Part shown: positions 1-64,000 of the stretch, in pieces
How positions within the stretch are numbered: position 1 is the first letter of the stretch
How the letters are laid out: the number at the start of each line of letters is the position of its first letter
Sequence record: MG589383
DNA from: Shigella phage phi25-307
Direction: 5' to 3' (one strand)
DNA: 64,000 nucleotides
The notes under the pieces: model-generated
Told to the model about the DNA's origin: nothing
Database searches by the model: none
Seen by the model: only the letters and a program-made list of their open reading frames with translations
Made by a program: the position numbers and the translations under genes

Positions 1-1
1 A

Positions 2-415
2 TTATTGCCCCGCTTCAAATTCTCGCATATCCTGGATATGTTTAAGTGCAAAACTACGAGACTTGACTGCGTCAAGTGCACCACTACAGAACTCAAGTAA
101 AATTCCCCAGTATTGTAAAGTAGTCTCTATTTTAAGCACATCTTTATCTGCAGCCAGGACAGTTTTCATTTCAGATTTCTCGTATCGGTCCATACTGAAT
201 TCATCACCGTCACCTCGTCCCGAGTAGTAGTCTAATCTTGCTTTTAGAGCAGTTTTCTTCTGAGTCTCTATACGCAACATTTCTTTACGAATAAATGAGT
301 GCTTACGTAGCCATTTGCTGTATAACTTAACATTATTCGCTGTCTCATATTGCAACTTTGTCATATCAATAGCTAAGTCTGCGTCTAACTCTTCCTGTAA
401 ATCTTCCAGCTTCAT
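2..415 (-). CDS. uvsY: recombination mediator UvsY (137 aa; start taken at internal ATG 415 = MKLEDLQEEL)
   Basis: Near full-length similarity to T4 UvsY (LKARLDYYSGRGDGDEFSMDRYEKSEMKTV, HIQDM.EFEAG); stop TAA at 2-4; ORF-track N-extension rejected. Confidence 0.9.
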   Translation of the reverse strand: MKLEDLQEELDADLAIDMTKLQYETANNVKLYSKWLRKHSFIRKEMLRIETQKKTALKARLDYYSGRGDGDEFSMDRYEKSEMKTVLAADKDVLKIETTLQYWGILLEFCSGALDAVKSRSFALKHIQDMREFEAGQ

Positions 416-495
416 AATGTTCTCTCTTTTAACTAATAATCTCCCGGCTGTATCGGAAGGACCTAAAACCATTATACATAGGTTGCCTTGAAGCA

Positions 496-894
496 TTACA
501 CTCTATTGCTTGACGCTAACTGAAGTTTAATTTGTTCAATATCGTCAGGGTTGTCTACGACCGAAAATCTAATCTCTACTATAACCGTATAGTCATCATA
601 TACTGGCGTTACACTTACAGAAAGTTTGTCGATGCGTGGCTCGTAGTTACGAACAGCTGCCTGGATATTACGCTCAATCGTATCGGCTGTAAGTGGTGTC
701 ATGTTCTCGAAAAGTTCGTCGACCAAATCGCATCCAAATTCAGGGTCGAAGGGGCGTGAGCCTTTTCTAGTTGTCACTATGCCAAGAAGACTATTTTTAA
801 TAGAACGAAGTCCTACAGAACGAGCAACGTCCTTGTTCCAATCCATACGCATTTCTGGGTCGATATCTGAATAAAGTTTATTGATATTAGACAT
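496..894 (-). CDS. 25: baseplate wedge subunit gp25 (132 aa)
   Basis: Translation collinear with T4 gp25 (NINKLYSDIDPEM...IEQIKLQLASSNRV), same length. Confidence 0.93.
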   Translation of the reverse strand: MSNINKLYSDIDPEMRMDWNKDVARSVGLRSIKNSLLGIVTTRKGSRPFDPEFGCDLVDELFENMTPLTADTIERNIQAAVRNYEPRIDKLSVSVTPVYDDYTVIVEIRFSVVDNPDDIEQIKLQLASSNRV

Positions 895-1520
895 TATAGT
901 AACTCAAAGAATTCTTTGAGGCCTCGTATTGTGTGAACGTGTGACGCCCCACATTTGGGACATTTAATAGGGGTTGCCAGATAAATTGATGGCGATACTA
1001 AAAGATTTTTAATATTGATCATGTCATCTTCTGTTATAAGGCCGTAAAGGTCGTTTATTTCTGCTTCAGTTAAATCTTCAACAGGGATGGACTCTCCATT
1101 GACAAAAACGGCCTCAATACATGAAGCAATCATTAATGCGATATTTTTATCATCAAATAATTTAGGTTGACGGAACTTAATTTTAATACCACTGAACGAA
1201 TACCAGGGGTCGGCCTGTTCATCTAATTGAGTGTGCAATAAATTCATATAGACTTGAAATGAATGCCCACAGGAACAATTCCAGGTGTGTTCTTGATTCA
1301 CTTCACCTAATGAATGTGCCCACAGATTTACCAACAATAGCTCTGCTTCTTGTTTAGTCAAGTTTTTAGCGTTAGAGCAATTAGTGATAATATTGTTCAC
1401 TGCTGATTCAATAGTACCGGTAGCCCGCGCACCTATGAGTCCTAAATATTCTTTTAAAGTAAAGGCTCTACAATTCACTTCTTTATCGCCTAAACGTACG
1501 GTAAACGTATATTTGTACAT
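894..1520 (-). CDS. 26: baseplate hub subunit gp26 (208 aa)
   Basis: Size and position between 25 and 51 as in T4; late promoter TATAAATA about 20 nt upstream on minus strand. Confidence 0.85.
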   Translation of the reverse strand: MYKYTFTVRLGDKEVNCRAFTLKEYLGLIGARATGTIESAVNNIITNCSNAKNLTKQEAELLLVNLWAHSLGEVNQEHTWNCSCGHSFQVYMNLLHTQLDEQADPWYSFSGIKIKFRQPKLFDDKNIALMIASCIEAVFVNGESIPVEDLTEAEINDLYGLITEDDMINIKNLLVSPSIYLATPIKCPKCGASHVHTIRGLKEFFELL

Positions 1521-1538
1521 GTTAACTCCTTTATTGTG

Positions 1539-1550
1539 TATTTATAAATA
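1539..1550. promoter_or_regulatory. palindromic bidirectional late promoter (TATTTATAAATA) for divergent genes 26 and 51
   Basis: TATAAATA readable on both strands, about 20 nt from each start codon. Confidence 0.6.
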
Positions 1551-1567
1551 ATAGAAAAGGAGTAATT

Positions 1568-2320
1568 ATGGCTAATATAATTCGTTGTAAATTACCGGAT
1601 GGTGTTCATCGTTTTAAGCCGTTCACTGTGGCGGATTATAGAGACTTTTTACTAGTTAGAAATGATATCGAACATCGTTCGCCGCAAGAACAAAAAGAAA
1701 TAATTGCCGATCTGATTGATGATTATTTTGGCGAGTACCCTAAAACATGGCAACCATTTATATTCCTGCAAGTTTTTGCAGGCTCTATAGGCAAAACAAA
1801 AGTTCCCGTTATTTTCACTTGCCCTAAATGCTCTAAAGAAAAAACTGCACCATTTGAGATATATCAAAAAGAACTAGTCGAACCTGAACTTGATGTTGCT
1901 GGTATAAAAATACGTTTTTCTTTCCCTGAAAAGTTTTATGACAATAAGGCATTAATGATAAGTGAAAACATAAAAGAAATATATTATAATGGTGAATGGT
2001 ACCCATGGAATGATTTGACTGAAGAGAACCAAATCCAAGTAATAGAAGCAATAGACATTGACTCACTCGAAAAGGTTATTGCTTCTATGAACCCTATTAA
2101 TTTGACCCTTAGATTAGGTTGTTGTGAACGTCATGTTAAAACATATACTGATATCTTAGAGGTTTTTAAATTGTTAGTTAACCCTGATGAGATTTTTACA
2201 TTCTATCAGATAAACCATTCACTAGTAAAGAGTCAATACACATTGGATTCTATTATGCAAATGATTCCTGTTGAACGTGGTATTGCTTTAACATTAGTAG
2301 AAAAGGACCATAAAAAATGA
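1568..2320 (+). CDS. 51: baseplate hub assembly protein gp51 (250 aa)
   Basis: Position, size (T4 gp51 249 aa), SD AGGAG 7 nt upstream, late promoter upstream. Confidence 0.85.
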
Positions 2321-3489
2321 CAGTATTCCAACGTCCAGGATATCCTAACTTAAGCGTTAAATTATATCAAGATTATTCGGCTTGGCAAGAAAATAGATAT
2401 GTTGAACTCGCAGCAACAATAACAACTTTAACCATGCGAGATTCGCTATATGGAAGAAATGAAGGGATTCTTCAATTTTATGACACTAAAAACATCCACA
2501 CTAAAATGGATGGTAGACAGATAGTCCAAATCTCTGTTTCAAATTCAAACACACCTCTCCAAGTTAGAACTCGAATTTATGGATGTAGACATTATTCTGT
2601 GTCTGTGGACTCAAAAGGTGACAATATTATTGCAATTGAGCTTGGAACAATACATTCTATAGAGAACCTTAAATTTGGGCGACCATTCTTCTCAGACGCA
2701 GGAGAATCTATACGTGAAATGTTAGGTGTCATATATAAAGACCGTACGTTAATTACTCCGCCAATAAACACTATTAATGCTTATGTTCCTGATATTCCTT
2801 GGACAAGCACATTTGATGATTATTTGGCATATGTCAGAGAATTAGGACTTGCTACAGCGAGTGATAAGTTCGTATTCGTATGGCAAGATATTTTAGGCGT
2901 AAACATGATTGACTATGATACTCTTATTGGTCAGGAAGGCATTAAGATGGTTGTAGGTGAGCCAAATACTGTAGGTCAGTATATTCAAGAGCTTGAGTAT
3001 CCATTAGTATGGGATTTCACCTGGATGACTAAAGCTAACCAATTTACAAGAGACCCTATTAAAAACGCCACGATATTCGCTCATTCATTTTTAGATACAT
3101 CTATTCCGGTTATTGTTACAGGCGATGGTGATAATGCTATTCTTGTGTCAAGATCAGGTGGATATTCCGAAATGACCTATCGTAATGGATTTGAAGAAGC
3201 AAGTCGTCTTCAGACAATGGCTCAATACGACGGATATGCTAAATGCACTACTACAGGTAATTTTAACATAACGCCTGCTACTAAAATTATATTTGTTGAC
3301 CAAAAGAACCAATTCAAATCCGAATTTTACGTAGATGAAGTTATTCATGAGTTATCAAATAACAACTCGCAAACTCATCTGTACATGTTTACCAACTCAA
3401 TGGTGTTAGAACCTGTTAACCCAGTTAAGGTTAAAAATGAACTTAAATCTGATTCTACCTCTAAAGAAAATAATTCTACCACAGTCTAA
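2317..3489 (+). CDS. 27: baseplate hub subunit gp27 (390 aa)
   Basis: Size and synteny (T4 gp27 391 aa); ATGA start/stop overlap with gene 51. Confidence 0.88.
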
Positions 3490-3970
3490 TAAAAAGGTAA
3501 TGATTCCCAAATTAGGGCTCAAACATTATAATCTTTTAAAGGACGTTAAAGGCCCTGATGAAAACATGAAAATCTTAGCAGATTCTATTTGTAAAAATAT
3601 GAGTCCAGCAGATTTTGATTTTGCATGTCTACACATATTGGAATTTAATAACAAACTTAAGTCTGAAGTTGAAAAAGATGGATTCACTTATAAACTAGAT
3701 GACGTCTATGTATGCCAACGAACAGAATTCCAATTTCAAGGTAATACTTTTTATTTTAGACCCCCGGGCAAATTTGAACAATTCGCTACAATCAGTGAAA
3801 TGCTATCAAATTGCTTAATAAAAGTTAATGACGAAGAGAAAGAAATTTCTTTCCTTGAGATGCCTGCTTTTGTAATCAAATGGGCAGAAGACCTTTCGAC
3901 AACTATTGCTATTCCAGGCCCTAATGGCCCTATTAAGGGTATAGCAGAAATTATTGGATTGCTTGAATGA
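3437..3970 (+). CDS. 28: baseplate hub distal subunit gp28 (177 aa)
   Basis: Size identical to T4 gp28, synteny; overlaps 3-prime end of gene 27. Confidence 0.82.
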
Positions 3971-5739
3971 AACCTGAAGAAATGAAATCCATGCGTAGAA
4001 ATAAGGTCATTGCCGATAATAAACCACAAAAAGTAGCTGCAACAGCAGCTACTGATTCATTAGAAGCATTGAATGATATTTCATCAAAACTAGACGATGT
4101 CCAAGCCGCGTCTGAACTCACATCACAAAGTGTAGAAGATAAAGGCAATGGAATTATTGAATCAATTGGAGACTTAAAGAATTCGACAGATAATACTGCT
4201 GAAGGCACAGAGCTTATCGCAGAAGTTATTGAAAAACAAACTGAAGTCACTAAAAGTATAAACGAAGTTTCTAGTGCAATAAGCTCCAAGTTAGACCGAT
4301 TAGCTACATTATTAGAGCAAAAATTACAAACATCTACCGCTATTCAAAATACAGGAGGCACCTCTCTTGAAGTAATTGAGAACGCAATACCTGTTAAAGT
4401 GGTTGAGAATGAAACTTATGATGAGCTGTTTAAAGCATTACCTACACCTGAAAAGATTGATAATAAGCCAGACGAAGATTTCTTCCCAGCCCCGGTTCAA
4501 GAAAGTGCTAATTCTACTTCTGATTCTAAAGGCGGGATTAGCTTTAAATTGAGCGATAAAATTGCAATGCTCACCAAAACAGTTCAAGCCGGGTTTAATA
4601 AATCAATATCAATTTCTGACAGAATTGCTGGAATGCTTTTCAAATACACTATAACGGCTGCTATTGAAGCAGCAAAAATGGCCGCACTTATTCTTGGTAT
4701 TGTTATCGGTATTGATTTATTGATAGTCCATTTCAAATATTGGACAGACAAGTTCACTTCTGCCTGGGATTTATTTGATGAAAACTTTACTAAATTCTCC
4801 GATGAAGCTAAAGAGTGGGGTAAATTCTTAAGTGATATATTCACTTCTATTGACTCTATAAAACAATTGTGGGAAGCTGGAGACTGGGGTGGTTTAACCG
4901 TTGCTATTGTCAAAGGTGTAGGAACAGCATTAATGAACTTAGGTGAACTAATTCAATTAGGAATGGCTAAACTCTCCGCGTCTATATTGCGTGCTATAGG
5001 TTTTGGTGATACCGCAGACGAAATAGAAGGACGTGCTTTGGAAGGATTCCAAGAAACTACTGGGAACACATTAAAGAAAGAAGACCAAGAGAAAGTCGCT
5101 AAATATCAAATGAAGCGTGACGATGGGGAATTAGGAACCGTTTCTAAAGGTCTTGATATGTTACAACGCGGCAAAACATTCGTTACTAACTGGGTTCGTG
5201 GTAATGACAATAAAGAAGAGTTTAGTACAAGCGATGAGCGTGCTGCGGAATCGGCAAAATTAAAAGAGTTACCTGAAGAGGAGCGTAAAGAGGCGTATAT
5301 AAAAGCTAATGAAACTCGTGCGGCACTAGTTAGATTTGAGGATTATATCGATAAAATCGATATGACTAATCCAGAAAATGCTAAAAACGTCGAGAAGTCT
5401 TATGCTGATTTAAGTAAACTTATTAAAGACCCTGAACTTAATAAAACTCCTGTTGTTAAAAAGGAATTGGATGCTAGATTTGAAAAGCTAAATAATAAAA
5501 TGGCTGAAGCCAAAAAAGCCCAGACAACAGTTAAGCCTGAATCTTCGACTAAATCTCCTGAAGCAAAACAAGTTCAGTCAATAGAGAAAGGACGTGCTTC
5601 TGAATCTAAACAACAGCAACCGGTAGCGGCGATTAGTAACACAAATAATGTCGTCAAAAAGAATACCGTAGTCCAGAATATGACCCCTGTAACAAGTACA
5701 ACGGCTCCTGGAATTTTCCATGCCACCGGTGTTAATTAA
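3967..5739 (+). CDS. 29: baseplate hub / tail length determinator gp29 (590 aa)
   Basis: Size identical to T4 gp29, synteny, low-complexity coiled regions typical of a tape-measure-like protein. Confidence 0.88.
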   Translation: MKPEEMKSMRRNKVIADNKPQKVAATAATDSLEALNDISSKLDDVQAASELTSQSVEDKGNGIIESIGDLKNSTDNTAEGTELIAEVIEKQTEVTKSINEVSSAISSKLDRLATLLEQKLQTSTAIQNTGGTSLEVIENAIPVKVVENETYDELFKALPTPEKIDNKPDEDFFPAPVQESANSTSDSKGGISFKLSDKIAMLTKTVQAGFNKSISISDRIAGMLFKYTITAAIEAAKMAALILGIVIGIDLLIVHFKYWTDKFTSAWDLFDENFTKFSDEAKEWGKFLSDIFTSIDSIKQLWEAGDWGGLTVAIVKGVGTALMNLGELIQLGMAKLSASILRAIGFGDTADEIEGRALEGFQETTGNTLKKEDQEKVAKYQMKRDDGELGTVSKGLDMLQRGKTFVTNWVRGNDNKEEFSTSDERAAESAKLKELPEEERKEAYIKANETRAALVRFEDYIDKIDMTNPENAKNVEKSYADLSKLIKDPELNKTPVVKKELDARFEKLNNKMAEAKKAQTTVKPESSTKSPEAKQVQSIEKGRASESKQQQPVAAISNTNNVVKKNTVVQNMTPVTSTTAPGIFHATGVN

Positions 5740-5747
5740 GGATTATC

Positions 5748-6857
5748 ATGATTAGTGTAAAAGAAATAGTAGTAGATGCAAAGGATTTAAATAAAGCAAT
5801 CCCAGTCTCAGAAAGTGCTGGGCAAAGCACTAAAACCGAAACAACTACTAAAACTTATGTTGCTCAATTTCCTACAGGAAGAGCAGCCGGAAATGACTCC
5901 ACAGGAGACTTCCAGGTAACAGACCTTTATAAGAATGGATTATTATTTACCGCGTACAATATGTCTGCACGCGATTCAGGATCCCTCAGGAATTTACGTC
6001 CGGCATACGCCGGCACTTCATCTAATGGTATCATATCAGATTTAACTGATAATGTGAAAGATGCAGTGACTAAATTCTCTAATGGGTTGCTTCCTGCCGG
6101 AGCTAATAAACCTACTATAAATAAAACTCCTGTTGCTAATATACTTTTGCCACGTTCCAAATCTGACGTTGATACAACTTCACATCGTTTTAATGATGTT
6201 GGTGATAGCCTTATTACTAAAGGTGGAGGTACTGCTACGGGTGTTTTAAGTAACATTGCTTCTACTGCAGTTTTTGGTGCATTAGATTCTATTACTCAAG
6301 GGCTTATGGCTGATAATAACGAACAGATTTATACGACTTCTCGTAGTATGTATGGCGGTGCAGAGAACCGTACTAAAGTCTTTACATGGGATTTAACTCC
6401 GCGTTCAACTGAAGACCTTATGGCTATTATAAACATTTACCAGTATTTTAACTATTTCTCATATGGTGAGACCGGTAAATCACAGTACGCCCAAGAGATT
6501 AAAAGTTATTTAGACGAATGGTACCGTTCAACGTTTATTGAGCCTATGACGCCTGATGATGCAGTAAAAAATAAGACATTGTTTGAAAAGATTACTGCGT
6601 CATTAACAAATGTATTAGTTGTAAGCAACCCTACAATTTGGATGGTTAAAAACTTTGGTTATACGTCTAAATTTGATGGATTAACTGACGTATTTGGCCC
6701 ATGTCAAATTCAAAGCGTACGTTTTGATAAAACTCCAAATGGACAATTTAATGGTCTTTCTGTTGCTCCTAACTTACCGTCAACATTTACGTTAGAGATA
6801 ACAATGCGAGAAATTATTACATTAAACCGTTCTTCACTTTATGCGGGGACTTTCTAA
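5748..6857 (+). CDS. 48: baseplate-tail tube junction protein gp48 (369 aa)
   Basis: Size and synteny with T4 gp48. Confidence 0.87.
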   Translation: MISVKEIVVDAKDLNKAIPVSESAGQSTKTETTTKTYVAQFPTGRAAGNDSTGDFQVTDLYKNGLLFTAYNMSARDSGSLRNLRPAYAGTSSNGIISDLTDNVKDAVTKFSNGLLPAGANKPTINKTPVANILLPRSKSDVDTTSHRFNDVGDSLITKGGGTATGVLSNIASTAVFGALDSITQGLMADNNEQIYTTSRSMYGGAENRTKVFTWDLTPRSTEDLMAIINIYQYFNYFSYGETGKSQYAQEIKSYLDEWYRSTFIEPMTPDDAVKNKTLFEKITASLTNVLVVSNPTIWMVKNFGYTSKFDGLTDVFGPCQIQSVRFDKTPNGQFNGLSVAPNLPSTFTLEITMREIITLNRSSLYAGTF

Positions 6858-7819
6858 TGTACTCTTTAGAAGAATTTAATAACCAAGCTATAAATGCAGA
6901 TTTCCAACGAAACAATATGTTTAGTTGTGTATTTGCTACTACACCGTCGACCAAATCGTCTTCACTAATTTCGTCAATTGGTAGTTTTGCTTATAATAAC
7001 TTAGGGTTGGATTCCGATTGGCTAGGATTGACTCAAGGTGATATCAATCAGGGCGTAACAACCCTGATTACAGCAGGAACACAGAAATTAATTCGAAAAT
7101 CAGGTGTAAGTAAATATCTGATTGGAGCAATGAGTCAACGTACGGTACAAAGCTTGTTAGGTGAGTTCACAGTAGGAGCTTATCTGATAGACTTCTTCAA
7201 TATGGCATATAATAATACAGGTTTAATGATTTATTCTGTAAAAATGCCTGAGAACCGATTATCTTATGAAACGGATTTCAACTATAACTCACCGAACATC
7301 CGAATTACCGGCCGTGAAATGGACCCGTTAGTAATAAGCTTTAGAATGGATTCCGAAGCATCTAACTTTAGAGCAATGCAAGACTGGGTAAACTCAGTCC
7401 AAGACCCTGTAACAGGTCTCCGTGCTTTACCACAAGACGTCGAAGCAGATATTCAGGTTAATTTACATGCACGAAATGGTTTACCACATACCGCTGTCAT
7501 GTTCACCGGATGTATTCCTGTTAGTGTCTCTTCTCCTGAGTTAACGTATGACGGTGATAATCAGATAACAGTTTTTGATGTAACATTTGCTTATCGCGTT
7601 ATGCAATCAGGTGCTGTAAATAGACAGGCTGCTTTAGAATGGCTGGAATCAGGACTTATTAGTAGTGTTTCAGGAATGTTTGGAAATAACCAGAATGATT
7701 CTGGTCTAGGAAGTGCAGTATCAAGACTTTCTAGATTAGGTGGGACCGCTGGAGGTGTGTCTAATATAAACACATTGACAGGTGTGGTGAATTCTGCGTC
7801 AAGAGTTTTAGGACTATAA
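6857..7819 (+). CDS. 54: baseplate tail tube initiator gp54 (320 aa)
   Basis: Size identical to T4 gp54, synteny; followed by terminator hairpin. Confidence 0.88.
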   Translation: MYSLEEFNNQAINADFQRNNMFSCVFATTPSTKSSSLISSIGSFAYNNLGLDSDWLGLTQGDINQGVTTLITAGTQKLIRKSGVSKYLIGAMSQRTVQSLLGEFTVGAYLIDFFNMAYNNTGLMIYSVKMPENRLSYETDFNYNSPNIRITGREMDPLVISFRMDSEASNFRAMQDWVNSVQDPVTGLRALPQDVEADIQVNLHARNGLPHTAVMFTGCIPVSVSSPELTYDGDNQITVFDVTFAYRVMQSGAVNRQAALEWLESGLISSVSGMFGNNQNDSGLGSAVSRLSRLGGTAGGVSNINTLTGVVNSASRVLGL

Positions 7820-7827
7820 AGAAAAAA

Positions 7828-7849
7828 GGGAGACGTTGTCTCCCTTTAG
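7828..7849. terminator. bidirectional hairpin terminator between convergent gene 54 and the alt-downstream ORF
   Basis: GGGAGAC-GTTG-TCTCCC followed by TTT; 9 nt after gene 54 stop. Confidence 0.55.
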
Positions 7850-7853
7850 GGGT

Positions 7854-8147
7854 TTATTTACGGAATGAAAGGAATGCTGGTGCTCGGAATGGAGTATCAT
7901 CTTTAGAGTATTTAACTAATACGACCATTGGTACCTCTGTTTCTAAATGACCCGTCACTACACCGACAAAAATTTGATCAGTGTGTTCAGGGTCACGAAA
8001 GTTTTTAAGAGGTTCCATAGCAATATGGAATGCACCTGGGAATACTCGATTCAATTCGTCAATCACAGCTTCGTTAAAAGCATCATCCGCTGGGATAACA
8101 TCTTCAACTACTAGTTCTTGACCATTAAAGCGAAGCATAGATTTCAT
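7854..8147 (-). CDS. hypothetical early protein downstream of alt (98 aa; start at internal ATG 8147)
   Basis: ORF with SD GAGGA 7 nt upstream of ATG 8147; early promoter (-35 GTTTAC / -10 TACTAT) at 8177-8206; ORF-track N-extension overlapping alt rejected. Confidence 0.5.
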   Translation of the reverse strand: MKSMLRFNGQELVVEDVIPADDAFNEAVIDELNRVFPGAFHIAMEPLKNFRDPEHTDQIFVGVVTGHLETEVPMVVLVKYSKDDTPFRAPAFLSFRK

Positions 8148-8176
8148 AACGTTTTCCTCATGTTGTTGATGGGATG

Positions 8177-8206
8177 ATAGTATCACACATCCATGTGTTT
8201 GTAAAC
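8177..8206 (-). promoter_or_regulatory. T4-type early promoter (-35 GTTTAC, 18-nt spacer, -10 TACTAT)
   Basis: Minus-strand GTTTACAAACACATGGATGTGTGATACTAT; leader CAACAACATGAGGAAA precedes ATG 8147. Confidence 0.5.
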
Positions 8207-10293
8207 TATCCTTGGACAAATTTAAACGGAACTGATTCTAAATCCATTAAAGATGCTAACAATTTCAATCCTTTAGGAGCACTAGTTTTTTCTACAAATG
8301 AGGAGAACGATATCGGCTCATCTGATTCGATTTCACCCGTCATAGCAACCACCTCACCTGTTTCCATGAGAACATCACCGTCGTAAATGACAGCTTCGTC
8401 CAACTGGTCCGAGGACATGACTTCAGCTTGAATAAATTTAAGGTTGGATTCTAAACCTGCACCAGTGTCAGATGACGCATCTGTAATTTTATTTATCTGC
8501 AAGAGAATGCCTCTAGGCAAAATAATTTCTTGCTCATTAGGGTGATTACTCAACTGTCCAGGATAAATCACGTTAACTTTATGGGCGCCATCAATAGCCC
8601 ATCCAACGTTAACACGGATTTGGTCTGGTGCATGCATAGCTGTTCTTACTTGACTAGGAGAAATAGTAACACCTTCGTCATTATTGTCAATGTTAAGCTC
8701 TTTGCGAACTTCTTCAGGAGCAAGTCCAAGGGCAACGTTCTCTTTAAACCCACCGAAAATAATAGGAGCTAGTGAAGTGGAAACATAGTTTCTGAAGTAG
8801 AATACCTTATTTTTAACCATTGCTTCGTAAATAGGCATTCTGATAGACTGAGCTCTATATAACGTTAGTCCTTCAGGTAAACGGTCTCCATTTAAAAACG
8901 CTGAATCAAGACCATCAATAGCGCGTTTAACTTCATCTTCATCTGCAACATCGTAAAAATCTGGTTTATAACGACCTAACAGCATATTATTGATATCGGT
9001 ATACGCAGAAGAGGCATATTCACGAATAGCTCGTTTTTCAGCAACAGAGTATTGATTAGGGACCCGATTCATTGTTATATTAAAGGTGCCTCTAGCCGAT
9101 TCTCGTGCATAAGTATACATCACATTAGACAAGAACGCTGATTTACGTTGTTTCCAAGTTTTTTCAGATACTTCAGCTAAAACGTCGTCAGCCAGTTGGA
9201 AATTATCACGTCTAAAATCTTCAAACCATTCGTCTTTAATAGAGTCTGCAATTTCATTTGCAGCTTCAACAAAAGCAGTTAATGCTTTAACAGATGTTGT
9301 TTTTTCAGTTTTAATTTTCTTAGCAAACTTTTCTAAAGTTGGCTTAATAACACTACCATAAGAAACTTCATCAGCAAATCTAAAGGATTCATCAATACGA
9401 TTATAAATCTTATTTTCGATATCAGCAACTAAAGTGCCTTTTGCTGTGGACGATGCTTGGGCTAGTACGATTTCATATGCTTCAGGAAGTAATTCGGCTG
9501 TAGCTGGGCCACTAACTTCTTTAGCAGAATTTTCGTATTTCTGGAATAACTCACCTTCTTGTCGGTCAGCTTCTAAAGATTGACTTGCTGCAATAGCACG
9601 ACGAGAAATTTTAGTACGAGCAATAACAGGCTTATCTTTACGTTTTTCTTCTACAGCAGCAATAGAACCAGCGATAGCCGTTTCTTTGGTGACCTTTTCG
9701 CCAGTCTTTTTACTCACATAAACTTCGCCAACATCAGAATCTACTTTCGTGTACAACTCTGTGTTAATGTTAGGGATGCCTTTAATATCTTCAATGTTGG
9801 CATTTTTGCGAACCATCATCACATAGGTGTGTTTACCTGTGAATTGATACATTGCCGACAATACTTTAAAACGACCACCGGTTTTAGTAGAAACTAAACG
9901 AGCAAGAAGAGTTTGAAGCTGCTGTCCGCGTCCTTTCAATTTCTTGGTAGGGAATCGGAATAGAACTGCATCCATACGAAGAGCTTTAACCTGTTCATAT
10001 ACTGTATTGAAAATGGTGTTGATTGCATCAATAGGAGCAGGACCAAGGCCATTTTTCAATTCAGCGAGATTGCCCTTTTCAGATAGACTCATAATAACAA
10101 CATGAGCGTATTTGTCGCCAAGTTTAACTTGTTTTACAGCATCACCTTCGGAAAGGTAAGAGAATAAGCGAACTACGATGTTTGTATCGATATCACCAAT
10201 TTTCCAGACTTGTGGAACTTTAGCTTTAGGGTTCAAATTGACGACAGGAAGACTGCCTTCAGATTCAAACACTTCATTTAATTGTTCAGACAT
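8206..10293 (-). CDS. alt: ADP-ribosyltransferase Alt (695 aa)
   Basis: Collinear with T4 Alt (ISRRAIA.SQSLE, GITLYR.Q, YEAMVKN.VFYFRNFVSTSL, ILPRG, KFVQG C-terminus). Confidence 0.92.
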   Translation of the reverse strand: MSEQLNEVFESEGSLPVVNLNPKAKVPQVWKIGDIDTNIVVRLFSYLSEGDAVKQVKLGDKYAHVVIMSLSEKGNLAELKNGLGPAPIDAINTIFNTVYEQVKALRMDAVLFRFPTKKLKGRGQQLQTLLARLVSTKTGGRFKVLSAMYQFTGKHTYVMMVRKNANIEDIKGIPNINTELYTKVDSDVGEVYVSKKTGEKVTKETAIAGSIAAVEEKRKDKPVIARTKISRRAIAASQSLEADRQEGELFQKYENSAKEVSGPATAELLPEAYEIVLAQASSTAKGTLVADIENKIYNRIDESFRFADEVSYGSVIKPTLEKFAKKIKTEKTTSVKALTAFVEAANEIADSIKDEWFEDFRRDNFQLADDVLAEVSEKTWKQRKSAFLSNVMYTYARESARGTFNITMNRVPNQYSVAEKRAIREYASSAYTDINNMLLGRYKPDFYDVADEDEVKRAIDGLDSAFLNGDRLPEGLTLYRAQSIRMPIYEAMVKNKVFYFRNYVSTSLAPIIFGGFKENVALGLAPEEVRKELNIDNNDEGVTISPSQVRTAMHAPDQIRVNVGWAIDGAHKVNVIYPGQLSNHPNEQEIILPRGILLQINKITDASSDTGAGLESNLKFIQAEVMSSDQLDEAVIYDGDVLMETGEVVAMTGEIESDEPISFSSFVEKTSAPKGLKLLASLMDLESVPFKFVQG

Positions 10294-10329
10294 AGTGTTT
10301 TCCTTTTAGTAATAATTTATATTTATGCC

Positions 10330-10349
10330 AAAAAGAGCCCGAAGGCTCT
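10330..10349 (-). terminator. rho-independent terminator (stem AGAGCC/GGCTCT, UUCG loop, U-tract)
   Basis: Minus-strand AAGAGCC-TTCG-GGCTCTT-TTTGG immediately after ORF 10349-10537. Confidence 0.55.
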
Positions 10350-10537
10350 TAATCCACAATCGGGAGCAAAGTACGATAAACTTCAAAATTAGGGCCTTTT
10401 TCGTACCCATTAACGTTATCTACGAAAACCCGATACGAATTTTCATTAGGAAAATCTAATATAATCTGAGAGCAAGAGGTGGAAACATCTCCACCATCCT
10501 TCTTAGCTACAATAACTGTTTCTAAATAAGCTTTCAT
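10349..10537 (-). CDS. hypothetical small protein (62 aa), translationally coupled to ligase (TAATG overlap)
   Basis: ORF between ligase and alt; start ATG 10537 overlaps ligase stop; terminator hairpin at its 3-prime end. Confidence 0.45.
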   Translation of the reverse strand: MKAYLETVIVAKKDGGDVSTSCSQIILDFPNENSYRVFVDNVNGYEKGPNFEVYRTLLPIVD

Positions 10538-12030
10538 TATAAACCTGTCTGGGACCACGGTCCAAATACGTCTTCAAACGAATCCGCTTCTGTTTTATCA
10601 AAACGGAACCCTTTAATAATTGGAAGGAAAATACCTACAGTACCTTCACGGCCTTTAGAATGAACCCAACCATTACATTCACAATCAGCGATACGTCCAA
10701 TTAATTTACCTTCACGAGCTTCGGTCATTAATCGTTCACGGTCTAAATCATGACGCTCGTCTAAAGGAATAAGAACCTTTACACCGTCAACTGTTTTATG
10801 AGTTGTATCTTTAAACCCTGAACCACAATCGGTTGTAATACGACGACAACGTGATACGAGTTCGACACCACCTAATTTGTTAGGGTCTTTAGAGTGTTCA
10901 TAGTATCCTACAACTTCTAAAGCGATATCAATAACTTCTTTAAATTTAATTAGGTTCTTAGAGCGTTTGTTTTCCCAATATGAATCACGGTTTTTAAGGA
11001 TAATACCTTCAAGACCTTGGTCAACATATTTTTTATAAACTACTTTAGCTTCGTCAAGATTACGAACTAACTGATTTTCAATTGGTTCAATTCGCTTAAA
11101 GCCTTCAGCCATATTTTCAAGAGCAGCAAAACGAACATCGTATTTCTGACCTTTAATTTTGCCGTCAGAATAGACTTCATCTAAAGGAACATAGTCCCAG
11201 GCTTGAAGAACCATACCTTCCGCTTCTTTAGGAGAAATAGTCCCTTGAAGAGATTTATTTGCTAAACCATTTGAAGTGCTACGGTCTGCAACTTGTACTT
11301 CTTCGGATTCTTCATTATCACCAAATAAGAACGACAGGTCATTTCCTGAGCTCACAGCCTTTTTAATATCGAATGAATGATAAACTAATTCACCGTCGAT
11401 TAAAACCCCATTAGGGTGTCTTTCACGAGCTTCTTTAGTCATTTCCATTAGTTCATCCGCTAATAGAGTAAGACCATGGTATTCGTTACCAGCACGAGAA
11501 AAGAATTGAACACCATCATCGCGAACTTCAGCGAAACAACGAGCACCATCTGCTTTTAATTGGGCAAATGCGGGCCATTTAATATTTTTAGTAATCAATT
11601 TCTCATCATATGCAGATGCTAACATCTGTGGTTGCAATTGAATAAGTCCAGGCCACACCTTATTCGCGATAGACACTGAAGCACCTACTTCAAGGTCGCG
11701 CATCATTACACGACGAAGGACTTCTACATCATCAGGTTTACCATCAGCGATATAACCCATGAGCTCTTTAATTGCAGCATTACCGGTGAGTTTACGAGTG
11801 GCTAATGTGAACTCAATAAAATCCAACATGTCATCTAATTCAAGAAGACCATATGCTTGAGACCTTTCACCCGGTCCTGGCCATTTCTTAATATAATACT
11901 GGATACCACGTGCATATGTTAAACGATACACACGTTCAAGTAATTTGTTGTCCTTATTTTTCTTAAGGATTTCTTGTTTTGTTTTAGTAGAACCGATCGC
12001 AGCTATTTGGTTTAAAATATCTAAAATCAT
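10537..12030 (-). CDS. 30: ATP-dependent DNA ligase gp30 (497 aa)
   Basis: Collinear with T4 DNA ligase (MIL.ILN.IA.IGSTK.KQ, FAQLKADGARCFAEV, GVLIDGELV, ECECNGW). Confidence 0.94.
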   Translation of the reverse strand: MILDILNQIAAIGSTKTKQEILKKNKDNKLLERVYRLTYARGIQYYIKKWPGPGERSQAYGLLELDDMLDFIEFTLATRKLTGNAAIKELMGYIADGKPDDVEVLRRVMMRDLEVGASVSIANKVWPGLIQLQPQMLASAYDEKLITKNIKWPAFAQLKADGARCFAEVRDDGVQFFSRAGNEYHGLTLLADELMEMTKEARERHPNGVLIDGELVYHSFDIKKAVSSGNDLSFLFGDNEESEEVQVADRSTSNGLANKSLQGTISPKEAEGMVLQAWDYVPLDEVYSDGKIKGQKYDVRFAALENMAEGFKRIEPIENQLVRNLDEAKVVYKKYVDQGLEGIILKNRDSYWENKRSKNLIKFKEVIDIALEVVGYYEHSKDPNKLGGVELVSRCRRITTDCGSGFKDTTHKTVDGVKVLIPLDERHDLDRERLMTEAREGKLIGRIADCECNGWVHSKGREGTVGIFLPIIKGFRFDKTEADSFEDVFGPWSQTGL

Positions 12031-12296
12031 TTGATGTCCTCGATTTTGGTTACGGTTCTATTATAAGCCACTTCATCTAGAAGCGATTTCAGCGTTTTCT
12101 GATAAGTGGTAATCCATTTACCGAGACCTTCAACATAATATTCTGAAATGTAGATGAACCCTTGTTCAACACACTCTTTAAATATTTCTGCGTCTTTTAC
12201 TGAACGAAACATTGGCCAGTCTCGAAAGAACATGTTAACGTGACCGTAGTCACGCGTTGTGTTTTTGCCATCTGTAATATCATGAACTACAAACAT
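12027..12296 (-). CDS. hypothetical protein (89 aa)
   Basis: ORF in 30.x early block, 4-nt overlap with ligase start. Confidence 0.5.
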   Translation of the reverse strand: MFVVHDITDGKNTTRDYGHVNMFFRDWPMFRSVKDAEIFKECVEQGFIYISEYYVEGLGKWITTYQKTLKSLLDEVAYNRTVTKIEDIK

Positions 12297-12305
12297 AATT
12301 AACCC

Positions 12306-13130
12306 TTAACAATTTGTAGACCAAGTCCATTTGGACGAATCTAAAGGAAAGTTTTGAATCGTCCACCATGGCTGCATATCGGTTGGTCCTGGGGTTCGCC
12401 AGGTATATGGAGTACGTGTTGTCGAGGGGCCACCAATTTGATTAGGCCATGCACCTGGACTTGTTGTACCAGATTCTTTAAGCAAATCCGCCAATCGTTT
12501 TAAAAGGTCTTCACGATCTGAATCTGAATTATGCTCGGGTGGAACCAAACGAGATTCAATATCATCCCACGTGTGTACACGTTGTGCAGTACGAGGAATG
12601 GCATCACGTTCACCACGAGCCAACCAATAAATCGGTACATTAAGAATTTCTGCTGCATGGTCACAATGATGAGCTAAATCGTCAACGTAACAAATCACGT
12701 TATATTTTGTTTTAGCTAGTTCGAATAATTGTTCCTTTGAAGAATCATGACCACACATCATTACTTCAGAGAAAGCGCCTGGGAACAAAGCATTCAAATT
12801 AAATTGTCTATTCAATCGAGCATCAATTGAATCACCTAGCGCCGTCACGGCTACAAAATTATAGTCTTCTTTTAGTTTATTGATAACTCGAAGAGCATCC
12901 GAATAAGGCGCTAAGTAACGAATAAAATCAGAGCTATTATATTTTTCTATTAATTGTTTACCAAGGTTATCGTCGGTATTGAACAGTTTACCAGGAGAAA
13001 TAAATTTTTCGTCCTGAATCATTTTTAAAATATGTTCTAATGGAAGATTATATTTTTGGGCAAAATAAGGAAGTCCAGATTGCCAGCTTAAACATACACC
13101 ATCAATATCAGTCAAAATAGTAGGTTTCAT
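12306..13130 (-). CDS. HAD-superfamily hydrolase-like protein (274 aa)
   Basis: N-terminal ILTDIDGV motif (HAD motif I, DxDG[TV]); Trp/Pro-rich C-terminal tail of uncertain authenticity. Confidence 0.55.
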   Translation of the reverse strand: MKPTILTDIDGVCLSWQSGLPYFAQKYNLPLEHILKMIQDEKFISPGKLFNTDDNLGKQLIEKYNSSDFIRYLAPYSDALRVINKLKEDYNFVAVTALGDSIDARLNRQFNLNALFPGAFSEVMMCGHDSSKEQLFELAKTKYNVICYVDDLAHHCDHAAEILNVPIYWLARGERDAIPRTAQRVHTWDDIESRLVPPEHNSDSDREDLLKRLADLLKESGTTSPGAWPNQIGGPSTTRTPYTWRTPGPTDMQPWWTIQNFPLDSSKWTWSTNC

Positions 13131-13594
13131 AAAGAGTCTCTTAATAGGTTTAACACATCAATAAATTCAGCTTCGGTTAGTATTGTATCATCTTTTGTTA
13201 GACCGCTAGCCATGCTGTGCTTCAAAATTTTTCCTTTAGAGGCTTGTAAGGCATCACGAAACCCCTTGTTTTGGATCGCGGCTTCAAAATATGCATTTGT
13301 GTATAATTCTTTCCACGCTTCGGAGTATCTTGAAAATGGAACTCCTAACCAGAAGAGAGTTCCACGGTCCTGAGCTCTTGCATAAGACCTTCCAGCTTGC
13401 TGTGCAGCCAATCCAGACATCCCAAATATGCGTCTTTGTTGTTCAACATTTTTCACCTTACATCCTTGGAGAAATCCTTCAAGTCCTCCGAATTGAATAC
13501 CATCCATAACGAAAGGCCATTGAGCAAAGTTACTTAATGCACATGACGGCCATTTGAAATTGCTTCTTATTTCTAATTCAGACATCTTTAACAC
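13127..13594 (-). CDS. NADAR / YbiA-like domain protein (155 aa)
   Basis: LSNFAQWPFVMDGIQF resembles the YbiA/NADAR core motif (FSNFAAWP..DG); call from memory, not searched. Confidence 0.5.
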   Translation of the reverse strand: MLKMSELEIRSNFKWPSCALSNFAQWPFVMDGIQFGGLEGFLQGCKVKNVEQQRRIFGMSGLAAQQAGRSYARAQDRGTLFWLGVPFSRYSEAWKELYTNAYFEAAIQNKGFRDALQASKGKILKHSMASGLTKDDTILTEAEFIDVLNLLRDSL

Positions 13595-13796
13595 TTATAA
13601 TTTCAACATCAGCCCAATGGCCATATCCAGGTATACGGTCTTCGATAGATAAATTTCCGTCATTTTTAGGCATTTTAATTGACGTAACGTATGGTTCTAA
13701 ACGGTTTTCTGCATAATACGGAAAAACGTCTGTTACACGATAAGTAACTTCGATCATTTCCGTACCAAACAATTTCTGGATTAATTTATTCAACAT
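13578..13796 (-). CDS. hypothetical protein (72 aa)
   Basis: ORF in operon-like arrangement with overlapping starts/stops. Confidence 0.45.
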   Translation of the reverse strand: MLNKLIQKLFGTEMIEVTYRVTDVFPYYAENRLEPYVTSIKMPKNDGNLSIEDRIPGYGHWADVEIISVKDV

Positions 13797-13983
13797 GTTT
13801 CAACCCTTTAATAGGAGATAACTCTTTACCCATACGTATGTCAGAAGTCCAATCAACCCATTGAACAGCATACGCTTCATTGATAATTCCAGCGCCGGTT
13901 TTAAATTCAGGGAGAACTTTAAAAATCACCCCAGGAATTCCAACACCTTTTAATTGAACTGTTTGTGCTATTAAAAATTTCAT
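13786..13983 (-). CDS. hypothetical protein (65 aa)
   Basis: ORF preceded by early promoter at about 13995-14036. Confidence 0.45.
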   Translation of the reverse strand: MKFLIAQTVQLKGVGIPGVIFKVLPEFKTGAGIINEAYAVQWVDWTSDIRMGKELSPIKGLKHVE

Positions 13984-14037
13984 ATTTTTCCACTTACTAA
14001 AGAAATCATTATACTCTAATCCGTCCTTGGATGTAAA

Positions 14038-14652
14038 CTACTTAACGAAATTAATTTCTACTGGATGAACAACAGGTTGAGCAGTGATATATTGAGTAAT
14101 TGCTTTCATGACTAGAGCTTCAGAACCAGGATTTTTCTCAACGAATTCACGTGCTTGGTTATGAGCTTCAAGTTCACTTAGTAAACCACTTCGTTGGCAT
14201 CCACGGTCTTGAGTACCCTGTTCAGATAAAAAGACGACGATGTATTTTTCATCGTCATACGGTTTAGACGGTTGAGCAAATGTTCCTTTACTTCCAAAAG
14301 GAGAGTTATGACGCCACATCACGCCGTGAGGAGTTTCAACCTTCATATATTCGTGCGGGCCATTTTTCTTAGTTTCTTGATGTGGAACTTCGTGGACCTT
14401 AGGGTTAGGACATTCAATAAAATGCTCATCTAAATCGGTCGAGAATATTAAAGTAAAACAATTACTGAATTTACCAACACCTGCCTGATAAATTTTACCT
14501 TCAGAAGTTCTAATTTCACAAACCGAGCCGGCATCAGTAACTTCTAAAACTTCAAAAGGCTCGATAAGGTCATATGAGAACATGTTTTTAAGGCGTGGAG
14601 TAATATCCCCATTTTTAAAATTCATTTTATAAAAAGTATTAACTTTAAACAT
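14038..14652 (-). CDS. hypothetical protein (204 aa)
   Basis: Long ORF, SD GAGGAAATT upstream of ATG; no recognisable domain. Confidence 0.55.
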   Translation of the reverse strand: MFKVNTFYKMNFKNGDITPRLKNMFSYDLIEPFEVLEVTDAGSVCEIRTSEGKIYQAGVGKFSNCFTLIFSTDLDEHFIECPNPKVHEVPHQETKKNGPHEYMKVETPHGVMWRHNSPFGSKGTFAQPSKPYDDEKYIVVFLSEQGTQDRGCQRSGLLSELEAHNQAREFVEKNPGSEALVMKAITQYITAQPVVHPVEINFVK

Positions 14653-14687
14653 AATTTCCTCAGTGGGAGCCGAAGCTCCCAGTTAAA

Positions 14688-15053
14688 TTAGATATCGAAT
14701 TCGTTAAGAACTACATCAAAGATTGCTTCGAGATGTTCAGGTTTAGCTCGGTTACTCAGGATATGACGAATCCAAGTTTTAACCAGAAGTTTACGATTAT
14801 CACCGTTCCAGCAAGGATGAGTACCTAAATCACGTTGACGGAAATCGTCATCTAATGCAATTTTGAAGTTGGAACCTTCCATCGTGATTGAAACCGTGAT
14901 GCCATTTTCAAATCGCATATAAACGTAATTAGGAGTCATATACTGCTCAATTTCACATACTGAACCGTTATTATGTTTCCATAAGCAAATCGTATCAATA
15001 GAACCAGCAATACCGTTAGAAACATATTTACGTTCGAAGTTGATGTAGTTCAT
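14688..15053 (-). CDS. hypothetical protein (121 aa)
   Basis: ORF with early promoter (15092-15124) and SD GGAGAATAAA upstream. Confidence 0.5.
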   Translation of the reverse strand: MNYINFERKYVSNGIAGSIDTICLWKHNNGSVCEIEQYMTPNYVYMRFENGITVSITMEGSNFKIALDDDFRQRDLGTHPCWNGDNRKLLVKTWIRHILSNRAKPEHLEAIFDVVLNEFDI

Positions 15054-15091
15054 TTATTCTCCAGATGTTTAAGTTGTTTGTTGGTACAGGT

Positions 15092-15124
15092 CTATAATAA
15101 CAAAACCTGTACCAAAGTAAACAT
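15092..15124 (-). promoter_or_regulatory. T4-type early promoter with inverted repeat GGTACAGGT/ACCTGTACC flanking -10
   Basis: Minus-strand GTTTAC..17 nt..TATTAT; palindrome 15085-15112. Confidence 0.5.
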
Positions 15125-15126
15125 TT

Positions 15127-15498
15127 TTATTTGATTTTTGTCCACTTAGCTGAATCAATAACACCTTTTGCTTTAATCTTCTCGATTAATGACTCTGCAC
15201 GATTTCTAGCATTTTCGTACCATACAACATCTTCAGAGTAACCAGTCTCTTCATCTTCGTAAGTTTTAGAACGAATACAACCATAAACTGTAGAATTCAG
15301 ACGGTAAATTTCACCAGTGAAAAAGTTTTCGATTTCGATATGATAACAAAAATCGTCTGAAGGGCCATCAGGAGTTGTACAATAAACTACATCACCTTGA
15401 ACCGAACGAACCATCCACTGTAACTCGTTAACAACTTGAGATTTATATCCATCATGGTCACGGCATTTAATTGTAGCATTTAAATTGATAGTGTTCAT
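15127..15498 (-). CDS. hypothetical protein (123 aa)
   Basis: ORF with early promoter (15538-15570) and SD GGAGAATAAAA upstream. Confidence 0.5.
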   Translation of the reverse strand: MNTINLNATIKCRDHDGYKSQVVNELQWMVRSVQGDVVYCTTPDGPSDDFCYHIEIENFFTGEIYRLNSTVYGCIRSKTYEDEETGYSEDVVWYENARNRAESLIEKIKAKGVIDSAKWTKIK

Positions 15499-15537
15499 TT
15501 TATTCTCCGGTTGTTTTATTGATTAGGTGGTACAAGT

Positions 15538-15570
15538 CTATAGTAACACATCCTACAGGAGAGTAAACAT
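15538..15570 (-). promoter_or_regulatory. T4-type early promoter (-35 GTTTAC / -10 TACTAT)
   Basis: 17-nt spacer; upstream of ORF 15127-15498. Confidence 0.5.
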
Positions 15571-15600
15571 CTTTTTTAAACTTTTTCTGCCCTAAACGCA

Positions 15601-15623
15601 CAAAAGGGAGACCGAAGTCTCCC
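15601..15623 (-). terminator. rho-independent terminator (GGGAGAC-UUCG-GUCUCCC, U-tract)
   Basis: Minus-strand hairpin followed by TTTTG; after ORF 15629-15808. Confidence 0.55.
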
Positions 15624-15628
15624 TAAAA

Positions 15629-15808
15629 TTATGCAACAACCTTTCCAAAACGAGAAGCATCATCTCGAAGAACTGCACGTGCTCTGCGCATGATCTTCTC
15701 AACGGTTTGATTAATACGAGAGTTCGACCCACGCTTGTATCCAGCGCGTTTAGAGGTACCATCAACTTTCTTTTCAACTGCTTTCTTTGCTTTAGCTTGT
15801 TTTGCCAT
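15629..15808 (-). CDS. small lysine/arginine-rich protein (59 aa; not in ORF track)
   Basis: Hand-translated MAKQAKAKKAVEKKVDGTSKRAGYKRGSNSRINQTVEKIMRRARAVLRDDASRFGKVVA; followed by UUCG hairpin terminator 15606-15623. Confidence 0.4.
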   Translation of the reverse strand: MAKQAKAKKAVEKKVDGTSKRAGYKRGSNSRINQTVEKIMRRARAVLRDDASRFGKVVA

Positions 15809-16075
15809 TATAAATTCTCTTTAAATGAAAATGCAGGACTTATTGTCATTGCCTGCTCAAGCCCTCAAGGGGAATATAGGTTTTGGATATTTAACGACAG
15901 GATAACCATAAACCCGTCATCATACCGACCACGACTTAGACAGATAACCTTTTTCTGACGCGTGATAGTACAAAATACATTCAAGAGGTACACCGTAAAA
16001 TTGTCGGGGCGGTACTTCAAAACATACCGATTCGCAAATCGATAATCAGACAATTCGACGGCTCCTCGATTTAAC

Positions 16076-16324
16076 TTACTTCAGGGTAATAACAAAATGA
16101 CGAACTGCTTTACGTGCTGCAGAAGCCAGAGGCTTAGCATATTTCAATTCATCTTTCTGGACCAGGATATCGCGAAGATCGGCTTGTGCTGGATTCAGAT
16201 GTTTGAAATACTGTAAGATTTCAAGAGCTTCAGCTTCAACATCAATAGATGCGCCGTAATTGTCATGGCCATTATTCCATGCATGGCGTTGCAGTTCAAG
16301 AGCGTGTTGTAATTGTTTAGTCAT
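16076..16324 (-). CDS. rIII: lysis-inhibition accessory protein rIII (82 aa)
   Basis: Size and position immediately upstream of gene 31 as in T4; sequence recall of T4 rIII is approximate. Confidence 0.7.
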   Translation of the reverse strand: MTKQLQHALELQRHAWNNGHDNYGASIDVEAEALEILQYFKHLNPAQADLRDILVQKDELKYAKPLASAARKAVRHFVITLK

Positions 16325-16448
16325 TTTAAATTCTCAATTCGAGATAATATTTAGTAGCCACGTTCTTCTGAATTTCACCTTCTTTCGACAAGTCTCTCAG
16401 TTGTAGGCTACCGCTTAGAAGAATGTTCTCTTCATATAGTTATTTATA

Positions 16449-16781
16449 TCACTTATAAAGACACGGAATAGCTTTATAGTGGCATGTTACGAATTTCTGT
16501 TTAATTTCTTTAGGTTGTTTAAGTCCCAAAGCCACAAATGGATGCGGAACGTTTCGAATTTGACCAACTGGCAGAGAAGTCAAATCACCAACTTCAACAA
16601 AACCTTCAGGAACATCAGGACCTACAGAATGAACTACACATAGTTCAGGAACTTCACCTTGAACACGTTTACCAATCACAAGTCCTGATTCGGTAACTTC
16701 TTCATCACCTGCTTGAGCGGGTTCAGAAACCAGAATGACATATTCACCAACAGCACGAATTGGGAGTTGTACTTCAGACAT
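16449..16781 (-). CDS. 31: co-chaperonin gp31 (GroES analogue, 110 aa)
   Basis: Near-identical to T4 gp31 ([41 protein letters not shown]). Confidence 0.93.
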
Positions 16782-16810
16782 CTTATTTCCTTGTTGTTTG
16801 ACGATAGATT

Positions 16811-16838
16811 AATAATACTATACTATTCGTAAAGCATA
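16811..16838 (-). promoter_or_regulatory. candidate MotA-dependent middle promoter for gene 31 (MotA box ATGCTTTA, 12 nt, TATTAT)
   Basis: Minus-strand ATATGCTTTACGAATAGTATAGTATTATT about 30 nt upstream of ATG 16781. Confidence 0.35.
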
Positions 16839-17135
16839 TTACATAAGAAGCAAACGTTCCACCGGAGTACCATCAACCGAAATTACTTTATCAAGGCGGA
16901 AAGAACGCCACTGACCTAACTTGGTGTCGAATGCTCGAACTGATTCACGAGGTTCATAACGAACTTCTGTTGCCGGATTGTTATTTTCGTATTTGACTTC
17001 AAGTTCATCACGGGAGGCAAACATCGTACGAACATCACCGTTAGCCTTTTCAAATACAACACAATGAACGCCTACAGACAGAATAGTTTTAATACGTTCA
17101 CGAAGAACCATAGTTTCTTGTTCAGTTAAAATCAT
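16839..17135 (-). CDS. hypothetical protein (98 aa)
   Basis: ORF between cd and 31. Confidence 0.5.
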   Translation of the reverse strand: MILTEQETMVLRERIKTILSVGVHCVVFEKANGDVRTMFASRDELEVKYENNNPATEVRYEPRESVRAFDTKLGQWRSFRLDKVISVDGTPVERLLLM

Positions 17136-17137
17136 AA

Positions 17138-17719
17138 TTATTCACCACAAAAGTTTCGGATTTGTTCCCAATTCAGAGAACGAAGATTATTACGAGAGTA
17201 CTGAATTACTTCAATACCGGCTTGTTTTAGAATGTCTGCCCAATTTTCAGGAGATCTGTCATATAATTCTGCGTATACAACCTTTTTAATACCTGACTGC
17301 GTAATAGCTTTAGTGCAATCAGGACATGGAGAAAGTGTCGTATACAACGTAGCACCTTCAATAGAATTACCTTTACGAGCTGCAAACAAAATGGCATTCA
17401 ATTCAGCATGGATTTCGTTATTAGCAGACCATGCACTATGAGCGGCCCGATGTTCTTTAGCCAAAACAAAATTATCCACCCGTCCAAATGCTGTAGTGCC
17501 TTCTTTATGTCCGGCAACGATGACCGGGCTTGGTTTATTCTTCAACCAACCGTTTTCGGATGCATGTTCACAACAGTTAACGCCACCTGCTGGTGAGCCA
17601 TTATATCCAGTAGAGATAATGCGTCCATCTTTTTCAATGACGGCACCAACTTTCCATGAACAACATTTTGATTCTTGAGAAATCAGATATGCAATCTGAA
17701 GGTATGTGCTAGCTTTCAT
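17138..17719 (-). CDS. cd: dCMP deaminase (193 aa)
   Basis: Cytidine/dCMP deaminase zinc motifs HAELNA and PCPDC; size equals T4 Cd. Confidence 0.9.
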   Translation of the reverse strand: MKASTYLQIAYLISQESKCCSWKVGAVIEKDGRIISTGYNGSPAGGVNCCEHASENGWLKNKPSPVIVAGHKEGTTAFGRVDNFVLAKEHRAAHSAWSANNEIHAELNAILFAARKGNSIEGATLYTTLSPCPDCTKAITQSGIKKVVYAELYDRSPENWADILKQAGIEVIQYSRNNLRSLNWEQIRNFCGE

Positions 17720-18711
17720 TATTGAACCTTATTAATATAAGTTAACAGCTCTTTAGTTTGTTCCCAACCGATGCACGCATCGGTAACGGAAACGCCATAG
17801 GACATATTATCAGAAATTTTTTGATTTCCTTCATGTAGGAATGATTCTATCATAATTCCTTTGACCAAATCATTAGCTGCTAAATTTTTACCAATACCAA
17901 TTTGATTGCTATAATACCCATCAGCGTTTGCGTGGCTACAGTCAACCATTACATAATGATTCAGACCTAATGCACTTGCTTTGTTAGAAGCTTCTTGAAT
18001 ATCAGAAGAATGATAGTTCGGGCCGTTAGTCCCGCCACGCAATACGATATGCGTATTCTGATTACCTTCAGCTTCAACAATGCCTACAGTACCATCGACG
18101 TCCATACCCATATACCGATGAGGCCAGGCGGCACTATACATCGCGTCTGTAGCTACTTTAATAGAACCATTGGTTGCGTTCTTGAAGCCTACGCACATCG
18201 GTAGACCTGAAGCAATTTCACGATGTGTCTGACTTTCAGTCGTACGGGCGCCAATAGCAACCCATGAGAAAATACCAGAAAGATACTTAATCGTGAATGG
18301 GTCTAATACTTCAGTTGCTAATGGAAGTCCCATACGTAGAAGTTTACGACACAATGTTCGTGCAACTATAAGACCGTGGTTCATATCAAAACTTCCGTCA
18401 AGATATGGATCATTTACAAGACCTTTCCAACCTACGGTAGTTCGAGGCTTTTCAAAATAAACGCGCATCACTAACAGAACATTAGGAAGACGAGTTTGAA
18501 GTTCAGCCAGACGTTTGCCGTATTCAACAGCAGCAATAGGGTCATGAATTGAACAAGGACCTACAACAATAAGTTTGCGTGGGTCTTCACCGTTCATAAT
18601 CGAATTAACTTGTTCGCGATGAGAAGCCACTTGTGATGCGTAAGCTTCCGACAAAGGAATAATCTCAGCCAGTTCTTTTGGAGAAATAAGTTTTCTGACG
18701 ATAGGTAACAT
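17719..18711 (-). CDS. 3-deoxy-D-arabino-heptulosonate-7-phosphate (DAHP) synthase, class I-alpha AroG-like (330 aa)
   Basis: Motifs shared with E. coli AroG along the whole length: GPCSIHDP, VMRVYFEKPRTTVGWKGL.NDP, GARTTESQ.HRE.ASGL, VGFKN.T.G.IKVA.DA, LRGG, D.SHAN, ESFL.EGNQ, TDACIGWE. Confidence 0.85.
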   Translation of the reverse strand: MLPIVRKLISPKELAEIIPLSEAYASQVASHREQVNSIMNGEDPRKLIVVGPCSIHDPIAAVEYGKRLAELQTRLPNVLLVMRVYFEKPRTTVGWKGLVNDPYLDGSFDMNHGLIVARTLCRKLLRMGLPLATEVLDPFTIKYLSGIFSWVAIGARTTESQTHREIASGLPMCVGFKNATNGSIKVATDAMYSAAWPHRYMGMDVDGTVGIVEAEGNQNTHIVLRGGTNGPNYHSSDIQEASNKASALGLNHYVMVDCSHANADGYYSNQIGIGKNLAANDLVKGIMIESFLHEGNQKISDNMSYGVSVTDACIGWEQTKELLTYINKVQ

Positions 18712-18831
18712 AACAATCCTTAGGAGATATAAACAGATTCTGATTCAACAATACCTTTAACCGGATTAGACAGGCTAAGTTGGTAGTGCTCAGATTTATG
18801 ACCATTCTCGATAGTAATGAGATAGCTCTCA

Positions 18832-19068
18832 TTATAGTGTTCCATATACTCGAGTTGCTTCAACAAGACCATCACTGCCTAATTTAAGATTAGTAATTTG
18901 GTCACCATCTTTAGGATTAACGATTATGAGAAAAGAACGTGGAGATTCTTTAATAACTCGTAATGTTGCATCTTGGAAACGTTCAGACACTTTATTGATG
19001 AGTGCTTGAGCAAATTCTTTTACTTTAATCTGAAATTCGTGTACTGTAATTGGGTTTTCACTTAGCAT
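18832..19068 (-). CDS. hypothetical protein (78 aa)
   Basis: ORF with early promoter at about 19095-19125. Confidence 0.45.
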   Translation of the reverse strand: MLSENPITVHEFQIKVKEFAQALINKVSERFQDATLRVIKESPRSFLIIVNPKDGDQITNLKLGSDGLVEATRVYGTL

Positions 19069-19128
19069 TTCTATTTCCTCATTTGTTGGTAGAGTTATAG
19101 TATCACAACTCCACCATGTTGTAAACCA

Positions 19129-19404
19129 TTAAATTGCTTTGCATTCAATTTTTTGTGTACCGAAATTGATATCACATTGGATAACTAAATCGCCGTCAAG
19201 ATCAAATACCACTATGACGTGTGCAGACCCAGGGAGAAGAGTAATAGCAATAGAATCTACTTGGTCTGGGAGCAAAGCATTGAGTACATGAGTTAGTTGA
19301 GCATGAACTCTGAGTTCGGCTGCATTATCAAGCACTTCAAACATATTATTAGCAATAATCTGACTGAAGACTACCTTTACAATTTCAGAATAAGTTGGGA
19401 ACAT
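19129..19404 (-). CDS. hypothetical protein (91 aa)
   Basis: ORF in cd-pseT intergenic block. Confidence 0.45.
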   Translation of the reverse strand: MFPTYSEIVKVVFSQIIANNMFEVLDNAAELRVHAQLTHVLNALLPDQVDSIAITLLPGSAHVIVVFDLDGDLVIQCDINFGTQKIECKAI

Positions 19405-19411
19405 AATTACC

Positions 19412-19636
19412 TCAGTGTACAGTATTTACTTTAACTCGAACAACAAATCGCTCGGTCGGTTCACCTACAGGAACAAACTCTACATGATATTCACCTTTGT
19501 AACGAGTATTCAGATCATTACGAATTCCTGCGAGTTTGTTGATTAATGTAGGACTCATATTAAGTCCCACTAGTTTACGAAGCATTTTGTATGCTTCATC
19601 TTCGATTTCATGATGTTTATCGTACATAGTTTTCAT
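19412..19636 (-). CDS. hypothetical protein (74 aa)
   Basis: ORF in cd-pseT intergenic block. Confidence 0.45.
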   Translation of the reverse strand: MKTMYDKHHEIEDEAYKMLRKLVGLNMSPTLINKLAGIRNDLNTRYKGEYHVEFVPVGEPTERFVVRVKVNTVH

Positions 19637-19807
19637 TTAACCATTCAATTGCCTGGTCGACGTTATCAAATATACCGCCGTCCAACCATTCTTCATGTTC
19701 ATAGTCCAGCACATCAATACCGAACCGTCCATTTACTAAAGGCCATACTACAAACAAATATTCTTTATGCTGTTCGATGGCCTCAATCACTTCATATAAT
19801 CGTTTCA

Positions 19808-19808
<1 letters not shown>
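19617..19808 (-). CDS. hypothetical protein (63 aa)
   Basis: ORF abutting pseT. Confidence 0.4.
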
Positions 19809-20894
<1,086 letters not shown>

Positions 20895-20895
<1 letters not shown>

Positions 20896-21194
20896 TATTT
20901 TATTCCTAAGAAAATTTCAAGAATACGAATGTTATGCTCGCGCCGGTCTTTATTAATTTCAGCAACGTTTTTATTAATTGACGTACTTCTAACGTTTGAA
21001 GAAATAAATTTAATCATATGACTTTTGAGTTGTTGCAAATCCAACCCTTTTTCTTTAGCAGCTTTACGAAGAGCTTTACCTGCTTCATCTAGTGCCTTTG
21101 CTGCATCTTTGTCATAATTGCCGAGTGACATTCCACGACAGATATCAATATACTCATCAGACCGTTTGATGTAATTCTCTAGTAATGTTTTCAT
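20895..21194 (-). CDS. hypothetical protein (99 aa)
   Basis: ORF with early promoter at 21218-21250. Confidence 0.45.
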
Positions 21195-21251
21195 TTAGAT
21201 TTCCTCAATTATCCATAGGAGCATTATACTCTGCTCCTGAGAGTTTGTAAA

Positions 21252-21476
21252 CTATTTTACTAAAGATTCAATATACTCGTGAAGAGCTTTAGTCGCTACT
21301 GCCCACTTATTCTGATATTCATTTTTCAGATTAGCACGAGACTGAACTAACAATCGGTCATTAGTCGGAGGCAAAGATTCTAATCGTTGAATCTGGCGCC
21401 CATAAATCATAGCCGCCATTTCAGATTCATAGATAAGCCCTTTAATGTATTCATGTTGTTCTTTAGTCATTGGCAT
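21252..21476 (-). CDS. hypothetical protein (74 aa)
   Basis: ORF upstream of spanin pair. Confidence 0.4.
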   Translation of the reverse strand: MPMTKEQHEYIKGLIYESEMAAMIYGRQIQRLESLPPTNDRLLVQSRANLKNEYQNKWAVATKALHEYIESLVK

Positions 21477-21757
21477 TTTTCCTCTTTTAAACCACTACGA
21501 TAATAACATATCATAGTCTTCTGGTCATGTACATATCTTTTTACATCGTTTAACCAGATACGAAATTCTTGAGAGTCTTCAAACGGCATTCCAACCCACG
21601 GATTACCATCAATAACCTTTACTTGCCATTTCTGGTTATATTCAACAATAGATTCAGGCCATGGCGGATGTAAAGTTTCTTTAGGGCTTAAGGGCACATC
21701 CTGGGCACATCCAGCCAAAATACTAATAGATAATACAACTGCGGTTAATTTAATCAT
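21467..21757 (-). CDS. o-spanin-like outer-membrane lipoprotein (96 aa)
   Basis: Signal peptide with lipobox (MIKLTAVVLSISILAGC); position and size as T4 PseT.2. Confidence 0.6.
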   Translation of the reverse strand: MIKLTAVVLSISILAGCAQDVPLSPKETLHPPWPESIVEYNQKWQVKVIDGNPWVGMPFEDSQEFRIWLNDVKRYVHDQKTMICYYRSGLKEEKCQ

Positions 21758-22110
21758 TCTGAGAGCTTCCTGAGGTCTTCTGCAAAGGAATCGAAGGACT
21801 TGTTGATTTGTTTTTCGACCAATCCTGGTTTACTTGCCACCACGTTCTTCTTCTTCGAATCCTTACGGAGCTTTTCATTTTCGGCCTTAAGTTGGTCAAC
21901 TAAAACACGGTTCTTATAAGTCATTTCTTCGATTGACTGATACTGAACCTTGAAGTCGTCTAATACTTTAGCATTGTTTTTAGCGGTCTCTTTGACAGAA
22001 GCTAATTCAGTATTCAACGAATCAACTTTGTTGTTTAAGACAACTATTGTTACCGTAGAAACTAGAGCAAAAGCTGCTACTATAGTATAAATCGGATTTA
22101 CTTTAAGCAT
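21754..22110 (-). CDS. i-spanin-like protein (118 aa; N-terminal TM plus coiled coil)
   Basis: N-terminal TM (IYTIVAAFALVSTVTIVVL) then charged coiled-coil region; 4-nt overlap with the lipoprotein gene; position as T4 PseT.3. Confidence 0.6.
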   Translation of the reverse strand: MLKVNPIYTIVAAFALVSTVTIVVLNNKVDSLNTELASVKETAKNNAKVLDDFKVQYQSIEEMTYKNRVLVDQLKAENEKLRKDSKKKNVVASKPGLVEKQINKSFDSFAEDLRKLSE

Positions 22111-22598
22111 GTTTTAATAATCTCAATGATTTCATCTCGGGATAATCCATTGATAAGAACGGTTTTCGGACCATCGCACTGGATTTTGTACGATTCAAAC
22201 AATACACACAACTCTTCTGCTGTATGATACGGACTTGAAATTCCGAGGCGGTTGAATTTGTCGGTAAGAGGGTCGCAAATAATGTAGAATTTTATACCTG
22301 CGATATGTACATTTGGTTGACTAATATTAATGAACACATTAGCGTCATATTTAGTCAAATTGTTTTGAAGAAATTCTACCATGGCATTAACTGCTTCTGG
22401 CATCGCTTCACGTTTCTCTTCGGTGTAACGTGTTGAATATTCCTTTTGCTTTAACTTCTTTTTAGCATTTTTGGCCAGTGTAACACGTAGGTCAGTAAGA
22501 TAACCAACTGGACGTCCTTTCTTAAAGACCCTGATTCCATCTGAAGAATCACCAAATGCTGCCACAACCATATCGTTAGTAATCAATTGCATATTCAT
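22098..22598 (-). CDS. alc: Alc, inhibitor of host transcription on C-containing DNA (166 aa; start at internal ATG 22598)
   Basis: Begins MNMQLITNDM as T4 Alc; SD GAGGAG 8 nt upstream of ATG 22598; early promoter 22629-22658. Confidence 0.8.
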   Translation of the reverse strand: MNMQLITNDMVVAAFGDSSDGIRVFKKGRPVGYLTDLRVTLAKNAKKKLKQKEYSTRYTEEKREAMPEAVNAMVEFLQNNLTKYDANVFINISQPNVHIAGIKFYIICDPLTDKFNRLGISSPYHTAEELCVLFESYKIQCDGPKTVLINGLSRDEIIEIIKTCLK

Positions 22599-22628
22599 AA
22601 TTTTCTCCTCGTGATGTTGATAAAAGCC

Positions 22629-22658
22629 ATAGTAACACCATCCTTGGTGTTTGTAAAC
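22629..22658 (-). promoter_or_regulatory. T4-type early promoter upstream of alc
   Basis: Minus-strand GTTTACAAACACCAAGGATGGTGTTACTAT. Confidence 0.5.
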
Positions 22659-22660
22659 CA

Positions 22661-23794
<1,134 letters not shown>

Positions 23795-23808
23795 TCAGTT
23801 AGTTTTTT

Positions 23809-23841
23809 AAATTGTACCACAATCCTTGTGGCGTGTAAACT
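23809..23841 (-). promoter_or_regulatory. T4-type early promoter upstream of rnlA (-35 TTTACA / -10 TACAAT)
   Basis: 17-nt spacer; overlaps denA stop codon. Confidence 0.45.
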
Positions 23842-24250
23842 ACTTTTTCTTATGTTGGATATTCCAAGGCGGGTTGAACTTTTTGATAAAAAGCGGTTCT
23901 TCAAGGTCCATTGTTGCGATGGTCATTGAACCAAGTTCGTTGGTGACTGAAAGGTCAAAACATTGGCGGGCCCAGAATTCAACCTTTTTGCCTTGCATTA
24001 AGGCATCCAAAATCATAAGTGATTTTCTTGAATCTGAAGTCTGGTCTTTTCGATTTATGGCTGTTCGATAATAGTTAATGCGTTTCTTTAAATTCTTGGT
24101 TTTACCAATATACACAAGTTCGTCATCTATAGCAATAGCGTATATGACATTTTTCTTATTAGGGACATCAACTGTTTTAATTGTTGCATCTTCTAATAGC
24201 TCCAATTCTGTATATTTAATAAAGGAATATTCGGCGGCAATATCTTTCAT
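23840..24250 (-). CDS. denA: endonuclease II, GIY-YIG family (136 aa)
   Basis: Collinear with T4 DenA (YSFIKYTELEL, NVIYAIAI.DELVYIGKTKNL.KRINYYRTAINRKD, FNPPWNIQHKKK). Confidence 0.9.
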   Translation of the reverse strand: MKDIAAEYSFIKYTELELLEDATIKTVDVPNKKNVIYAIAIDDELVYIGKTKNLKKRINYYRTAINRKDQTSDSRKSLMILDALMQGKKVEFWARQCFDLSVTNELGSMTIATMDLEEPLFIKKFNPPWNIQHKKK

Positions 24251-24276
24251 AATAAAGTGGGACCGAAGTCCCGTCC

Positions 24277-25464
24277 TTAGAAATATTTTTTGTATGAATT
24301 GATTACATTTTGGTCTACATCATTATCAATTTGTGCGACAAGATAAGAACTGATTTCAACTTCCTGAGGAGCTGCTTGAACTAAATCAGAGTTCAGATAT
24401 TCACGAATCCAAGGATATGGATGCTTGGTCGGAGCATCAGTGATTGGGCATGGTAAACCACACTGTTTCATACGAGACACAGTCAAGTAATCAACAAAAG
24501 CACACATACTCTGCGTATTGATACCTGGGCATGTACCGTTTTTAAAGAGGTGTGCAGCCCATTCCTTCTCTTGTCTATTTACTTCCATAAAAATGTCAAC
24601 TGCTTCTTGTTCACATTCTTTAGCAATTTGAACCCACTCATCACCATCAGTACCAGATTGAAGTTGACGGATAATGTACTGAGTACCCTTGAGGTGGAGT
24701 TGTTCGTCACGAGCAATGAACTTCATAATCTTTGCATTACCTTCCATAATTTCCATATTTTTATGGAAGTTGAAAGTACATGCAAATGATACGTAAAAAC
24801 GAATAGCTTCTAAGGCATTGATAACATGCAAACAGAGATAAAGAGACTTCATTAAATCACGCTTGGCGTTAAACATTATTTCTTCATACATCTCAATATC
24901 ATTCTGCTGGCATGAGCCTATTGAACGCTCATAATCTTCCTTAGCGTTTTCCCAATAACGAGTTTTAACCAGAACATCATCGTAATATTTACCTATTGAT
25001 TCAGCTCGTTTCATGATTGCTTCGTCTAATACAATTTCATCAAATACCTTAGATGGGTCCGTATAAAGATTTCGCATAATATGAGTATACGAACGAGAGT
25101 GAATAGTTTCACTGAATGTCCATGTTGCAACCCACGTATCTAATGAAGGGTCAGAAATCAGTGCCATAAGTACCGCAGATGGGGCCCTGCCTTGGATAGA
25201 ATCTAATAATGATTGATACTTAAGATTGTTTGTAAAGATGTCCTGTTGGAACTGAGGAAGCTTATTGAACTGCGCAGAGTCCAACATCAAGTTTACCTCT
25301 TCTGGGCGCCAAAAAAACGATAATTGCTTTTCGGTCAAATCTTCAAAAACTTTATGGCGTTGAATATCATAACGCGCAATACCAAGACCAGAACCAAAGA
25401 ACATCGGTTCATTCAAAACATCAACTTGTTGTGTGTTAAAAACTGTACTCATTATATTTCTCAC
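24277..25464 (-). CDS. nrdB: ribonucleotide reductase small (beta) subunit (395 aa), uninterrupted
   Basis: Size and synteny with T4 NrdB; continuous reading frame, no intron-sized gap. Confidence 0.88.
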   Translation of the reverse strand: MRNIMSTVFNTQQVDVLNEPMFFGSGLGIARYDIQRHKVFEDLTEKQLSFFWRPEEVNLMLDSAQFNKLPQFQQDIFTNNLKYQSLLDSIQGRAPSAVLMALISDPSLDTWVATWTFSETIHSRSYTHIMRNLYTDPSKVFDEIVLDEAIMKRAESIGKYYDDVLVKTRYWENAKEDYERSIGSCQQNDIEMYEEIMFNAKRDLMKSLYLCLHVINALEAIRFYVSFACTFNFHKNMEIMEGNAKIMKFIARDEQLHLKGTQYIIRQLQSGTDGDEWVQIAKECEQEAVDIFMEVNRQEKEWAAHLFKNGTCPGINTQSMCAFVDYLTVSRMKQCGLPCPITDAPTKHPYPWIREYLNSDLVQAAPQEVEISSYLVAQIDNDVDQNVINSYKKYF

Positions 25465-25504
25465 TTAGTTTAACTCATCCATGAGTAAATTATAATCAAA
25501 AGTC

Positions 25505-27760
25505 TTAAAGCTTACAAGCAGAACAATCTTCAGCTTTAGGTGTTTCTAATTCGTAGTCATCTGTACCTGACCCATCACGAGTGTTATGATAGTAGAGGTT
25601 TTTTCCGCCAAAGTACCAGAAGTAAAGTAGATCGTCAAGCATTACTGACATTGGTACTTTACCTTTCTCAAATACTGCAGGGTCATAGTAAGTATTAGCA
25701 GAAGCAGATTGGCACACCCATTTCAACATGATAGCAACTTGGGTCAAATAAGGTTTATTACCTTTCTTAGCAAGTTTCCACGCGTAGTCGTAAAGACTCA
25801 TGTTATGTTCTATATTAGGAACAACCTGACGGAAGTTGCCTTCTTTAGATTCTTTAATACTTACTGGACCGCGTGGGGGCTCAATCCCGTTTGTAGAGTT
25901 TGATACTTGACTGCTTGACTCACAAGGCATGAGTGCAGACAACGTTGAGTTACGAATTCCATGTTCTTTGAGTTCAGCTCGAAGTTCTTCCCAGTCACAG
26001 ACGTAGTTCGGGGCTGCGATTTGGTCAATCTTTTTATTGTACCAGTCGATAGGTAATTCGCCTCTAGACCATTTAGTGTCTGAATAATACTCGCAACATC
26101 CTTTTTCTTTGGCGAGTTTGATTGAAGCTTTGATAAGGCCATATTGCAATCTCTCAAACAATTCATGAGTCAAATCGTTAGCGTCTTCATATGAAGCAAA
26201 GTTGGAAGCTAACCATGCGGCATAGTTCGTAACACCAACACCGAGGTTTCGACGCTTTTTAGCTTTTAAAGCTTCTGGAACCGGATAATCTTGATAGTCT
26301 AACAGGTTATCAAGTGCACGTACTTGTACTTCAGCAAGTTCATTAATTTTATCTTGGTCTTGCCAATCAAATTTATCTAATACAAAAGCAGATAATGTGC
26401 ATAAACCAATTTCAGCATCAGGACCATTCACATCATTAGTTGGAATAGCGATTTCACAACATAAGTTACTCTGACGAATTGGAGCTTTTTCACGAATAAA
26501 TGGAGTGTAGTTATTCGTGTTATCAACAAACTGTGGATAAATTCGAGCAGTGCCAGAACGTTCAGTCATGAACAATTCAAAGAGTTCTAGTGCTTTTATT
26601 CTTTTCTTTCTGATTGTTGGGTCTTTTTCAGCTTTCTCATAAAGCTCACGGAATTTATCTTGATCTTCAAAGAACGAGTAGTATAGTTCGCCTGACATTT
26701 CGTGAGGGCTAAATAAAGTAATATAATCATTTTTACCAAGGCGTTCCATCATAAGGTCATTAATCTGAATTCCGTAGTCCATATGACGAATACGGTTTTC
26801 ATCCACGCCTTTGTTATTTTTCAGAACTAATAGGTTCTCTACTTCTAAGTGCCACATCGGATAATACGCTGTAGCAGCACCACCACGAATACCACCTTGA
26901 GAACAAGATTTTACTGCAGTTTGGAAATGTTTCCAGAATGGAATAACACCTGTATGTCGAACTTCACCCATACCGATCTTAGAACCTTCTGCACGAAGCA
27001 TACCAACGTTGATACCGATACCAGCTCGTTTAGAAATATATTCAATAATTGATGCTGAAGTTTTGTTAATAGATTTTAACGAATCACCGGCTTCAATAAC
27101 TACACAACTAGAGAACTGGCGAGTTGGAGTACGAGCACCTGCCATAATTGGAGTAGGCAATGAAACTTGATGAGTAGAAACGGCATCATAAAAACGAATA
27201 ATATGTTTCAAACGGTCGTGAGTTTCGTCTTGATGTAAGGCCATACCAATAGCCATGATAGCAAACTGTGGAGTTTCATAAATCTTCCCAGTTGTTTTAT
27301 CTTTAACTAGATATTTTTCTTTAAGCTGCATAGCACCAGCATAAGTCAGGTCAAAGTCTCGTTCATGTTTAATCTGTGAATCGAGATAAATGATTTCTTC
27401 TGCTGAATATTGAGACAACAACTCAGGGTCATATTTGCCTTCATTAACACAGTAAGAAATATGGTCGATAAAAGCAGGTGGTTCAAACTGTCCGTATACA
27501 TCTTTACGAAGTGCAAACATTAGCCCTTTGGCGGCGACATACTGATAATCAGGTTCTTCGACAGAAATCAAGTTAGCTGCAACTTTAATACAAATCTTCT
27601 GAATATCTTTGGTGCTCATCCCATCGACAAGATGGGTCTTAATTTCTTCGTACAATTCATATGGATCAATTTGTGTTCCTTCACATTGCCAAGTTAAGAC
27701 TTGAATAATTTTCTGTGCATCAAAATTTTGGGATACACCACTGCTCTTAGTTACTTGCAT
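25505..27760 (-). CDS. nrdA: ribonucleotide reductase large (alpha) subunit (751 aa)
   Basis: Size (T4 NrdA 754 aa) and synteny; class I RNR C-terminal cysteines. Confidence 0.9.
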   Translation of the reverse strand: MQVTKSSGVSQNFDAQKIIQVLTWQCEGTQIDPYELYEEIKTHLVDGMSTKDIQKICIKVAANLISVEEPDYQYVAAKGLMFALRKDVYGQFEPPAFIDHISYCVNEGKYDPELLSQYSAEEIIYLDSQIKHERDFDLTYAGAMQLKEKYLVKDKTTGKIYETPQFAIMAIGMALHQDETHDRLKHIIRFYDAVSTHQVSLPTPIMAGARTPTRQFSSCVVIEAGDSLKSINKTSASIIEYISKRAGIGINVGMLRAEGSKIGMGEVRHTGVIPFWKHFQTAVKSCSQGGIRGGAATAYYPMWHLEVENLLVLKNNKGVDENRIRHMDYGIQINDLMMERLGKNDYITLFSPHEMSGELYYSFFEDQDKFRELYEKAEKDPTIRKKRIKALELFELFMTERSGTARIYPQFVDNTNNYTPFIREKAPIRQSNLCCEIAIPTNDVNGPDAEIGLCTLSAFVLDKFDWQDQDKINELAEVQVRALDNLLDYQDYPVPEALKAKKRRNLGVGVTNYAAWLASNFASYEDANDLTHELFERLQYGLIKASIKLAKEKGCCEYYSDTKWSRGELPIDWYNKKIDQIAAPNYVCDWEELRAELKEHGIRNSTLSALMPCESSSQVSNSTNGIEPPRGPVSIKESKEGNFRQVVPNIEHNMSLYDYAWKLAKKGNKPYLTQVAIMLKWVCQSASANTYYDPAVFEKGKVPMSVMLDDLLYFWYFGGKNLYYHNTRDGSGTDDYELETPKAEDCSACKL

Positions 27761-27848
27761 ATATTCCTCAGTATAGGTTGATAGACATTACTCCAAACGG
27801 GATAGTATTTATCCCGTTAATTTATTATACAACTTTTAAACTGAAGCG

Positions 27849-28103
27849 TTAATTATCCTCAGCAATAATTTCTTCGTATTCTTTAGGTGTCAAGACTGTG
27901 ATATCGAAATAAACCAACGGTTCTTTTTCTATACCGTAACCACCACAAAATTCACGATATTCATAAATTCGTTCATGTGAATAGCAAATGAATCGTTCAC
28001 CTTTAATTGTGATTTCACTATTCGGTGAAGGGATATCCAGTTCGGTAGGATTTTTCATTTCAAAAATTGTGGTGCCATATGAATTAATAAAACGTAAAAT
28101 CAT
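27849..28103 (-). CDS. hypothetical protein (84 aa)
   Basis: ORF between td and nrdA. Confidence 0.45.
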   Translation of the reverse strand: MILRFINSYGTTIFEMKNPTELDIPSPNSEITIKGERFICYSHERIYEYREFCGGYGIEKEPLVYFDITVLTPKEYEEIIAEDN

Positions 28104-28104
28104 T

Positions 28105-28965
28105 TTATACCGCCATTTTAGCTTTGATAGCTGGATGTGATTCGTAATTTTTAAGAACGAAATCAGAATGTGTCATTGTTCCGGTAACCCAGTCCATTTG
28201 GATTTTTGTAGGCCAATTCTCAAAATTACTAGGCCAATTAATTTCAAGAGAACATAACTCTTTAGGTTCACGACGAAGAACTTCTTTGCATTGTTCTACA
28301 TGATTGCTGTAGATATGCGTGTTGCCGCCTGAGAACACTAAATCACCTGGGGTAAGGTTACACATCTTCGCTACAATATGCGTCAAGGCAGCGTACGAGG
28401 CAATGTTGAACGGCAGGCCTAAGAAAACATCTACACTGCGTTGATACCATTGTAAATCAAGATGACCATTACGCACATTGAACTGATAGAACATATGGCA
28501 AGGAGGAAGAGCCATTTGATTTATTTCAGCTGGATTCCAGGCAGAAACAATTTGACGACGATCAGTTGGTAATTTTTTAATACGGTCGATTGTTTCAACT
28601 AATTGGTCTACACCACCAAAATCACGCCATTGCTTACCATAAATAGGACCAAGTTCGCCACTATGATATCCAAGGTCTTTTGCCTGATTTTCATAGTTAT
28701 CGTCCCAAATAGTTTTACCTTGAATAAGACTACCATGAGTACGAATACGCAAATCATTAACATTGGTAGAACCAGACATGAACCATAATAGCTCGGCAAT
28801 ACAAGCTTTCCATGCTAATTTCTTAGTTGTTACCGCAGGGAATCCTTTAGTCAGATCCCAACGTAATTTAGTTCCGAACAGGGCAATAGTGCCGGTACCT
28901 GTACGGTCGTCTGTTTCGTAGCCATTTTCTAAGATATCTTTAATTAGGTATTGGTATTGTTTCAT
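28105..28965 (-). CDS. td: thymidylate synthase (286 aa), uninterrupted
   Basis: Thymidylate synthase active-site region (LPPCH.FYQF); size equals spliced T4 Td; no intron. Confidence 0.92.
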   Translation of the reverse strand: MKQYQYLIKDILENGYETDDRTGTGTIALFGTKLRWDLTKGFPAVTTKKLAWKACIAELLWFMSGSTNVNDLRIRTHGSLIQGKTIWDDNYENQAKDLGYHSGELGPIYGKQWRDFGGVDQLVETIDRIKKLPTDRRQIVSAWNPAEINQMALPPCHMFYQFNVRNGHLDLQWYQRSVDVFLGLPFNIASYAALTHIVAKMCNLTPGDLVFSGGNTHIYSNHVEQCKEVLRREPKELCSLEINWPSNFENWPTKIQMDWVTGTMTHSDFVLKNYESHPAIKAKMAV

Positions 28966-29549
28966 TTATAAACGCTCTCAGTAATTTCGGTGAGTTCATC
29001 GATTCTGTAGTAATGAGATTCTACCATAGAACGTTGAAGCATAATATCTTGGACGAAATCTTTATCAAGTTGAACATCGGAATTAACACGACATTTCTTA
29101 ATGATTTTAGTCATCACGATTTCATCGGCATAAGGCAGTGCTTGTTTTAATAAAGCAGGACCACCAATAACCGAGACATTAACATGTTCAGTAGAAAGTT
29201 TAAACGGTACGTCAGTTGCAGGGCTAAACAGGTTAATTTCACCACCTGTTACCAAGGTAATAAATTCAGATTGGGTGATATAGAACCGTGCAAGTTCGTT
29301 GGTTTTAGTCCTAGGCAGTTTTCTGGCCATATCAGTGACAACCACATGAGTGCGATCTGGTAGTAGACGAGGTAATGATGCAAAAGTCTTAGCACCCATA
29401 ACCATTACAGTGTTTTTAGTGCGAGCAACAAAGTTACTCATATCTTGTTTGATATGCTTCCATGGAAGTCCATCACCTAATCCAAAAGCATATTCCAGTT
29501 TATCATCAACCGTTTTAGACGGTGCGCATGCGAATACTAATTTAAGCAT
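28962..29549 (-). CDS. frd: dihydrofolate reductase (195 aa; start at internal ATG 29549)
   Basis: Aligns with T4 Frd from MLKLVF (LPW, VMGAKTF.SLP.LLP.R.H.VV, VIGGPALL); ORF-track N-extension overlapping upstream gene rejected. Confidence 0.88.
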   Translation of the reverse strand: MLKLVFACAPSKTVDDKLEYAFGLGDGLPWKHIKQDMSNFVARTKNTVMVMGAKTFASLPRLLPDRTHVVVTDMARKLPRTKTNELARFYITQSEFITLVTGGEINLFSPATDVPFKLSTEHVNVSVIGGPALLKQALPYADEIVMTKIIKKCRVNSDVQLDKDFVQDIMLQRSMVESHYYRIDELTEITESVYK

Positions 29550-29790
29550 TTTTAAGTCCTTTAATAACTTTTTGGATTTGTGATTTAGAAGAAACCAAAT
29601 CAGTCTGGATTTGACAGCCGTCGGTCGGGTCAAATGTTGTAACACAAACACGAGGTTTTGTTGTGTATCGACCAGACAAATCAAATGCGTCACCAATGAA
29701 TTCGGCTAAATCCGGATGGTCCAAATTAACTGAAGTATAAACTTCATATCCGACATCAGCGCCTTGAGAGTATTCAACAACAACATTCAT
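29542..29790 (-). CDS. hypothetical protein (82 aa)
   Basis: ORF upstream of frd, overlapping its start by 8 nt. Confidence 0.5.
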   Translation of the reverse strand: MNVVVEYSQGADVGYEVYTSVNLDHPDLAEFIGDAFDLSGRYTTKPRVCVTTFDPTDGCQIQTDLVSSKSQIQKVIKGLKNA

Positions 29791-29792
29791 AA

Positions 29793-30056
29793 TTATTTCC
29801 TCAGATTTTTCTTAACAACTTTCCAATCGGCTTTAAACGATTCAACATCAGAGTGGTGAATCCAGAATCCTGCACTTTCACCATCTTCGTAGAGTGGACA
29901 TCCATCACATTCTTCGTTCCAACCCATTTCACGTAAAGCTTCTTCGGCTTGTTCAAGGAGTTCAGCGTCTTTACCAACTATGGTAAAGTACCATTTACCT
30001 CTAACTTCTGAATCTTTGATGCTCTGGCGTTGCAATCTCATTTTATTCTCCTTCAC
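29793..30056 (-). CDS. hypothetical protein (87 aa)
   Basis: ORF with early promoter upstream (about 30065-30100). Confidence 0.5.
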   Translation of the reverse strand: MKENKMRLQRQSIKDSEVRGKWYFTIVGKDAELLEQAEEALREMGWNEECDGCPLYEDGESAGFWIHHSDVESFKADWKVVKKNLRK

Positions 30057-30102
30057 TTTTATTTGATAGGACTACTATAACATAGCCCTATCTTGTTATA
30101 AA

Positions 30103-30495
30103 CTACTTTTTAAAAGTTTTTTGCAAAAGTTTGATGATTTCGTCGACGTTGGTTTCATCTACGATACAATGTATTTTTGTTACACCTAAAGCTATACCTT
30201 TGTTGGTAGATTGAGGCTTTACTAAATCTACCTCAGTAAAGTATTTGAACTCGTCAGGATAAATCTCAAAATAAGTTTCAATTTCACCAGCGGCAGAACA
30301 TACAGTACCGTCTTCCATAGTTACACTTACTACGTTTGGCGTATCGTCATCATAATCAGGTTCCATTCCGTTTACAACAAAACTAGGCCCGTGGAGTTCA
30401 ATCAATTTTAACATCTTAGCGTTATTGTGTGGCGCTTCTTGAACAAAGTCGTCTTTAAACAAAGGGTTAATGATATAAGATTTTCCGATTTCCAT
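30103..30495 (-). CDS. hypothetical protein (130 aa)
   Basis: ORF with early promoter upstream (about 30510-30558). Confidence 0.5.
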   Translation of the reverse strand: MEIGKSYIINPLFKDDFVQEAPHNNAKMLKLIELHGPSFVVNGMEPDYDDDTPNVVSVTMEDGTVCSAAGEIETYFEIYPDEFKYFTEVDLVKPQSTNKGIALGVTKIHCIVDETNVDEIIKLLQKTFKK

Positions 30496-30579
30496 TTTGA
30501 TTTCCTCATGTTGTTGATAGAACTATAATATCACATCTAGGGAAGAAGTAAACAACTTTTTTGGCAATTTACAGATACT

Positions 30580-30602
30580 CAAAAGGGAGACCGAAGTCTC
30601 CC
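30580..30602 (-). terminator. gene 32 terminator (GGGAGAC-UUCG-GUCUCCC, U-tract)
   Basis: Hairpin starts 6 nt after gene 32 stop; TTTTGAG follows. Confidence 0.65.
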
Positions 30603-30608
30603 GATTTA

Positions 30609-31508
30609 TTATAGACCAGCTAACAGGTCATCGAGGTCGCCATCGTCAGAAGACGAGGAACTCATGAAGTCATCTTCAGTTTTTGCAGAACTAAAGGCTT
30701 CCATGTCTTTATCAAAATCGTCGAGGTCAGAAGCAACTTTATCTGCAACAGAAGCTGCGGCAGCTGCTGCACCACCAAGAGCGGCAGTACCAAGAACTTG
30801 AGTAAATTTAGTATTCAATTCTTCAAACGATTTGAACTTATCTTTAGAAGTCATTTCAGAAAGGTCAACCATTTGTTCGAACAATTCTTTCTGGAAAGAT
30901 TCATCATCAATGTTTGGAATCGCAGATTGATTCAGGAATTTAGATTCGTCATAGTTACTGAAACCAGAAACCTGTTTAACTTTCAGCACAAAGTTAGCAC
31001 CTTCCCATGGGCAAGTTACATCAACAGGAGTTTCACCCATTTCAGTATCGACTGCAATCATTGCATTGATTTTGTCCCAAATCTTTTTACCAAAACGGTA
31101 TTTGAATACTTTACCTTCATTATCTGGAGCTTGTGGGTCTTTAACAACCAGGATATTAGCCCAATAAGAAGTTTTACGTTTCAGTTGAGAATATTCTGTT
31201 TTGTTTGTATTGTACAGATCATTTTTACTAATGTACTGACATACTGGACAAGAGTCATAATCGCCGTGTGTAGATGAACAGGTTTCAATATACCATTTGC
31301 CGTTTTTCTTGAACCCGTGGTTAACAAGAATTGCAAACGGAAGTGCGTCATCTGTTTTTGCCGGCAGGAAACGAATTACCGCTTGACCATTACCGGATGC
31401 ATCGAGTTTCAGCTTCCATTCACCTTTATCTTCTGAAGAGAAACCTTTGTTACCATTCAGTTTAGCCATCTGAGCTGCGAGGTCTGCGGTACTTTTACGT
31501 TTAAACAT
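30609..31508 (-). CDS. 32: single-stranded DNA-binding protein gp32 (299 aa)
   Basis: Collinear with T4 gp32 ([35 protein letters not shown], zinc site [16 protein letters not shown], acidic C-terminus). Confidence 0.95.
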
Positions 31509-31575
31509 TTTATTTGCCTTTATTTAGATTAATTAAATTTTACAGTTGGTTGCTACGACACTTATACCTCGTAGC
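31509..31575 (-). promoter_or_regulatory. gene 32 translational operator: AU-rich unstructured leader plus upstream hairpin/pseudoknot element
   Basis: Minus-strand leader AAAATTTAATTAATCTAAATAAAGGCAAATAAA-ATG; hairpin GCTACGA(10 nt)TCGTAGC at 31552-31575; matches known T4 gene 32 autoregulatory architecture. Confidence 0.5.
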
Positions 31576-31622
31576 TGGTATGATTTATTTATAAAGTAAT
31601 TTTAACACACAAGAAATAAAGC

Positions 31623-32276
31623 TTAATACTTACATGATTTGATTGTTTCTATGAACAATTTCTTAGCAGCATTTCCATCGATTTGAAGTATTTTTCGATA
31701 TGCCTTTAATTTGGTAGAATAATTTTGCCAGACTAAATTGTCAGTAAGTTCGTCGTGCTTATCTATAATATTCAAAAATGAGTCCAACAATAAGAAAGTC
31801 TCAAATGAGATTATATTGCTTTGTAGCAATTTGAATATGTAGCTCGACTGAACGTTGTTATTATAATCAAATATCTCTTGAAGCGCACTAACTTCAACTT
31901 TCTTACTGAAATAGTAGATGTTACGTACGTCTTCAGCAAACGTCTCCTTGGCTTGTTTGAGACGTCCAATATATTCCCTATAGAAAACTAATGCATCAGC
32001 GTCTGATATCTCACCAATCCATGCGTCTTGGTTAGCAACTAAGTTGCTTATGAATATCAAGGTGAGTTCCTTCAATTTATATTTCTCTGCTAGTTTTTCA
32101 AAGAAATATTTATCTCGGCGTTTTTGATACGCATTATCCGAAACACGCATGCACCAGTTATATTTGATTACGTCATACCGACCACCAAAGTGGTTTTTGC
32201 ACATCAAGTATAGTTTATATACTGATTTACCGTTAATATAACGTTCTCCGTCAGGAGGCATGCGTATTTTAATCAT
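31623..32276 (-). CDS. 59: helicase loader gp59 (217 aa)
   Basis: Size identical to T4 gp59; position between 32 and 33. Confidence 0.85.
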   Translation of the reverse strand: MIKIRMPPDGERYINGKSVYKLYLMCKNHFGGRYDVIKYNWCMRVSDNAYQKRRDKYFFEKLAEKYKLKELTLIFISNLVANQDAWIGEISDADALVFYREYIGRLKQAKETFAEDVRNIYYFSKKVEVSALQEIFDYNNNVQSSYIFKLLQSNIISFETFLLLDSFLNIIDKHDELTDNLVWQNYSTKLKAYRKILQIDGNAAKKLFIETIKSCKY

Positions 32277-32952
32277 AGTTCCATCCAGGCCATTTTGAAG
32301 ATTTAAGTCTATACGTAACTAGAGATGCAGAAATATTAAAAACATCCGAAACTTCTGTGCATGACGAGTATTTTATACCATCAATAATTATAGGTTTTTG
32401 TTTTTTAATAGTTCTTTCTTTAGAATGCGGCTTTGAATTTGCTATTCTAAGAGCTTCTTTGGTTGAATCAGGCATCGGCTTATTCGTTTTTCGCCCTTTT
32501 CGGACTTTACTCAAAGCTAATTTATGAGCTTCAGATAGTTTCTTACCCTTATTAGGGGATGGTATTTTTCTTTCTAATCTGGTTTTAGATACTTTAGCCT
32601 TAGTCTCTTCAGATCTAGGTTTACCTAATTTAGAAAGTGAAATAGCCCTTTTAGCTTCATCACTTTGTTTTTTACCAGGGCCACCTTTACCACCGGGAAC
32701 TAAGTTATAAGTATCAGTTCGCAAAACAAAATCTTCATTAACCAATTCTGCTTCTTTTTTATAGGCGTCCTTGTCATTATCATATTCATAAAGAATTTCG
32801 GTATAAAAATTTTTTAGTCCATATTTAGCTTTGGCCGCTAATATAGCGCGGCCTGATCCAATATACCAATCTTTCTCTTTATGTTTTTTGTGTACGCCTA
32901 TATAAATTTTACCATTTATTTTATTGGTAGTTTTATACACAACGTATTTCAT
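32269..32952 (-). CDS. free-standing GIY-YIG homing endonuclease, Seg-like (227 aa)
   Basis: N-terminal GIY-YIG module (KYVVYKTTNKINGKIYIGVH...R...E) followed by Lys/Ser-rich DNA-binding-type repeats; wedged between 59 and 33 with overlapping stops/starts. Confidence 0.75.
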   Translation of the reverse strand: MKYVVYKTTNKINGKIYIGVHKKHKEKDWYIGSGRAILAAKAKYGLKNFYTEILYEYDNDKDAYKKEAELVNEDFVLRTDTYNLVPGGKGGPGKKQSDEAKRAISLSKLGKPRSEETKAKVSKTRLERKIPSPNKGKKLSEAHKLALSKVRKGRKTNKPMPDSTKEALRIANSKPHSKERTIKKQKPIIIDGIKYSSCTEVSDVFNISASLVTYRLKSSKWPGWNYD

Positions 32953-33287
32953 AATAAGAAATCTAACGTATTAGTTTTTTCACCACGAGCAACTGATGGG
33001 CGAAGCATGTTTTCGTCAATTGCTTCGCTTGTAATTTTTTCAACAATTCCTGTAGGAATAAATTTAGCAAATTGTGTTTCTGGAATAGAATTTTCTTCCA
33101 AGAAAGCAGTTGTTGCTTCTAAATAAGACATACCAAATCGTTCAACCATGGATTCGATAATGAATCCGTTTTCTTGTCGGTCAAGTAATTTAGCGATATC
33201 ATCTTTATCGTGTTTTACTGCTAATTCTTGTTCAGATAAACCGGCCTCATCAACCGGTTTAATATCACTTAGTGAAAACTGTGTCAT
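32949..33287 (-). CDS. 33: late transcription accessory protein gp33 (112 aa)
   Basis: Collinear with T4 gp33 (MVERFGMSYLEATTAFLEENSIPETQFAKFIP, KTNTLDFLL). Confidence 0.93.
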   Translation of the reverse strand: MTQFSLSDIKPVDEAGLSEQELAVKHDKDDIAKLLDRQENGFIIESMVERFGMSYLEATTAFLEENSIPETQFAKFIPTGIVEKITSEAIDENMLRPSVARGEKTNTLDFLL

Positions 33288-33534
33288 AAAGCTCGACTAC
33301 CTCTTCGTTTTCAGCTTCAAATTGATCACGAGCGTCTTTATGATAAAGAGCTAACAAACGATTAAACATTTTTCCATCGACGCCAAGCTCTTCTTTAGCA
33401 CGAGTACGAATGTCTTTAATCAGTTCATTATAACCAGAAATTTTAAGTTTGTTATCGGAAGCTTCTTTGACTAGTTTAGCCAGTTCTTCACCATGCACAT
33501 CTTGATTAAATTCAACTGCTTCTTTCTTAGCCAT
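33265..33534 (-). CDS. dsbA: dsDNA-binding protein DsbA (89 aa; start at internal ATG 33534)
   Basis: MAKKE..VEF...HGE.LAK..KEASD.KLKISGYNELIKDIR as T4 DsbA; SD GAGGT upstream of ATG 33534. Confidence 0.88.
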   Translation of the reverse strand: MAKKEAVEFNQDVHGEELAKLVKEASDNKLKISGYNELIKDIRTRAKEELGVDGKMFNRLLALYHKDARDQFEAENEEVVELYDTVFTK

Positions 33535-33541
33535 GTTTACC

Positions 33542-34459
33542 TCAGAATTCATTAATTACACTTGTTAATTTAGAAAGACCAGATTTTACAAAGTATGAAT
33601 AAATCTTGCCTTTAGGTTGTGGTTTATATGAGTTATAATACTCTATAATGGTTGAAGCAATATTATCAGGGATATAATCAAAATCAATGAGAACCAAATT
33701 TTCTTGATACCGTTTATATTCTTCTGCACTTAATAATACTTCGGCTTGAGAACGGTCATTGGCAATTGCTTCAATAATCGTTGTTTTCATGCTCGGAGTT
33801 CGTTCACCATCAACTCGAGTAAACCAGAAGTCACCACGAACTCGAACAGATGCAACGCCATCTTTACGGTCACCTTTAAGAATTTTAGTCATGCAATCAA
33901 TTTCAGCAGAACCGTTCTTAATTTTAACCCATTTTTTCTGTGGTGGCGACCACTGTTTAACGTTAGGATATTTGTGTAATTGTGTAAAGTCACCATCTGA
34001 TGCAACAATACATACCTTATGACCAGCTAATGACAAATATTTAGTTAATACACCGATATGGTCATCCGCTTCATACTTGTCAATATCCATTACAACGTAT
34101 GGCATGTATTTCTTAATCTCATCAACAACTTGATGGAGTGCAGTAAAATATCCTTCCCAATCCCACTTTGAAGCTTCACGATCGGTTTTACGATTTTTCT
34201 TGTAATAGTAAGCAAAGTCACGACGCCAATAACCTGAAGTAGCATTATCCATACACAATACAAATTTTGTATAGCCTTGCTTACGGAACATCACCACGTT
34301 TTTACGAATTGAATTCAAGATTACATGGCGAACCATCGGAACAGTAATTTTATCGCCGTCTTCAAAGTTGTTTAATGCGGCTGCCAATGCAATGTTACTA
34401 AAGTCGGCAAGTGCAATACCTTCTTTGTAATCTTCATCCAACATCATTTCTAAATCCAT
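33542..34459 (-). CDS. rnh: RNase H / 5-prime flap exonuclease (305 aa)
   Basis: Size identical to T4 RNase H; position between dsbA and gene 34. Confidence 0.85.
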   Translation of the reverse strand: MDLEMMLDEDYKEGIALADFSNIALAAALNNFEDGDKITVPMVRHVILNSIRKNVVMFRKQGYTKFVLCMDNATSGYWRRDFAYYYKKNRKTDREASKWDWEGYFTALHQVVDEIKKYMPYVVMDIDKYEADDHIGVLTKYLSLAGHKVCIVASDGDFTQLHKYPNVKQWSPPQKKWVKIKNGSAEIDCMTKILKGDRKDGVASVRVRGDFWFTRVDGERTPSMKTTIIEAIANDRSQAEVLLSAEEYKRYQENLVLIDFDYIPDNIASTIIEYYNSYKPQPKGKIYSYFVKSGLSKLTSVINEF

Positions 34460-34524
34460 ATGAACCTCTTGTTCAGTTAGTCAACTTGACTATAGTAACA
34501 TACTCATTTGAAAGCGTAAACTGG

Positions 34525-34532
34525 TATAAATA
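34525..34532 (+). promoter_or_regulatory. late promoter TATAAATA for gene 34
   Basis: Exact T4 late -10 consensus 31 nt upstream of ATG 34563. Confidence 0.65.
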
Positions 34533-34562
34533 AGTATTATTGAAACAATAAAGGAAAAACGA

Positions 34563-37500
34563 ATGGCCGACATCAAACGTAAGTTCAGAGCCGAAGACGG
34601 TCTGGACGCCGGTGGCGACAAGATTGTTAACGTAGCATTAGCCGACCGTACAGTAGGTACTGATGGCGTAAACGTTGACTTCCTGGTACAAGAAAACACC
34701 GTTCAAGTATATGATTCTACGCGTGGATATAACAAAGGATTTGTTGTTCTTTATGACAACCGTTTATATCAAGCAATAAATGATATCGTGTCTCCTTCCG
34801 GGGCATTTAACCTTTTACAATGGCGCACAGTTCGTACCGATGCACAATGGATAACTGTCGCTTCTGGGACTTATCAACTTTCTTCAGGTGAATCGATTTC
34901 GGTTAACACTGCTGCCGGCAATGATATGGTTTTCACATTGCCAAGTACGCCGGTTGATGGTGATACTGTTGTTTTGGCTGATATCGGTGGAAGAACCGGG
35001 ACAGTTAAAGTACAGATTAACGCGTCTGTGCAGAGTATTTTAAACTTTAGAGGTGAACAAGTTCGTTCAGTTTTAATGACGCGACCACGTTCACAACTAG
35101 TGTTTGTGTTTAGTAATCGTTTGTGGCAGATGTATATCATTGATTACGGTAAAGAATCAATCACTGTTACACCAGCGGCACCATATCAAGCACAAGCAAA
35201 TGATTTTATCGTTCGTCGTTTTACTAGTGCAGCACCAATCAACATTACACTTCCACGTAATGCTAACAATGGTGATATAATCAGCCTAGTCGATTTAGAT
35301 AAATTAAACCCACTGTATCATACAATTGTTAAAACATTTGATGATACAACGTCTATTGGTGAAGTCGGGACTCATATTGCCGAAGGCAGAAATGACTCTG
35401 ACGCGTTTTTTGTTTTTGATGCTGCAAATAGTTTATGGCGTATATGGGAAGGCGACCAGAAATCGCGTCTTCGTATTATCCGTGCGGATTCAAATATTCG
35501 TCCAAATGAAGAAGTTCTTATTTTTGGCACAAATAACGCTGCAACCGGAACTATTAATCTTACGCTGCCTACCGGAATTTTGAGTGGTGACACTGTTAAA
35601 ATTTCAATGAACTACATGCGTAAAGGCCAAACAGTAAAAATTAAAGCTGCCGAAGGTGATACAATTGCTTCTTCTGTTGCGTTGCTTCAGTTCCCTAAAC
35701 GTTCTGAGTATCCACCTGATGCTCAATGGGTCTCTGTTACTGAACTAGAATTCAATGGCACTACTTCATATGTTCCTGTATTAGAATTATCGTATATCGA
35801 AGACACCGTTGCTGGTACACGTTATTGGGTTGTGCAACAAAACGTCCCAACTGTAGAACGTGTTGATGCTGGAACTGATGCTACACGAGCTCGTTTAGGT
35901 GTTATTGCTCTTGCTACTCAAGCGCAAGCAAACGTTGATTTTGAAAATTCTCCGGCTAAAGAAGTTGCTATTACTCCTGAAACGTTGGCAAATCGTACAG
36001 CAACTGAAGCTCGACGTGGTATCGCTAAAATTGCTACAACAGCACAAGTTAACCAGAATTCCACAGCATCATTTGTGGACGATACTATTGTTACGCCTAA
36101 AAAACTAAATGAGCGTACAGCAACTGAAACTCGTCGTGGTCTTGCTGAAATTGCTACTCAGGCTGAAACAGATGCTGGTCTTGATGACACAACGATTATT
36201 ACACCTAAGAAATTGCAGGCACGTCAGGGTTCTGAAACACTATCTGGTATAGTTAAATATGTATCAACTACTTCTGCTACTCCTGCTGAAACTCGTGGGG
36301 CTGCAGGCACTAATGTTTATAATAAAACCGTAAATAATTTAACTATTTCTCCTAAAGCCCTTGACCAATATAAAGCAACTTACGCCCAACAAGGTGCAGT
36401 AATTTTAGCTATTGATAGTGAAGTAATTGCTGGACAATCTCAGTCTGGATACTCTCATGCTGTAGTAACTCCTGAAACACTACATAAGAAAACTTCTACT
36501 GATGGACGTATTGGTTTAATTGAAATTGCTACGCAAGCAGAAACTAATGCTGGGACTGATTATACACGTGCAGTAACGCCTAAGACGTTAAATGATAGGA
36601 GAGCGACGGAAGGATTATCCGGCATAGCCGAAATTGCTACGCAAGTTGAATTTGATACTGGAACTGATGATACTCGTATCTCGACTCCACTGAAAATTAA
36701 AACTCATTTTGATTCTTCTGACCGTACCAGTGTTAATTCTGATTCCGGACTTATTGAAGAAGGAACCTTGTGGAACCATTATACTCTTGATATTTCTAAA
36801 GCAAATGAAACACAACGTGGTACACTTCGCGTAGCGACCCAGGCAGAATCTAATGCAGGAACTTTAGATGATGTTCTTATTACTCCTAAAAAGCTTTTAG
36901 GGACTAAGTCCACTGAAACGTCTGAAGGTGTAATCAAGGTTGCAACCCAGTCTGAAACTGTGACTGGAACGTCAGCGAACACTGCTGTATCTCCTAAGAA
37001 TTTAAAATGGATTGTGCAGAGTGAACCAACATGGGCTGCTACTACAGCAATTCGCGGATTCGTTAAAACTTCATCCGGTTCTATTACATTCGTTGGTAAT
37101 GATACAGTCGGTTCTACACAAAACTTAGAGCTATACGAGAAAAATAGCTATGCAGTATCACCGTATGAATTAAACCGTGTATTGGCAAATTACTTGCCAT
37201 TAAAAGCAAAAGCTGCTGACGCAAATTTATTAGATGGCCTAGATTCATCTCAGTTCATTCGTAGGGACATTGCACAGACGGTTAATGGTTCACTAACCTT
37301 AACCCAACAAACGAATCTGAGTGCCCCTCTTGTATCATCTAGTACGGCTACGTTTGGTGGTTCGGTATCTGCTAATAGTACATTAACTATTTCTAATACA
37401 GGTGCTTCAACTCGCTTAATATTTGAAAAAGGTCCACAAACTGGAAACAACCCTGCTCAGGCGATGAATATCCGTGTATGGGGTAACCAATTCGCCGGCG

Positions 37501-38438
37501 GTTCTGATACATCTCGTGCTACGATATTTGAAGTTGGTGATGAAACATCTAACCACTTTTATTCACAACGGGATAACCTTGGTAATATTACTTTCAGCAT
37601 CAACGGTACAGTTCGGCCGATTAATGTTAATGCATCCGGAACATTGAATGCTAATGGTGCGGCAACATTTGGACGTTCGGTGACAGCACAGGGTGAATTT
37701 ATAACCTATAGTGCAAACGCATTCAGAGCAATTAGTGGTAATTACGGATTCTTTATTCGTAATGATGCTGCTAATACCTATTTTATGCTTACTGCATCAG
37801 GTGATCAGACTGGCGGATTTAATGGATTACGTCCTTTAGCTATTAATAATGCATCCGGCCAAGTAACGATTGGTGAAGGCTTAATCATTGCCAAAGGTGC
37901 TACTATAAATTCAGGTGGTTTAACTGTTAACTCGAGAATTCGTTCTCATGGTTCTAAAACTGCTGATTTATACACTCGTGCTCCTACTGCTGATACAGTC
38001 GGATTCTGGTCAATCGATATTAACGATTCAGCCACTTATAACCAGTTCCCGGGTTATTTTAAAATGGTTGAAAAAACTAATGAAGTGACTGGACTTCCAT
38101 ACTTAGAACGTGGCGAAGAAGTTAAATCTCCTGGTACACTGACTCAGTTTGGTAACACACTTGATTCGCTTTACCAAGATTGGATTACTTATCCAACAAC
38201 TCCAGAAGCACGTACAACCCGTTGGACACGTACATGGCAGAAAACTAAAAATTCTTGGTCGAGTTTTGTTCAGGTATTTGATGGTGGAAACCCTCCTCAA
38301 CCTTCTGATATTGGTGCTTTACCTTCTGATAATGCAACAATCGGAAACTTGACAATAAGAGATTTCTTAAGGATTGGTAACGTCCGCATTATTCCAGACC
38401 CTGTGAATAAATCTGTTAAATTCGAGTGGATTGAATAA
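34563..38438 (+). CDS. 34: long tail fibre proximal subunit gp34 (1291 aa)
   Basis: Size (T4 1289 aa), synteny, internal repeated fibre motifs, late promoter TATAAATA at 34525-34532. Confidence 0.93.
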   Translation: MADIKRKFRAEDGLDAGGDKIVNVALADRTVGTDGVNVDFLVQENTVQVYDSTRGYNKGFVVLYDNRLYQAINDIVSPSGAFNLLQWRTVRTDAQWITVASGTYQLSSGESISVNTAAGNDMVFTLPSTPVDGDTVVLADIGGRTGTVKVQINASVQSILNFRGEQVRSVLMTRPRSQLVFVFSNRLWQMYIIDYGKESITVTPAAPYQAQANDFIVRRFTSAAPINITLPRNANNGDIISLVDLDKLNPLYHTIVKTFDDTTSIGEVGTHIAEGRNDSDAFFVFDAANSLWRIWEGDQKSRLRIIRADSNIRPNEEVLIFGTNNAATGTINLTLPTGILSGDTVKISMNYMRKGQTVKIKAAEGDTIASSVALLQFPKRSEYPPDAQWVSVTELEFNGTTSYVPVLELSYIEDTVAGTRYWVVQQNVPTVERVDAGTDATRARLGVIALATQAQANVDFENSPAKEVAITPETLANRTATEARRGIAKIATTAQVNQNSTASFVDDTIVTPKKLNERTATETRRGLAEIATQAETDAGLDDTTIITPKKLQARQGSETLSGIVKYVSTTSATPAETRGAAGTNVYNKTVNNLTISPKALDQYKATYAQQGAVILAIDSEVIAGQSQSGYSHAVVTPETLHKKTSTDGRIGLIEIATQAETNAGTDYTRAVTPKTLNDRRATEGLSGIAEIATQVEFDTGTDDTRISTPLKIKTHFDSSDRTSVNSDSGLIEEGTLWNHYTLDISKANETQRGTLRVATQAESNAGTLDDVLITPKKLLGTKSTETSEGVIKVATQSETVTGTSANTAVSPKNLKWIVQSEPTWAATTAIRGFVKTSSGSITFVGNDTVGSTQNLELYEKNSYAVSPYELNRVLANYLPLKAKAADANLLDGLDSSQFIRRDIAQTVNGSLTLTQQTNLSAPLVSSSTATFGGSVSANSTLTISNTGASTRLIFEKGPQTGNNPAQAMNIRVWGNQFAGGSDTSRATIFEVGDETSNHFYSQRDNLGNITFSINGTVRPINVNASGTLNANGAATFGRSVTAQGEFITYSANAFRAISGNYGFFIRNDAANTYFMLTASGDQTGGFNGLRPLAINNASGQVTIGEGLIIAKGATINSGGLTVNSRIRSHGSKTADLYTRAPTADTVGFWSIDINDSATYNQFPGYFKMVEKTNEVTGLPYLERGEEVKSPGTLTQFGNTLDSLYQDWITYPTTPEARTTRWTRTWQKTKNSWSSFVQVFDGGNPPQPSDIGALPSDNATIGNLTIRDFLRIGNVRIIPDPVNKSVKFEWIE

Positions 38439-38446
38439 GAGGTATT

Positions 38447-39574
38447 ATGGAAAAATTTATGGCTAAGTTTGGACAAGGATACGTCCAAACGCCATTTTTA
38501 TCGGAAAGCAATTCAGTACGATTTAAATTAAGCATAGCGGGCTCTTGCCCGCTATCAACATCTCCTGCTTATATTAAGTTCCAGGATAATCCACTTGGGT
38601 CCCAGGTTTTTTCTGTTGGATTAAACGTTCGTGTAATAAATCCTACAACAGGTGCAGTAGTTGAATCTAAGTCATATAATTTCTCTACTGAAAACGACAC
38701 AACGTCAAGTGCATTTGTTACTTTCATGGACACATATGCTTCAAATTTTATATTTGCTCTTGTTACTAACGCTAAAACAAACTTTCCGCCTGAAGTTCTT
38801 ACATGGTTTAATAAAGCCGGAAGTTCTGCTATTCCATTAGCTCAACAAGTTTTAAATATAGTGGACATTTCTTATTCGGCATTTTATATTTCTGGTAAGA
38901 ATGCTATAGCACTAGAACATATTAAGTATAGTAATAAGAAAACTTCAACCGACTATAGTACACCACTTGATGTTGTGTATGACACGATCGACGATATTGG
39001 TGCTACCGGCTTCCCTAGTCGTACGTATGAATCGACAGACACATTTTTATCTGCCGTTGGAGGTACTAATAATGAAATTAAAAGGATGCCTACAACATCC
39101 CTTATTACACCTCTCGCTGGGTATAAATTGAAGCCTGGAGATTTCCTTTATATGAAATTCCAACTAATGGCTGATGCCGATTTGTTAGCACAAGGGACGA
39201 CACGACTTTCTATTCGTTTCTTTAAATCTCCTTCTACTTCACCTATTTCATTTAAGGATACAAACTTTGATGGGGCTGCAGGTGAATGGAAGATATATGA
39301 AGACTACATAGAAATTCCTGCTGGTGCTGACGGGTTCACGATTTATTGTTATCGTACAGCTCCAGTCGGGCAAGGTGGATTAAGAAACGTTATATTCACT
39401 GAAGTATCATGTAATGGAAGCGTTTCAAAACCTGCTGAGTTTGGTGTAAATGGTATTCGTGTAAATTATGTTTCAGAATCTTTAAGTGCCCCAGACATAA
39501 TGACATTACCTACTCAATCTTCAACTGATACTGGTAAGGTATTTGGTCAAGAATTTAAAGAAGCATCAGAATAA
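38447..39574 (+). CDS. 35: long tail fibre hinge connector gp35 (375 aa)
   Basis: Size and synteny with T4 gp35. Confidence 0.85.
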   Translation: MEKFMAKFGQGYVQTPFLSESNSVRFKLSIAGSCPLSTSPAYIKFQDNPLGSQVFSVGLNVRVINPTTGAVVESKSYNFSTENDTTSSAFVTFMDTYASNFIFALVTNAKTNFPPEVLTWFNKAGSSAIPLAQQVLNIVDISYSAFYISGKNAIALEHIKYSNKKTSTDYSTPLDVVYDTIDDIGATGFPSRTYESTDTFLSAVGGTNNEIKRMPTTSLITPLAGYKLKPGDFLYMKFQLMADADLLAQGTTRLSIRFFKSPSTSPISFKDTNFDGAAGEWKIYEDYIEIPAGADGFTIYCYRTAPVGQGGLRNVIFTEVSCNGSVSKPAEFGVNGIRVNYVSESLSAPDIMTLPTQSSTDTGKVFGQEFKEASE

Positions 39575-39579
39575 ATTTA

Positions 39580-39604
39580 GGGAGACTTCAGTCTCCCATT
39601 TTTG
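39580..39604 (+). terminator. terminator after gene 35 (GGGAGAC-TTCA-GTCTCCC, T-tract)
   Basis: Hairpin then ATTTTTG; directly upstream of gene 36 late promoter. Confidence 0.6.
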
Positions 39605-39612
39605 TATAAATA
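39605..39612 (+). promoter_or_regulatory. late promoter TATAAATA for gene 36-37
   Basis: Exact consensus 25 nt upstream of ATG 39637, just downstream of the gene 35 terminator. Confidence 0.65.
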
Positions 39613-39636
39613 TGGTATACATATAAGGAGACAACT

Positions 39637-40302
39637 ATGGCCGATTTAAAAGCTGGTAGTACAACTGGCGGCGCCGTTATATGGCATCAAGGTAATTTCC
39701 CTTTAATGCCAGCAGGTGATGACGTCCTGTATAAAACGTTTAAACTCTATTCAGAATATAATAAACCACAAGCGGCTGATAACGATTTCGTTTCTAAAGC
39801 TAATGGTGGTACGTATGCCGCTCGAGTAACATTTAATAATGGTGTGCAAGTACCTTATGCCGTAAATAACACAAATCAAAGTGGTATTTATCCTGGCAAT
39901 GGCGATGCTGCTACTTTTGATACAGCAAATATTGATATTGTTTCATGGTATGGCATTGGTTTTAAATCATCACAAGGATCTGCAGGTAGAACTGTTGTTG
40001 TTAACACTCGTACTGGTGATATCAGCACTAAAGGTGGTATTTATGCAACTGGTCCTGTCCGTTCTAACGCTACTGCTCCGGTTGCAGCAAATGATCTCAC
40101 AAGAAAAGATTACGTTGATGGACGAATAAATATTGTTACAGATAACGCAAATTCCCGTGTATTGCGTTCTGGCGATACCATGGCTGGTACTTTAACAGCA
40201 CCAAACTTTTTCTCACAGAATCCGGCGTCTGAGGCTAATCATGTTCCTCGTTTCGACCAGATTGTAATTAAAGATTCTGTTCAAGATTTCGGCTATTATT
40301 AA
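39637..40302 (+). CDS. 36: long tail fibre distal connector gp36 (221 aa)
   Basis: Size identical to T4 gp36; late promoter at 39605-39612. Confidence 0.88.
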
Positions 40303-40310
40303 GAGGACTT

Positions 40311-43300
40311 ATGGCTACATTAAAACAGATACAATTTAAAAGAAGCAAAGTAGCAGGAGTTAATCCTACTGCAGCACAATTAGCCGAAGGCGAATTAGCG
40401 ATAAACTTAAAAGATCGAACTCTTTTTACTAAAGATGACCTCGGTAATATTATTAGCCTAGGCTTTGCTAAGGGCGGGGATATTAACGGTAATGTAACTC
40501 AAAATGGAGATTATTTACAGAACGGTACATATAATCTCAATGGAAACCAGTTTGTTTATGCAGGAAAATATATTGAATTTTTACCTAAAACTGCAGGCAA
40601 TGGTGCTTGGGCTAACCAACATTTGAATAAAGCCCCTATCTTTACAGATTTAAGTTCAACTACTTCTGTTTCAGAATACCATCCGCTGATTAAACAACGC
40701 TATAAAGATGGAACTTTTTCTGCTGGTACATTAGTAAACGAAGGTAGTTTTAAATTCCATTATATTGATGAAACCAGGACTTCAAAATACTGGACTTTTA
40801 ATCGAAACGGTAATTTTCAAGTTGATTCCGGAAGTTTATTAGTATCTAATGGATATTTAGTTACTCAAAGTAATATTGAAACTAAAGCTGGTTCTTTAAT
40901 TGGTCCTAAAGTTATTACCAAAAATATCAATGTGAGCACTAAATCTTGGGACACTAATATTGATACTGCATATGATTTAGTTTCATTACCTACTTGGCAG
41001 TATACTCCAACCGAAACGGATTTGGATACTAATGGTATAAACTACCTTCGTAAATTCCGCGGACATGTTTCTTCTGCTATTTTCCATGAAGTTGCTGATG
41101 CTCGTTCAGGTAAACCACAGAATATTTCGTATTGGACGGGACGTAATGCTGAAGTTTATCAATGGTCTTATACCACAGATGGGCGTATGTCTGTTGCTAA
41201 TTCGATAGGTATAGGTCTTGCTGATGTTGGTGACCAAGGACGTTATCCATTGGTTTCGTTTGGTAAAGGTATTGCAATTGGTGACAATGATACTGGTATT
41301 AAATGGGTTCGTGACGGGGTTATCGATTTAGTTGCGAATGGTATTTCTGCCGGCACTATTCTTAATAACGGTATTAACAGTACTAAAAAATTGATGGTCG
41401 GTTATAGCCGCGATTCTGGTACTACTTGGGATTTCCCAAATAACAACCAAGCAATGTTTACCGCACGCACCGATGTTGATGGTAATAATAACGGCGATGG
41501 TCAGACTCATATCGGTTATAACAGTAATTCTAAAATGTATCACTATTTCCGTGGTACAGGTCGTATGGCTGTTGGTATGTCCCAAGGTCTCCTTGTTGAA
41601 CCAGGAATTTTAGATATTAGCACTGGTTCAAATACATTAAGTTTGCGTGCTGACGGTACTGTTGCTTCTGTTCAAACGTTAAAGCTTAATAATGGATTAT
41701 ATTTTAATGGTGATGGAACTAATGCTTCTTTAGTTTTTAAAGCAGCTTCAGGTATTGATGGCACTAAGCAAATTATGTGGGAAGGTGGTAAGCGTGCTGG
41801 TCAAAATAAAAGTTATGTGACAGCTAAAGCTTGGGGTAATTCATTTAACGCATCTGGCGATCGTAATCGTGAAACAGTTTTTGAAGTAGCTGACGGACAA
41901 GGTTATTACTTTTATGCGCAGCGTGTAGCTCCCGCTTCAGGATCTACTGTCGGACCAATTCAATTTAGAATTGCTGGAGCATTATTAACCGGTGGTGGTA
42001 TTACATCATCCGGCTCGATTGTTACAGAATCAAGTTTAGTTGCTAATAACGGATTATCTGTAAATGGCCAGGCTAAATTTGGCGGAACAGCTGATGCATT
42101 AAGAATTTGGGATGCCGAATATGGCGCTATTTTCCGTCGTTCAGAAACAGCATTACATATTATCCCGACCAATAAAGATGCTGGTGAATCTGGTGGAATA
42201 AGCAATCTGCGCCCATTGAGCATCGCACTTAACAACGGTATGGTTCAAATGCGTCATTCTGTCACGTTAGGTGATGATGGTGCAGGCGGTAATATGATTA
42301 CTGTGGACAACGATAACAAACTTGTTGTTGTTACTAGTCATAGTCGTATTTCTCCTAATTACCGTATGCAGGTAGGACAAGCAGCTTATATTGATGCTGA
42401 ATGTACTGACACCGTTCGCCCGGCTGGTGCAGGGTCTTTTGCTTCACAAAATAATGAAAACGTTCGTGCTCCGTTCTATATGAATATTAATCGCACAGAT
42501 ACAAGTACTTACGTTCCTATTTTAAAACAACGTTATGTTCAAGGAAATAGCTGTTATTCTTTAGGTACTTTAATAAATGGCGGTAACTTCAGAGTTCATT
42601 ATCATGAAGGTGGAGACGGAAGTTCAACAGGCGCAACTATAAAAGATTTAGGCTGGGAATTTACACGTTCTGGTGATTTTATATCTCCTAAGCGCATTTC
42701 TGCTGGGGGTTCAGTTTATTTAGGCACAGACGGTAACATTACTGGTGGTTCTGGTAATTTTGCCAACTTAAATAGTACAATTGAATCACTTAAAACTGAT
42801 ATTGTTTCAAGTTATCCTATTGGAGCTCCGATTCCTTGGCCTACTGATACACCTCCTGAAGGTTACGCCATAATGGAAGGTCAAACATTTGATGCTGGCT
42901 TGTATCCTAAGTTAGCTGCTGTGTATCCTTCCGGCTCTCTGCCTGATATGCGTGGTCAAACTATCAAGGGTAAACCATCTGGGCGTGCTGTATTAAGTAC
43001 AGAAGCAGACGGTGTTAAGTCACATAGCCATAGTGCAAGTGCATCAAACACGGATTTGGGTACTAAAACCACTTCTAGTTTTGATTACGGTAGCAAAACG
43101 ACTTCAAGCTTTGATTATGGTACTAAGACCAGTAATACCACTGGCAACCATAACCATACAGTGAGTGGTAATACTAGTTCCGCTGGTGCTCACCGACACG
43201 CGCGTTCAGGCCCTCAGATTCAATACGGCGTACACACTAGCATATTCTATGATGGATACAATAGTGCTGGTCCAAATGGCAACGCTAAAATCACTGGAAC

Positions 43301-43568
43301 CGTGAGTGGTGCTACTGCATCGTCGAATATGGCCAAAACTTCTTCAGACGGTGCCCACACCCATAGTTGGTCTGGTACTACTAGCACCACAGGTAACCAT
43401 GCCCACACCGTAGGTATTGGCGCCCATACTCACACCGTAGGTATTGGCGCTCACACCCATTCGGTTGCAATTGGTTCACATGGTCATACAATAACTGTAA
43501 ATGCCACAGGAAATACAGAAAACACAGTTAAAAACGTTGCTTTTAACTATATCGTTCGTTTAGCATAA
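40311..43568 (+). CDS. 37: long tail fibre distal subunit / receptor-recognising gp37 (1085 aa)
   Basis: Size, synteny, C-terminal HxH repeat region, followed by T4-type gp38 gene. Confidence 0.9.
43407..43514 (+). repeat. four tandem 27-nt coding repeats in gene 37 encoding H-x-H-[TS]-[VI]-x-[IV]-[GN]-x units
   Basis: CATGCCCACACCGTAGGTATTGGCGCC / CATACTCACACCGTAGGTATTGGCGCT and two degenerate copies, in frame. Confidence 0.8.
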
Positions 43569-43574
43569 GGAGAA

Positions 43575-43593
43575 GGGACTTCTGTCCCTTTTT
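43575..43593 (+). terminator. terminator after gene 37 (GGGAC-TTCT-GTCCC, T-tract)
   Basis: Hairpin then TTTTTAT, 7 nt after gene 37 stop. Confidence 0.55.
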
Positions 43594-43598
43594 ATAAT

Positions 43599-44150
43599 AT
43601 GAAACTCTATCACTATTATTTTGACACTAAAGAATTTTACAAAGAAGAAAATTATAAACCATTAAAAGGCGTAGGATTTCCAGCTCATTCGACACCAAAA
43701 AAACCTTTAGACCCTAAAGAAGGCTATGCTGTTGTATTTGATGAACGCGAACAAGAATGGGTATATGTTGAAGACCATCGTGGAAAAACAGTATGGACTT
43801 ATGATAAGCAAAAAATTGTTATTGACACTCCAGGTGCTCTTCAAAATGTTACTACAGAAGAACCTGGTGAATTTGACATTTGGACCGGCGACGGGTGGAA
43901 GGAAGATGAAGCATATAAACGCGTAGTTCAACGTGATAAGAAAATTCATGAACTCTATAAATTATTCAGTGTTTTAAGTTCTCTTATTGACGCAGAGGTT
44001 GCTAATAGAGAAGAAAAACGAAAATTTAAAGAGCTCAAAAAATTCTTTGCCCTTTTAGAAAAACATGAACATCTTGGTGGTGAATTCCCTAAATTCCCTG
44101 ACCTTGAAAACAAATCTATTGTCAAAGCGATTATAAATATCTTTAAGTAA
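43599..44150 (+). CDS. 38: gp38, T4-type tail fibre assembly chaperone (183 aa)
   Basis: Collinear with T4 gp38 (YHYYFDTKEFYKEENYKP, EGYAVVFDER, FALLEKHEHLGGEFP), same length. Confidence 0.88.
   Translation: MKLYHYYFDTKEFYKEENYKPLKGVGFPAHSTPKKPLDPKEGYAVVFDEREQEWVYVEDHRGKTVWTYDKQKIVIDTPGALQNVTTEEPGEFDIWTGDGWKEDEAYKRVVQRDKKIHELYKLFSVLSSLIDAEVANREEKRKFKELKKFFALLEKHEHLGGEFPKFPDLENKSIVKAIINIFK
44132..44139 (+). promoter_or_regulatory. late promoter TATAAATA for holin gene t (inside 3-prime end of gene 38)
   Basis: Exact consensus 21 nt upstream of ATG 44160. Confidence 0.6.
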
Positions 44151-44159
44151 GGAGGTATT

Positions 44160-44819
44160 ATGGCAACACCAAAAGTATCATTTTCGCCTAGTGATATTCT
44201 ATTTGGGTTGCTAGATCGTATTTTCAAAGATAACGCTACTGGAAAGGTTTTAATGTCTCGAGTAGCGGTAATTATTCTTTTGTTCCTAATGGCACTAATA
44301 TGGTACAAAGGAAGTATTTTGCTGGATTATTATGTAAGAGCTAAGTATGATACTTATACTGAAATAATCCAAAAAGAACGAGCTTTACGTTTTGAATCTG
44401 CGGCTCTAGAACAACTGCAAATAGTTCATATCTCATCTGGTGCAGATTTTAGTGCTGTGTATTCTTTCAGACCTAAAAACTTAAATTATTTCGTCGACCT
44501 TATAGCTTATGAAGGCAAACTACCTAGCACAATTTCTGAAAAGTCCCTTGGCGGATTTCCGGTGGATAAAACGGCCAATGAATATATAATTCATTTAAGT
44601 GGCCGTCATTTCTCATCTAAATCAGAATTTGCATTTTTGCCTACAAAATCTAAGACCGCCGAACTTTCTTATATGTATAGTTGCCCATACTTTAATTTGG
44701 ATAACATCTATGCTGGGACTGTGACGATGTATTGGTATAAGGGGAGTAATATACTTGAGGAGGATCGCTTAGCGGCTATATGCAACCAAGCGATCCGAAT
44801 ACTAGGAAGGGCTAAATAA
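44160..44819 (+). CDS. t: holin T (219 aa)
   Basis: Collinear with T4 holin (ISFSPSDILFG.LDR.FKDNATGKVL, YMYSCPYFNLDNIYAGT, RILGRAK); late promoter 44132-44139. Confidence 0.93.
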   Translation: MATPKVSFSPSDILFGLLDRIFKDNATGKVLMSRVAVIILLFLMALIWYKGSILLDYYVRAKYDTYTEIIQKERALRFESAALEQLQIVHISSGADFSAVYSFRPKNLNYFVDLIAYEGKLPSTISEKSLGGFPVDKTANEYIIHLSGRHFSSKSEFAFLPTKSKTAELSYMYSCPYFNLDNIYAGTVTMYWYKGSNILEEDRLAAICNQAIRILGRAK

Positions 44820-45092
44820 TTAGTTGTTAGAATACATCGCTAAATGACGATAAATATTTTCAAAACCTTCATTGAATTCACTAATCAGTGTTTTCTTTTC
44901 TTCGGCAGTTAAATTTGTAATTAGTTTTCTGAACGAATTCTGATTTAGCTGCCGACCATCTTTTTTAATTCCAATCTCATTCAAGAAACCGATGAAACTT
45001 GCTCGGTCTTCAACAATATCTTCCCTAGAGAATTTAATCAAAATAGAAGCAATAGTAATAATTTCACGTACGATTTCAATGTCTTTATTCAT
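44820..45092 (-). CDS. asiA: anti-sigma-70 factor AsiA (90 aa)
   Basis: Collinear with T4 AsiA (VREIIT.ASILIKFSREDIVE.RA.FI.FLNEIG, NEGFE); early promoter 45127-45156. Confidence 0.92.
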   Translation of the reverse strand: MNKDIEIVREIITIASILIKFSREDIVEDRASFIGFLNEIGIKKDGRQLNQNSFRKLITNLTAEEKKTLISEFNEGFENIYRHLAMYSNN

Positions 45093-45124
45093 AACGTTTT
45101 ATTCATTCCACTTAATTGATAGGA

Positions 45125-45158
45125 GTATAGTACCACTATCAGTGTTGATTGTAAACGG
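45125..45158 (-). promoter_or_regulatory. T4-type early promoter upstream of asiA
   Basis: Minus-strand GTTTACAATCAACACTGATAGTGGTACTAT. Confidence 0.5.
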
Positions 45159-45354
45159 CTTTTTCTACGCTTTTAACGTAATTGGTGTAGTCTTCCTGTT
45201 CGTACGAGTGTAAGGCCAAGAACGGAGCTAATAGTTCATTATAGACTAAAGCCTCACGCTCACGTTCGGCCTCTACTACGTTCTGAAGATTATGACTCAT
45301 ACTGTTCCTTATAACTATCAATGTAGTCCTGTATGTCGAAGAATGATATTTCAT
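45139..45354 (-). CDS. hypothetical small protein (71 aa as drawn; true start uncertain)
   Basis: ORF only; overlaps next ORF by 65 nt. Confidence 0.3.
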   Translation of the reverse strand: MKYHSSTYRTTLIVIRNSMSHNLQNVVEAEREREALVYNELLAPFLALHSYEQEDYTNYVKSVEKAVYNQH

Positions 45355-45589
45355 ATTCTAAGGCATTAAGAGCCTGTTCTTCAGTGTAGTCAGAACCAAA
45401 TACAATAGTGATTTCACCAGGTTTAGAATGACTGAAATCAACACTAAACTCAAGTCGAGAGCAGACTTCATCTTCCATATCTATGATAACACTACGATAC
45501 ACTTCTCGGTTAACCTGATAAAGCTCTGCAAGTTCTTCGCATCGAATAACAAGTTCAGTGGCAGGATTTTCTTTGATTTTAGTAAGCAT
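45290..45589 (-). CDS. hypothetical acidic protein (100 aa; start at internal ATG 45589)
   Basis: ORF only; weak SD. Confidence 0.35.
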   Translation of the reverse strand: MLTKIKENPATELVIRCEELAELYQVNREVYRSVIIDMEDEVCSRLEFSVDFSHSKPGEITIVFGSDYTEEQALNALEYEISFFDIQDYIDSYKEQYES

Positions 45590-45672
45590 AGTCTTTACCC
45601 TTATGTTTTTGTTTGCGTTTAGATTGAAGTTCTGATTTCTTCTTGTCCTTATGGACGGAAGCCTTATTGAAA

Positions 45673-45891
45673 TCATGTTTTGCTACAAAATTGTTCATAA
45701 TGCTTTATAACCTCGTTTAAACATTTGTCTGTGAAAGAAAACTTTTTAGCCACAGAACATTCGATAATGTGCTCTTTCAAATCTTTAGAGTCAGTATAAC
45801 CCATCTCAGTAATAAAGTGGCGAATTAAAGCTTTATTCTTATCATTAACAGAATTAAAATAATCTGCTTTAGAATCAATTATTCTCATCAT
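45673..45891 (-). CDS. hypothetical protein (72 aa)
   Basis: ORF in asiA-motA early block. Confidence 0.4.
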   Translation of the reverse strand: MMRIIDSKADYFNSVNDKNKALIRHFITEMGYTDSKDLKEHIIECSVAKKFSFTDKCLNEVIKHYEQFCSKT

Positions 45892-46156
45892 CTAATTTCC
45901 TTAATTGATATTGCAACGAGCCAATAATTTCTTCGTTCATTTTAATATACATGTCGCGCAAGAAAGGTTTTAACCCATCACGAATAATTGCTAATGTATC
46001 ACCTTTACATAAATTAACCAAATAAGGATGGTCTAAAGCATCCCAACCAGGCTGATTAGCATACATACCATAATTTTCTTCCATCATATGATTAAGACGT
46101 TTGATATCTTGGATACGTGATTCAATAGCATCTTTCTGGAGTTGTTTAATATTCAT
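45875..46156 (-). CDS. hypothetical acidic protein (93 aa); size compatible with Arn but not verified
   Basis: ORF; T4 Arn is 92 aa and lies in this block, but sequence identity could not be confirmed from memory. Confidence 0.4.
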
Positions 46157-46418
46157 TAATAAAGGTCCTCTGAATAAAGTTCTTTCTCGCTTCCGCCACG
46201 TTCAATTTAAACCTATTAGCTGCACATACTATAACACGTTGAACTTTTTGGTCATTATTCCAATAGCACGTTTGCCAACAGATTTCAGGAACTTCATTCA
46301 TTATATCATCAGCAGAATAATTATAACCGTAGGACTGGAATTTTTCTGCTAGACTTTCAGGAGTCTCACGAGACAAGGCCAAATCTAATAGCTCTAAACG
46401 TTCTTTAAATGATTTCAT
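46146..46418 (-). CDS. hypothetical protein (90 aa)
   Basis: ORF in asiA-motA early block. Confidence 0.4.
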
Positions 46419-46744
46419 TTAAACCATTCCTTAATACGTTGCCAAATAGATTTTTGTGCTTGTTTATTTACACCAATCGAACGAATAACTGGTTGTGACT
46501 GCTGATATTCTTTATAATCTTCTTTATAGATTTCGTAAGCGGCATCAACAAATGAACTGATCGCTGCCATGTAGTTTTTACGAAGGCCGAATGGTGCGTC
46601 ATTATTTTCACGAATAACCATATATTGGCCTGCTTTAATCTTTACAATTGTCCCTAAATAAGCCCCGTGGTACCAAATATCCCATCCTTCCTGAGTAGGT
46701 TCTGCACATTTACGAAGTTCGTTAATAATATTCAGCTTATTCAT
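46415..46744 (-). CDS. hypothetical protein (109 aa)
   Basis: ORF in asiA-motA early block. Confidence 0.45.
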
Positions 46745-46754
46745 TATGTATTCC

Positions 46755-47387
46755 TCACAGTACGTTAGTTACAAGGGTAATGATTTCTTTGGACACATTA
46801 GGGAAGTCAATGTAAGTATATTTACCACCGATCTTAATCTTAACATCATTTTCAAGAGAAGTAAACAGCTTTGATTCAGTTTCTGACATGTTATATGCAA
46901 ATATTCTAAGACAACCGTCTCGACGAATTTCGATCTGACGAATACCTAGAACTCGTTTTGCAAATCGAACTTCCAAGTTACTACGGTTTTCACCAATTTC
47001 TTTAACTTCAACTTTATCTTTAATATTTTCAAAAACAAAGTTTGCTAATTCATGCATTTCGGGAGTAACTCCACGTGCTTTTCTAGTGTTACGTTTCTGA
47101 AGAAGTTCTGGAGCATTTTCTTGGGCAAAGAGGTCTGCAGCTTTTTGGATAATATCCATTGCTTCGCCTGTTGCTATAAGTCCATCACCAGATTTTTCGA
47201 CTAAACCTTTCTTAATCAATACACCAATGTTAGAGTTAACAACCGATGCATTGTATTCCGCTTCCAGAGCTTCACGGACATTGGCAGCAGTGGTGAAGTT
47301 GTTCTTAATGATATAAACCATTATTGCAGCAGTTTTTTCATTCAGAGCGTTTTCGGAAGCTTTGATGATGTAAGCAACTTTAGACAT
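46755..47387 (-). CDS. motA: middle-transcription activator MotA (210 aa)
   Basis: N-terminal domain collinear with T4 MotA (MSKV.YIIKAS...LNEKTA, VVNSNIGVLIKKGLVEKSGDGLI.TGEA, AQENAPELL.KR.TRKAR); early promoter 47427-47454. Confidence 0.88.
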   Translation of the reverse strand: MSKVAYIIKASENALNEKTAAIMVYIIKNNFTTAANVREALEAEYNASVVNSNIGVLIKKGLVEKSGDGLIATGEAMDIIQKAADLFAQENAPELLQKRNTRKARGVTPEMHELANFVFENIKDKVEVKEIGENRSNLEVRFAKRVLGIRQIEIRRDGCLRIFAYNMSETESKLFTSLENDVKIKIGGKYTYIDFPNVSKEIITLVTNVL

Positions 47388-47424
47388 TTTATTTCTCCAA
47401 TTTGGTTGTTTTGTTTTGATAGGT

Positions 47425-47456
47425 CTATAATATCATGTTTGAAGCACATGTAAACT
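47425..47456 (-). promoter_or_regulatory. T4-type early promoter upstream of motA
   Basis: Minus-strand TTTACATGTGCTTCAAACATGATATTAT. Confidence 0.5.
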
Positions 47457-47475
47457 GTTTTGTGAGAAAAATGCA

Positions 47476-47496
47476 CAAAAGGGAGCCGAAGCTCCC
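47476..47496 (-). terminator. terminator downstream of gene 52 (GGGAGC-UUCG-GCUCCC, U-tract)
   Basis: Minus-strand hairpin followed by TTTTGTG; upstream of motA promoter. Confidence 0.55.
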
Positions 47497-47572
47497 TAAT
47501 CGTGTTTGTCCAACCAATACAGCCAAATCACTAGTGCAGCTATTGCACCGAGAAATCCTAAGGCTAGGGCAC

Positions 47573-48898
47573 TCAAAGTGCCTCCAAGTCTTTAGTGTAC
47601 TCTGTCACAACATCAGTAGACTTCCAATACTCATTTTCTTCTTTCTTAGCTTTAGCTTCTTCTGCCAGTTTACGTGCTTCGTCGGAAGTGATATGGAAGA
47701 TGTTAAGGCCTACCAGTTTATCGACATGTTCTTTATACATTTCGATTTGTGCTAGCTCTTCAGTCAAAGCTTTACGAGTCTTGCCCTGAATCACAATTTC
47801 GCCACTGATAACTTTTTTGATGAAGTGTGCCTTAGCAAAAGCCAGTTTAAATGCTTTTTCAGATTCAAGGATTTTGTTGTCAATACGTTTCTGAACGTAA
47901 GTCTTACGGACTTCAACAAAATCTTTGATTAAGTCCACTACGTTATCATAGACGGCTAATTTACCCTTTTCATTAATCACTGTGATGTTTTGTGAACGAC
48001 GTTCGATGAGACTAAAATCTTTCATGATTTTTTCATGACGTAGCTCTTCATCATCAGGAAGCGAGTACTCTTTACGGAACTTCACCTTAAACCCAAAGCC
48101 GTGTTCACCACAATCATCTTCCCATGAGATTAGACCTTTGTCTTCCAATGGGTCAAGAACCTTACTCACATACGTTTCACGGTCGAATTTATATGGGATT
48201 TCAGTTATCTGCATTTGAGTGCGAGATGTGAACTTATATGTTCCGTGAATCTCATAACGCCCATCAACTTCGTGTACTTCACCACGGAATTCCGGGAATT
48301 CAACTTTTGGCTTAGTGACATTTTTACCTTGAAGAGCTTGTAATACGGCCTTTTTTACCGATTTAAAACTATGAGGCAGAATATTTGTTGCGTAACCGGT
48401 TGCAATACCAGAGACACCATTCAAAAGAACTGTCGGAATAATAGGAAGATAGAATTTTGGTGGAATGTGTTCTTTATCTTCATGGGCTGGAGCATATTCA
48501 GTATCTTTATATACGTTATAGAAATTTTTACTTACACGAGCAAAAATATAACGAGATGCTGCAGCTTTTTGGACTGTTCGAGAACCAAAGTTGCCTTGGC
48601 CATCTAACAGTGGATAGTTGTTGTTCCATGTGTTAGCCATCAATGCACCTGCATCTTGTGCAGAAGATTCACCATGGTGATAACCTAAATCTGCAACACC
48701 GCCTGCAATTGACGCAAGTTTATGAAATTTTTCTTTATTACCACGAGCCAAATCTAACGCACGATGAACCACAAAACGTTGAACCGGCTTAAATCCATCA
48801 ATCATGTTTGGGATTGCACGGTTTTCAACGGTGTACATCGCGTATGCTAAGGCTTCGTTATCAATAATACTTTTTAGATTACGAGAATTCAATTGCAT
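47573..48898 (-). CDS. 52: DNA topoisomerase II medium subunit gp52 (GyrA-like, 441 aa)
   Basis: Size (T4 442 aa), synteny, GyrA/ParC-type N-terminal region with putative catalytic Tyr; not searched. Confidence 0.9.
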   Translation of the reverse strand: MQLNSRNLKSIIDNEALAYAMYTVENRAIPNMIDGFKPVQRFVVHRALDLARGNKEKFHKLASIAGGVADLGYHHGESSAQDAGALMANTWNNNYPLLDGQGNFGSRTVQKAAASRYIFARVSKNFYNVYKDTEYAPAHEDKEHIPPKFYLPIIPTVLLNGVSGIATGYATNILPHSFKSVKKAVLQALQGKNVTKPKVEFPEFRGEVHEVDGRYEIHGTYKFTSRTQMQITEIPYKFDRETYVSKVLDPLEDKGLISWEDDCGEHGFGFKVKFRKEYSLPDDEELRHEKIMKDFSLIERRSQNITVINEKGKLAVYDNVVDLIKDFVEVRKTYVQKRIDNKILESEKAFKLAFAKAHFIKKVISGEIVIQGKTRKALTEELAQIEMYKEHVDKLVGLNIFHITSDEARKLAEEAKAKKEENEYWKSTDVVTEYTKDLEAL

Positions 48899-48902
48899 AT
48901 TT

Positions 48903-49043
48903 TCACCATATTAATGAACGAATAGCCATTATAACATCTGAAATGAAAAGCACTACTTGGATTAGCCCAAACATCACACCATAGTACAGAACCGTAAGCA
49001 ACAACAAGAGCCCGAAGGCTCCTGCTAAGATTTTCTTAATCAT
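48903..49043 (-). CDS. small hydrophobic membrane peptide (46 aa; not in ORF track)
   Basis: Hand-translated MIKKILAGAFGLLLLLTVLYYGVMFGLIQVVLFISDVIMAIRSLIW; stop 4 nt before gene 52 ATG; start overlaps upstream peptide stop (ATGATTAA). Confidence 0.4.
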   Translation of the reverse strand: MIKKILAGAFGLLLLLTVLYYGVMFGLIQVVLFISDVIMAIRSLIW

Positions 49044-49188
49044 TACTCGCCTTTAATACGTTAAAAAGAGCTAAGACCGCTAAGGTACCTTGTGACACAG
49101 CCTGTTGAAATACTGTTGTTTCGCCTGTAACTAAAGTGTTAACGAATAAAAACGACCAACACAGCAATGCAATAATCCATGCTACCAT
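49036..49188 (-). CDS. small membrane protein (50 aa; not in ORF track), candidate ac-like
   Basis: Hand-translated MVAWIIALLCWSFLFVNTLVTGETTVFQQAVSQGTLAVLALFNVLKASND; SD GAGGT upstream; T4 ac is a 51-aa membrane protein in this position. Confidence 0.4.
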   Translation of the reverse strand: MVAWIIALLCWSFLFVNTLVTGETTVFQQAVSQGTLAVLALFNVLKASND

Positions 49189-49240
49189 TTTAATTACCTC
49201 AAAAATAAATTAAAGGCCTAGCTTAATAGGCCTGTATAAA

Positions 49241-49687
49241 TTAGTAACTCTGCAGAATGAATTTGAAGTTATCAGCCAGAAGACGGTTCATTTCAGTGAG
49301 TGTTTGATATTCTGATGTATGGTTGCGAGTGAATGCCAGAGCCAATTGACCTTTACCGTAACCAGTAGTCAGGGGTTTCATGTTCTTAGCTGCAACAAAG
49401 ATTACATCATATTCAATATTGTTAGTGCCCATGGTACGGGCTAGTTGCGAACGGCCTTGACGAATGTGAGAAAGAATTGCATCTAACCCTTGTTTAGAAC
49501 GTTGACGTCCTACAAAGAATCGTGCTGCTACTTGACGCCAATCAGATGAACCTTTAACAAAGAAGTAAAAACCTTCACGAGAACGAAACTCTTTAGAAAC
49601 TTCAGAACCGTATTCGCCATTACGAACTACTGCAACAACTTCACCGCCAACTGCCAGAAGGTCTTTACGAGTTAAATATTTGGACAT
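49241..49687 (-). CDS. ndd: nucleoid disruption protein Ndd (148 aa)
   Basis: Collinear with T4 Ndd ([71 protein letters not shown]). Confidence 0.9.
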
Positions 49688-49727
49688 GCTAATTTCCTCA
49701 ATTGATTAATGATTTTATTATCCAATG

Positions 49728-49762
49728 AGAGCATTATACTCTGCTCTCAAGAGTTTGTACAA
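49728..49762 (-). promoter_or_regulatory. early promoter upstream of ndd with palindrome GAGAGCAGAGTATAATGCTCTC over the -10
   Basis: -10 TATAAT inside an inverted repeat; near-identical cassette at 21218-21250. Confidence 0.45.
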
Positions 49763-49764
49763 TT

Positions 49765-49965
49765 TTATTCGGCTATATCAGAACGTTCAAAAAGCTCTTC
49801 AACAGTTAAACATTCGGTGTCGTCCTCAATAAAGAATCGAGTCCAACACGTTGGGGCGATACAGTTATGAGTTTGTCCGGCGATAGAAGCTACACGAATA
49901 AGCTGCTGACCATTATTCAGAACAAATTTTTCACCAATTTCAACATCTTTAAAAAGCTTAGCCAT
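49765..49965 (-). CDS. hypothetical protein (66 aa)
   Basis: ORF with early promoter upstream (about 49995-50030). Confidence 0.45.
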   Translation of the reverse strand: MAKLFKDVEIGEKFVLNNGQQLIRVASIAGQTHNCIAPTCWTRFFIEDDTECLTVEELFERSDIAE

Positions 49966-50215
49966 TTTGTGTTCCTCATGTTTCAGTAGGACTACTATAC
50001 CATAATCCTACCTTGATGTAAACAATTAAATTACATTAAAATATGTTAAAGCCAACCATGTTCCAGTGAACGAACATACGATGTAAAAACCCGTATCACA
50101 AATTGTTCTTAGTACAATAAGAAGCGCATTTTTCATAAGTACCTCAATGCAATTGAAAATATTATACAAATCATAGGGATACTAAGCAACCATATTCCGA
50201 TCCACATTTTAGAGC

Positions 50216-50479
50216 TCATATCTCAACTTCCGCGAGTTCCATATATCCTTTGTTGATAACCTCTTTAAGGTCTTTAGAAAGAATAACACTAAAATGGTCG
50301 TTCATATGTCCATTAACTAAACGAGTTATTTCTGCTTCAGATGACATATAAGGCACGTCTGAGTCCCAATGAGATAGACTCAAATGGGTATAAATCATCC
50401 CTTCGTCATCTGCGGTGTTGTACATTGAAACAAATTCGCCTGTTACTTTATGTTTTGCGTAGAAAAATTTAAATTTCAT
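50216..50479 (-). CDS. hypothetical protein (87 aa)
   Basis: ORF with palindromic early promoter upstream (50495-50535). Confidence 0.45.
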   Translation of the reverse strand: MKFKFFYAKHKVTGEFVSMYNTADDEGMIYTHLSLSHWDSDVPYMSSEAEITRLVNGHMNDHFSVILSKDLKEVINKGYMELAEVEI

Positions 50480-50547
50480 GATGTTATCCTCTTTTAGATA
50501 GGACTACTATATCATAGTCCTACTTAGTTGTAAACACTTTTATGAAA

Positions 50548-51105
50548 TTAAAGATGAAGATACCACCCGTTGTAGTTGCTCTTGCGGACGATTTTCTTTA
50601 GGTCTTCATGGTCTCCCACGAACTTTATAGAATAAGAGAAGACGTCAGGTGAGGTTTCTTTGACATCTAATATAATAATGCAATCTGCGACTCGATGGTT
50701 CAAGAAGGGCCCTATATTGATTCCATTACCACCCGGATAATCACCACTGTATCCTGTGGTAACCGAAATCCATTTAGAATCTATCTGGTGTGTCTTGACT
50801 TCTACACGAATTCCACAATACTTGGGATGGGCTAACACGTCCCATGCATACGTGTACGGGTCTTCTACGTCTTCAATACCTTTATTAACATATCCGTCTA
50901 GCCAATTTGCTACTACATACTCTGCAAAGACCGCAACCTTACAACGTCGAACTACGTCTTCTTTTATTTGACCTGGATCTTGTTTCAACGAGTACCGAGC
51001 AGTGTCAGCAATCTTCACCTTCATTTCACTAGTCAAAAACTCATTCGACAGGATAAATGTCGGAAGATTCTTCAGTCTCAACAGTCCCAAGTTCGTCTTT
51101 ACCAT
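50548..51105 (-). CDS. denB: endonuclease IV-like protein (185 aa; start at internal ATG 51105)
   Basis: Position between ndd block and rIIB; 185 aa as T4 DenB when started at ATG 51105, which has SD GAGG 5 nt upstream; identity by synteny and size only. Confidence 0.6.
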   Translation of the reverse strand: MVKTNLGLLRLKNLPTFILSNEFLTSEMKVKIADTARYSLKQDPGQIKEDVVRRCKVAVFAEYVVANWLDGYVNKGIEDVEDPYTYAWDVLAHPKYCGIRVEVKTHQIDSKWISVTTGYSGDYPGGNGINIGPFLNHRVADCIIILDVKETSPDVFSYSIKFVGDHEDLKKIVRKSNYNGWYLHL

Positions 51106-51328
51106 AGATACCTCTGATGTGTAGTTCGCCAAAATAAATGCGGTCACCTTCTTCAAGATATTCTGCATCTACAGGCGGAATTTCAATAACAACTTCGTCA
51201 CATTCTAACCAGCCGTAGTGTGCATCGCCAGGATGTTTTACCAATTTAGCACAATAAACTGATTTACACTTATGATGACCACGAAGATTAGCAATTTTGG
51301 ATTCTGATACGTCAAATGGATGAATCAT
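51041..51328 (-). CDS. hypothetical protein (95 aa; start at internal ATG 51328) overlapping denB start
   Basis: ORF with SD AGGGG 6 nt upstream of ATG 51328; overlaps the denB-like ORF by 64 nt in another frame. Confidence 0.4.
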   Translation of the reverse strand: MIHPFDVSESKIANLRGHHKCKSVYCAKLVKHPGDAHYGWLECDEVVIEIPPVDAEYLEEGDRIYFGELHIRGIYGKDELGTVETEESSDIYPVE

Positions 51329-51340
51329 AATTACCCCTAA

Positions 51341-51366
51341 AGAAAAAAAAGGGGACCGAAGTCCCC
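51341..51366 (-). terminator. rIIB terminator (GGGGAC-UUCG-GUCCCC, U8 tract)
   Basis: Hairpin begins 6 nt after rIIB stop; followed by TTTTTTTTCTTT on the minus strand. Confidence 0.7.
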
Positions 51367-51371
51367 AATTA

Positions 51372-52307
51372 TTATTCTGCAAATAATTCAGTAACGTCTG
51401 AAATTACTTCATAACGACAAGTACGCATCTTAGCATCACCATAGTCAACTGGGATAGATACAACATCACGTGGATGAACTTTAACCTTAACAACTTTATC
51501 TGAGCTAGAACCAAAGTAACGAATATATGATTTAGCACAAACATGTAGACCACGGGAACAAGTTTGTGTATCATCATCGTTAACACGAGTACGAGGCATT
51601 GAAACAACTTTACCAGGCGAGTTATCAAATGTGCCACTATAGCAATCTAAATAGTCTTTACGAACTACTTTCCACGCATAGAAATGCCCATCTTCAGTGA
51701 TTTCAATATCGTTTGCAACCAAGAAGTCGAATAAACGTTGTACAGCTTTTTCGCTTGGGTTTTCTAACAGGTTTTCAAGGAACGGCAGATAGAATTTAAA
51801 GTCTTCGCCTTTTTCCATGGAATCAATAATACGATTAACCAGTCCTGAACGAATTTCTATACCTTGATAAAATAAACTACCACCTTCAATAGTAACATTA
51901 CCGTCAACAAACTTAGTAATAGCTTTCTTGATGTTAATAAGTTCGACAGCTTTACTAAGGTTTCCTGCGACCAAATTGGCTTTAATTTCTTCAAAATTTG
52001 CATGACTTGTTGGGGTCGCATTGTATGCTACGCGTCCTTCAATGATTGAAATAAATTTAGATGACGCGTTCCATACGATTTCTGGACGATGACCTGTAAT
52101 AATAGGTTCATTATTTTCTGGGACCTGTTCTTCGTCTTCAAATTCAGCTGCTTTCTCTTCAGCTTTAAAATTCTTAACAATCTTACGAAGAGTATCTGTT
52201 GAAATGCCGAAGTAATCGGCAATTTCTTTACGAGTCCATTTGCCTGATTCAACCAGGCCGTAAGCTTCTAACTGTTCTTCTTGGGACAAGCATTTAATAT
52301 TGTACAT
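51372..52307 (-). CDS. rIIB: rapid-lysis / Rex-exclusion protein rIIB (311 aa)
   Basis: Collinear with T4 rIIB (MYNIKCL, IEGGSLFYQ.IE.RSGLV.RI.DSMEKGE.F.FY.PFLENLLENPS.KAV.RLFDFLVANDIEITEDG.FYAWKVVR, SRGLHVC.KSYI, VKVKVHPRDVVSIP.DY.DAKMRTC.YEV). Confidence 0.94.
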   Translation of the reverse strand: MYNIKCLSQEEQLEAYGLVESGKWTRKEIADYFGISTDTLRKIVKNFKAEEKAAEFEDEEQVPENNEPIITGHRPEIVWNASSKFISIIEGRVAYNATPTSHANFEEIKANLVAGNLSKAVELINIKKAITKFVDGNVTIEGGSLFYQGIEIRSGLVNRIIDSMEKGEDFKFYLPFLENLLENPSEKAVQRLFDFLVANDIEITEDGHFYAWKVVRKDYLDCYSGTFDNSPGKVVSMPRTRVNDDDTQTCSRGLHVCAKSYIRYFGSSSDKVVKVKVHPRDVVSIPVDYGDAKMRTCRYEVISDVTELFAE

Positions 52308-52316
52308 AATGTTTCC

Positions 52317-54530
52317 TTATTTGGCCGCTTCCACGGCCTTCATGAATTTAACGATTTGAGCGACCTGTTCTTTGGAAAGAGTACCACGTCGTCCCATGTA
52401 TTCTGACACAATATGATAATTGGTTTCGAATTCAATAACCATTTTATCATCATTATCGTAAGCATTATCTTTAAGCTTATCGAAAATTTTAGCACACAAT
52501 TCTAACTTCTTATTCAGGTCTGTATTAGTAGCACCTGCGAATCGATTCCATCCCCAACGATTATTTACTGTTGAGAGTTTTGCAAAGTCTTTACTGATTT
52601 CTTTGTTCTTAGAGCTAAAATACTTACTAAGGAAGTTAAGCTCTTCGTTACGAGTAATATGATTCAAATAAGGCTGTGCTCTACGACTTGGTGATACATA
52701 CTCATCATAATCCACTTTGTCAATTAGCGTAATATAGTCATTAATTGATTTTTCGAACAAGCATTCTACTTCACCAAGTTTACGAACTTTCTTAGCAATC
52801 TGTGGACGGACTACAGTGAACTCTTTAATACCTGACAAATCAGCAATACGAGTCAAGAAACTAGAATCATAGTTCAACCAACCTTTATCTGCGTCAAGAC
52901 ATTCGGCGTTAGAACGATTACGAATTACAACATAACCTTGAATCTCATCGGCTTTACCGGCCGGAATAAAGAGATCTTCTGATACCCAAACATCGTTTTC
53001 ATTCTTAAAGAACCGATGAGCACTTGGGGATTTAGGACGAGGCTGCGATGAACGTTCTTTAACTTCAATCCACGGTTTAACTAATGCAAGAATTTCAGAG
53101 GTCTTATAAAATTTAAGGCTATCACCAGCGAAAATAACCTTTAATCGTTCTAGAAGTTTCATTGCAACTTCATCTTCCGGATTAACGAATAATACGCTAC
53201 TACCCCATCCGGAAGGAACCTTATCAACGAGTGTTGATGCATCGGTGGAAGTCAAAGCATCGTTCAGAGCACGCATCATTGGTACGCGGCCTTTCACATC
53301 GTCAATAACAATATCAATATGCTTACGACTAATACCTAGCAGGCTATTAATTGAAATAGTTGAAGACGAGCTTCCGCTTTCACGAATACGACGAAGTCGT
53401 GGATCTGAAACGATATCGTATACAACACCAAGGTTGCACCATTCAGGTCCCATTTTAAACCGTTTGTACAACTCAGAATAAGTTAGCTGTTCTTTAGAAT
53501 ATTTCAGTGATTCAATATTAGAACCGGCTTTTTCCATGTATTTACGAGCAGAGTAACCAAGAGAATCGATTTCACGGAATACATGACGTGGATATTCACA
53601 ATCAATCCATTTCTTAGAATCTTCAGCAAATAATTTTGCATCGATTTCTGCAACACGTTTATGGATATTTGCTACTGTACGTTTATCAAATGACAATGCT
53701 TCACGAGACGGGGCTACATCTAGTTCACCCATAGGGAATTTAATATAAGCTGTAGTGCATCGCGTCATCATCCATGTTTGTTCTTTAATAACACTTCCGA
53801 TTGGATATACAATACCACCATAAACAGCCATGATATTACCACGTTCACCCCATGGAGCTTCCTTGGCTAAATAAACATCATCGAATTCCGGGAAGTATTT
53901 GATATCTTTAACACCACGAACTTCTGCAATATCGCCGAGAGGACGCATAACATATGCAATTTCAGATGCGAACTTTTCAAAATCTTCTGGGTTAACCGGT
54001 ACAACTACTTCTACACCCGTACGGTCATCAGGGCCCATCTTATCTACAAAGGTTGGCTTAATCTGTGGACCGCTGTCATCTTGATAAATTACATAACCAC
54101 GAACTTCACCGTTGTGATAAGACGTAAGGTTAAACGTATCGGTATACGCTAGTGGAGCTTTAGAGCCGAGTCCGAATCCACCAATGAAATCGTTACTCGA
54201 TGTTTTAGTTGAAGCAAAATATGAATTATAGATTCCTGGCTCTTCGTCATTACCTCGAATGGTGAAATCACTCATACCAGGACCAAAGTCTCGAACTACA
54301 AAACGTGGGTCTAAACGACCTGGAGCCTGAACAATAAACTTATCAGTGCAACCATTAAGAATTTGACCATCGATACAGTTTGTGATTAATTCGCGTACAC
54401 AAGCCAATTCTTTGTTTGTATAAAGGTCATTAGACAAAATCTTATAAACTTTGCTATTGCCTTGAATAGTAAATGCTGTGCTCTTATCGCCTGAACCAAT
54501 AATCGTTTCTTTAGCCGTTTCAATAATCAT
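52317..54530 (-). CDS. rIIA: rIIA protein (737 aa)
   Basis: Collinear with T4 rIIA (CVRELITN, GRLDPRFV.RDFGPGMSDF, DFIGGFGLGSK, GPQIKPTFV, IYGGIVYPI). Confidence 0.93.
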   Translation of the reverse strand: MIIETAKETIIGSGDKSTAFTIQGNSKVYKILSNDLYTNKELACVRELITNCIDGQILNGCTDKFIVQAPGRLDPRFVVRDFGPGMSDFTIRGNDEEPGIYNSYFASTKTSSNDFIGGFGLGSKAPLAYTDTFNLTSYHNGEVRGYVIYQDDSGPQIKPTFVDKMGPDDRTGVEVVVPVNPEDFEKFASEIAYVMRPLGDIAEVRGVKDIKYFPEFDDVYLAKEAPWGERGNIMAVYGGIVYPIGSVIKEQTWMMTRCTTAYIKFPMGELDVAPSREALSFDKRTVANIHKRVAEIDAKLFAEDSKKWIDCEYPRHVFREIDSLGYSARKYMEKAGSNIESLKYSKEQLTYSELYKRFKMGPEWCNLGVVYDIVSDPRLRRIRESGSSSSTISINSLLGISRKHIDIVIDDVKGRVPMMRALNDALTSTDASTLVDKVPSGWGSSVLFVNPEDEVAMKLLERLKVIFAGDSLKFYKTSEILALVKPWIEVKERSSQPRPKSPSAHRFFKNENDVWVSEDLFIPAGKADEIQGYVVIRNRSNAECLDADKGWLNYDSSFLTRIADLSGIKEFTVVRPQIAKKVRKLGEVECLFEKSINDYITLIDKVDYDEYVSPSRRAQPYLNHITRNEELNFLSKYFSSKNKEISKDFAKLSTVNNRWGWNRFAGATNTDLNKKLELCAKIFDKLKDNAYDNDDKMVIEFETNYHIVSEYMGRRGTLSKEQVAQIVKFMKAVEAAK

Positions 54531-54542
54531 ATTTTTCTCTCA

Positions 54543-54743
54543 TCACAAGTTACGTTTAAAAATTTCTGCTACTTCAAGAAGTTCTTCTTTAGTAGCTGTA
54601 TCGGTTTGTATTTTATATCGAATTTCCTTAAAGCGTTCTTTAAAGGCTTCAGCTGATTCGATATCAAAAAATCTTTGGATAAGCCGGAATTCCCGGAGCA
54701 CAGCTTTATCAAAAAGTTCCAAGTCCACGTTATATGTTCTCAT
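54543..54743 (-). CDS. hypothetical protein rIIA.1-like (66 aa)
   Basis: ORF immediately upstream of rIIA; SD GAAGAGAAT. Confidence 0.5.
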   Translation of the reverse strand: MRTYNVDLELFDKAVLREFRLIQRFFDIESAEAFKERFKEIRYKIQTDTATKEELLEVAEIFKRNL

Positions 54744-54835
54744 AATATTCTCTTCAGTAGATTCCTAGGGCACTATTACTAAAGACCATATAATCTATCA
54801 TCTTATGTGTAATAGTGCCTCAGGCTATTCAGGAT

Positions 54836-55936
54836 TTACGCTGTGAAGATTTTATCCCACATCGCAACAACTGCATCTCGGTTATACTTCTTCCATACTG
54901 CTTCAGCACGTTTAACTCGAGCTTCGTATGTATCAGTGAATTCTAATACAGCTTTTGTGTAAAGCGCAACTACTTCTTTCTTAGGAGTAGAGGAATCAAT
55001 TTCTACACGCACAGTATCTGGGTCGTATTCAAATGTCGCATGAGGATAATCCTTAAAAACTAACTGGATTACAGGGACACCTTTAGAGATGGCTTCAATA
55101 GAACTATTCTCTACCGTACCTGTGTCAGGACATGTATTAATAAGTGCTTTAGCTGTTTTAAGACGTTCCATGATTTCACTGTGTGGAGCATCAATAATAA
55201 CAGGATATTTAGCTGGTGGTGCCCATTTGCTTGGACAGTATCCTACACCATTTTCGCCTAGTGCTTTAATCGCTTCAAGAGCAACATCAGTACGACGCAT
55301 TTTAGTGTCATAACGTTGTGCACTAATAATCAGATCAGTCGCCGGAAGAACTTCAGGTTTCTCATTCAAACAAATAACCGGATAATCTTCGGCTTCAAAC
55401 AACGGATTTGCTCGCCAATAATCATAATCAATTTTGTCAGTCAGAGCTGAAGTCATATGGCAATATTTACGTTCAAATTCACGGAAGGCTTTAGTAGGAG
55501 CATAACTCTTACCGCCATTCTTATGAATTTGAATAGTCTGGTCCCAAATTTGAACAATGCCACGAGATACCGGTTCAAATGGTGTTGCCATAAAATTCTT
55601 ATGAACTTTAGAGAGACCTGCGTCTTTAATTGCCTGAACGGTTAGTTTAGTCGGTTCCATAGTAACAACAAAATCGTATTCATGGATGCCGGCTAGTTCA
55701 ACAATCTTACGAGCCATAGTATAACTCATACCTAGACTGAATTTAGTCAGATGACCAACAGGATGGTGTGTAACTTTCCAGTCACCAAACGTGTCATTAT
55801 CAAAGCCGATATAATCAATATCAGCACCAATGGACACAAGATATTTCAACACATTTAAATGTACTGCTTCAAGGCCACCTTGTACACGGTCAGGATTAAA
55901 TGGGACTGCACGAGATGGGATAAACATAACTTTCAT
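54836..55936 (-). CDS. GT-B fold glycosyltransferase, GT4-like (366 aa); candidate DNA-hmC sugar transferase
   Basis: N-terminal GG.E motif (RVQGGLEAVHLNVLKYL) and C-terminal GT4 donor-binding signature (ENSSIEAISKGVPVIQ); position between rIIA.1 and gene 39. Confidence 0.6.
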   Translation of the reverse strand: MKVMFIPSRAVPFNPDRVQGGLEAVHLNVLKYLVSIGADIDYIGFDNDTFGDWKVTHHPVGHLTKFSLGMSYTMARKIVELAGIHEYDFVVTMEPTKLTVQAIKDAGLSKVHKNFMATPFEPVSRGIVQIWDQTIQIHKNGGKSYAPTKAFREFERKYCHMTSALTDKIDYDYWRANPLFEAEDYPVICLNEKPEVLPATDLIISAQRYDTKMRRTDVALEAIKALGENGVGYCPSKWAPPAKYPVIIDAPHSEIMERLKTAKALINTCPDTGTVENSSIEAISKGVPVIQLVFKDYPHATFEYDPDTVRVEIDSSTPKKEVVALYTKAVLEFTDTYEARVKRAEAVWKKYNRDAVVAMWDKIFTA

Positions 55937-55978
55937 AATTAAGCCTTATTAAAATTAAAATGAAGCTCCCGAAGGAGC

Positions 55979-56791
55979 TTAGGACATCCAACACATTTTA
56001 TAACCTTTGCAGGTTCTGTTAGGATTATTTAATGCTTTCAATATATTAGAAGACCCTATATCTAAATACTCCCTTAATTCATAAAGATAGTTAAAATCAA
56101 TAGTTTCACCTGTTTTTACACTTGTGATTCTTATAGGCCTTCTTTCATATTTAGATTTATACAACTCTCTAGTCTTAGCTTTAGTTTCTTCTGACCTAGG
56201 AGTGTATGGTTTAAATCCTTTTGTTTTAAATGTTTCCATTCTTGATTTAGTTATTTTATCCTGGTGTTCTTTTGTTTTTACAGGTGCTTTTCGCCCATTC
56301 TCCCAAGATAACTTGTTGGCCTGTATTATTTTATCTATTGCTTCTTGCGTATGAGTTTTACCATAAAATGGATTTAATTCGCCTATACGTTGTGAAGCAA
56401 TATGTGACATTAATTCTCTTGTTGCTTTAGTATGTTTTTTACCTTTAAATGGGTTGCCATTTTTAGCAATCCATTCTTTCATAAATCTAGAGTGCTCTTT
56501 AGAGAATTCTTGTTTAAGCCAATCATAATCTCTAGAATTTCTAGCTCCCATGTAAAAAGCTCTAATAGCCATAAGCATAGAACGGTTCTTATGAATTTTA
56601 TAAAGCAATAAATGGGCGATAAAATGCTCTCTAGGGGTCATTTTAACTAGATTTGATTTAGCATTACTCCCACCCATAGATTTAGGCAAAATATGGTGAG
56701 TTTCAGTATAATTAGGAATAGTGCTGCGGTTTTTAGCCGCAGCGATAAGTTTATCATAAATTTTACGATAATTCATTATCCTAGCATCCAA
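55979..56791 (-). CDS. free-standing HNH homing endonuclease, Mob-like (270 aa)
   Basis: HNH core (TETHHILPKSMGGSNAKSNLVKMTPREHFIAH) plus repeated NUMOD-like DNA-binding modules (NPFKGKKHT, NPFYGKTHT); overlaps 3-prime end of gene 39 by 16 nt. Confidence 0.8.
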   Translation of the reverse strand: MDARIMNYRKIYDKLIAAAKNRSTIPNYTETHHILPKSMGGSNAKSNLVKMTPREHFIAHLLLYKIHKNRSMLMAIRAFYMGARNSRDYDWLKQEFSKEHSRFMKEWIAKNGNPFKGKKHTKATRELMSHIASQRIGELNPFYGKTHTQEAIDKIIQANKLSWENGRKAPVKTKEHQDKITKSRMETFKTKGFKPYTPRSEETKAKTRELYKSKYERRPIRITSVKTGETIDFNYLYELREYLDIGSSNILKALNNPNRTCKGYKMCWMS

Positions 56792-58596
56792 TCTTTACGG
56801 AGTTCAGGGTCGTTACCCATGAGCATTTCAAATAGTTCTTTCCAATTTTCAGGAAGTTTAACTACGTCGTACACAGGGTTTTGAATCATTTCTTTATATT
56901 CATCCCGCTGAAGTGAGCCCAATCCCTTGATGTATCGAATACTATGCTTAGGCAGTGTATCTTTGGCTTCTTCATACTCAGCTACAGTATAAAACCATTT
57001 TTGAGTTTTGCCAATTTGTGCAATAATTACAGGCGTTTTAACAAAGCGAATACGTCCTTGTTCAAACAATTCAGGCCAATTACTAAAGAAAGCAAGCAAA
57101 GCCGGATAAATACTTCCAAGACCGTCATGATCGGCATCGGTCATAATTGCAATATTACGATAGTTCGTATTCTCTGCCTTTTCACCAAGAATAAGACCTG
57201 TGATAGCACAGATATCAAAGAGCTCTTTGTTCTTCATCATATCAGCATATGACATACCCCAGCTATTCATCACCTTACCACGTAATGGGAATCCACCGTG
57301 TAGTTCACGGTCACGAACATCAATGAGATAACCAATTGCCGAATCACCTTCTGTTAAAAACAATGTCGTATCTGCATCTTTACCACATTGGTTAGCTTTA
57401 ATATGCTTATGAACCTTAGCTTTAGTTGCCTTTTTAGCTGCTTTAGTTTCTGCAGCCTTTTCTGCTGCCAATTTACGAGCTAATGCTGCTTCAACAATAG
57501 GCATAATCAAAGCTTCATTTTTAAGAAGTGCCTGAGCAATTTTCTTAGCATCTAATTGGATATGATTACGAATATCACCATACGTTGACGTTAAACGTTC
57601 TTTAGTCTGAGAATCAAAACGCATGTTGCTCATGTCTCTAATAAACATCAACATTGTGAGGCATTCTTTAACACGAGCTTTAGTGACTTCAATACCCTTA
57701 TATTTCTTTTTAATACCGGGCAAAAGATGTTCGCAGATATCATCCATTACACATTCAACATGATGACCACCATTTTTAGTATGGATGTTATTCACATAAG
57801 TTAAATGACGGAAGCCATCTGGTGATGTTGTGAATGCTATAGAGACTTTATCATTTTCTTGAATGATGTTATCTTCGCCAAATTGTTTAGCAAATCGTTT
57901 AAAATTACCATCAACCTTTTTACCATTAAATGTGAACTTGATATCAGGATAAACGACTGCCAATGTTTGAAGACGGTCTAAAGTAATATCTAAATAAATT
58001 TGAGATAAATTATGCTCTTCAAATGAAGAGAAATCAGGAGTGAAGATTACTTTAGTGCCTTTACCTTTAGATTTCTTAGAAGACCATGATTTGTTTTCCA
58101 TTCCGTTTGAACAGTTAACAGTGATTTCATTTTCGCCATCTGACGTGATGCCTGTAAACAACGTAGAGAAGATATTAGTTAAACTACTCCCGACGCCGTT
58201 CATACCACCAGTCTTGCGTTCAGAGTCATCACCAAAGTTACCACCGGCCTTTGGAATAGTCCAGGCCGCTACAGGCCCAGGAATTTGTTCACCTGTTTGG
58301 TCGGTAACTAAACCTTGAGGAATACCACGTCCGTTATCTTCCACTGAGACTTGATTATTTTTAATTTGCACATCAATTTTATTTGCAAACTTAAATGATG
58401 TACGAATAGCTTCATCAACCGAGTTGTCAATAATCTCATCGATTAATTTAACAAGACCAGGAACATATTCAACTTGTTGATATTTACCAAACAAAAAACG
58501 CTCATGGGCTTCTTTAGCCGAAGAACCAATATACATGCCACTGCGTTTCTTAATATGTTCTACATCTGACAATACCTTAATTTCATTTTTAATCAT
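56776..58596 (-). CDS. 39: DNA topoisomerase II large subunit, fused 39+60 type (606 aa)
   Basis: GHKL ATPase N-terminus collinear with T4 gp39 and Toprim C-terminus collinear with T4 gp60 (AIMTDADHDGLGSIYP.LL.FFSNWPELFEQGRIRFVKTPVIIAQ) in one uninterrupted frame. Confidence 0.93.
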   Translation of the reverse strand: MIKNEIKVLSDVEHIKKRSGMYIGSSAKEAHERFLFGKYQQVEYVPGLVKLIDEIIDNSVDEAIRTSFKFANKIDVQIKNNQVSVEDNGRGIPQGLVTDQTGEQIPGPVAAWTIPKAGGNFGDDSERKTGGMNGVGSSLTNIFSTLFTGITSDGENEITVNCSNGMENKSWSSKKSKGKGTKVIFTPDFSSFEEHNLSQIYLDITLDRLQTLAVVYPDIKFTFNGKKVDGNFKRFAKQFGEDNIIQENDKVSIAFTTSPDGFRHLTYVNNIHTKNGGHHVECVMDDICEHLLPGIKKKYKGIEVTKARVKECLTMLMFIRDMSNMRFDSQTKERLTSTYGDIRNHIQLDAKKIAQALLKNEALIMPIVEAALARKLAAEKAAETKAAKKATKAKVHKHIKANQCGKDADTTLFLTEGDSAIGYLIDVRDRELHGGFPLRGKVMNSWGMSYADMMKNKELFDICAITGLILGEKAENTNYRNIAIMTDADHDGLGSIYPALLAFFSNWPELFEQGRIRFVKTPVIIAQIGKTQKWFYTVAEYEEAKDTLPKHSIRYIKGLGSLQRDEYKEMIQNPVYDVVKLPENWKELFEMLMGNDPELRKDWMLG

Positions 58597-58641
58597 GTTG
58601 TCTCCTCGTTATGAAGGTATTCTATCATCCGAAATCTAAAG

Positions 58642-58660
58642 CAAAAAGGGCCGAAGCCCT
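58642..58660 (-). terminator. terminator (GGGC-UUCG-GCCC, U-tract) upstream of gene 39
   Basis: Minus-strand hairpin followed by TTTTTGC; abuts stop of ORF 58660-59085. Confidence 0.5.
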
Positions 58661-59085
58661 TATTTAAATTTAATTTTCTGAAGTGCATCAATTGCAGCCA
58701 AACGCCCTTGTTCACTTTTAACTGTAATGACCACATCGCCTGATACGATCACCGAACCATCAACAAATTCTATAGAGCCTTTTTTGAAATCGACAGATGT
58801 ATCTGGTTCCGGAACTTCTTCAAAGAATTTAAATTCTGCACCATAAAGCAGAATATCACCTTGCATACTATGAATAGTTCGGCCATAATCGCCTACGGCT
58901 TCTACAGCAATCACAGAAACGCCGTAACCAATCATCTCTTCCACAATAAAATCTTTGGACAATAAAGTAGTATGCAGATTAGTATTAAGACGTTTACCAG
59001 TCGTATTAAGAATTCTCAAGAAATTATCTTCCTGTCCTTTGATAATACGATATTTCTTACCAACTTCAAAACCTTTAAAAGCCAT
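58660..59085 (-). CDS. hypothetical protein (141 aa)
   Basis: ORF; terminator hairpin at its 3-prime end. Confidence 0.5.
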   Translation of the reverse strand: MAFKGFEVGKKYRIIKGQEDNFLRILNTTGKRLNTNLHTTLLSKDFIVEEMIGYGVSVIAVEAVGDYGRTIHSMQGDILLYGAEFKFFEEVPEPDTSVDFKKGSIEFVDGSVIVSGDVVITVKSEQGRLAAIDALQKIKFK

Positions 59086-59123
59086 AATTAACCCTTCTTA
59101 AGTAAGTCGTAAAAACCACCGTT

Positions 59124-59267
59124 CACATGTTTAGGAGCAGAAACCCGACGAGTAGACAAACGATGACATTCAGGGCAAACATCGTTTTCTCGTTCAGAAA
59201 TTCTTTTAATTTTTTCATATTCATGACCACAATCTTCAGATTGGCATTTATAGTCGTATAACGGCAT
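59124..59267 (-). CDS. small Cys-containing membrane-anchored peptide (47 aa; not in ORF track)
   Basis: Hand-translated MPLYDYKCQSEDCGHDMKKLKEFLNEKTMFALNVIVCLLVGFLLLNM; SD AAGGA upstream. Confidence 0.3.
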
Positions 59268-59269
59268 TA

Positions 59270-59698
59270 TTATTCCTTAAAATGTGCTTTCAACATTTGA
59301 TACAAAGACCATGCCTGGTCGTTATTTTCGATAGTAATCGTCATCACCGGAAATTCAGACAATTCGTCAAGTTCACCAGAATCTTGCTCTTCGGACGCTT
59401 GATATGGATTTTCAACTTCGTCAAAGAACTCTGCTTCATTCGTGGAGAGCCAGATAAAGTTTTCATCAAGGATATCACCGCCTGTTGCGTATCCAACCGT
59501 GCCAGTAGATGTCACAATTTTAGTAGGACGGCCAAGATGGTCAACATCTAATACTTTAAATGGTTCCATGCCAAGACGTCGTGCATAAATCCCATTATCA
59601 GTGTGGTCTTTAATAAACTCTTCTTGGGCACGTTTATCTATAAATTGGTACCATGAGTTAACGCGGAATTTATTAGCCATTAGTAAGTTTCCTTCCAA
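59270..59698 (-). CDS. hypothetical protein (142 aa)
   Basis: ORF. Confidence 0.5.
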
Positions 59699-59907
59699 TA
59701 AGTTGTACCGTTTTCAGTGATTTCACGGAAGATACCATAGATAGGCATTTCATCACCGAGTTTTTCGTAAACGTAAATCACTTCTGTGTAGCATAAAAAT
59801 TCGGTCCAGTTTTTCTGTACAACAACTAAATCAGGATTAAACAGAACATCTTCAAACTCATCGATGTTTGAATCAGTAGTTACGTTTTTAATGATTTGGC
59901 GTTTCAT
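59680..59907 (-). CDS. hypothetical protein (75 aa; start at internal ATG 59907)
   Basis: SD GAGGAG upstream of ATG 59907 and early promoter at 59933-59962 argue against the longer ORF-track start. Confidence 0.45.
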
Positions 59908-59968
59908 AATATTCTCCTCTTGTTTTGATAGGTCTATAGTAACACATCTAGAGGAGAAGTAAACAACT

Positions 59969-60388
59969 TTATGCAAAAGATGCTGGACAATATTTTTTGA
60001 TTTGGAACTCAGGAACTACCATGAACTGTCCAGCGAAAACGATGTTATAAAGCTTAACACCATCTTCTACCCAACGGTCGCTAATAAATCCGGCGATTTG
60101 CTTAGTTTTCCACGGCGTTCCATCGGTTCCCGCAGCAATAGTGAATTCATGGTCTTTTACAACTAAAACAGACCTGCACAGTTTCCATTTGAACGCTTTT
60201 TCTTCTGGCTCAATGAATTGGCTTGAGACGTAGCCAATGTTGCCATCGGCGTCACGAACTTTAACTTGATGTGGACTAAAGAGTCCACAACTTACAGAAA
60301 GAACTTCAACCAACTTCCCGGCAACTTTAGAGCGAGAAGCAACAGATACATATACGTAATCACCTGTAGAGAGATTTACAATATTCAT
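59969..60388 (-). CDS. hypothetical protein, tandem paralogue A (139 aa)
   Basis: Shares ASRSK.AG.LVEV, FKW.LC and GFISD.WVEDG.KLYNIVF.G.F.VV motifs with the adjacent upstream gene. Confidence 0.55.
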   Translation of the reverse strand: MNIVNLSTGDYVYVSVASRSKVAGKLVEVLSVSCGLFSPHQVKVRDADGNIGYVSSQFIEPEEKAFKWKLCRSVLVVKDHEFTIAAGTDGTPWKTKQIAGFISDRWVEDGVKLYNIVFAGQFMVVPEFQIKKYCPASFA

Positions 60389-60397
60389 AATAATTCC

Positions 60398-60853
60398 TTA
60401 AGCTTTACGAGGAGACACATAGCGAGTGATTTCAGATTCTTTAACAACTCGGAAGTCACCTAAGAATACGATATTGTATAACTTTTCACCATCTTCAACC
60501 CATTGGTCACTAATGAAGCCACACATAGTATCAGTTTTGCTTGGATAACCGTATTCGTCGATGTAATCAAATTCTTTATCGGTTATAAATTCAACGCCTT
60601 TGCAAAGGGCCCATTTGAACTGTACATTAGGTTCAGTAGAAGCAAAATGAGCACTCACATGAGTTTCCAGGAATTTAGGACTTACGTAAGCGTACTGAGT
60701 ATCCTGACGTCCAAAACTAGGAATGATTCGAACTTTAACTTCTTTAATACGTCCCATGCCATTTGTGCGAAGTCCGACAACTTCAACCAGACGACCTGCG
60801 GCTTTAGACCGGGATGCAGTTGATACACGCTTAATTTCACCAATAGTAATCAT
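60398..60853 (-). CDS. hypothetical protein, tandem paralogue B (151 aa; start at internal ATG 60853)
   Basis: Paralogue of 59969-60388; early promoter 60866-60907 and SD upstream of ATG 60853. Confidence 0.55.
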   Translation of the reverse strand: MITIGEIKRVSTASRSKAAGRLVEVVGLRTNGMGRIKEVKVRIIPSFGRQDTQYAYVSPKFLETHVSAHFASTEPNVQFKWALCKGVEFITDKEFDYIDEYGYPSKTDTMCGFISDQWVEDGEKLYNIVFLGDFRVVKESEITRYVSPRKA

Positions 60854-60918
60854 AATTTTTCTCTCTTTGTTTAAGTTGAATTCATTATACTCCATCCATC
60901 CTTGGATGTAAACTGGTT

Positions 60919-61596
60919 TTATCGCTGTTTTACACTTAACGGGTCAGGATTTTCAGGGACATCTTCAAGGCCAAGCGCATAACGCTGAGCATATTTTAAC
61001 ATCAAAATATCTTTAGCACAATCATGAATACTATCATGGGCAACGAATCCTTTTAACGTACCCAACGGTAATGGACACATACTTAATCCTCGTGTCAACG
61101 AGTAAGCTTCGATTGCCGTACGAATATCGCGTTGAGCCCAGAATTTAACCGGTTCTAATTTATCAGTATCAATCTCTGGTTCAGGAACACCTTCATCACG
61201 ATAGAGGTCACGAATCAAATCGACTAATATCGGGAAGTCAAAGCTCATACCACGGCACCACATCTGTGATTTCCATTGGTCAACTTTATTAGCTCGACAA
61301 TAATCTAAAAAGATTTTAATGCCTTCAAGCGTAGTGACATCGTCTTCAGACGGAGCCAAGTTTTTACGTGCTTCAGCCGATTGTTCTTTCCACCATTTCA
61401 TAGTGGATTTAGCGAAAACTCGCTTCCCTTTCTGAGAAGCTAAATTAAATTTAATTCGTTTACCTCGTTGAACAAGTTCTTCAAATGATTCAACAACTTC
61501 AGGGTCGGAATTATATGCAATAACCGCAAGGTCAATAACAGCCGCTTTTGATGTATTGCCGAATGTTTCAAAATCTATAATAACATCAGTGCTCAT
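60919..61596 (-). CDS. dexA: exonuclease A, DEDD family (225 aa)
   Basis: DEDD exonuclease motif I (IIDFETFG) and later H/D motif; size and synteny with T4 DexA. Confidence 0.88.
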   Translation of the reverse strand: MSTDVIIDFETFGNTSKAAVIDLAVIAYNSDPEVVESFEELVQRGKRIKFNLASQKGKRVFAKSTMKWWKEQSAEARKNLAPSEDDVTTLEGIKIFLDYCRANKVDQWKSQMWCRGMSFDFPILVDLIRDLYRDEGVPEPEIDTDKLEPVKFWAQRDIRTAIEAYSLTRGLSMCPLPLGTLKGFVAHDSIHDCAKDILMLKYAQRYALGLEDVPENPDPLSVKQR

Positions 61597-61605
61597 AATT
61601 TTCTC

Positions 61606-62919
61606 TCAAATAAAATGGACGTCAAACCGGCCACGAGTTGTGCCGACATACAATAACTGTTTAGCTAATTCTGAATCGGCATAATGGATACACGGTGTAT
61701 AAACAAAGGCCGTGTCAACAGACATACCCTGGGCCTTATGGAAGGTTGATACTGGTAGTGCCTTCACCTTAGTGAACATACGTTTAGCATCCCAGAATTC
61801 GCTCCATGGAGCTTTACCACCTTTATTCCAAAATTTGTATGTTTCTGCGGTCTTAGCCAAAAACAAATTGAATTTATAAAGCTCTTCTTCAGAAGAAATA
61901 ACCTTTATATCTTCGCGGATGTATTCTTCATCATCCCCATATGTTTCTACTGTAAGATTCCAGTATCGTATCATATATTCGCCCGAAACACCACGTGCTT
62001 TAACGAATGTAGACGTTTCTACAGCATCTCTAATACGAACGAATTGGCCGTTATTGAAAAGCATTTCGGTAATATTTTTACCATCTAGCTTATATGTCTT
62101 AGTAAATGGCTCCTGTAGAACAATGACTTCGTCTTTAATAAATGGTTTTTCTGTTTCAAGAAGTTTTCGTCGAATAATTGAATTTAACTTGTCCACCGAC
62201 TTATTTGTGAATGCCATCATTCGATTTTCGAAAAGGTCTTCAGGAGTTTTAACGACGTTAAAATAGTTCATCATATACGATTTAAGGTCTGTATATCCGT
62301 GAACACCATGTCCATCAACTACTTTATCGTAAATCCATTTGCCATTACGAATATCAGTAGCAACATCAATAATTGGTGCATTGCTACGTTTAACTTCTGT
62401 AAGGTTGCATTGCACGAAGTCTTTGTGAGTGAAGAAAGGACTTAGATACGCAGTTGATTCGCCTGGGTCTACCGGACGAATCTGGCATCGGTCGCCGATG
62501 CCAATTACTGTACACCATTTAGGGATACTAGCTAACATTATTTTAAACAGAGAACGGTCGCACATTGACGCTTCATCAAATAACAGTACACGGCACAAGG
62601 CTAGGTCTGGAACCTTTTTCTGTTCAAACAATACGTTTTCTTCGTATGTAGTTGGGTTGATTTTAAGAATGCTATGAATAGTCGATGCTTCTTGTCCCGC
62701 AAGTTTACTTAGAACCTTTTTAGCGGCATGTGTAGGGGCTGCTAAAATAATACCTGATTCTCCAGAAGAAATAAGGGCTTCAACGATGAATCTAGTAAGG
62801 GTTGTTTTACCTGTACCAGCAGGCCCATTAATAGTTACGTGATGTTTCTTTTCTTTAATAGCGTTCATAACAACGTTGAAGGCGTTTTTCTGGCCTTCAG
62901 TCAAATCATCAAATGTCAT
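61606..62919 (-). CDS. dda: Dda DNA helicase, SF1B (437 aa)
   Basis: Collinear with T4 Dda (MTFDDLTEGQKNAFN.VM.AIKEKKHHVTINGPAGTGKTTLT, STFHKAQGMSVD.AF.YTPCIHYAD). Confidence 0.94.
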   Translation of the reverse strand: MTFDDLTEGQKNAFNVVMNAIKEKKHHVTINGPAGTGKTTLTRFIVEALISSGESGIILAAPTHAAKKVLSKLAGQEASTIHSILKINPTTYEENVLFEQKKVPDLALCRVLLFDEASMCDRSLFKIMLASIPKWCTVIGIGDRCQIRPVDPGESTAYLSPFFTHKDFVQCNLTEVKRSNAPIIDVATDIRNGKWIYDKVVDGHGVHGYTDLKSYMMNYFNVVKTPEDLFENRMMAFTNKSVDKLNSIIRRKLLETEKPFIKDEVIVLQEPFTKTYKLDGKNITEMLFNNGQFVRIRDAVETSTFVKARGVSGEYMIRYWNLTVETYGDDEEYIREDIKVISSEEELYKFNLFLAKTAETYKFWNKGGKAPWSEFWDAKRMFTKVKALPVSTFHKAQGMSVDTAFVYTPCIHYADSELAKQLLYVGTTRGRFDVHFI

Positions 62920-63227
62920 CGTAAAGTCCCTGCAATTGGAATACTAACAATACGGCCTGTATCCAGGATTCGTTGATACAATTTTTGCGTCTCCGCATCT
63001 AGTTTAACGTGTTTCATTTCAAGCTTATTAAACCAGAACTTACGCGGAGTTTCGACCATTCTTAGAACTCCCATTTTTAAATCTGTTTTATACTGTGTTT
63101 TCAAAGTATCGAAAACTTTATCTGCAATATCCTTTCTAAAAAATACTGCAGGACGATGCTCATCAAGTGGAACCGGGACAGTAAATCCTTCCATATCTCG
63201 ATAAACTATTGCATATACATAAACCAT
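62916..63227 (-). CDS. hypothetical protein dda.1-like (103 aa)
   Basis: ORF overlapping dda start by 4 nt. Confidence 0.5.
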   Translation of the reverse strand: MVYVYAIVYRDMEGFTVPVPLDEHRPAVFFRKDIADKVFDTLKTQYKTDLKMGVLRMVETPRKFWFNKLEMKHVKLDAETQKLYQRILDTGRIVSIPIAGTLR

Positions 63228-63229
63228 AA

Positions 63230-63976
63230 TTAACCTTTAATCAGTTGGAATAATGATGCGCTAAGTGGTAAGCCACGTTTCAATTTTAATTTACCAATGA
63301 AACCGATCTTTTCAAAACGTTGCAGACCTTGGATAACTTTATCATATGTATCGAAAAGCGATTCAGCGTCAGTTAATTTAGTTTTAGTTTTCCAGTCAGA
63401 GCCTTTAAGAAGAACGTTGAGTTTAGTAAGTTCATGGCCTTCTGCTTGATGCGAGCCATTAATGCGTGCTTTCAAAGCAACAATTCTAAGTTTAGCTTCG
63501 TCAGATAAAGGTTGATTTTTCATCATGTTCGCCATATGCTTAACACGATTTTCACGTTTTGCTCGGATTTTTAAAATGGTATCATAAACCTTTTTAATTT
63601 GGGCCCATTTCTTCTCGTCGAGATTAAGTTTCTCTACTTTACGGGCGGAAGGATTAGCGATACGTCTTGCAATAGCGTCACGTTTCTCAATAAGTTCTTC
63701 TAATGTTAAATCAGAACGAGCCGTGTTATATTTTTTCTTAACTGGGATAACATTACCTTTAATGTAACCGATATCGTTATTAAAACGTTCTAAGGATAAT
63801 TTCTCACCTTCAACAGAGTTATTGAAAGATTCACCTGAGTAAGCGCAGACCTTTTGATCAAGAATGTTTTTAAGGTAATTAAAGTCTAAGTTAAAATCCT
63901 TAGAGCGTCTCTTCGCAGAAGCTCTGGTGTGGTCAAGACGACGATTGATTTTGTTAATTTTATTATTTGATAACAT
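63230..63976 (-). CDS. srd: Srd-like protein (248 aa)
   Basis: Size and position downstream of dda as T4 srd; identity by synteny only. Confidence 0.55.
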   Translation of the reverse strand: MLSNNKINKINRRLDHTRASAKRRSKDFNLDFNYLKNILDQKVCAYSGESFNNSVEGEKLSLERFNNDIGYIKGNVIPVKKKYNTARSDLTLEELIEKRDAIARRIANPSARKVEKLNLDEKKWAQIKKVYDTILKIRAKRENRVKHMANMMKNQPLSDEAKLRIVALKARINGSHQAEGHELTKLNVLLKGSDWKTKTKLTDAESLFDTYDKVIQGLQRFEKIGFIGKLKLKRGLPLSASLFQLIKG

Positions 63977-64000
63977 AATATTTTCCTCTGTCTTACGGAC

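Follow-up and report, generated by a model that had tools for sequence, protein, structure and literature searches.

Which sugar does the glycosyltransferase encoded beside rIIA transfer, and onto which acceptor? An earlier note on the 64,000-nucleotide stretch of DNA analysed here (the window) had described a 366-aa open reading frame (ORF) as a GT4-type nucleotide-sugar transferase, a novel candidate for a non-glucosyl DNA sugar transferase in a phage whose DNA probably contains hydroxymethylcytosine (hmC). In this analysis the gene was assigned to the family that includes RB69 ORF003c/gp3 and the glycosyltransferase crystallised from phage HY126, and its product is proposed to be the second (beta) DNA arabinofuranosyltransferase of a pathway that uses 5-hydroxycytosine (5hoC).

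The gene and its neighbourhood

The ORF scan of the window returned a 366-aa frame with an ATG start, occupying exactly 54836..55936 on the minus strand. By codon comparison this ORF is a real gene under purifying selection and not a chance frame, since it differs from RB69 ORF003c at 22 codons synonymously and at only 5 non-synonymously. Proteins with at least 95% identity were found in approximately 154 Escherichia/Shigella phage records of the phage collection, and the GC content of the gene is ordinary for its region. The intergenic region on its 5' side (55937..55980, minus strand) contains a hairpin, a T-rich tail and then a ribosome-binding site, TAAGG at 55948..55944, located 7 nt upstream of the ATG; the whole region is identical in RB69. 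The hairpin itself (AAGCTCC-TTCG-GGAGCTT, 55980..55963 on the minus strand) is a perfect 7-bp stem with a UUCG tetraloop, and could act either as a terminator or as a stabiliser of the upstream transcript. A promoter scan gave sites no more frequent than those in shuffled sequence.

Downstream, the gene is adjoined by rIIA.1 (54543..54743, minus strand; Pfam T4_RIIA1, E 3.7e-30) and, further on, by rIIA (52317..54530), so that this half of the previously described position between rIIA.1 and topoisomerase stands. The other half needs amending, as an HNH/NUMOD3 homing endonuclease ORF (55979..56791, minus strand) separates the glycosyltransferase gene from the topoisomerase subunit gene, which is of the fused gp60plus39 type (56776..58596, minus strand). 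In RB69, by contrast, the gp3 gene abuts gp60plus39 directly. The earlier statement that T4 has no counterpart at this locus was correct: the T4 order is rIIA - rIIA.1 - 60 - 60.1 - mobA - 39, and the glycosyltransferase gene is absent between rIIA.1 and 39.

The endonuclease ORF is present in Escherichia phage SQ17 and absent in RB69, and shares 16 nt with the 3' end of the topoisomerase gene. The last codons and stop of the endonuclease ORF (..WMS*, TGGATGTCCTAA) correspond to the ancestral 3' end of RB69 gp60plus39, and gp39 in the window has another C-terminus (..DWMLG), indicating that the insertion point was just within the topoisomerase gene, at its 3' end. Elsewhere in the window, td (28105..28965, minus strand) is a single unbroken ORF of 286 aa, a gene annotated in SQ17 as two pieces split by a homing endonuclease gene.

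Protein identity, fold and motifs

A PDB sequence search matched the protein to entries 9IQZ and 9IR0 (release 2025-07-16) at 365/366 identical residues, the sole substitution being S315 in the window, where the HY126 protein has Phe. The entries are titled as the phage HY126 glycosyltransferase and the same protein with UDP, respectively, and the title of 9IR0 implies that the HY126 enzyme binds UDP. With a deposited crystal structure available, the description of the protein as a novel candidate is outdated. He et al. 2026 (Nat Chem Biol) reportedly characterised the HY126 pathway and are probably the source of both structures. The window protein is also identical at 361/366 residues to RB69 ORF003c/gp3 (NP_861693), which is encoded at the same locus, its coordinates matching with respect to rIIA and rIIA.1 and its upstream hairpin and ribosome-binding site being identical as well. 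The question of orthology to the RB69-group novel transferase, left open in the earlier note, is thereby answered in the affirmative.

The AF2 model of the 366-aa protein (pLDDT 90.7) has a GT-B fold, and structure comparison identified retaining GT4/GT5 enzymes as its closest neighbours, bearing out the reading of a GT-B nucleotide-sugar transferase with GT4-like relatives. The substrates of these neighbours are lipids, LPS, small molecules and glucans, and CAZy GT4 and neighbouring enzymes (BshA, PimA, MshA, WaaG, sucrose-phosphate synthase, BH4 glucosyltransferase) share just 10-15% identity with the window protein. Family models were far less informative. PHROG 8302, labelled 'unknown function', matches residues 1-366 (E 2.5e-222), but Pfam yielded no match at E<=1 and no glycosyltransferase family at E<=10; the Glycos_transf_1 (PF00534) and Glyco_trans_4-like N-terminal models gave no match, and NCBIfam holds no family for it. 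Across 11 family members, the lone glycosyltransferase signal was one weak match to PF20706 (GT4-conflict, E 0.0028). The HMM and structure searches that had been suggested thus recovered a glycosyltransferase fold and the RB69-group orthology, with no match to a GT4 family HMM.

Homologue searches returned few relatives. A word-indexed search gave 5 clusters, or 10 with a profile, and an exhaustive HMMER search with a 6-sequence alignment retrieved only 11 relatives among 1.84 billion representatives; none of these searches provided a bridge from this family to bacterial GT4 sequences. The likeness to GT4 therefore rests on structure, and the hallmarks claimed for it at the sequence level were undetectable in Pfam and NCBIfam. 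As judged from these searches, the gp3/HY126 family is small and isolated. Direct sequence comparison of the window protein with the T4 alpha-glucosyltransferase (a-gt; GT72, 1Y6F/1XV5), the T4 beta-glucosyltransferase (b-gt; GT63) and the glycosyltransferase of the phage sugar cluster (cluster GT, see below) likewise produced nothing significant.

Two motifs had been put forward as hallmarks, and one of them was retained. The GGLEAV codons (residues 20-25; 55862..55879, minus strand) encode an N-terminal glycine-rich loop in which G20, G21 and L22 are invariant in 11/11 family members. The C-terminal E-x7-E signature was not found in the C-domain; the single E-x7-E in the whole protein is E86..E94, in the N-terminal domain. 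What the C-domain contains is a loop-helix segment, ENSSIEAISKGVPVIQ (residues 276-291; 55064..55111, minus strand), in which the conserved E276 and E281 are spaced E-x4-E and where, in the predicted model, helix 277-284 follows strand 264-267. By analogy with GT4 active sites, the GG loop (20-21), R208/R214, K263, E276 and E281 are candidate donor-binding residues, and the GG loop may take part in donor or acceptor binding. The window protein thus differs from GT4 enzymes, for which E-x7-E is canonical, in its E-x4-E spacing, in its lack of a Glycos_transf_1 or Glyco_trans_4 match and in its acceptor, putatively a sugar on DNA.

Chemistry of the modified cytosine and genome context

Arabinose in RB69 DNA was reported by Thomas et al. 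2018 (PMC6024577), who proposed ORF003c as the 'ara-hmC' arabinosyltransferase; the earlier expectation of a sugar other than glucose agrees with that report. The base has since been revised. Using MS/MS and NMR, Lee et al. 2026 (PMC13326640) found RB69 cytosines to be 5hoC with an attached alpha-D-Araf that is in most cases lengthened to beta-D-Araf-(1->3)-alpha-D-Araf, with no methylene bridge, and attributed 5-hydroxy-dCMP synthesis to a flavin-dependent thymidylate-synthase homologue, gp48, in which an Asn serves as the predictor of 5-hydroxy-dCMP (5hodCMP) synthases. The same authors proposed gp46:47, from the sugar cluster, as transferase 1 and gp3 as 'beta-arabinosyltransferase 2', the latter marked as proposed and not experimentally confirmed, and only tentatively called the Peptidase_U32 protein (RB69 gp50) a 'sugar or heterocycle reductase'. 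In their in vitro assays, DLP3 gp76 and gp77 jointly added a third arabinose to RB69 DNA with UDP-Araf as donor, and DNA containing only 5hoC was not modified by any single glycosyltransferase (PMC13326640). The Durham-collection paper (PMC13390438) also regards the hmC assignment as erroneous and gives mono- to diarabinosyl-dC in Mosigvirus NP as 1:4. According to the part of PMC13216743 that cites Mahler et al. 2025, such enzymes were named Aat, and Aat deletion sensitised Bas46 to a plasmid-borne defence. The Thanatos paper reported only UDP-xylose pyrophosphorylase activity for a cluster protein with a glycosyltransferase fold; this result was set aside, as it has no bearing on the gp3-type enzyme.

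By its sequence matches, the source of the window is a mosaic Mosigvirus-like phage. SQ17 encodes a protein identical to the window protein, and the window is collinear with it, positions 1..52316 corresponding to SQ17 114106..166457 and 52317..64000 to SQ17 1..12821. Therefore, the sugar module lies outside the window, and the prediction that donor-synthesis genes would be found there holds, with their location provided by SQ17. In the uvsX-gp43 interval, SQ17 encodes a 182-aa kinase-like protein, a 299-aa orthologue of RB69 gp46:47 (the cluster GT), a thymidylate-synthase homologue, a Peptidase_U32-family protein of the arabinosylation module (SQ17 26467..27627), a 128-aa protein, an NTP_transferase-kinase fusion and a SIS-domain isomerase. 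A 5hodCMP synthase, a UDP-arabinose module and the cluster GT accompany a gp3-family member in SQ17, in Acinetobacter phage Maestro and in metagenome contig L011. For the source phage, both the presence of the module and the absence of a-gt and b-gt are read from relatives, with SQ17 as the proxy. In the phage collection, matches to the window were mosaic, the best at 97-99% and none above approximately 99% over long stretches; identity to SQ17 ran from 98% down to 75%, with its minimum in the long-tail-fibre region (window 38109..40514 flagged).

Although the window does contain the T-even nucleotide-metabolism set that had been listed (cd, td, frd and nrdA/B, in synteny with SQ17), this set is not diagnostic of hydroxymethylation. 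The SQ17 thymidylate-synthase homologue, at the gene-42 position, carries Asn where E. coli ThyA has D169 (MRSQN), as does that of Maestro; the same signature position reads MRSND in T4 gp42 and QRSVD in the window td. Searching with T4 a-gt and b-gt by tblastn gave no match with E under 1 in either the window or SQ17, so that the recommended check for these genes came back negative in both, their absence from the whole genome being extrapolated from relatives. Given the arabinose attached directly to 5hoC in RB69 and NP, the Asn signature and the lack of an a-gt or b-gt homologue, the premise of an hmC-phage backbone is unsupported and the phage DNA is probably not hydroxymethylated.

Distribution of the family across phages

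The cluster GT was found in 347 phage records, with hosts in Escherichia, Acinetobacter, Klebsiella, Serratia, Shigella, Enterobacter, Proteus, Yersinia, Edwardsiella, Kosakonia and Providencia. The gp3/HY126 family was found in 210 records, with one copy in Mosigvirus-type coliphages and two adjacent copies in Acinetobacter phages (55 records, at approximately 42% identity). Where both occur, the counts nearly coincide: 154 records with the gp3 family against 152 with the cluster GT among coliphages (at least 95% identity), and 55 against 57 among Acinetobacter phages. One record named Tegunavirus also has a family member. Serratia phage 92A1, which is reported to have arabinosylated 5hodC, encodes the cluster GT and lacks a gp3-family member; therefore, the gp3 family is not needed for the first sugar. 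Additionally, family copy numbers of 0, 1 and 2 track reported arabinose numbers of 1, 2 and 3 in Thanatos, in RB69 and NP, and in DLP3, respectively, the single arabinosyltransferase of Thanatos being of the cluster type (PMC13326640). The family is almost confined to phages for which two or three arabinoses are reported, and this distribution fits the published proposal of gp3 as second transferase.

The position of the gene relative to the sugar cluster varies. In Maestro, two paralogues (077 and 078, equivalent to DLP3 gp76 and gp77) adjoin the kinase and the cluster GT. In contig L011 (373..3019), a divergent member that shares 48% identity with Maestro 078 is flanked by the thymidylate-synthase homologue on one side and the cluster GT on the other, a third arrangement. 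In Mosigvirus and in contig L010, the gp3-type gene is located away from the sugar cluster, the L010 member (3040..4224; 39% identical to Maestro 078) being found beside genes resembling DsbA and ligase in a T4-like phage. Whereas DLP3 has two tandem in-paralogues inside the cluster, both required for the third arabinose, the window phage has one copy, far from the cluster as judged by the SQ17 proxy.

DLP3 gp76 and gp77, the beta-arabinosyltransferases 2/3, are full-length relatives of the window protein with 41-43% identity, and use UDP-Araf to act on arabinosylated DNA (PMC13326640). The two paralogues are 56% identical to each other, so that by sequence identity the window protein is co-orthologous to both. 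Specific orthology to gp77 over gp76 was considered and rejected, gp76 and gp77 being in-paralogues. Since the paralogues are closer to each other than to the window protein, their requirement for a pair may not carry over to the single-copy enzyme.

Sugar donor and acceptor

The favoured reading, which is considered probable, is that the window protein is a soluble, UDP-D-Araf-dependent GT-B enzyme adding a beta-(1->3)-linked D-Araf to alpha-D-Araf-5-hydroxy-dC in duplex DNA. The modified base, which the earlier description implied as acceptor, is probably wrong; the published proposals and the gene distribution favour the first arabinose. The main competing view follows Thomas et al. in making the protein the first, base-proximal arabinosyltransferase, acting on hmC as proposed in 2018 or, as it would now be put, on 5hoC. 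An hmC acceptor is incompatible with the revised chemistry (PMC13326640, PMC13390438). Either version has to account for the approximately 137 records, including that of Serratia 92A1, in which the cluster GT and the remaining module genes are present and the family is absent, for the copy numbers of 0, 1 and 2 that accompany one, two and three arabinoses, and for the inactivity of the DLP3 members, taken singly, on 5hoC DNA (PMC13326640). A base-proximal role is therefore regarded as unlikely.

HX01 and some Acinetobacter phage records annotate the gene as 'DNA alpha-glucosyltransferase'; this label, along with the GT-B fold common to the window protein and T4 alpha-glucosyltransferase, would suggest an a-gt-like enzyme glucosylating hmC. 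However, RB69 DNA has arabinose and not glucose (PMC6024577), the base is 5hoC and not hmC (PMC13326640, PMC13390438), sequence similarity to T4 a-gt and b-gt is undetectable, and the relatives encode a UDP-arabinose module along with an enzyme of the 5hodCMP-synthase type, leaving glucosyltransfer to hmC with almost no probability. An acceptor other than DNA, for example a small molecule, a phage protein or glycans of the host envelope, with co-occurrence of the gene and the DNA pathway by chance, would suit the substrates of the structural neighbours and the remoteness of the gene from the sugar cluster in Mosigvirus and contig L010. The tight linkage to the sugar cluster seen in L011 as well as in Acinetobacter phages, the matching record counts in coliphages and Acinetobacter phages, and the action of the DLP3 paralogues on DNA in vitro (PMC13326640) all argue against it. 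Moreover, the second arabinose of RB69 and NP needs an enzyme, and no other glycosyltransferase candidate has been reported (PMC13326640, PMC13390438). A non-DNA acceptor is accordingly judged very improbable.

Returning to the second-transferase reading, we infer from these lines both that the single-copy enzyme acts at this step and what its regio- and stereochemistry are. The beta linkage reported for the product (PMC13326640) would need a beta (1,2-cis) donor anomer if it is to agree with the retaining-type fold. In the proposed pathway, the thymidylate-synthase homologue, encoded elsewhere in the genome, would make 5-hydroxy-dCMP, which would replace dCMP in replicated DNA, and the phage sugar module would convert ribulose-5-phosphate to UDP-D-arabinofuranose. 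The cluster-encoded glycosyltransferase, of the RB69 gp46:47 type, would then place the first alpha-D-Araf on the 5-hydroxyl, and the window protein, with UDP-Araf as donor, would add another D-Araf at O3 of the arabinose already attached to the DNA. The product, beta-D-Araf-(1->3)-alpha-D-Araf-5-hydroxy-dC, would occupy the majority of cytosines, though not all of them, and the thicker sugar coat could give added protection against DNA-targeting host defences. This differs from the T4 glucosyltransferases, which glucosylate the 5-hydroxymethyl group of hmC directly, in that the window enzyme is part of a 5-hydroxycytosine/arabinose pathway, in which its probable task is to extend a sugar. In a more speculative form of the mechanism, regarded as unlikely, the single-copy Mosigvirus enzyme would differ mechanistically from the Acinetobacter relatives that need a paralogue pair: it would be a GT4-like enzyme that stands alone, possibly as a homo-oligomer, with an unusual E-x4-E donor site, and would read the sugar in the major groove without base flipping, the acceptor being 5hoC, Ara-5hoC or both.

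Implications

The gene and its family, along with a likely role and a crystal structure, were already in the public domain: identification dates from 2018 and reassignment from 2025-2026, and the protein has been crystallised. Public annotations of the gene conflict, including hypothetical protein, glycosyltransferase, DNA alpha-glucosyltransferase, ATP-binding protein and putative hmC-arabinosyltransferase (examples are NC_018855.1 (HX01), PV204681.1 (JQD51) and MZ501056.1), and most of them are wrong or outdated given the current chemistry. For the window, the value of this analysis is a correct annotation and the caution that 'T4-like means hmC' should not be assumed for RB69-type phages. 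Arabinosylated 5-hydroxycytosine, a hypermodification clarified only recently, protects phage DNA from DNA glycosylases, restriction enzymes and some CRISPR-Cas systems. It has consequences for the engineering and therapeutic use of phages and for nanopore sequencing. The gene described here is one of the two glycosyltransferases of this pathway in Mosigvirus, common therapeutic and biocontrol coliphages.

Follow-up and report, generated by a model that had tools for sequence, protein, structure and literature searches.

A Mob-type HNH gene, probably of a homing endonuclease, inserted in the last two codons of the fused topoisomerase gene 39 of Shigella phage phi25-307

Results

Gene 39 and the equivalent of the MobA site

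All positions refer to a 64,000-nucleotide stretch (the window) of Shigella phage phi25-307 (sequence record MG589383). Gene 39, encoding the fused large subunit of topoisomerase II (606 aa), occupies 56776..58596 on the minus strand and was examined by ORF calling, Pfam searches, alignment to T4, and comparison of C-termini. The frame contained no stop and no frameshift, and matches to HATPase_c, DNA_gyraseB, Toprim, and TOPRIM_C were all found within it (Toprim scored below the cut-off, TOPRIM_C just below). As in the fused T2/RB69-type large subunit, ATPase, transducer, and Toprim regions reside in one polypeptide; the single uninterrupted 606-aa frame described in the initial annotation was thus confirmed. 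The comparison to T4 genes 39 and 60 that had been proposed there was carried out: residues 1-474 matched T4 gp39 (375/473 identical), and residues 473-604 matched T4 gp60 (110/132 identical). The ORF is collinear with these two T4 proteins in succession, and with the 605-607-aa genes of phages F2, RB18, and RB69.

The T4 alignment also located the equivalent of the MobA insertion/hop site (TGLILGEKAENTNYRNIAIMTDADHDG; 57121..57201, minus strand), as defined by Manning & Atkins (bioRxiv 10.1101/2022.08.31.505936), who place the MobA element at Topo2L residues 466-491, with CTE/NTE tails and a bypass cassette. The region is uninterrupted in the window, and the gene is accordingly the fused, MobA-free form, as had been supposed. 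No split with CTE/NTE tails was found at residues 466-491, the insertion in this gene coming after codon 604, and no 50-nt bypass follows DADHDG, since DADHDG-LGSIY is contiguous at residues 487-496.

The HNH gene and its product

A Mob-type HNH homing endonuclease gene (265 aa) is found at 55979..56776 on the minus strand; the assignment draws on the ORF, NUMOD3 and PHROG 655 matches, invariant residues, profile hits, and an AF2 model. The initial annotation had described a Mob-like HNH gene overlapping the last 16 nt of gene 39. The ORF ending at 55979 stands, but the 16-nt overlap does not: it arises only if the TTG at 56791 (the start of the longest ORF) is used. The conserved start is the ATG at 56776, which shares one base with the stop codon of gene 39 (TAATG, in the context ctAGGAtAATG). 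It was placed there because of the family N-terminus (MNYxKxY) and the annotation of identical genes in phages phiE142, AV109, and fPS-90.

The protein comprises, in order, an HNH domain (H27/H28, N42, H51), two NUMOD3 repeats, and a C-terminal beta/helix module; its last three codons and stop (WMS*) derive from the former end of gene 39. In an alignment of 41 sequences, E25, H27, H28, N42, H51, and H55 were invariant, and the earlier concern that the catalytic residues might prove missing on proper alignment was dispelled by the invariance of H27/H28, N42, and H51. NUMOD3 (Pfam PF07460) was matched in two stretches (E=5e-9; 36.4 bits vs. a cut-off of 20.4), and the repeats are of the NPFxGKxHT... 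type that characterizes this modular DNA-binding region. The single sequence reached 16.6 bits against Pfam HNH_4, below the 22-bit cut-off, whereas PHROG 655 (“homing endonuclease”) was matched with E=1e-55. A profile search of the PDB returned the HNH domains of Cas8f-HNH, McrA, and a group II intron maturase (E about 6e-5), as well as the DNA-binding domain of I-TevI (1i3j) at positions 121-161; the profile was needed, as the single sequence gave only a marginal match to McrA (E=0.38).

In the AF2 model (pLDDT 85.8), strands at 25-28 and 43-46 are followed by a helix at 48-62, and the His...Asn...His residues fall on the beta-hairpin and helix that define the HNH (beta-beta-alpha-metal) nuclease superfamily. 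The best fold match of the predicted structure (probability 1.00) was I-HmuI (PDB 1u3e), a nicking homing endonuclease of the HNH type that is encoded by an intron in Bacillus phage SPO1. The N-terminal domain is of the T4 Mob type (MNYxKIY...HHIxPxSMGG...NLVxLTxREH...LLYKIH) and precedes a variable C-terminal DNA-binding region. Membership in the Mob family, which had been suggested for the gene downstream of gene 39, was upheld by 61% identity to MobA over residues 1-71, by tblastn matches to mobD (35.6% over 186 aa) and mobE (58.5% over 62 aa), and by the PHROG 655 match.

The insertion site

Alignments to HNH-less relatives define an 800-bp insertion at 55985..56784 on the minus strand, with boundaries that are ambiguous by 6 nt. 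A direct repeat, TGGATG, is present at both ends; the left copy (56785..56790, minus strand) supplies codons W603 and M604 of gene 39, and the right copy (55985..55990, minus strand) supplies the penultimate W and M codons of the HNH gene. The HNH gene had been thought to be parked at the end of gene 39 without interrupting it. That view must be revised, because the insert lies within the last two codons, after M604. It exchanges the S-stop of gene 39 for an LG-stop, so that the C-terminus reads ...RKDWMLG* here and ...RKEWMS* in HNH-less relatives (...EWMS* to ...DWMLG*), and the HNH ORF closes with the original TGGATGTCCTAA of gene 39 plus the hairpin. The ORF accounts for 798 of the 800 bp. 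Judged by HNH-less alleles, which differ by exactly the insert, the gene is apparently free-standing, i.e. outside any intron or intein. The GC content of the cassette is 31.8%, compared to 36.9% in gene 39 and 39.6% in the downstream gene, and this lower value may reflect a foreign composition, in keeping with a homing cassette.

A UUCG hairpin resembling a terminator, AAGCUCCUUCGGGAGCUU, is located at 55963..55980 (minus strand), ahead of a U-rich tail. The same sequence lies directly 3' of gene 39 in the HNH-less phages F2 and RB69; this putative terminator is the original one of gene 39, now 3' of the HNH gene. The element brings a weak Shine-Dalgarno sequence (AGGA, 2 nt from the HNH start) and the ATG that overlaps the new gene 39 stop (TAATG). 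A hairpin over this Shine-Dalgarno sequence and AUG was no better than in shuffled sequence (z=-1.1), and no claim is made for sequestration of the ribosome-binding site. Sigma-70-like promoter matches were at chance level (10 found vs. 11.3 expected). The T4 late promoter TATAAATA was not found upstream of the HNH gene; the only occurrence was TATAAAAT, within the gene. A cassette-borne late promoter was also considered and dropped, the HNH-linked TATAAAGA in cluster A (see below) not being a consensus match. The downstream neighbor (54836..55936, minus strand) is the ortholog of RB69 ORF003c (362/366 aa identical), a candidate arabinosyl-hmC transferase (PMC6024577).

Distribution of the cassette

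In the first search, 18 records matched the whole region, and about 130 relatives at 97-98% identity, RB69 included, lacked exactly the 800 bp. In all, 26 phage records contained the cassette at an amino-acid identity of at least 98.9%, always directly after the topoisomerase gene; carriers make up only about 12% of close relatives. Presence is thus sporadic, and at one and the same site, as is expected of homing (26 with, about 130 without). The cassette differed at 0-4 positions in 798 nt across backgrounds that diverge by ~25-33% in the 5' part of gene 39. The eight HNH copies examined were all open, with at most 4 nt differences in 798, and two of the 26 (AV118 and ECO111 5-P) were matched by tblastn in two pieces, pointing to possible frameshifts.

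The nearest full-length relatives are three metagenomic homologue lineages (P0002, P0003, and P0004; 41-45% identity). Each lies directly after a topoisomerase large-subunit gene, which, in the case of P0002 and P0003, is fused and complete (606-607 aa), and in one of the three loci a remnant of the gene 39 end was again left behind. P0004 also gave a sub-threshold match to the Pfam I-HmuI NUMOD-like domain (PF22083, E=0.00046, 20.2 bits vs. a 27-bit cut-off). The proposal that the 3' end of the topoisomerase gene is a landing zone was therefore substantiated, four divergent lineages of this HNH clade being situated there. A scan of IMG/VR with the clade alignment retrieved 80 general HNH/NUMOD3 relatives. 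Only that of phiE142 adjoins a topoisomerase gene; none of the other 79 was at the 3' end of gene 39, so that the scan served as a negative control, and it yielded no new carriers. In the literature searched, no published description of the element was found, and it is named only as a “homing endonuclease with NUMOD3” in the phiC120 genome paper.

Linked substitutions and flanking sequence

Two clusters of substitutions were found on the minus strand upstream of the insertion. Cluster B (56791..56833), in the last ~45 nt of gene 39, changes LLGDDSELRKE to LMGNDPELRKD and travels with the HNH gene; the HNH-linked cluster A (56893..56914), ~110-130 nt upstream of the insertion, changes LEKSEYR to LQRDEYK. 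Of the mismatches between the window and HNH-less F2 in gene 39, 23 fall within the final 150 nt and 24 within the remaining 1659 nt (Fisher p=8e-14), and the carrier haplotype departs from HNH-less alleles of both the RB69 and the T4 type exactly at the end of gene 39. Cluster B is a candidate for the target or for a region conferring immunity. Yet NHEP36 (an exact empty site) and LF82-4, TH12, and OLB35 (a 19-nt footprint) all have the A+B+ haplotype but no HNH gene; JM17 and SP21535 have part of it, likewise without the HNH gene. Clusters A and B are for this reason perhaps ordinary alleles, not immunity changes. Judging by the remnants in the Tequatroviruses and L012, the break may lie 26-32 nt or more upstream of the stop, and the mosaics SP21535 and JM17 point towards cluster A. 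Any cleavage site drawn from these junctions and mosaics is tentative, since the A+B+ haplotype exists without the HNH gene.

In the AV109 group, window-type sequence covers about 690 nt on the upstream side of the cassette and about 300 nt on the downstream side; in the Tequatroviruses, it reaches about 340-390 nt upstream, and the switch point differs from phage to phage. Flank co-conversion and entry into divergent backgrounds, two marks of homing, are thus both seen (AV109 and five Tequatroviruses). In all five Tequatrovirus carriers examined, what follows the HNH gene is a hairpin of the RB69 type and then the initial 58 nt of ORF003c, and this fragment is joined at the microhomology CTGACC to the leftover end of the phage's own gene 39 (TTCGTAAAGAATGGATGAGCCAGTAG). 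The downstream junction is illegitimate and looks like the product of break repair, not of homologous exchange. From these junctions, we infer that the Tequatrovirus copies are the fossil of a cross-genus transfer from an RB69-like donor with flank co-conversion.

Discussion

The element in the window is probably a free-standing homing endonuclease cassette of the T4 Mob (HNH) type, active now or until recently, that entered the last two codons of gene 39. The nuclease is regarded as intact because its catalytic residues are invariant, its profile matches HNH domains, and the top fold is that of I-HmuI. It belongs to a previously undescribed HNH lineage that has recently jumped between phage genera, although the element itself is of an ordinary kind. 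Translational coupling on the gene 39 transcript would yield small amounts of the HNH protein, which in co-infected cells would nick or cut HNH-less alleles of gene 39 somewhere in the last ~150 nt, and recombinational repair from the HNH+ genome would copy the cassette along with variable lengths of flanking sequence. The carrier allele may be protected by the insertion itself, by clusters A and B, or by both. As a counterpoint, the spread could in principle reflect general T-even recombination rather than endonuclease-driven homing.

MobE, MobD, and the other free-standing Mob/Seg endonucleases are the known cases of “intronless homing” (reviewed by Edgell et al. 2010, PMC2988022). Like the present gene, they are HNH genes at the margins of conserved essential genes or in the gaps between them, occur sporadically among close relatives, depend on the operon upstream for expression, with start signals that overlap or are poorly spaced, and co-convert flanking markers. 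The present element differs in its target (the 3' end of gene 39, not nrd genes), in its distinct lineage, and in an ORF that is joined to the final codons and the stop of the host gene itself. The mobE of phage Aeh1 is likewise a Mob-type HNH gene within the coding sequence of an essential gene that still functions (Friedrich et al. 2007, cited in PMC2988022); there, nrdA is split into two polypeptides, whereas here only the last codon and stop of gene 39 are replaced, without a split. I-HmuI shares the cysteine-free HNH motif followed by an extended modular DNA-binding tail; it is, however, intron-encoded and not free-standing, and only about 89 columns align, at 19% identity.

The HNH gene might instead serve mainly as a weapon in phage competition, with marker exclusion achieved by cutting the essential topoisomerase gene of rivals and spread a side effect. 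Its putative target is the neighborhood of an essential gene, as with many homing endonuclease genes of phages (Barth et al., PMC10055350), and the divergence of the carrier haplotype at the gene end would suit such a role. Sequence alone cannot tell this from homing, but the low share of carriers and the apparent loss alleles are more readily explained by a selfish element than by a gene that benefits its carrier, and we consider the weapon account improbable.

Homing into the end of gene 39 must also be weighed against the arrangement put forward in the initial annotation, namely an un-invaded, pre-split gene 39/60 locus with a MobA-like endonuclease parked at its end in place of splitting it. 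This is likewise improbable. The fused gene and intact MobA/hop region agree with it, but the fused state, present in RB69, RB18, and about 130 close relatives, is the norm among T4-like phages, and therefore tells nothing in particular about a “pre-split” stage. The T4 MobA element is reportedly made up of mobA plus the gene 60 bypass cassette, an account attributed to Bonocora and colleagues in 2011. MobA and the present HNH gene are both free-standing Mob-family genes tied to the large-subunit gene of topoisomerase II; both overlap the upstream ORF, are apparently promoterless, and have spread recently within a clade. The N-terminal nuclease domain is related to that of MobA, and distant relatives occur inside the split 39/60 genes of Acinetobacter phage AC4 and Shewanella phage Thanatos-1. 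The similarity to MobA nevertheless ends after residue 71; the C-terminal part shows none, and its NUMOD3 repeats are absent from MobA-type proteins. Moreover, the insertion is 336 nt downstream of the hop site, and none of the MobA-defining features (the 466-491 insertion, CTE/NTE, the bypass) is present at this locus. MobA splits gene 39 and adds the tails and 50-nt bypass, whereas the present element does interrupt the gene, at its last two codons, but alters only the last residues and leaves the enzyme whole. Phage CJY920, which carries the present element alongside an intact MobA/gene 60/hop cassette, largely refutes the pre-split account.

Least probable is a defunct or domesticated passenger that is inherited vertically, shuffled by ordinary T-even exchange, and immobile today: the two possibly frameshifted copies, and the HNH-less alleles with the same flanking haplotype or the 19-nt footprint that suggest loss, would accord with it, but the eight open and nearly identical copies amid divergent backgrounds, the invariant catalytic residues, and the repair-like Tequatrovirus junction speak against it.

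A homing cassette at this site adds a second, independent homing endonuclease lineage at the T-even topoisomerase gene, beside the MobA/hop cassette, while the general picture of intronless homing is unchanged. It also represents a gentler invasion of an essential gene, in which the last two codons are entered, a replacement stop is supplied, and the stop and terminator of the host gene are borrowed. The RB69/T4 barrier has been reported as blocking recombination (PMC6024577), and the Tequatrovirus fossil, with its microhomology junction, hitchhiking fragment, and duplicated gene end, bears on the erosion of that barrier by endonucleases. More tentatively, this might be a Mob-type HNH lineage dedicated to the conserved topoisomerase end that encodes ...LRKEWM, one that cuts both arabinosyl-hmC (RB69-type) and glucosyl-hmC (T4-type) DNA and drives gene flow between RB69 and T4 types, dragging along neighboring DNA such as pieces of the arabinosyltransferase gene. 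Were that so, the enzyme would also serve, as it stands, to make targeted breaks in hypermodified T-even genomes.

Gene 39 and its surroundings

All genes at the locus are on the minus strand. In gene order, dda (61606-62919) and dexA (60919-61596) are followed by several small genes, gene 39 (56776-58596), the HNH ORF (ending at 55979), a 366-aa ORF (54836-55936), rIIA.1 (54543-54743), and rIIA (52317-54530). The 606-aa gene 39 product (the topoisomerase II large subunit) contains HATPase_c, DNA_gyraseB, Toprim, and TOPRIM_C in a single frame; the initial annotation of an uninterrupted gene 39 with an HNH ORF after it was thus right. In alignments, T4 gp39 is collinear with residues 1-474 (375/473 identical) and T4 gp60 with residues 473-604 (110 of 132 identical). 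The equivalent of the T4 mobA and 50-nt hop site (57121-57201, ...IAIMTDADHDG/LGSIY...) is unbroken. The gene had been read as un-invaded or pre-split; it is indeed fused across the hop region, but this is unremarkable, a fused gene 39 being the ordinary condition in the sequences compared.

The phage is an RB69-like (Mosigvirus-type) T-even, and phage vB_EcoM_SQ17 is 98.4% identical to it across the gene 39/HNH stretch. The 366-aa ORF is the ortholog of RB69 ORF003c (362/366 aa identical, 98.9%), a candidate arabinosyl-hmC transferase (PMC6024577); the phage therefore probably has ara-hmC DNA. F2 (NC_054913), JK45 (NC_054940), and phiE142 (NC_055709) are labelled Tequatrovirus or Carettavirus in their taxonomy lines. 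These labels look inconsistent with their RB69-type sequence because all three match the window at 97.6-99% identity in this region, ORF003c included, and the window's ORF003c is so close to that of RB69. An additional 136-aa ORF without a Pfam match is located between ORF003c and rIIA.1 in JK45 (locus L004, 837-1247) and is missing from the window and F2. Two UUCG-tetraloop hairpins bracket gene 39, one upstream (AAGGGCUUCGGCCCUU, 58646-58661) and one downstream (AAGCUCCUUCGGGAGCUU, 55963-55980), and terminator-like sites are enriched in the gene 39 stretch (6 found vs. 1.3 expected).

Insertion of the HNH cassette

Exactly 800 bp are missing from about 130 phage records that are otherwise 97-98% identical here (e.g. 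F2 and RB69). In the HNH-less state, gene 39 ends in ...CGTAAAGAATGGATGTCCTAA (protein end ...RKEWMS), followed by the hairpin GCTCCTTCGGGAGC. In the window, gene 39 ends in ...CGTAAAGATTGGATG/CTAGGATAATG... (...RKDWMLG), and the HNH ORF ends in ...TGTTGGATG/TCCTAA (...CWMS), followed by the same hairpin. From this comparison, the insert therefore comprises 55985-56784, between copies of a TGGATG repeat. It supplies gene 39 with a new Leu-Gly-stop and carries its own HNH start signals; the last codons, the stop, and the terminator-like UUCG hairpin (55963-55980) were taken by the HNH ORF from gene 39. The GC content is 31.8% in the insert, compared to 36.9% in gene 39 and 39.6% in ORF003c. The view that the HNH gene does not interrupt gene 39 was thus mistaken, as the insert is inside the gene end.

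The HNH gene and its product

The longest HNH ORF starts at TTG 56791, and only from this codon does the 16-nt overlap with gene 39 that had been described arise. The evidence points to ATG 56776 as the real start, because MNYxKxY is the family N-terminus, because the identical genes of phiE142, AV109, and fPS-90 are annotated at 798 bp, and because T4-type MobA opens the same way. This ATG shares one base with the gene 39 stop (ctAGGAtAATG). Just 2 nt separate it from the AGGA; other T4 free-standing endonucleases are also described as having poorly spaced start signals (PMC2988022).

The 265-aa protein is assigned to PHROG 655 (“homing endonuclease”, E=1e-55), and Pfam detects NUMOD3 (E=5e-9) in two stretches of it. 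With the family profile, hits were obtained to HNH domains (Cas8f-HNH, McrA, and a group II intron maturase) and to the DNA-binding domain of I-TevI; the best PDB match of the AlphaFold model (pLDDT 85.8) is the homing endonuclease I-HmuI (probability 1.00). E25, H27, H28, N42, H51, and H55 are invariant among 41 relatives, and the objection that catalytic residues might have been lost therefore fails. The nuclease looks intact. Inside the gene, TTGCTTTATAAAAT (56596-56610) resembles a MotA-box/late-promoter-like string, and a second, TATAAAAT, is at 56002, ca. 60 nt ahead of the ORF003c start. Both might be embedded promoters of ORF003c.

Relation to T4 MobA

Insertion of MobA elements is always at Topo2L residues 466-491 and leaves a split gene with CTE/NTE tails and a bypass cassette (Manning & Atkins, bioRxiv 10.1101/2022.08.31.505936). 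In contrast, the window element is inserted after codon 604, 336 nt 3' of the hop site. Its similarity to MobA is confined to the first 71 residues (61% identity), and it has NUMOD3 repeats, unlike the MobA-type proteins of CJY920, AC4, and Thanatos-1. That the two are alternative states is ruled out by CJY920 (PQ349265.1, record marked UNVERIFIED; locus L011, 182-3841), which has both HNH cassettes in its topoisomerase gene: an intact 272-aa MobA (1713-2531) with gene 60 and the hop, and a window-type HNH (3044-3841) at the gene 60 end. The HNH gene, initially annotated as Mob-like, is thus not a parked MobA, and the two are independent cassettes.

Recurrence at the gene 39 3' end

The sole full-length homologues among 5.8 billion proteins were the metagenomic P0002, P0003, and P0004 (41-45% identity), each directly after the topoisomerase large-subunit gene of a different T4-like phage. 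Ahead of P0002 and P0003, the topoisomerase gene is present in full and in fused form (606-607 aa); the P0004 contigs are short and hold its 3' part only. P0002 overlaps the topoisomerase gene end and has a gene 39 end remnant (TTCGTAAAGAGTGGATGAATCAATAG) on its 3' side, P0003 is 35 nt downstream, past a hairpin, and the P0004 overlap is 4 nt. Among the best 80 general family relatives in IMG/VR, topoisomerase adjacency was found only for phiE142 itself. Set against this, 3'-end placement in four lineages thus marks the site as a recurrent one for this clade specifically, and the proposed landing zone is real.

In some phages the gene 39 5' end is occupied too: a 227-aa NUMOD3 protein overlaps the gene start in the AV109 group (L003, 4593-5276), and a 235-aa Endonuclease VII-domain protein is encoded just upstream of gene 39 in a metagenomic T-even (L012, 1144-1851). 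Over the first ~1140 nt of gene 39, AV109 is ~33% diverged from the window and T4-type genes ~25%.

Probable transfer between phage backgrounds

The HNH protein was found at ≥98.9% identity in 26 phage records, in every case directly after the topoisomerase large-subunit gene. The carriers comprise the window's close relatives, the AV109 group, and Tequatroviruses (fPS-90, F1, FN, FL12, BYEP01, and CJY920). Among the eight copies compared, the 798-nt gene shows 0-4 nt differences, against ~25-33% between the carrier backgrounds in the 5' part of gene 39. Window-type sequence continues ~690 nt upstream and ~300 nt downstream of the cassette in AV109, and ~340-390 nt upstream in the Tequatroviruses, with a switch point that differs per phage. 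One downstream junction is common to all five Tequatrovirus carriers examined. The HNH stop is followed by the RB69-type hairpin, then by the intergenic spacer and 58 nt from the start of ORF003c, which these phages otherwise lack; a CTGACC microhomology joins this fragment to a leftover copy of the resident gene 39 end, TTCGTAAAGAATGGATGAGCCAGTAG. Repair of a break with an RB69-type donor as template would leave such a structure, with homology used on the gene 39 side and an illegitimate joint on the other, where homology is lacking. One transfer from an RB69-type to a T4-type phage, then spread among Tequatroviruses, is the best fit.

In fPS-90 (L006, ~3440-3515), the ORF003c start is in frame with the leftover gene 39 end, forming a chimeric 24-codon ORF (MKVMFIPSRAVPFNPDLRKEWMSQ, then stop) that is also present in L024-L026 and L011. 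The FL12 annotation has a different small ORF with an earlier start (L025, 2987-3082). The chimeric ORF is probably meaningless.

Flanking haplotype and empty sites

Between the window and HNH-less F2, gene 39 has 24 differences in its first 1659 nt vs. 23 in its last 150 nt (Fisher p=8e-14). Two patches stand out, cluster A (56893-56914, LEKSEYR to LQRDEYK) and cluster B (56791-56833, LLGDDSELRKE to LMGNDPELRKD), in which HNH-less RB69-type and T4-type alleles are closer to each other than either is to the carrier allele. The haplotype with both clusters (A+B+) occurs in 26/26 HNH carriers but is not exclusive to them. NHEP36 (L021) combines A+B+ with a precisely empty site (GATTGGATGTCCTAA), which is either the product expected of excision between the TGGATG repeats or a pre-insertion allele. 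The HNH-less RB69-like phages LF82-4, TH12, and OLB35 (L019, L020, and L022, ~850-880) are A+B+ with a 19-nt footprint (GATTGGATG CTTGGTTAATTGATAG ATGTCCTAA) that encodes DWMLG and a stop, with CTTGGTTAATTGATAG ATG ahead of the old TCCTAA; it may be what an earlier or since-deleted cassette left behind. Cluster A without B was found in JM17 and Tequatrovirus SP21535. In the latter, which is HNH-less, the final ~400 nt of gene 39 (L010, 2180-2500) are an RB69-type/T4-type patchwork that includes cluster A and points to several rounds of template switching, or to partial conversion, at the locus.

The clusters may be a target or immunity region, or else hitchhiking alleles. From the Tequatrovirus and metagenomic L012 remnants, we infer a break that would lie 26-32 nt or more upstream of the stop codon. 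The chances are about even that the target is within the last ~150 nt of gene 39. The cassette itself is probably a free-standing Mob-type HNH homing endonuclease with recent mobility. Literature searches found no paper analysing this element, and its protein is already annotated “homing endonuclease” in databases; it joins an already known kind of endonuclease as a previously unanalysed member.

Follow-up and report, generated by a model that had tools for sequence, protein, structure and literature searches.

A tandem pair of MotB family genes between dexA and cef in Shigella phage phi25-307

Within the 64,000-nucleotide stretch of the genome of Shigella phage phi25-307 (MG589383) that was analysed here, hereinafter the window, two adjacent genes encode small proteins with three shared sequence blocks. 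The locus raises the questions of whether these genes are true paralogues, how the two copies came to lie next to each other, and what the second, clearly different copy might contribute to the phage. In a sequence-only reading of the window, the pair was taken for a local duplication followed by divergence, in a class of small early genes that often act in host takeover or anti-defence. The explanation that we favour, and consider reasonably probable as a whole, is that the two genes are functional members of the MotB family that belong to one early unit, with the longer protein acting as MotB of phage T4 does and the shorter one as a modulator, the pair itself being either old or brought together by recombination.

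Two MotB family proteins and their locus

The downstream gene, denoted motB-S (S), is an intact open reading frame at positions 59969..60388 on the minus strand (stop codon included) and encodes 139 amino acids (aa); the upstream gene, motB-L (L), lies at 60398..60853, also on the minus strand, starts with the ATG at 60853 and encodes 151 aa. A 165-aa form of L produced by the ORF finder, with the start at 60895, was rejected as it extends through the promoter. The two proteins align over 145 columns with 43% identity (BLASTP, E = 5e-32), far above chance, and this alignment includes all three blocks that had been noticed in the sequence, namely ASRSK.AG.LVEV, FKW.LC and GFISD.WVEDG.KLYNIVF.G.F.VV; the gene coordinates were also exact as first read. 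Both proteins match, over almost the entire model, the Pfam family motB (PF17613, “modifier of transcription”; gathering score 25 bits), with 78.8 bits (5.5e-22) for S and 130 bits (9.8e-38) for L, as well as phrog_1671, the “MotB-like transcriptional regulator” (S, 1.7e-50; L, 1.2e-64), and are therefore true paralogues. T4 MotB is closer to L (48% identity) than to S (37%). In an alignment of 25 sequences (A1, with S as the first row), all 30 invariant columns are retained in both S and L, and each protein combines an N-terminal barrel containing VS..SRSK.AG with a C-terminal barrel containing FKW...(I/V)(S/T)D.WVE.G.KLYN.VF. The closest annotated proteins are, for L, the MotB proteins of RB69, JK45 and PhAPEC2 (94–99% identity; 94% for RB69 P0058) and, for S, proteins of ST2, ESh27, RB68, mogra and other phages (86–97%). 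Judging by their sequences, S and L are functional members of the T4 MotB family, which is a known family.

Structure prediction with AF2 yielded the same fold for the two proteins, each consisting of two five-stranded beta-barrels (pLDDT 82.9 for S and 85.0 for L). In L, the N-terminal barrel (aa 1–63, 60665–60853, net charge +6) is connected by a disordered linker of 15 aa (aa 64–78, 60620–60664) to the C-terminal barrel (aa 79–151, 60401–60619, net charge −4), which is followed by the stop codon at 60398–60400. In S, the N-terminal barrel (aa 1–60, 60209–60388) has a net charge of about 0 and lacks the RIIPxxG hairpin, the connector is only five residues long (aa 61–65, 60194–60208), and the C-terminal barrel (aa 66–139, 59972–60193) has a net charge of +3 and ends at the stop codon at 59969–59971. 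The pLDDT of residues 66–75 of L drops below 50, as befits a disordered linker, whereas no such region is present in S. A Foldseek search of the viral models in BFVD retrieved MotB-like or “KOW domain” proteins of T4-like phages of Klebsiella, Yersinia, Serratia and Citrobacter. In the MotB family, the N-terminal domain has been proposed to be KOW-like and the C-terminal domain to be OB-like, of the cold-shock DNA-binding type (PMC7827196). No solved relative of L is detectable by sequence among all PDB chains (nothing below E 0.79), neither S nor L matches Pfam KOW (PF00467) at E up to 1, and S shows sub-threshold Pfam matches to SH3_3 (0.028) and YqiJ_OB (0.017). The likeness to the KOW domains of NusG/Spt5, the Tudor and tandem Tudor (53BP1) domains, PWWP and the tandem SH3-like domains of KIN17 is one of fold only, with sequence identity of 6–21%.

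The pair had been placed upstream of dexA, which is wrong: dexA, L, S and cef are all on the minus strand, so that the pair is transcriptionally downstream of dexA (60919..61596), between this gene and cef (59683..59907). The gene order in the window is dda (61606..62919, minus strand), dexA, L, S, cef, goF, 39.2-like and gp39, and the goF homologue and the topoisomerase gene 39 share the minus strand, as do a zinc-ribbon gene and another phrog_622 gene. In T4, the order is dda, dexA.2, dexA.1, dexA, motB.2, motB.1, motB, cef, goF, and the pair thus occupies the site of T4 motB.2, motB.1 and motB. A 3.1-kb stretch that includes the pair is 96.8% identical to Mosigvirus phage SF, which differs from the compact locus of the window by two additional genes flanking the pair, one MotB.1-like (in the dexA/L gap) and one MotB.2-like (in the S/cef gap). 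The MotB.1-like protein of SF has a complete C-terminal domain, with matches to T4 MotB (3e-10) and to S (1.5e-8). The S/cef spacer of the window aligns with both early-promoter-like spacers around the MotB.2-like gene of SF (gp184), as would be expected after recombination between repeated promoter spacers. In RB6, a motB.1-like and a motB.2-like gene are both located upstream of the pair; the compact form of the locus is also found in phage ST2 and probably in PNJ-9.

T4 MotB.1 and its relatives (phrog_2333) share with the proteins discussed here the C-terminal core GW(V/I)(T/S)DQW(I/V)EDG.(E/K)L(L/Y)N(V/I)V. These proteins differ in being acidic, in possessing an LSm-like rather than a KOW/SH3-like N-terminal domain and in lacking the C-terminal Ala. 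MotB.1 has been described as a relative of MotB with a shared C-terminal domain and, together with its own relatives, makes up categories 2–4 of a published classification (PMC7827196); a family with LSm-like N-terminal domains, including the MotB.1 type, has the C-terminal motif PTDLLC...GWVTDQWIEDGVELLNVVH (PMC12152347). Neither window protein is of this type, given that in both the N-terminal domain is of the MotB type and the core motif reads KLYN(I/V)VF, and in the tree of C-terminal domains the MotB and MotB.1 types are separated with 92% support. The window contains no MotB.1-type gene, and no other MotB domain or remnant, including the 29-aa RB69 peptide, was detected in it by regular expressions and HMMs in six frames.

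With T4 MotB itself, the window pair shares the Pfam family, the two-domain layout, the location between dexA and cef and, probably, the early gene class, as well as the motifs SRSKAAG, FKW and ITDQWVEDGVKLYN and the C-terminal Ala. The difference is that T4 has a single motB with two basic domains (net charge +4 for the N-terminal part up to FKW and +2 for the C-terminal domain), whereas the window has two genes with the corresponding charges of +6 and −4 for L and −1 and +3 for S. The function of MotB may be split in the window between L, with its basic N-terminal and acidic C-terminal domain, and S, with a neutral N-terminal domain and no linker.

Both genes had been read as early, and this is probably correct, to judge from a consensus promoter before L and the lack of a terminator-like site before cef. 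An early, sigma-70 type promoter-like site (TTTACA, 17 nt, TATAAT; 60884..60912, minus strand) is located inside the 65-nt spacer between dexA and motB-L, 31 nt upstream of the start codon of L. It agrees with the consensus at 11 of 12 positions and, as a consensus match only, is the top-scoring site in the region 58500–63200; an identical site precedes L in one other locus (L004), and the same hexamers are present in three more (L006, L013, L014). The stop codon of L and the 9-nt spacer that follows (GGAATTATT, 60389..60397, minus strand) form the sequence TAAGGAATTATTATG, in which the Shine-Dalgarno-like AAGGA overlaps the stop codon, and this overlap suggests translational coupling of S to L. 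The start of S is always 9 nt past the stop of L, and both spacer and junction are identical in all 11 loci read, from Mosigvirus and Tequatrovirus, even though dS of S reaches 0.66. The spacer between motB-S and cef (59908..59968, minus strand) contains a weaker early-promoter-like sequence, GTTTAC...TACTAT, which scored below the threshold of the promoter scan, and GAGGAG as the Shine-Dalgarno sequence of cef; no terminator-like sites were found between L, S and cef. Hence one early promoter probably drives a unit that consists of motB-L, motB-S and possibly cef and further genes. A middle promoter with a MotA box was considered and rejected, the sole TGCTT within L being mis-spaced, by eye, relative to a −10 element.

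Distribution, peculiarities and origin of motB-S

A tblastn search with S as the query detected MotB-like sequences in 769 phage records, and 206 of these (about 27%) contain a close orthologue of S (identity of 60% or more). Match places outnumber records by exactly the same figure, 206; among sampled records, two MotB places were found in all 11 with S and one in all 29 without it. The L-type C-terminal domain is present in about 200 records, so that approximately six records appear to have S without an L-type C-terminal domain, and every L-type gene for which the context was read is followed by S, which in turn is almost always accompanied by a MotB with the acidic L-type C-terminal domain. 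Two genera or more share the pair; its carriers include members of Mosigvirus (SF, LF82-31, p000v, RB69) as well as RB6, a Tequatrovirus of the RB3 species. At least 80% of the 3.1-kb stretch is covered by 148 phage records, and the RefSeq label “MotB-like transcriptional regulator (x2)” in RB69, other Mosigvirus and RB3-type Tequatrovirus refers to the same gene pair as that of the window. The two motB copies of RB69 have been mentioned in passing (PMC7827196); the family and the pair are therefore already known and annotated, and the mildly new points are the features that consistently set the S subfamily apart, together with the shuffling of domains at the conserved blocks. The loci compared here were obtained from annotated phage records and from exact-protein look-ups in contigs; a search for related loci in IMG/VR yielded only three. 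The family is tiny: among 1.84 billion representative proteins, a profile search (E ≤1e-3) yielded 35 clusters at 50% identity, all of small, phage-type proteins, and no cellular homologue that would hint at a function.

The peculiarities of S become apparent when 139 distinct MotB proteins are sorted by domain type. The net charge of the N-terminal domain is between −2 and +1 in 26 S orthologues and between +2 and +9 in every other MotB type; the linker is 5 aa long in the S type, compared with 6–56 aa elsewhere (at least 15 aa in all but one protein). The C-terminal domain is most acidic in the L type (mean −4), whereas its charge among S orthologues ranges from −3 to +4. A basic N-terminal domain and a flexible linker are accordingly present in L and absent from S, a regularity observed here and not a published criterion. 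The “diverged middles” of the two proteins are thus real as differences, but simple divergence does not describe them, since S is altogether devoid of the linker and the hairpin.

Phylogenetic analysis does not join S with L. Identity between S and L is 0.43 in the N-terminal and 0.52 in the C-terminal domain, similar to that between S and the MotB proteins of other genera (0.44–0.46 and 0.45–0.53, respectively). In bootstrap trees constructed for each domain (neighbour joining with Kimura distances, 65–73 columns per domain), the S clade is monophyletic (94–100%), and an exclusive clade of S and L appears in 0% of the replicates for the N-terminal domain and in 1–18% for the C-terminal domain. 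The N-terminal domain of S branches outside all mainstream MotB N-terminal domains, but the deep nodes are poorly supported (at most 43%) because the domains are so short. Recent gene conversion between L and S is ruled out by their nucleotide identity of 53% and by the absence of identical stretches of more than 13 nt.

The family is strongly mosaic, with N-terminal and C-terminal domain types that reassort between phages. One hybrid protein (P0027), encoded by the only gene present at this locus in contig L009, consists of the N-terminal domain of L and the C-terminal domain of S; another (P0029), from five contigs, combines the T4 N-terminal domain with the C-terminal domain of S; a third (P0031) follows L up to WVEDG and has the tail of S thereafter; and in the isolate phages LF82-31 and Shf125875, a T4-like N-terminal domain is attached to an L-type C-terminal domain. 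The crossovers in the hybrids are located at or beside the conserved blocks, which in our favoured explanation act as crossover points where MotB domains are fused and reshuffled. Variant patches within S occur in all combinations, which indicates recombination in this gene as well. Another, independent tandem pair is present in an uncultured T4-like phage (L016/L017), and its downstream copy shares 67% identity with the only MotB of Dhakavirus KIT01; such a Dhakavirus-type second copy demonstrates that stacking of foreign alleles does happen at the motB locus.

Against this background, the possible origins of S can be compared. It is hardly conceivable that S is a decaying, non-expressed remnant: the shorter length, the lower Pfam score compared with L (78.8 vs 130 bits) and the loss of segments present in every other MotB would fit such a reading, but all 11 loci read contain an intact S of 139 aa, its dN/dS is 0.02–0.25 at dS of up to 0.66 (Nei-Gojobori method; eight orthologues with 28 pairs, 27 of them informative), the Shine-Dalgarno junction is invariant, the family-invariant residues are all present, and the AF2 model is confident. 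Recent local duplication that merely supplies a redundant second dose of MotB is very unlikely as well. Adjacency, common orientation and architecture, and the three conserved blocks speak for it; what speaks against it is the identity of merely 43% at the amino acid level, the similarly low nucleotide identity with short identical runs, the retention of both genes together in some 200 genomes from two or more genera, the fixation of the charge, linker and hairpin differences in all S orthologues, and the fact that L is not the sister of S. The original idea of local duplication followed by divergence consequently holds with respect to paralogy but not in its simple local form, given the low bootstrap support for an S and L clade and that S is no nearer to L than to the MotB proteins of other genera. 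A scenario to which we give somewhat less than an even chance, and which is compatible with the functional explanation that we favour, is that S was never duplicated in place but is a divergent motB allele of another T4-like lineage, stacked next to L by recombination during co-infection. This possibility is in line with the lack of an S and L clade and the outlying position of the S N-terminal domain, with the independent KIT01-like pair, with the free reassortment of domain types among phages, and with the repeated early-promoter spacers that flank the locus and mediate gain and loss of cassettes. However, apart from the N-/C-terminal hybrids, no phage was found in which the S type is the only MotB, and rapid evolution of S after an old duplication in situ would fit equally well, considering the low support of the deep nodes. 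The pair thus goes back either to a duplication long ago or to the capture of a foreign allele.

Functional implications

The single precedent for the function of the pair is T4 MotB, an early protein that binds both modified and unmodified DNA tightly and non-specifically, is toxic to Escherichia coli and doubles the burst size (PMC6070864, PMC7827196). T4 MotB co-purifies with H-NS and StpA, dominates over H-NS and alters its footprint on proV, and up-regulates host genes, about one third of which are repressed by H-NS (PMC6070864, PMC7827196). By homology, motB-L is likely to act as T4 MotB does. Under this proposal, L would be made immediately after infection and coat DNA non-specifically, displacing or reshaping the complexes of H-NS and StpA with DNA, to the benefit of phage yield. 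For motB-S, we tentatively suggest a role on the same nucleoprotein target, together with L, as a variant or modulator with low affinity for DNA rather than as a redundant dose; in that case, S would tune the coating, compaction or toxicity, or broaden the range of host nucleoid proteins that are engaged. The suggestion is based on the conserved junction with L, the purifying selection, the retention of all invariant residues and the consistent absence of a linker and of a basic N-terminal domain. That the neutral N-terminal domain of S lowers the affinity for DNA is only a guess because it is not known which domain of MotB binds DNA (PMC7827196).

Two other functional interpretations appear considerably less probable. 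According to one of these, which we consider improbable, motB-L and motB-S would constitute an obligate two-gene module, in which duplication or capture was followed by a division of the properties of one MotB between two products that co-assemble on DNA. In L, the linker and the basic N-terminal domain would have been preserved while the C-terminal domain turned acidic; S would have kept a neutral-to-basic C-terminal domain and lost the basic N-terminal domain and linker; translational coupling would set a fixed proportion of L to S on the DNA; and the conserved blocks would serve in addition as recombination joints. Strict complementation of charges is weakened by the range of C-terminal charges among the S orthologues. 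If such a module were real, these joints would allow phages to join, separate and exchange MotB domains as part of an arms race against the nucleoid proteins of the host. Even less probable, to the point of being doubtful, is the other interpretation, under which S, by itself or with L, counteracts a specific bacterial immune system as an anti-defence factor and is not a nucleoid remodeller. The points in its favour are circumstantial, namely the location of an early gene within a hyperplastic region, a patchy distribution (27% of the records) and mosaic evolution of the kind expected of an arms race. However, searches of Pfam, PHROG, PDB and BFVD yielded no similarity to known anti-defence proteins, and the sole tested member of the family acts on DNA and H-NS (PMC6070864, PMC7827196). 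As regards the initial assignment to host takeover or anti-defence, the first half is borne out, in that the family has a documented role in host takeover (PMC6070864, PMC7827196), and the second half is not.

Within the functional explanation that we favour, L and S would join other phage proteins with a similar target. T7 gp5.5 and T4 Arn are phage antagonists of H-NS that relieve or remodel H-NS-DNA complexes early in infection; they have unrelated folds and mechanisms, based on mimicry or binding of H-NS instead of coating of DNA. The presumed outcome is the same as for the window pair; a sequence or fold match to either protein was seen in none of the searches run here.

The pair is not a new system but a correctly spotted and already annotated pair of paralogues from a described family. 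About one quarter of the sequenced T4-like coliphages nevertheless carry a second, consistently different MotB that is joined to the first through an invariant 9-nt junction. MotB is among the few proteins encoded in the “dispensable” early regions of T4 for which an activity is known, namely coating of DNA and disturbance of silencing by H-NS. The pair therefore represents a natural experiment on how far the basic N-terminal domain, the linker and the C-terminal domain of the protein each contribute to DNA binding, toxicity and displacement of H-NS.

Gene content around the motB pair

In phage SF (Mosigvirus; L001), the motB pair is flanked by genes for a MotB.2-like protein of 174 aa and a MotB.1-like protein of 164 aa (1866-2390 and 3398-3892, respectively), both of which are missing from the window, where only spacers are found at the corresponding places (59908-59968 and 60854-60918). 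The spacer between motB-S and cef combines sequence from both of the early-promoter-like spacers that surround the SF MotB.2-like gene, which suggests that cassettes have been lost or gained by recombination between promoter repeats.

A short distance downstream of the motB pair lies another pair of distant paralogues (58663-59085 and 59273-59680, both on the minus strand), each of which matches phrog_622 and goF-type families; the protein encoded at 59273-59680 is 74% identical to T4 GoF, a member of an LSm-like family (PMC12152347). The two genes are separated by a zinc-ribbon gene homologous to T4 39.2 (59091-59267).

Hybrid and independently paired motB genes

Hybrid MotB genes occur singly: the N-terminal domain of motB-L or of T4 MotB is joined to the C-terminal domain of motB-S, and in a further hybrid, motB-L is fused at the conserved WVEDG motif to the motB-S tail (contigs L009, 1373-1894, and L010, 3001-3492; database proteins P0027, P0029 and P0031). 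In some contigs, a single hybrid gene stands in place of the pair. Such genes are what one would expect if the tandem copies, or different alleles, had recombined. There is a small chance that they are assembly chimeras, given that the contigs bearing them are short metagenome or run assemblies; however, the shared identical runs span only ~10-13 nt.

An independent tandem pair is present in an uncultured T4-like phage (contigs L017, 189-623 and 634-1164, and L016, 2001-2974) and consists of an L-related copy of 144 aa followed, after a 10-nt gap, by a 176-aa copy of the Dhakavirus (KIT01/JS10) type, which in L016 is broken into ORFs of 77 and 103 aa. Separately, in phage Kha5h (KT184312.1), an annotated 'ori type 2 repeat' overlaps the motB gene (31225-31716, hit H44).

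Termini of MotB-family proteins

Database entries of the L type are often 165-175 aa long (P0049, P0051 and P0054, among others), because gene callers choose an upstream ATG or a Leu codon taken as the start; the added N-terminal stretch (LYIQGWMEYNEFNLNKER..) is the translated putative early promoter (TTTACATCCAAGGATGGATGGAGTATAAT; window 60854-60895).

The T4 reference MotB.1 (L002, 2792-3151; 119 aa) looks C-terminally truncated, since its sequence stops at ...GGWVTDQWIGRWR, midway through the conserved C-terminal core motif, whereas the homologues from SF (164 aa) and RB6 (145 aa) extend past that point (...IEDGVELLNVVH...VVPRS).

Alanine is the C-terminal residue in 138 of 139 distinct full-length MotB-family proteins, whatever their type (alignment A1); the sole exception has a frameshifted tail. 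MotB.1-type proteins lack this alanine. The last codons are at 59972-59974 in motB-S and 60401-60403 in motB-L (minus strand). The preceding residues are variable (IHFA, PRKA, ASFA, ALYA, AALA and others). The terminal alanine of MotB proteins might act as a C-terminal signal for degradation or recognition.
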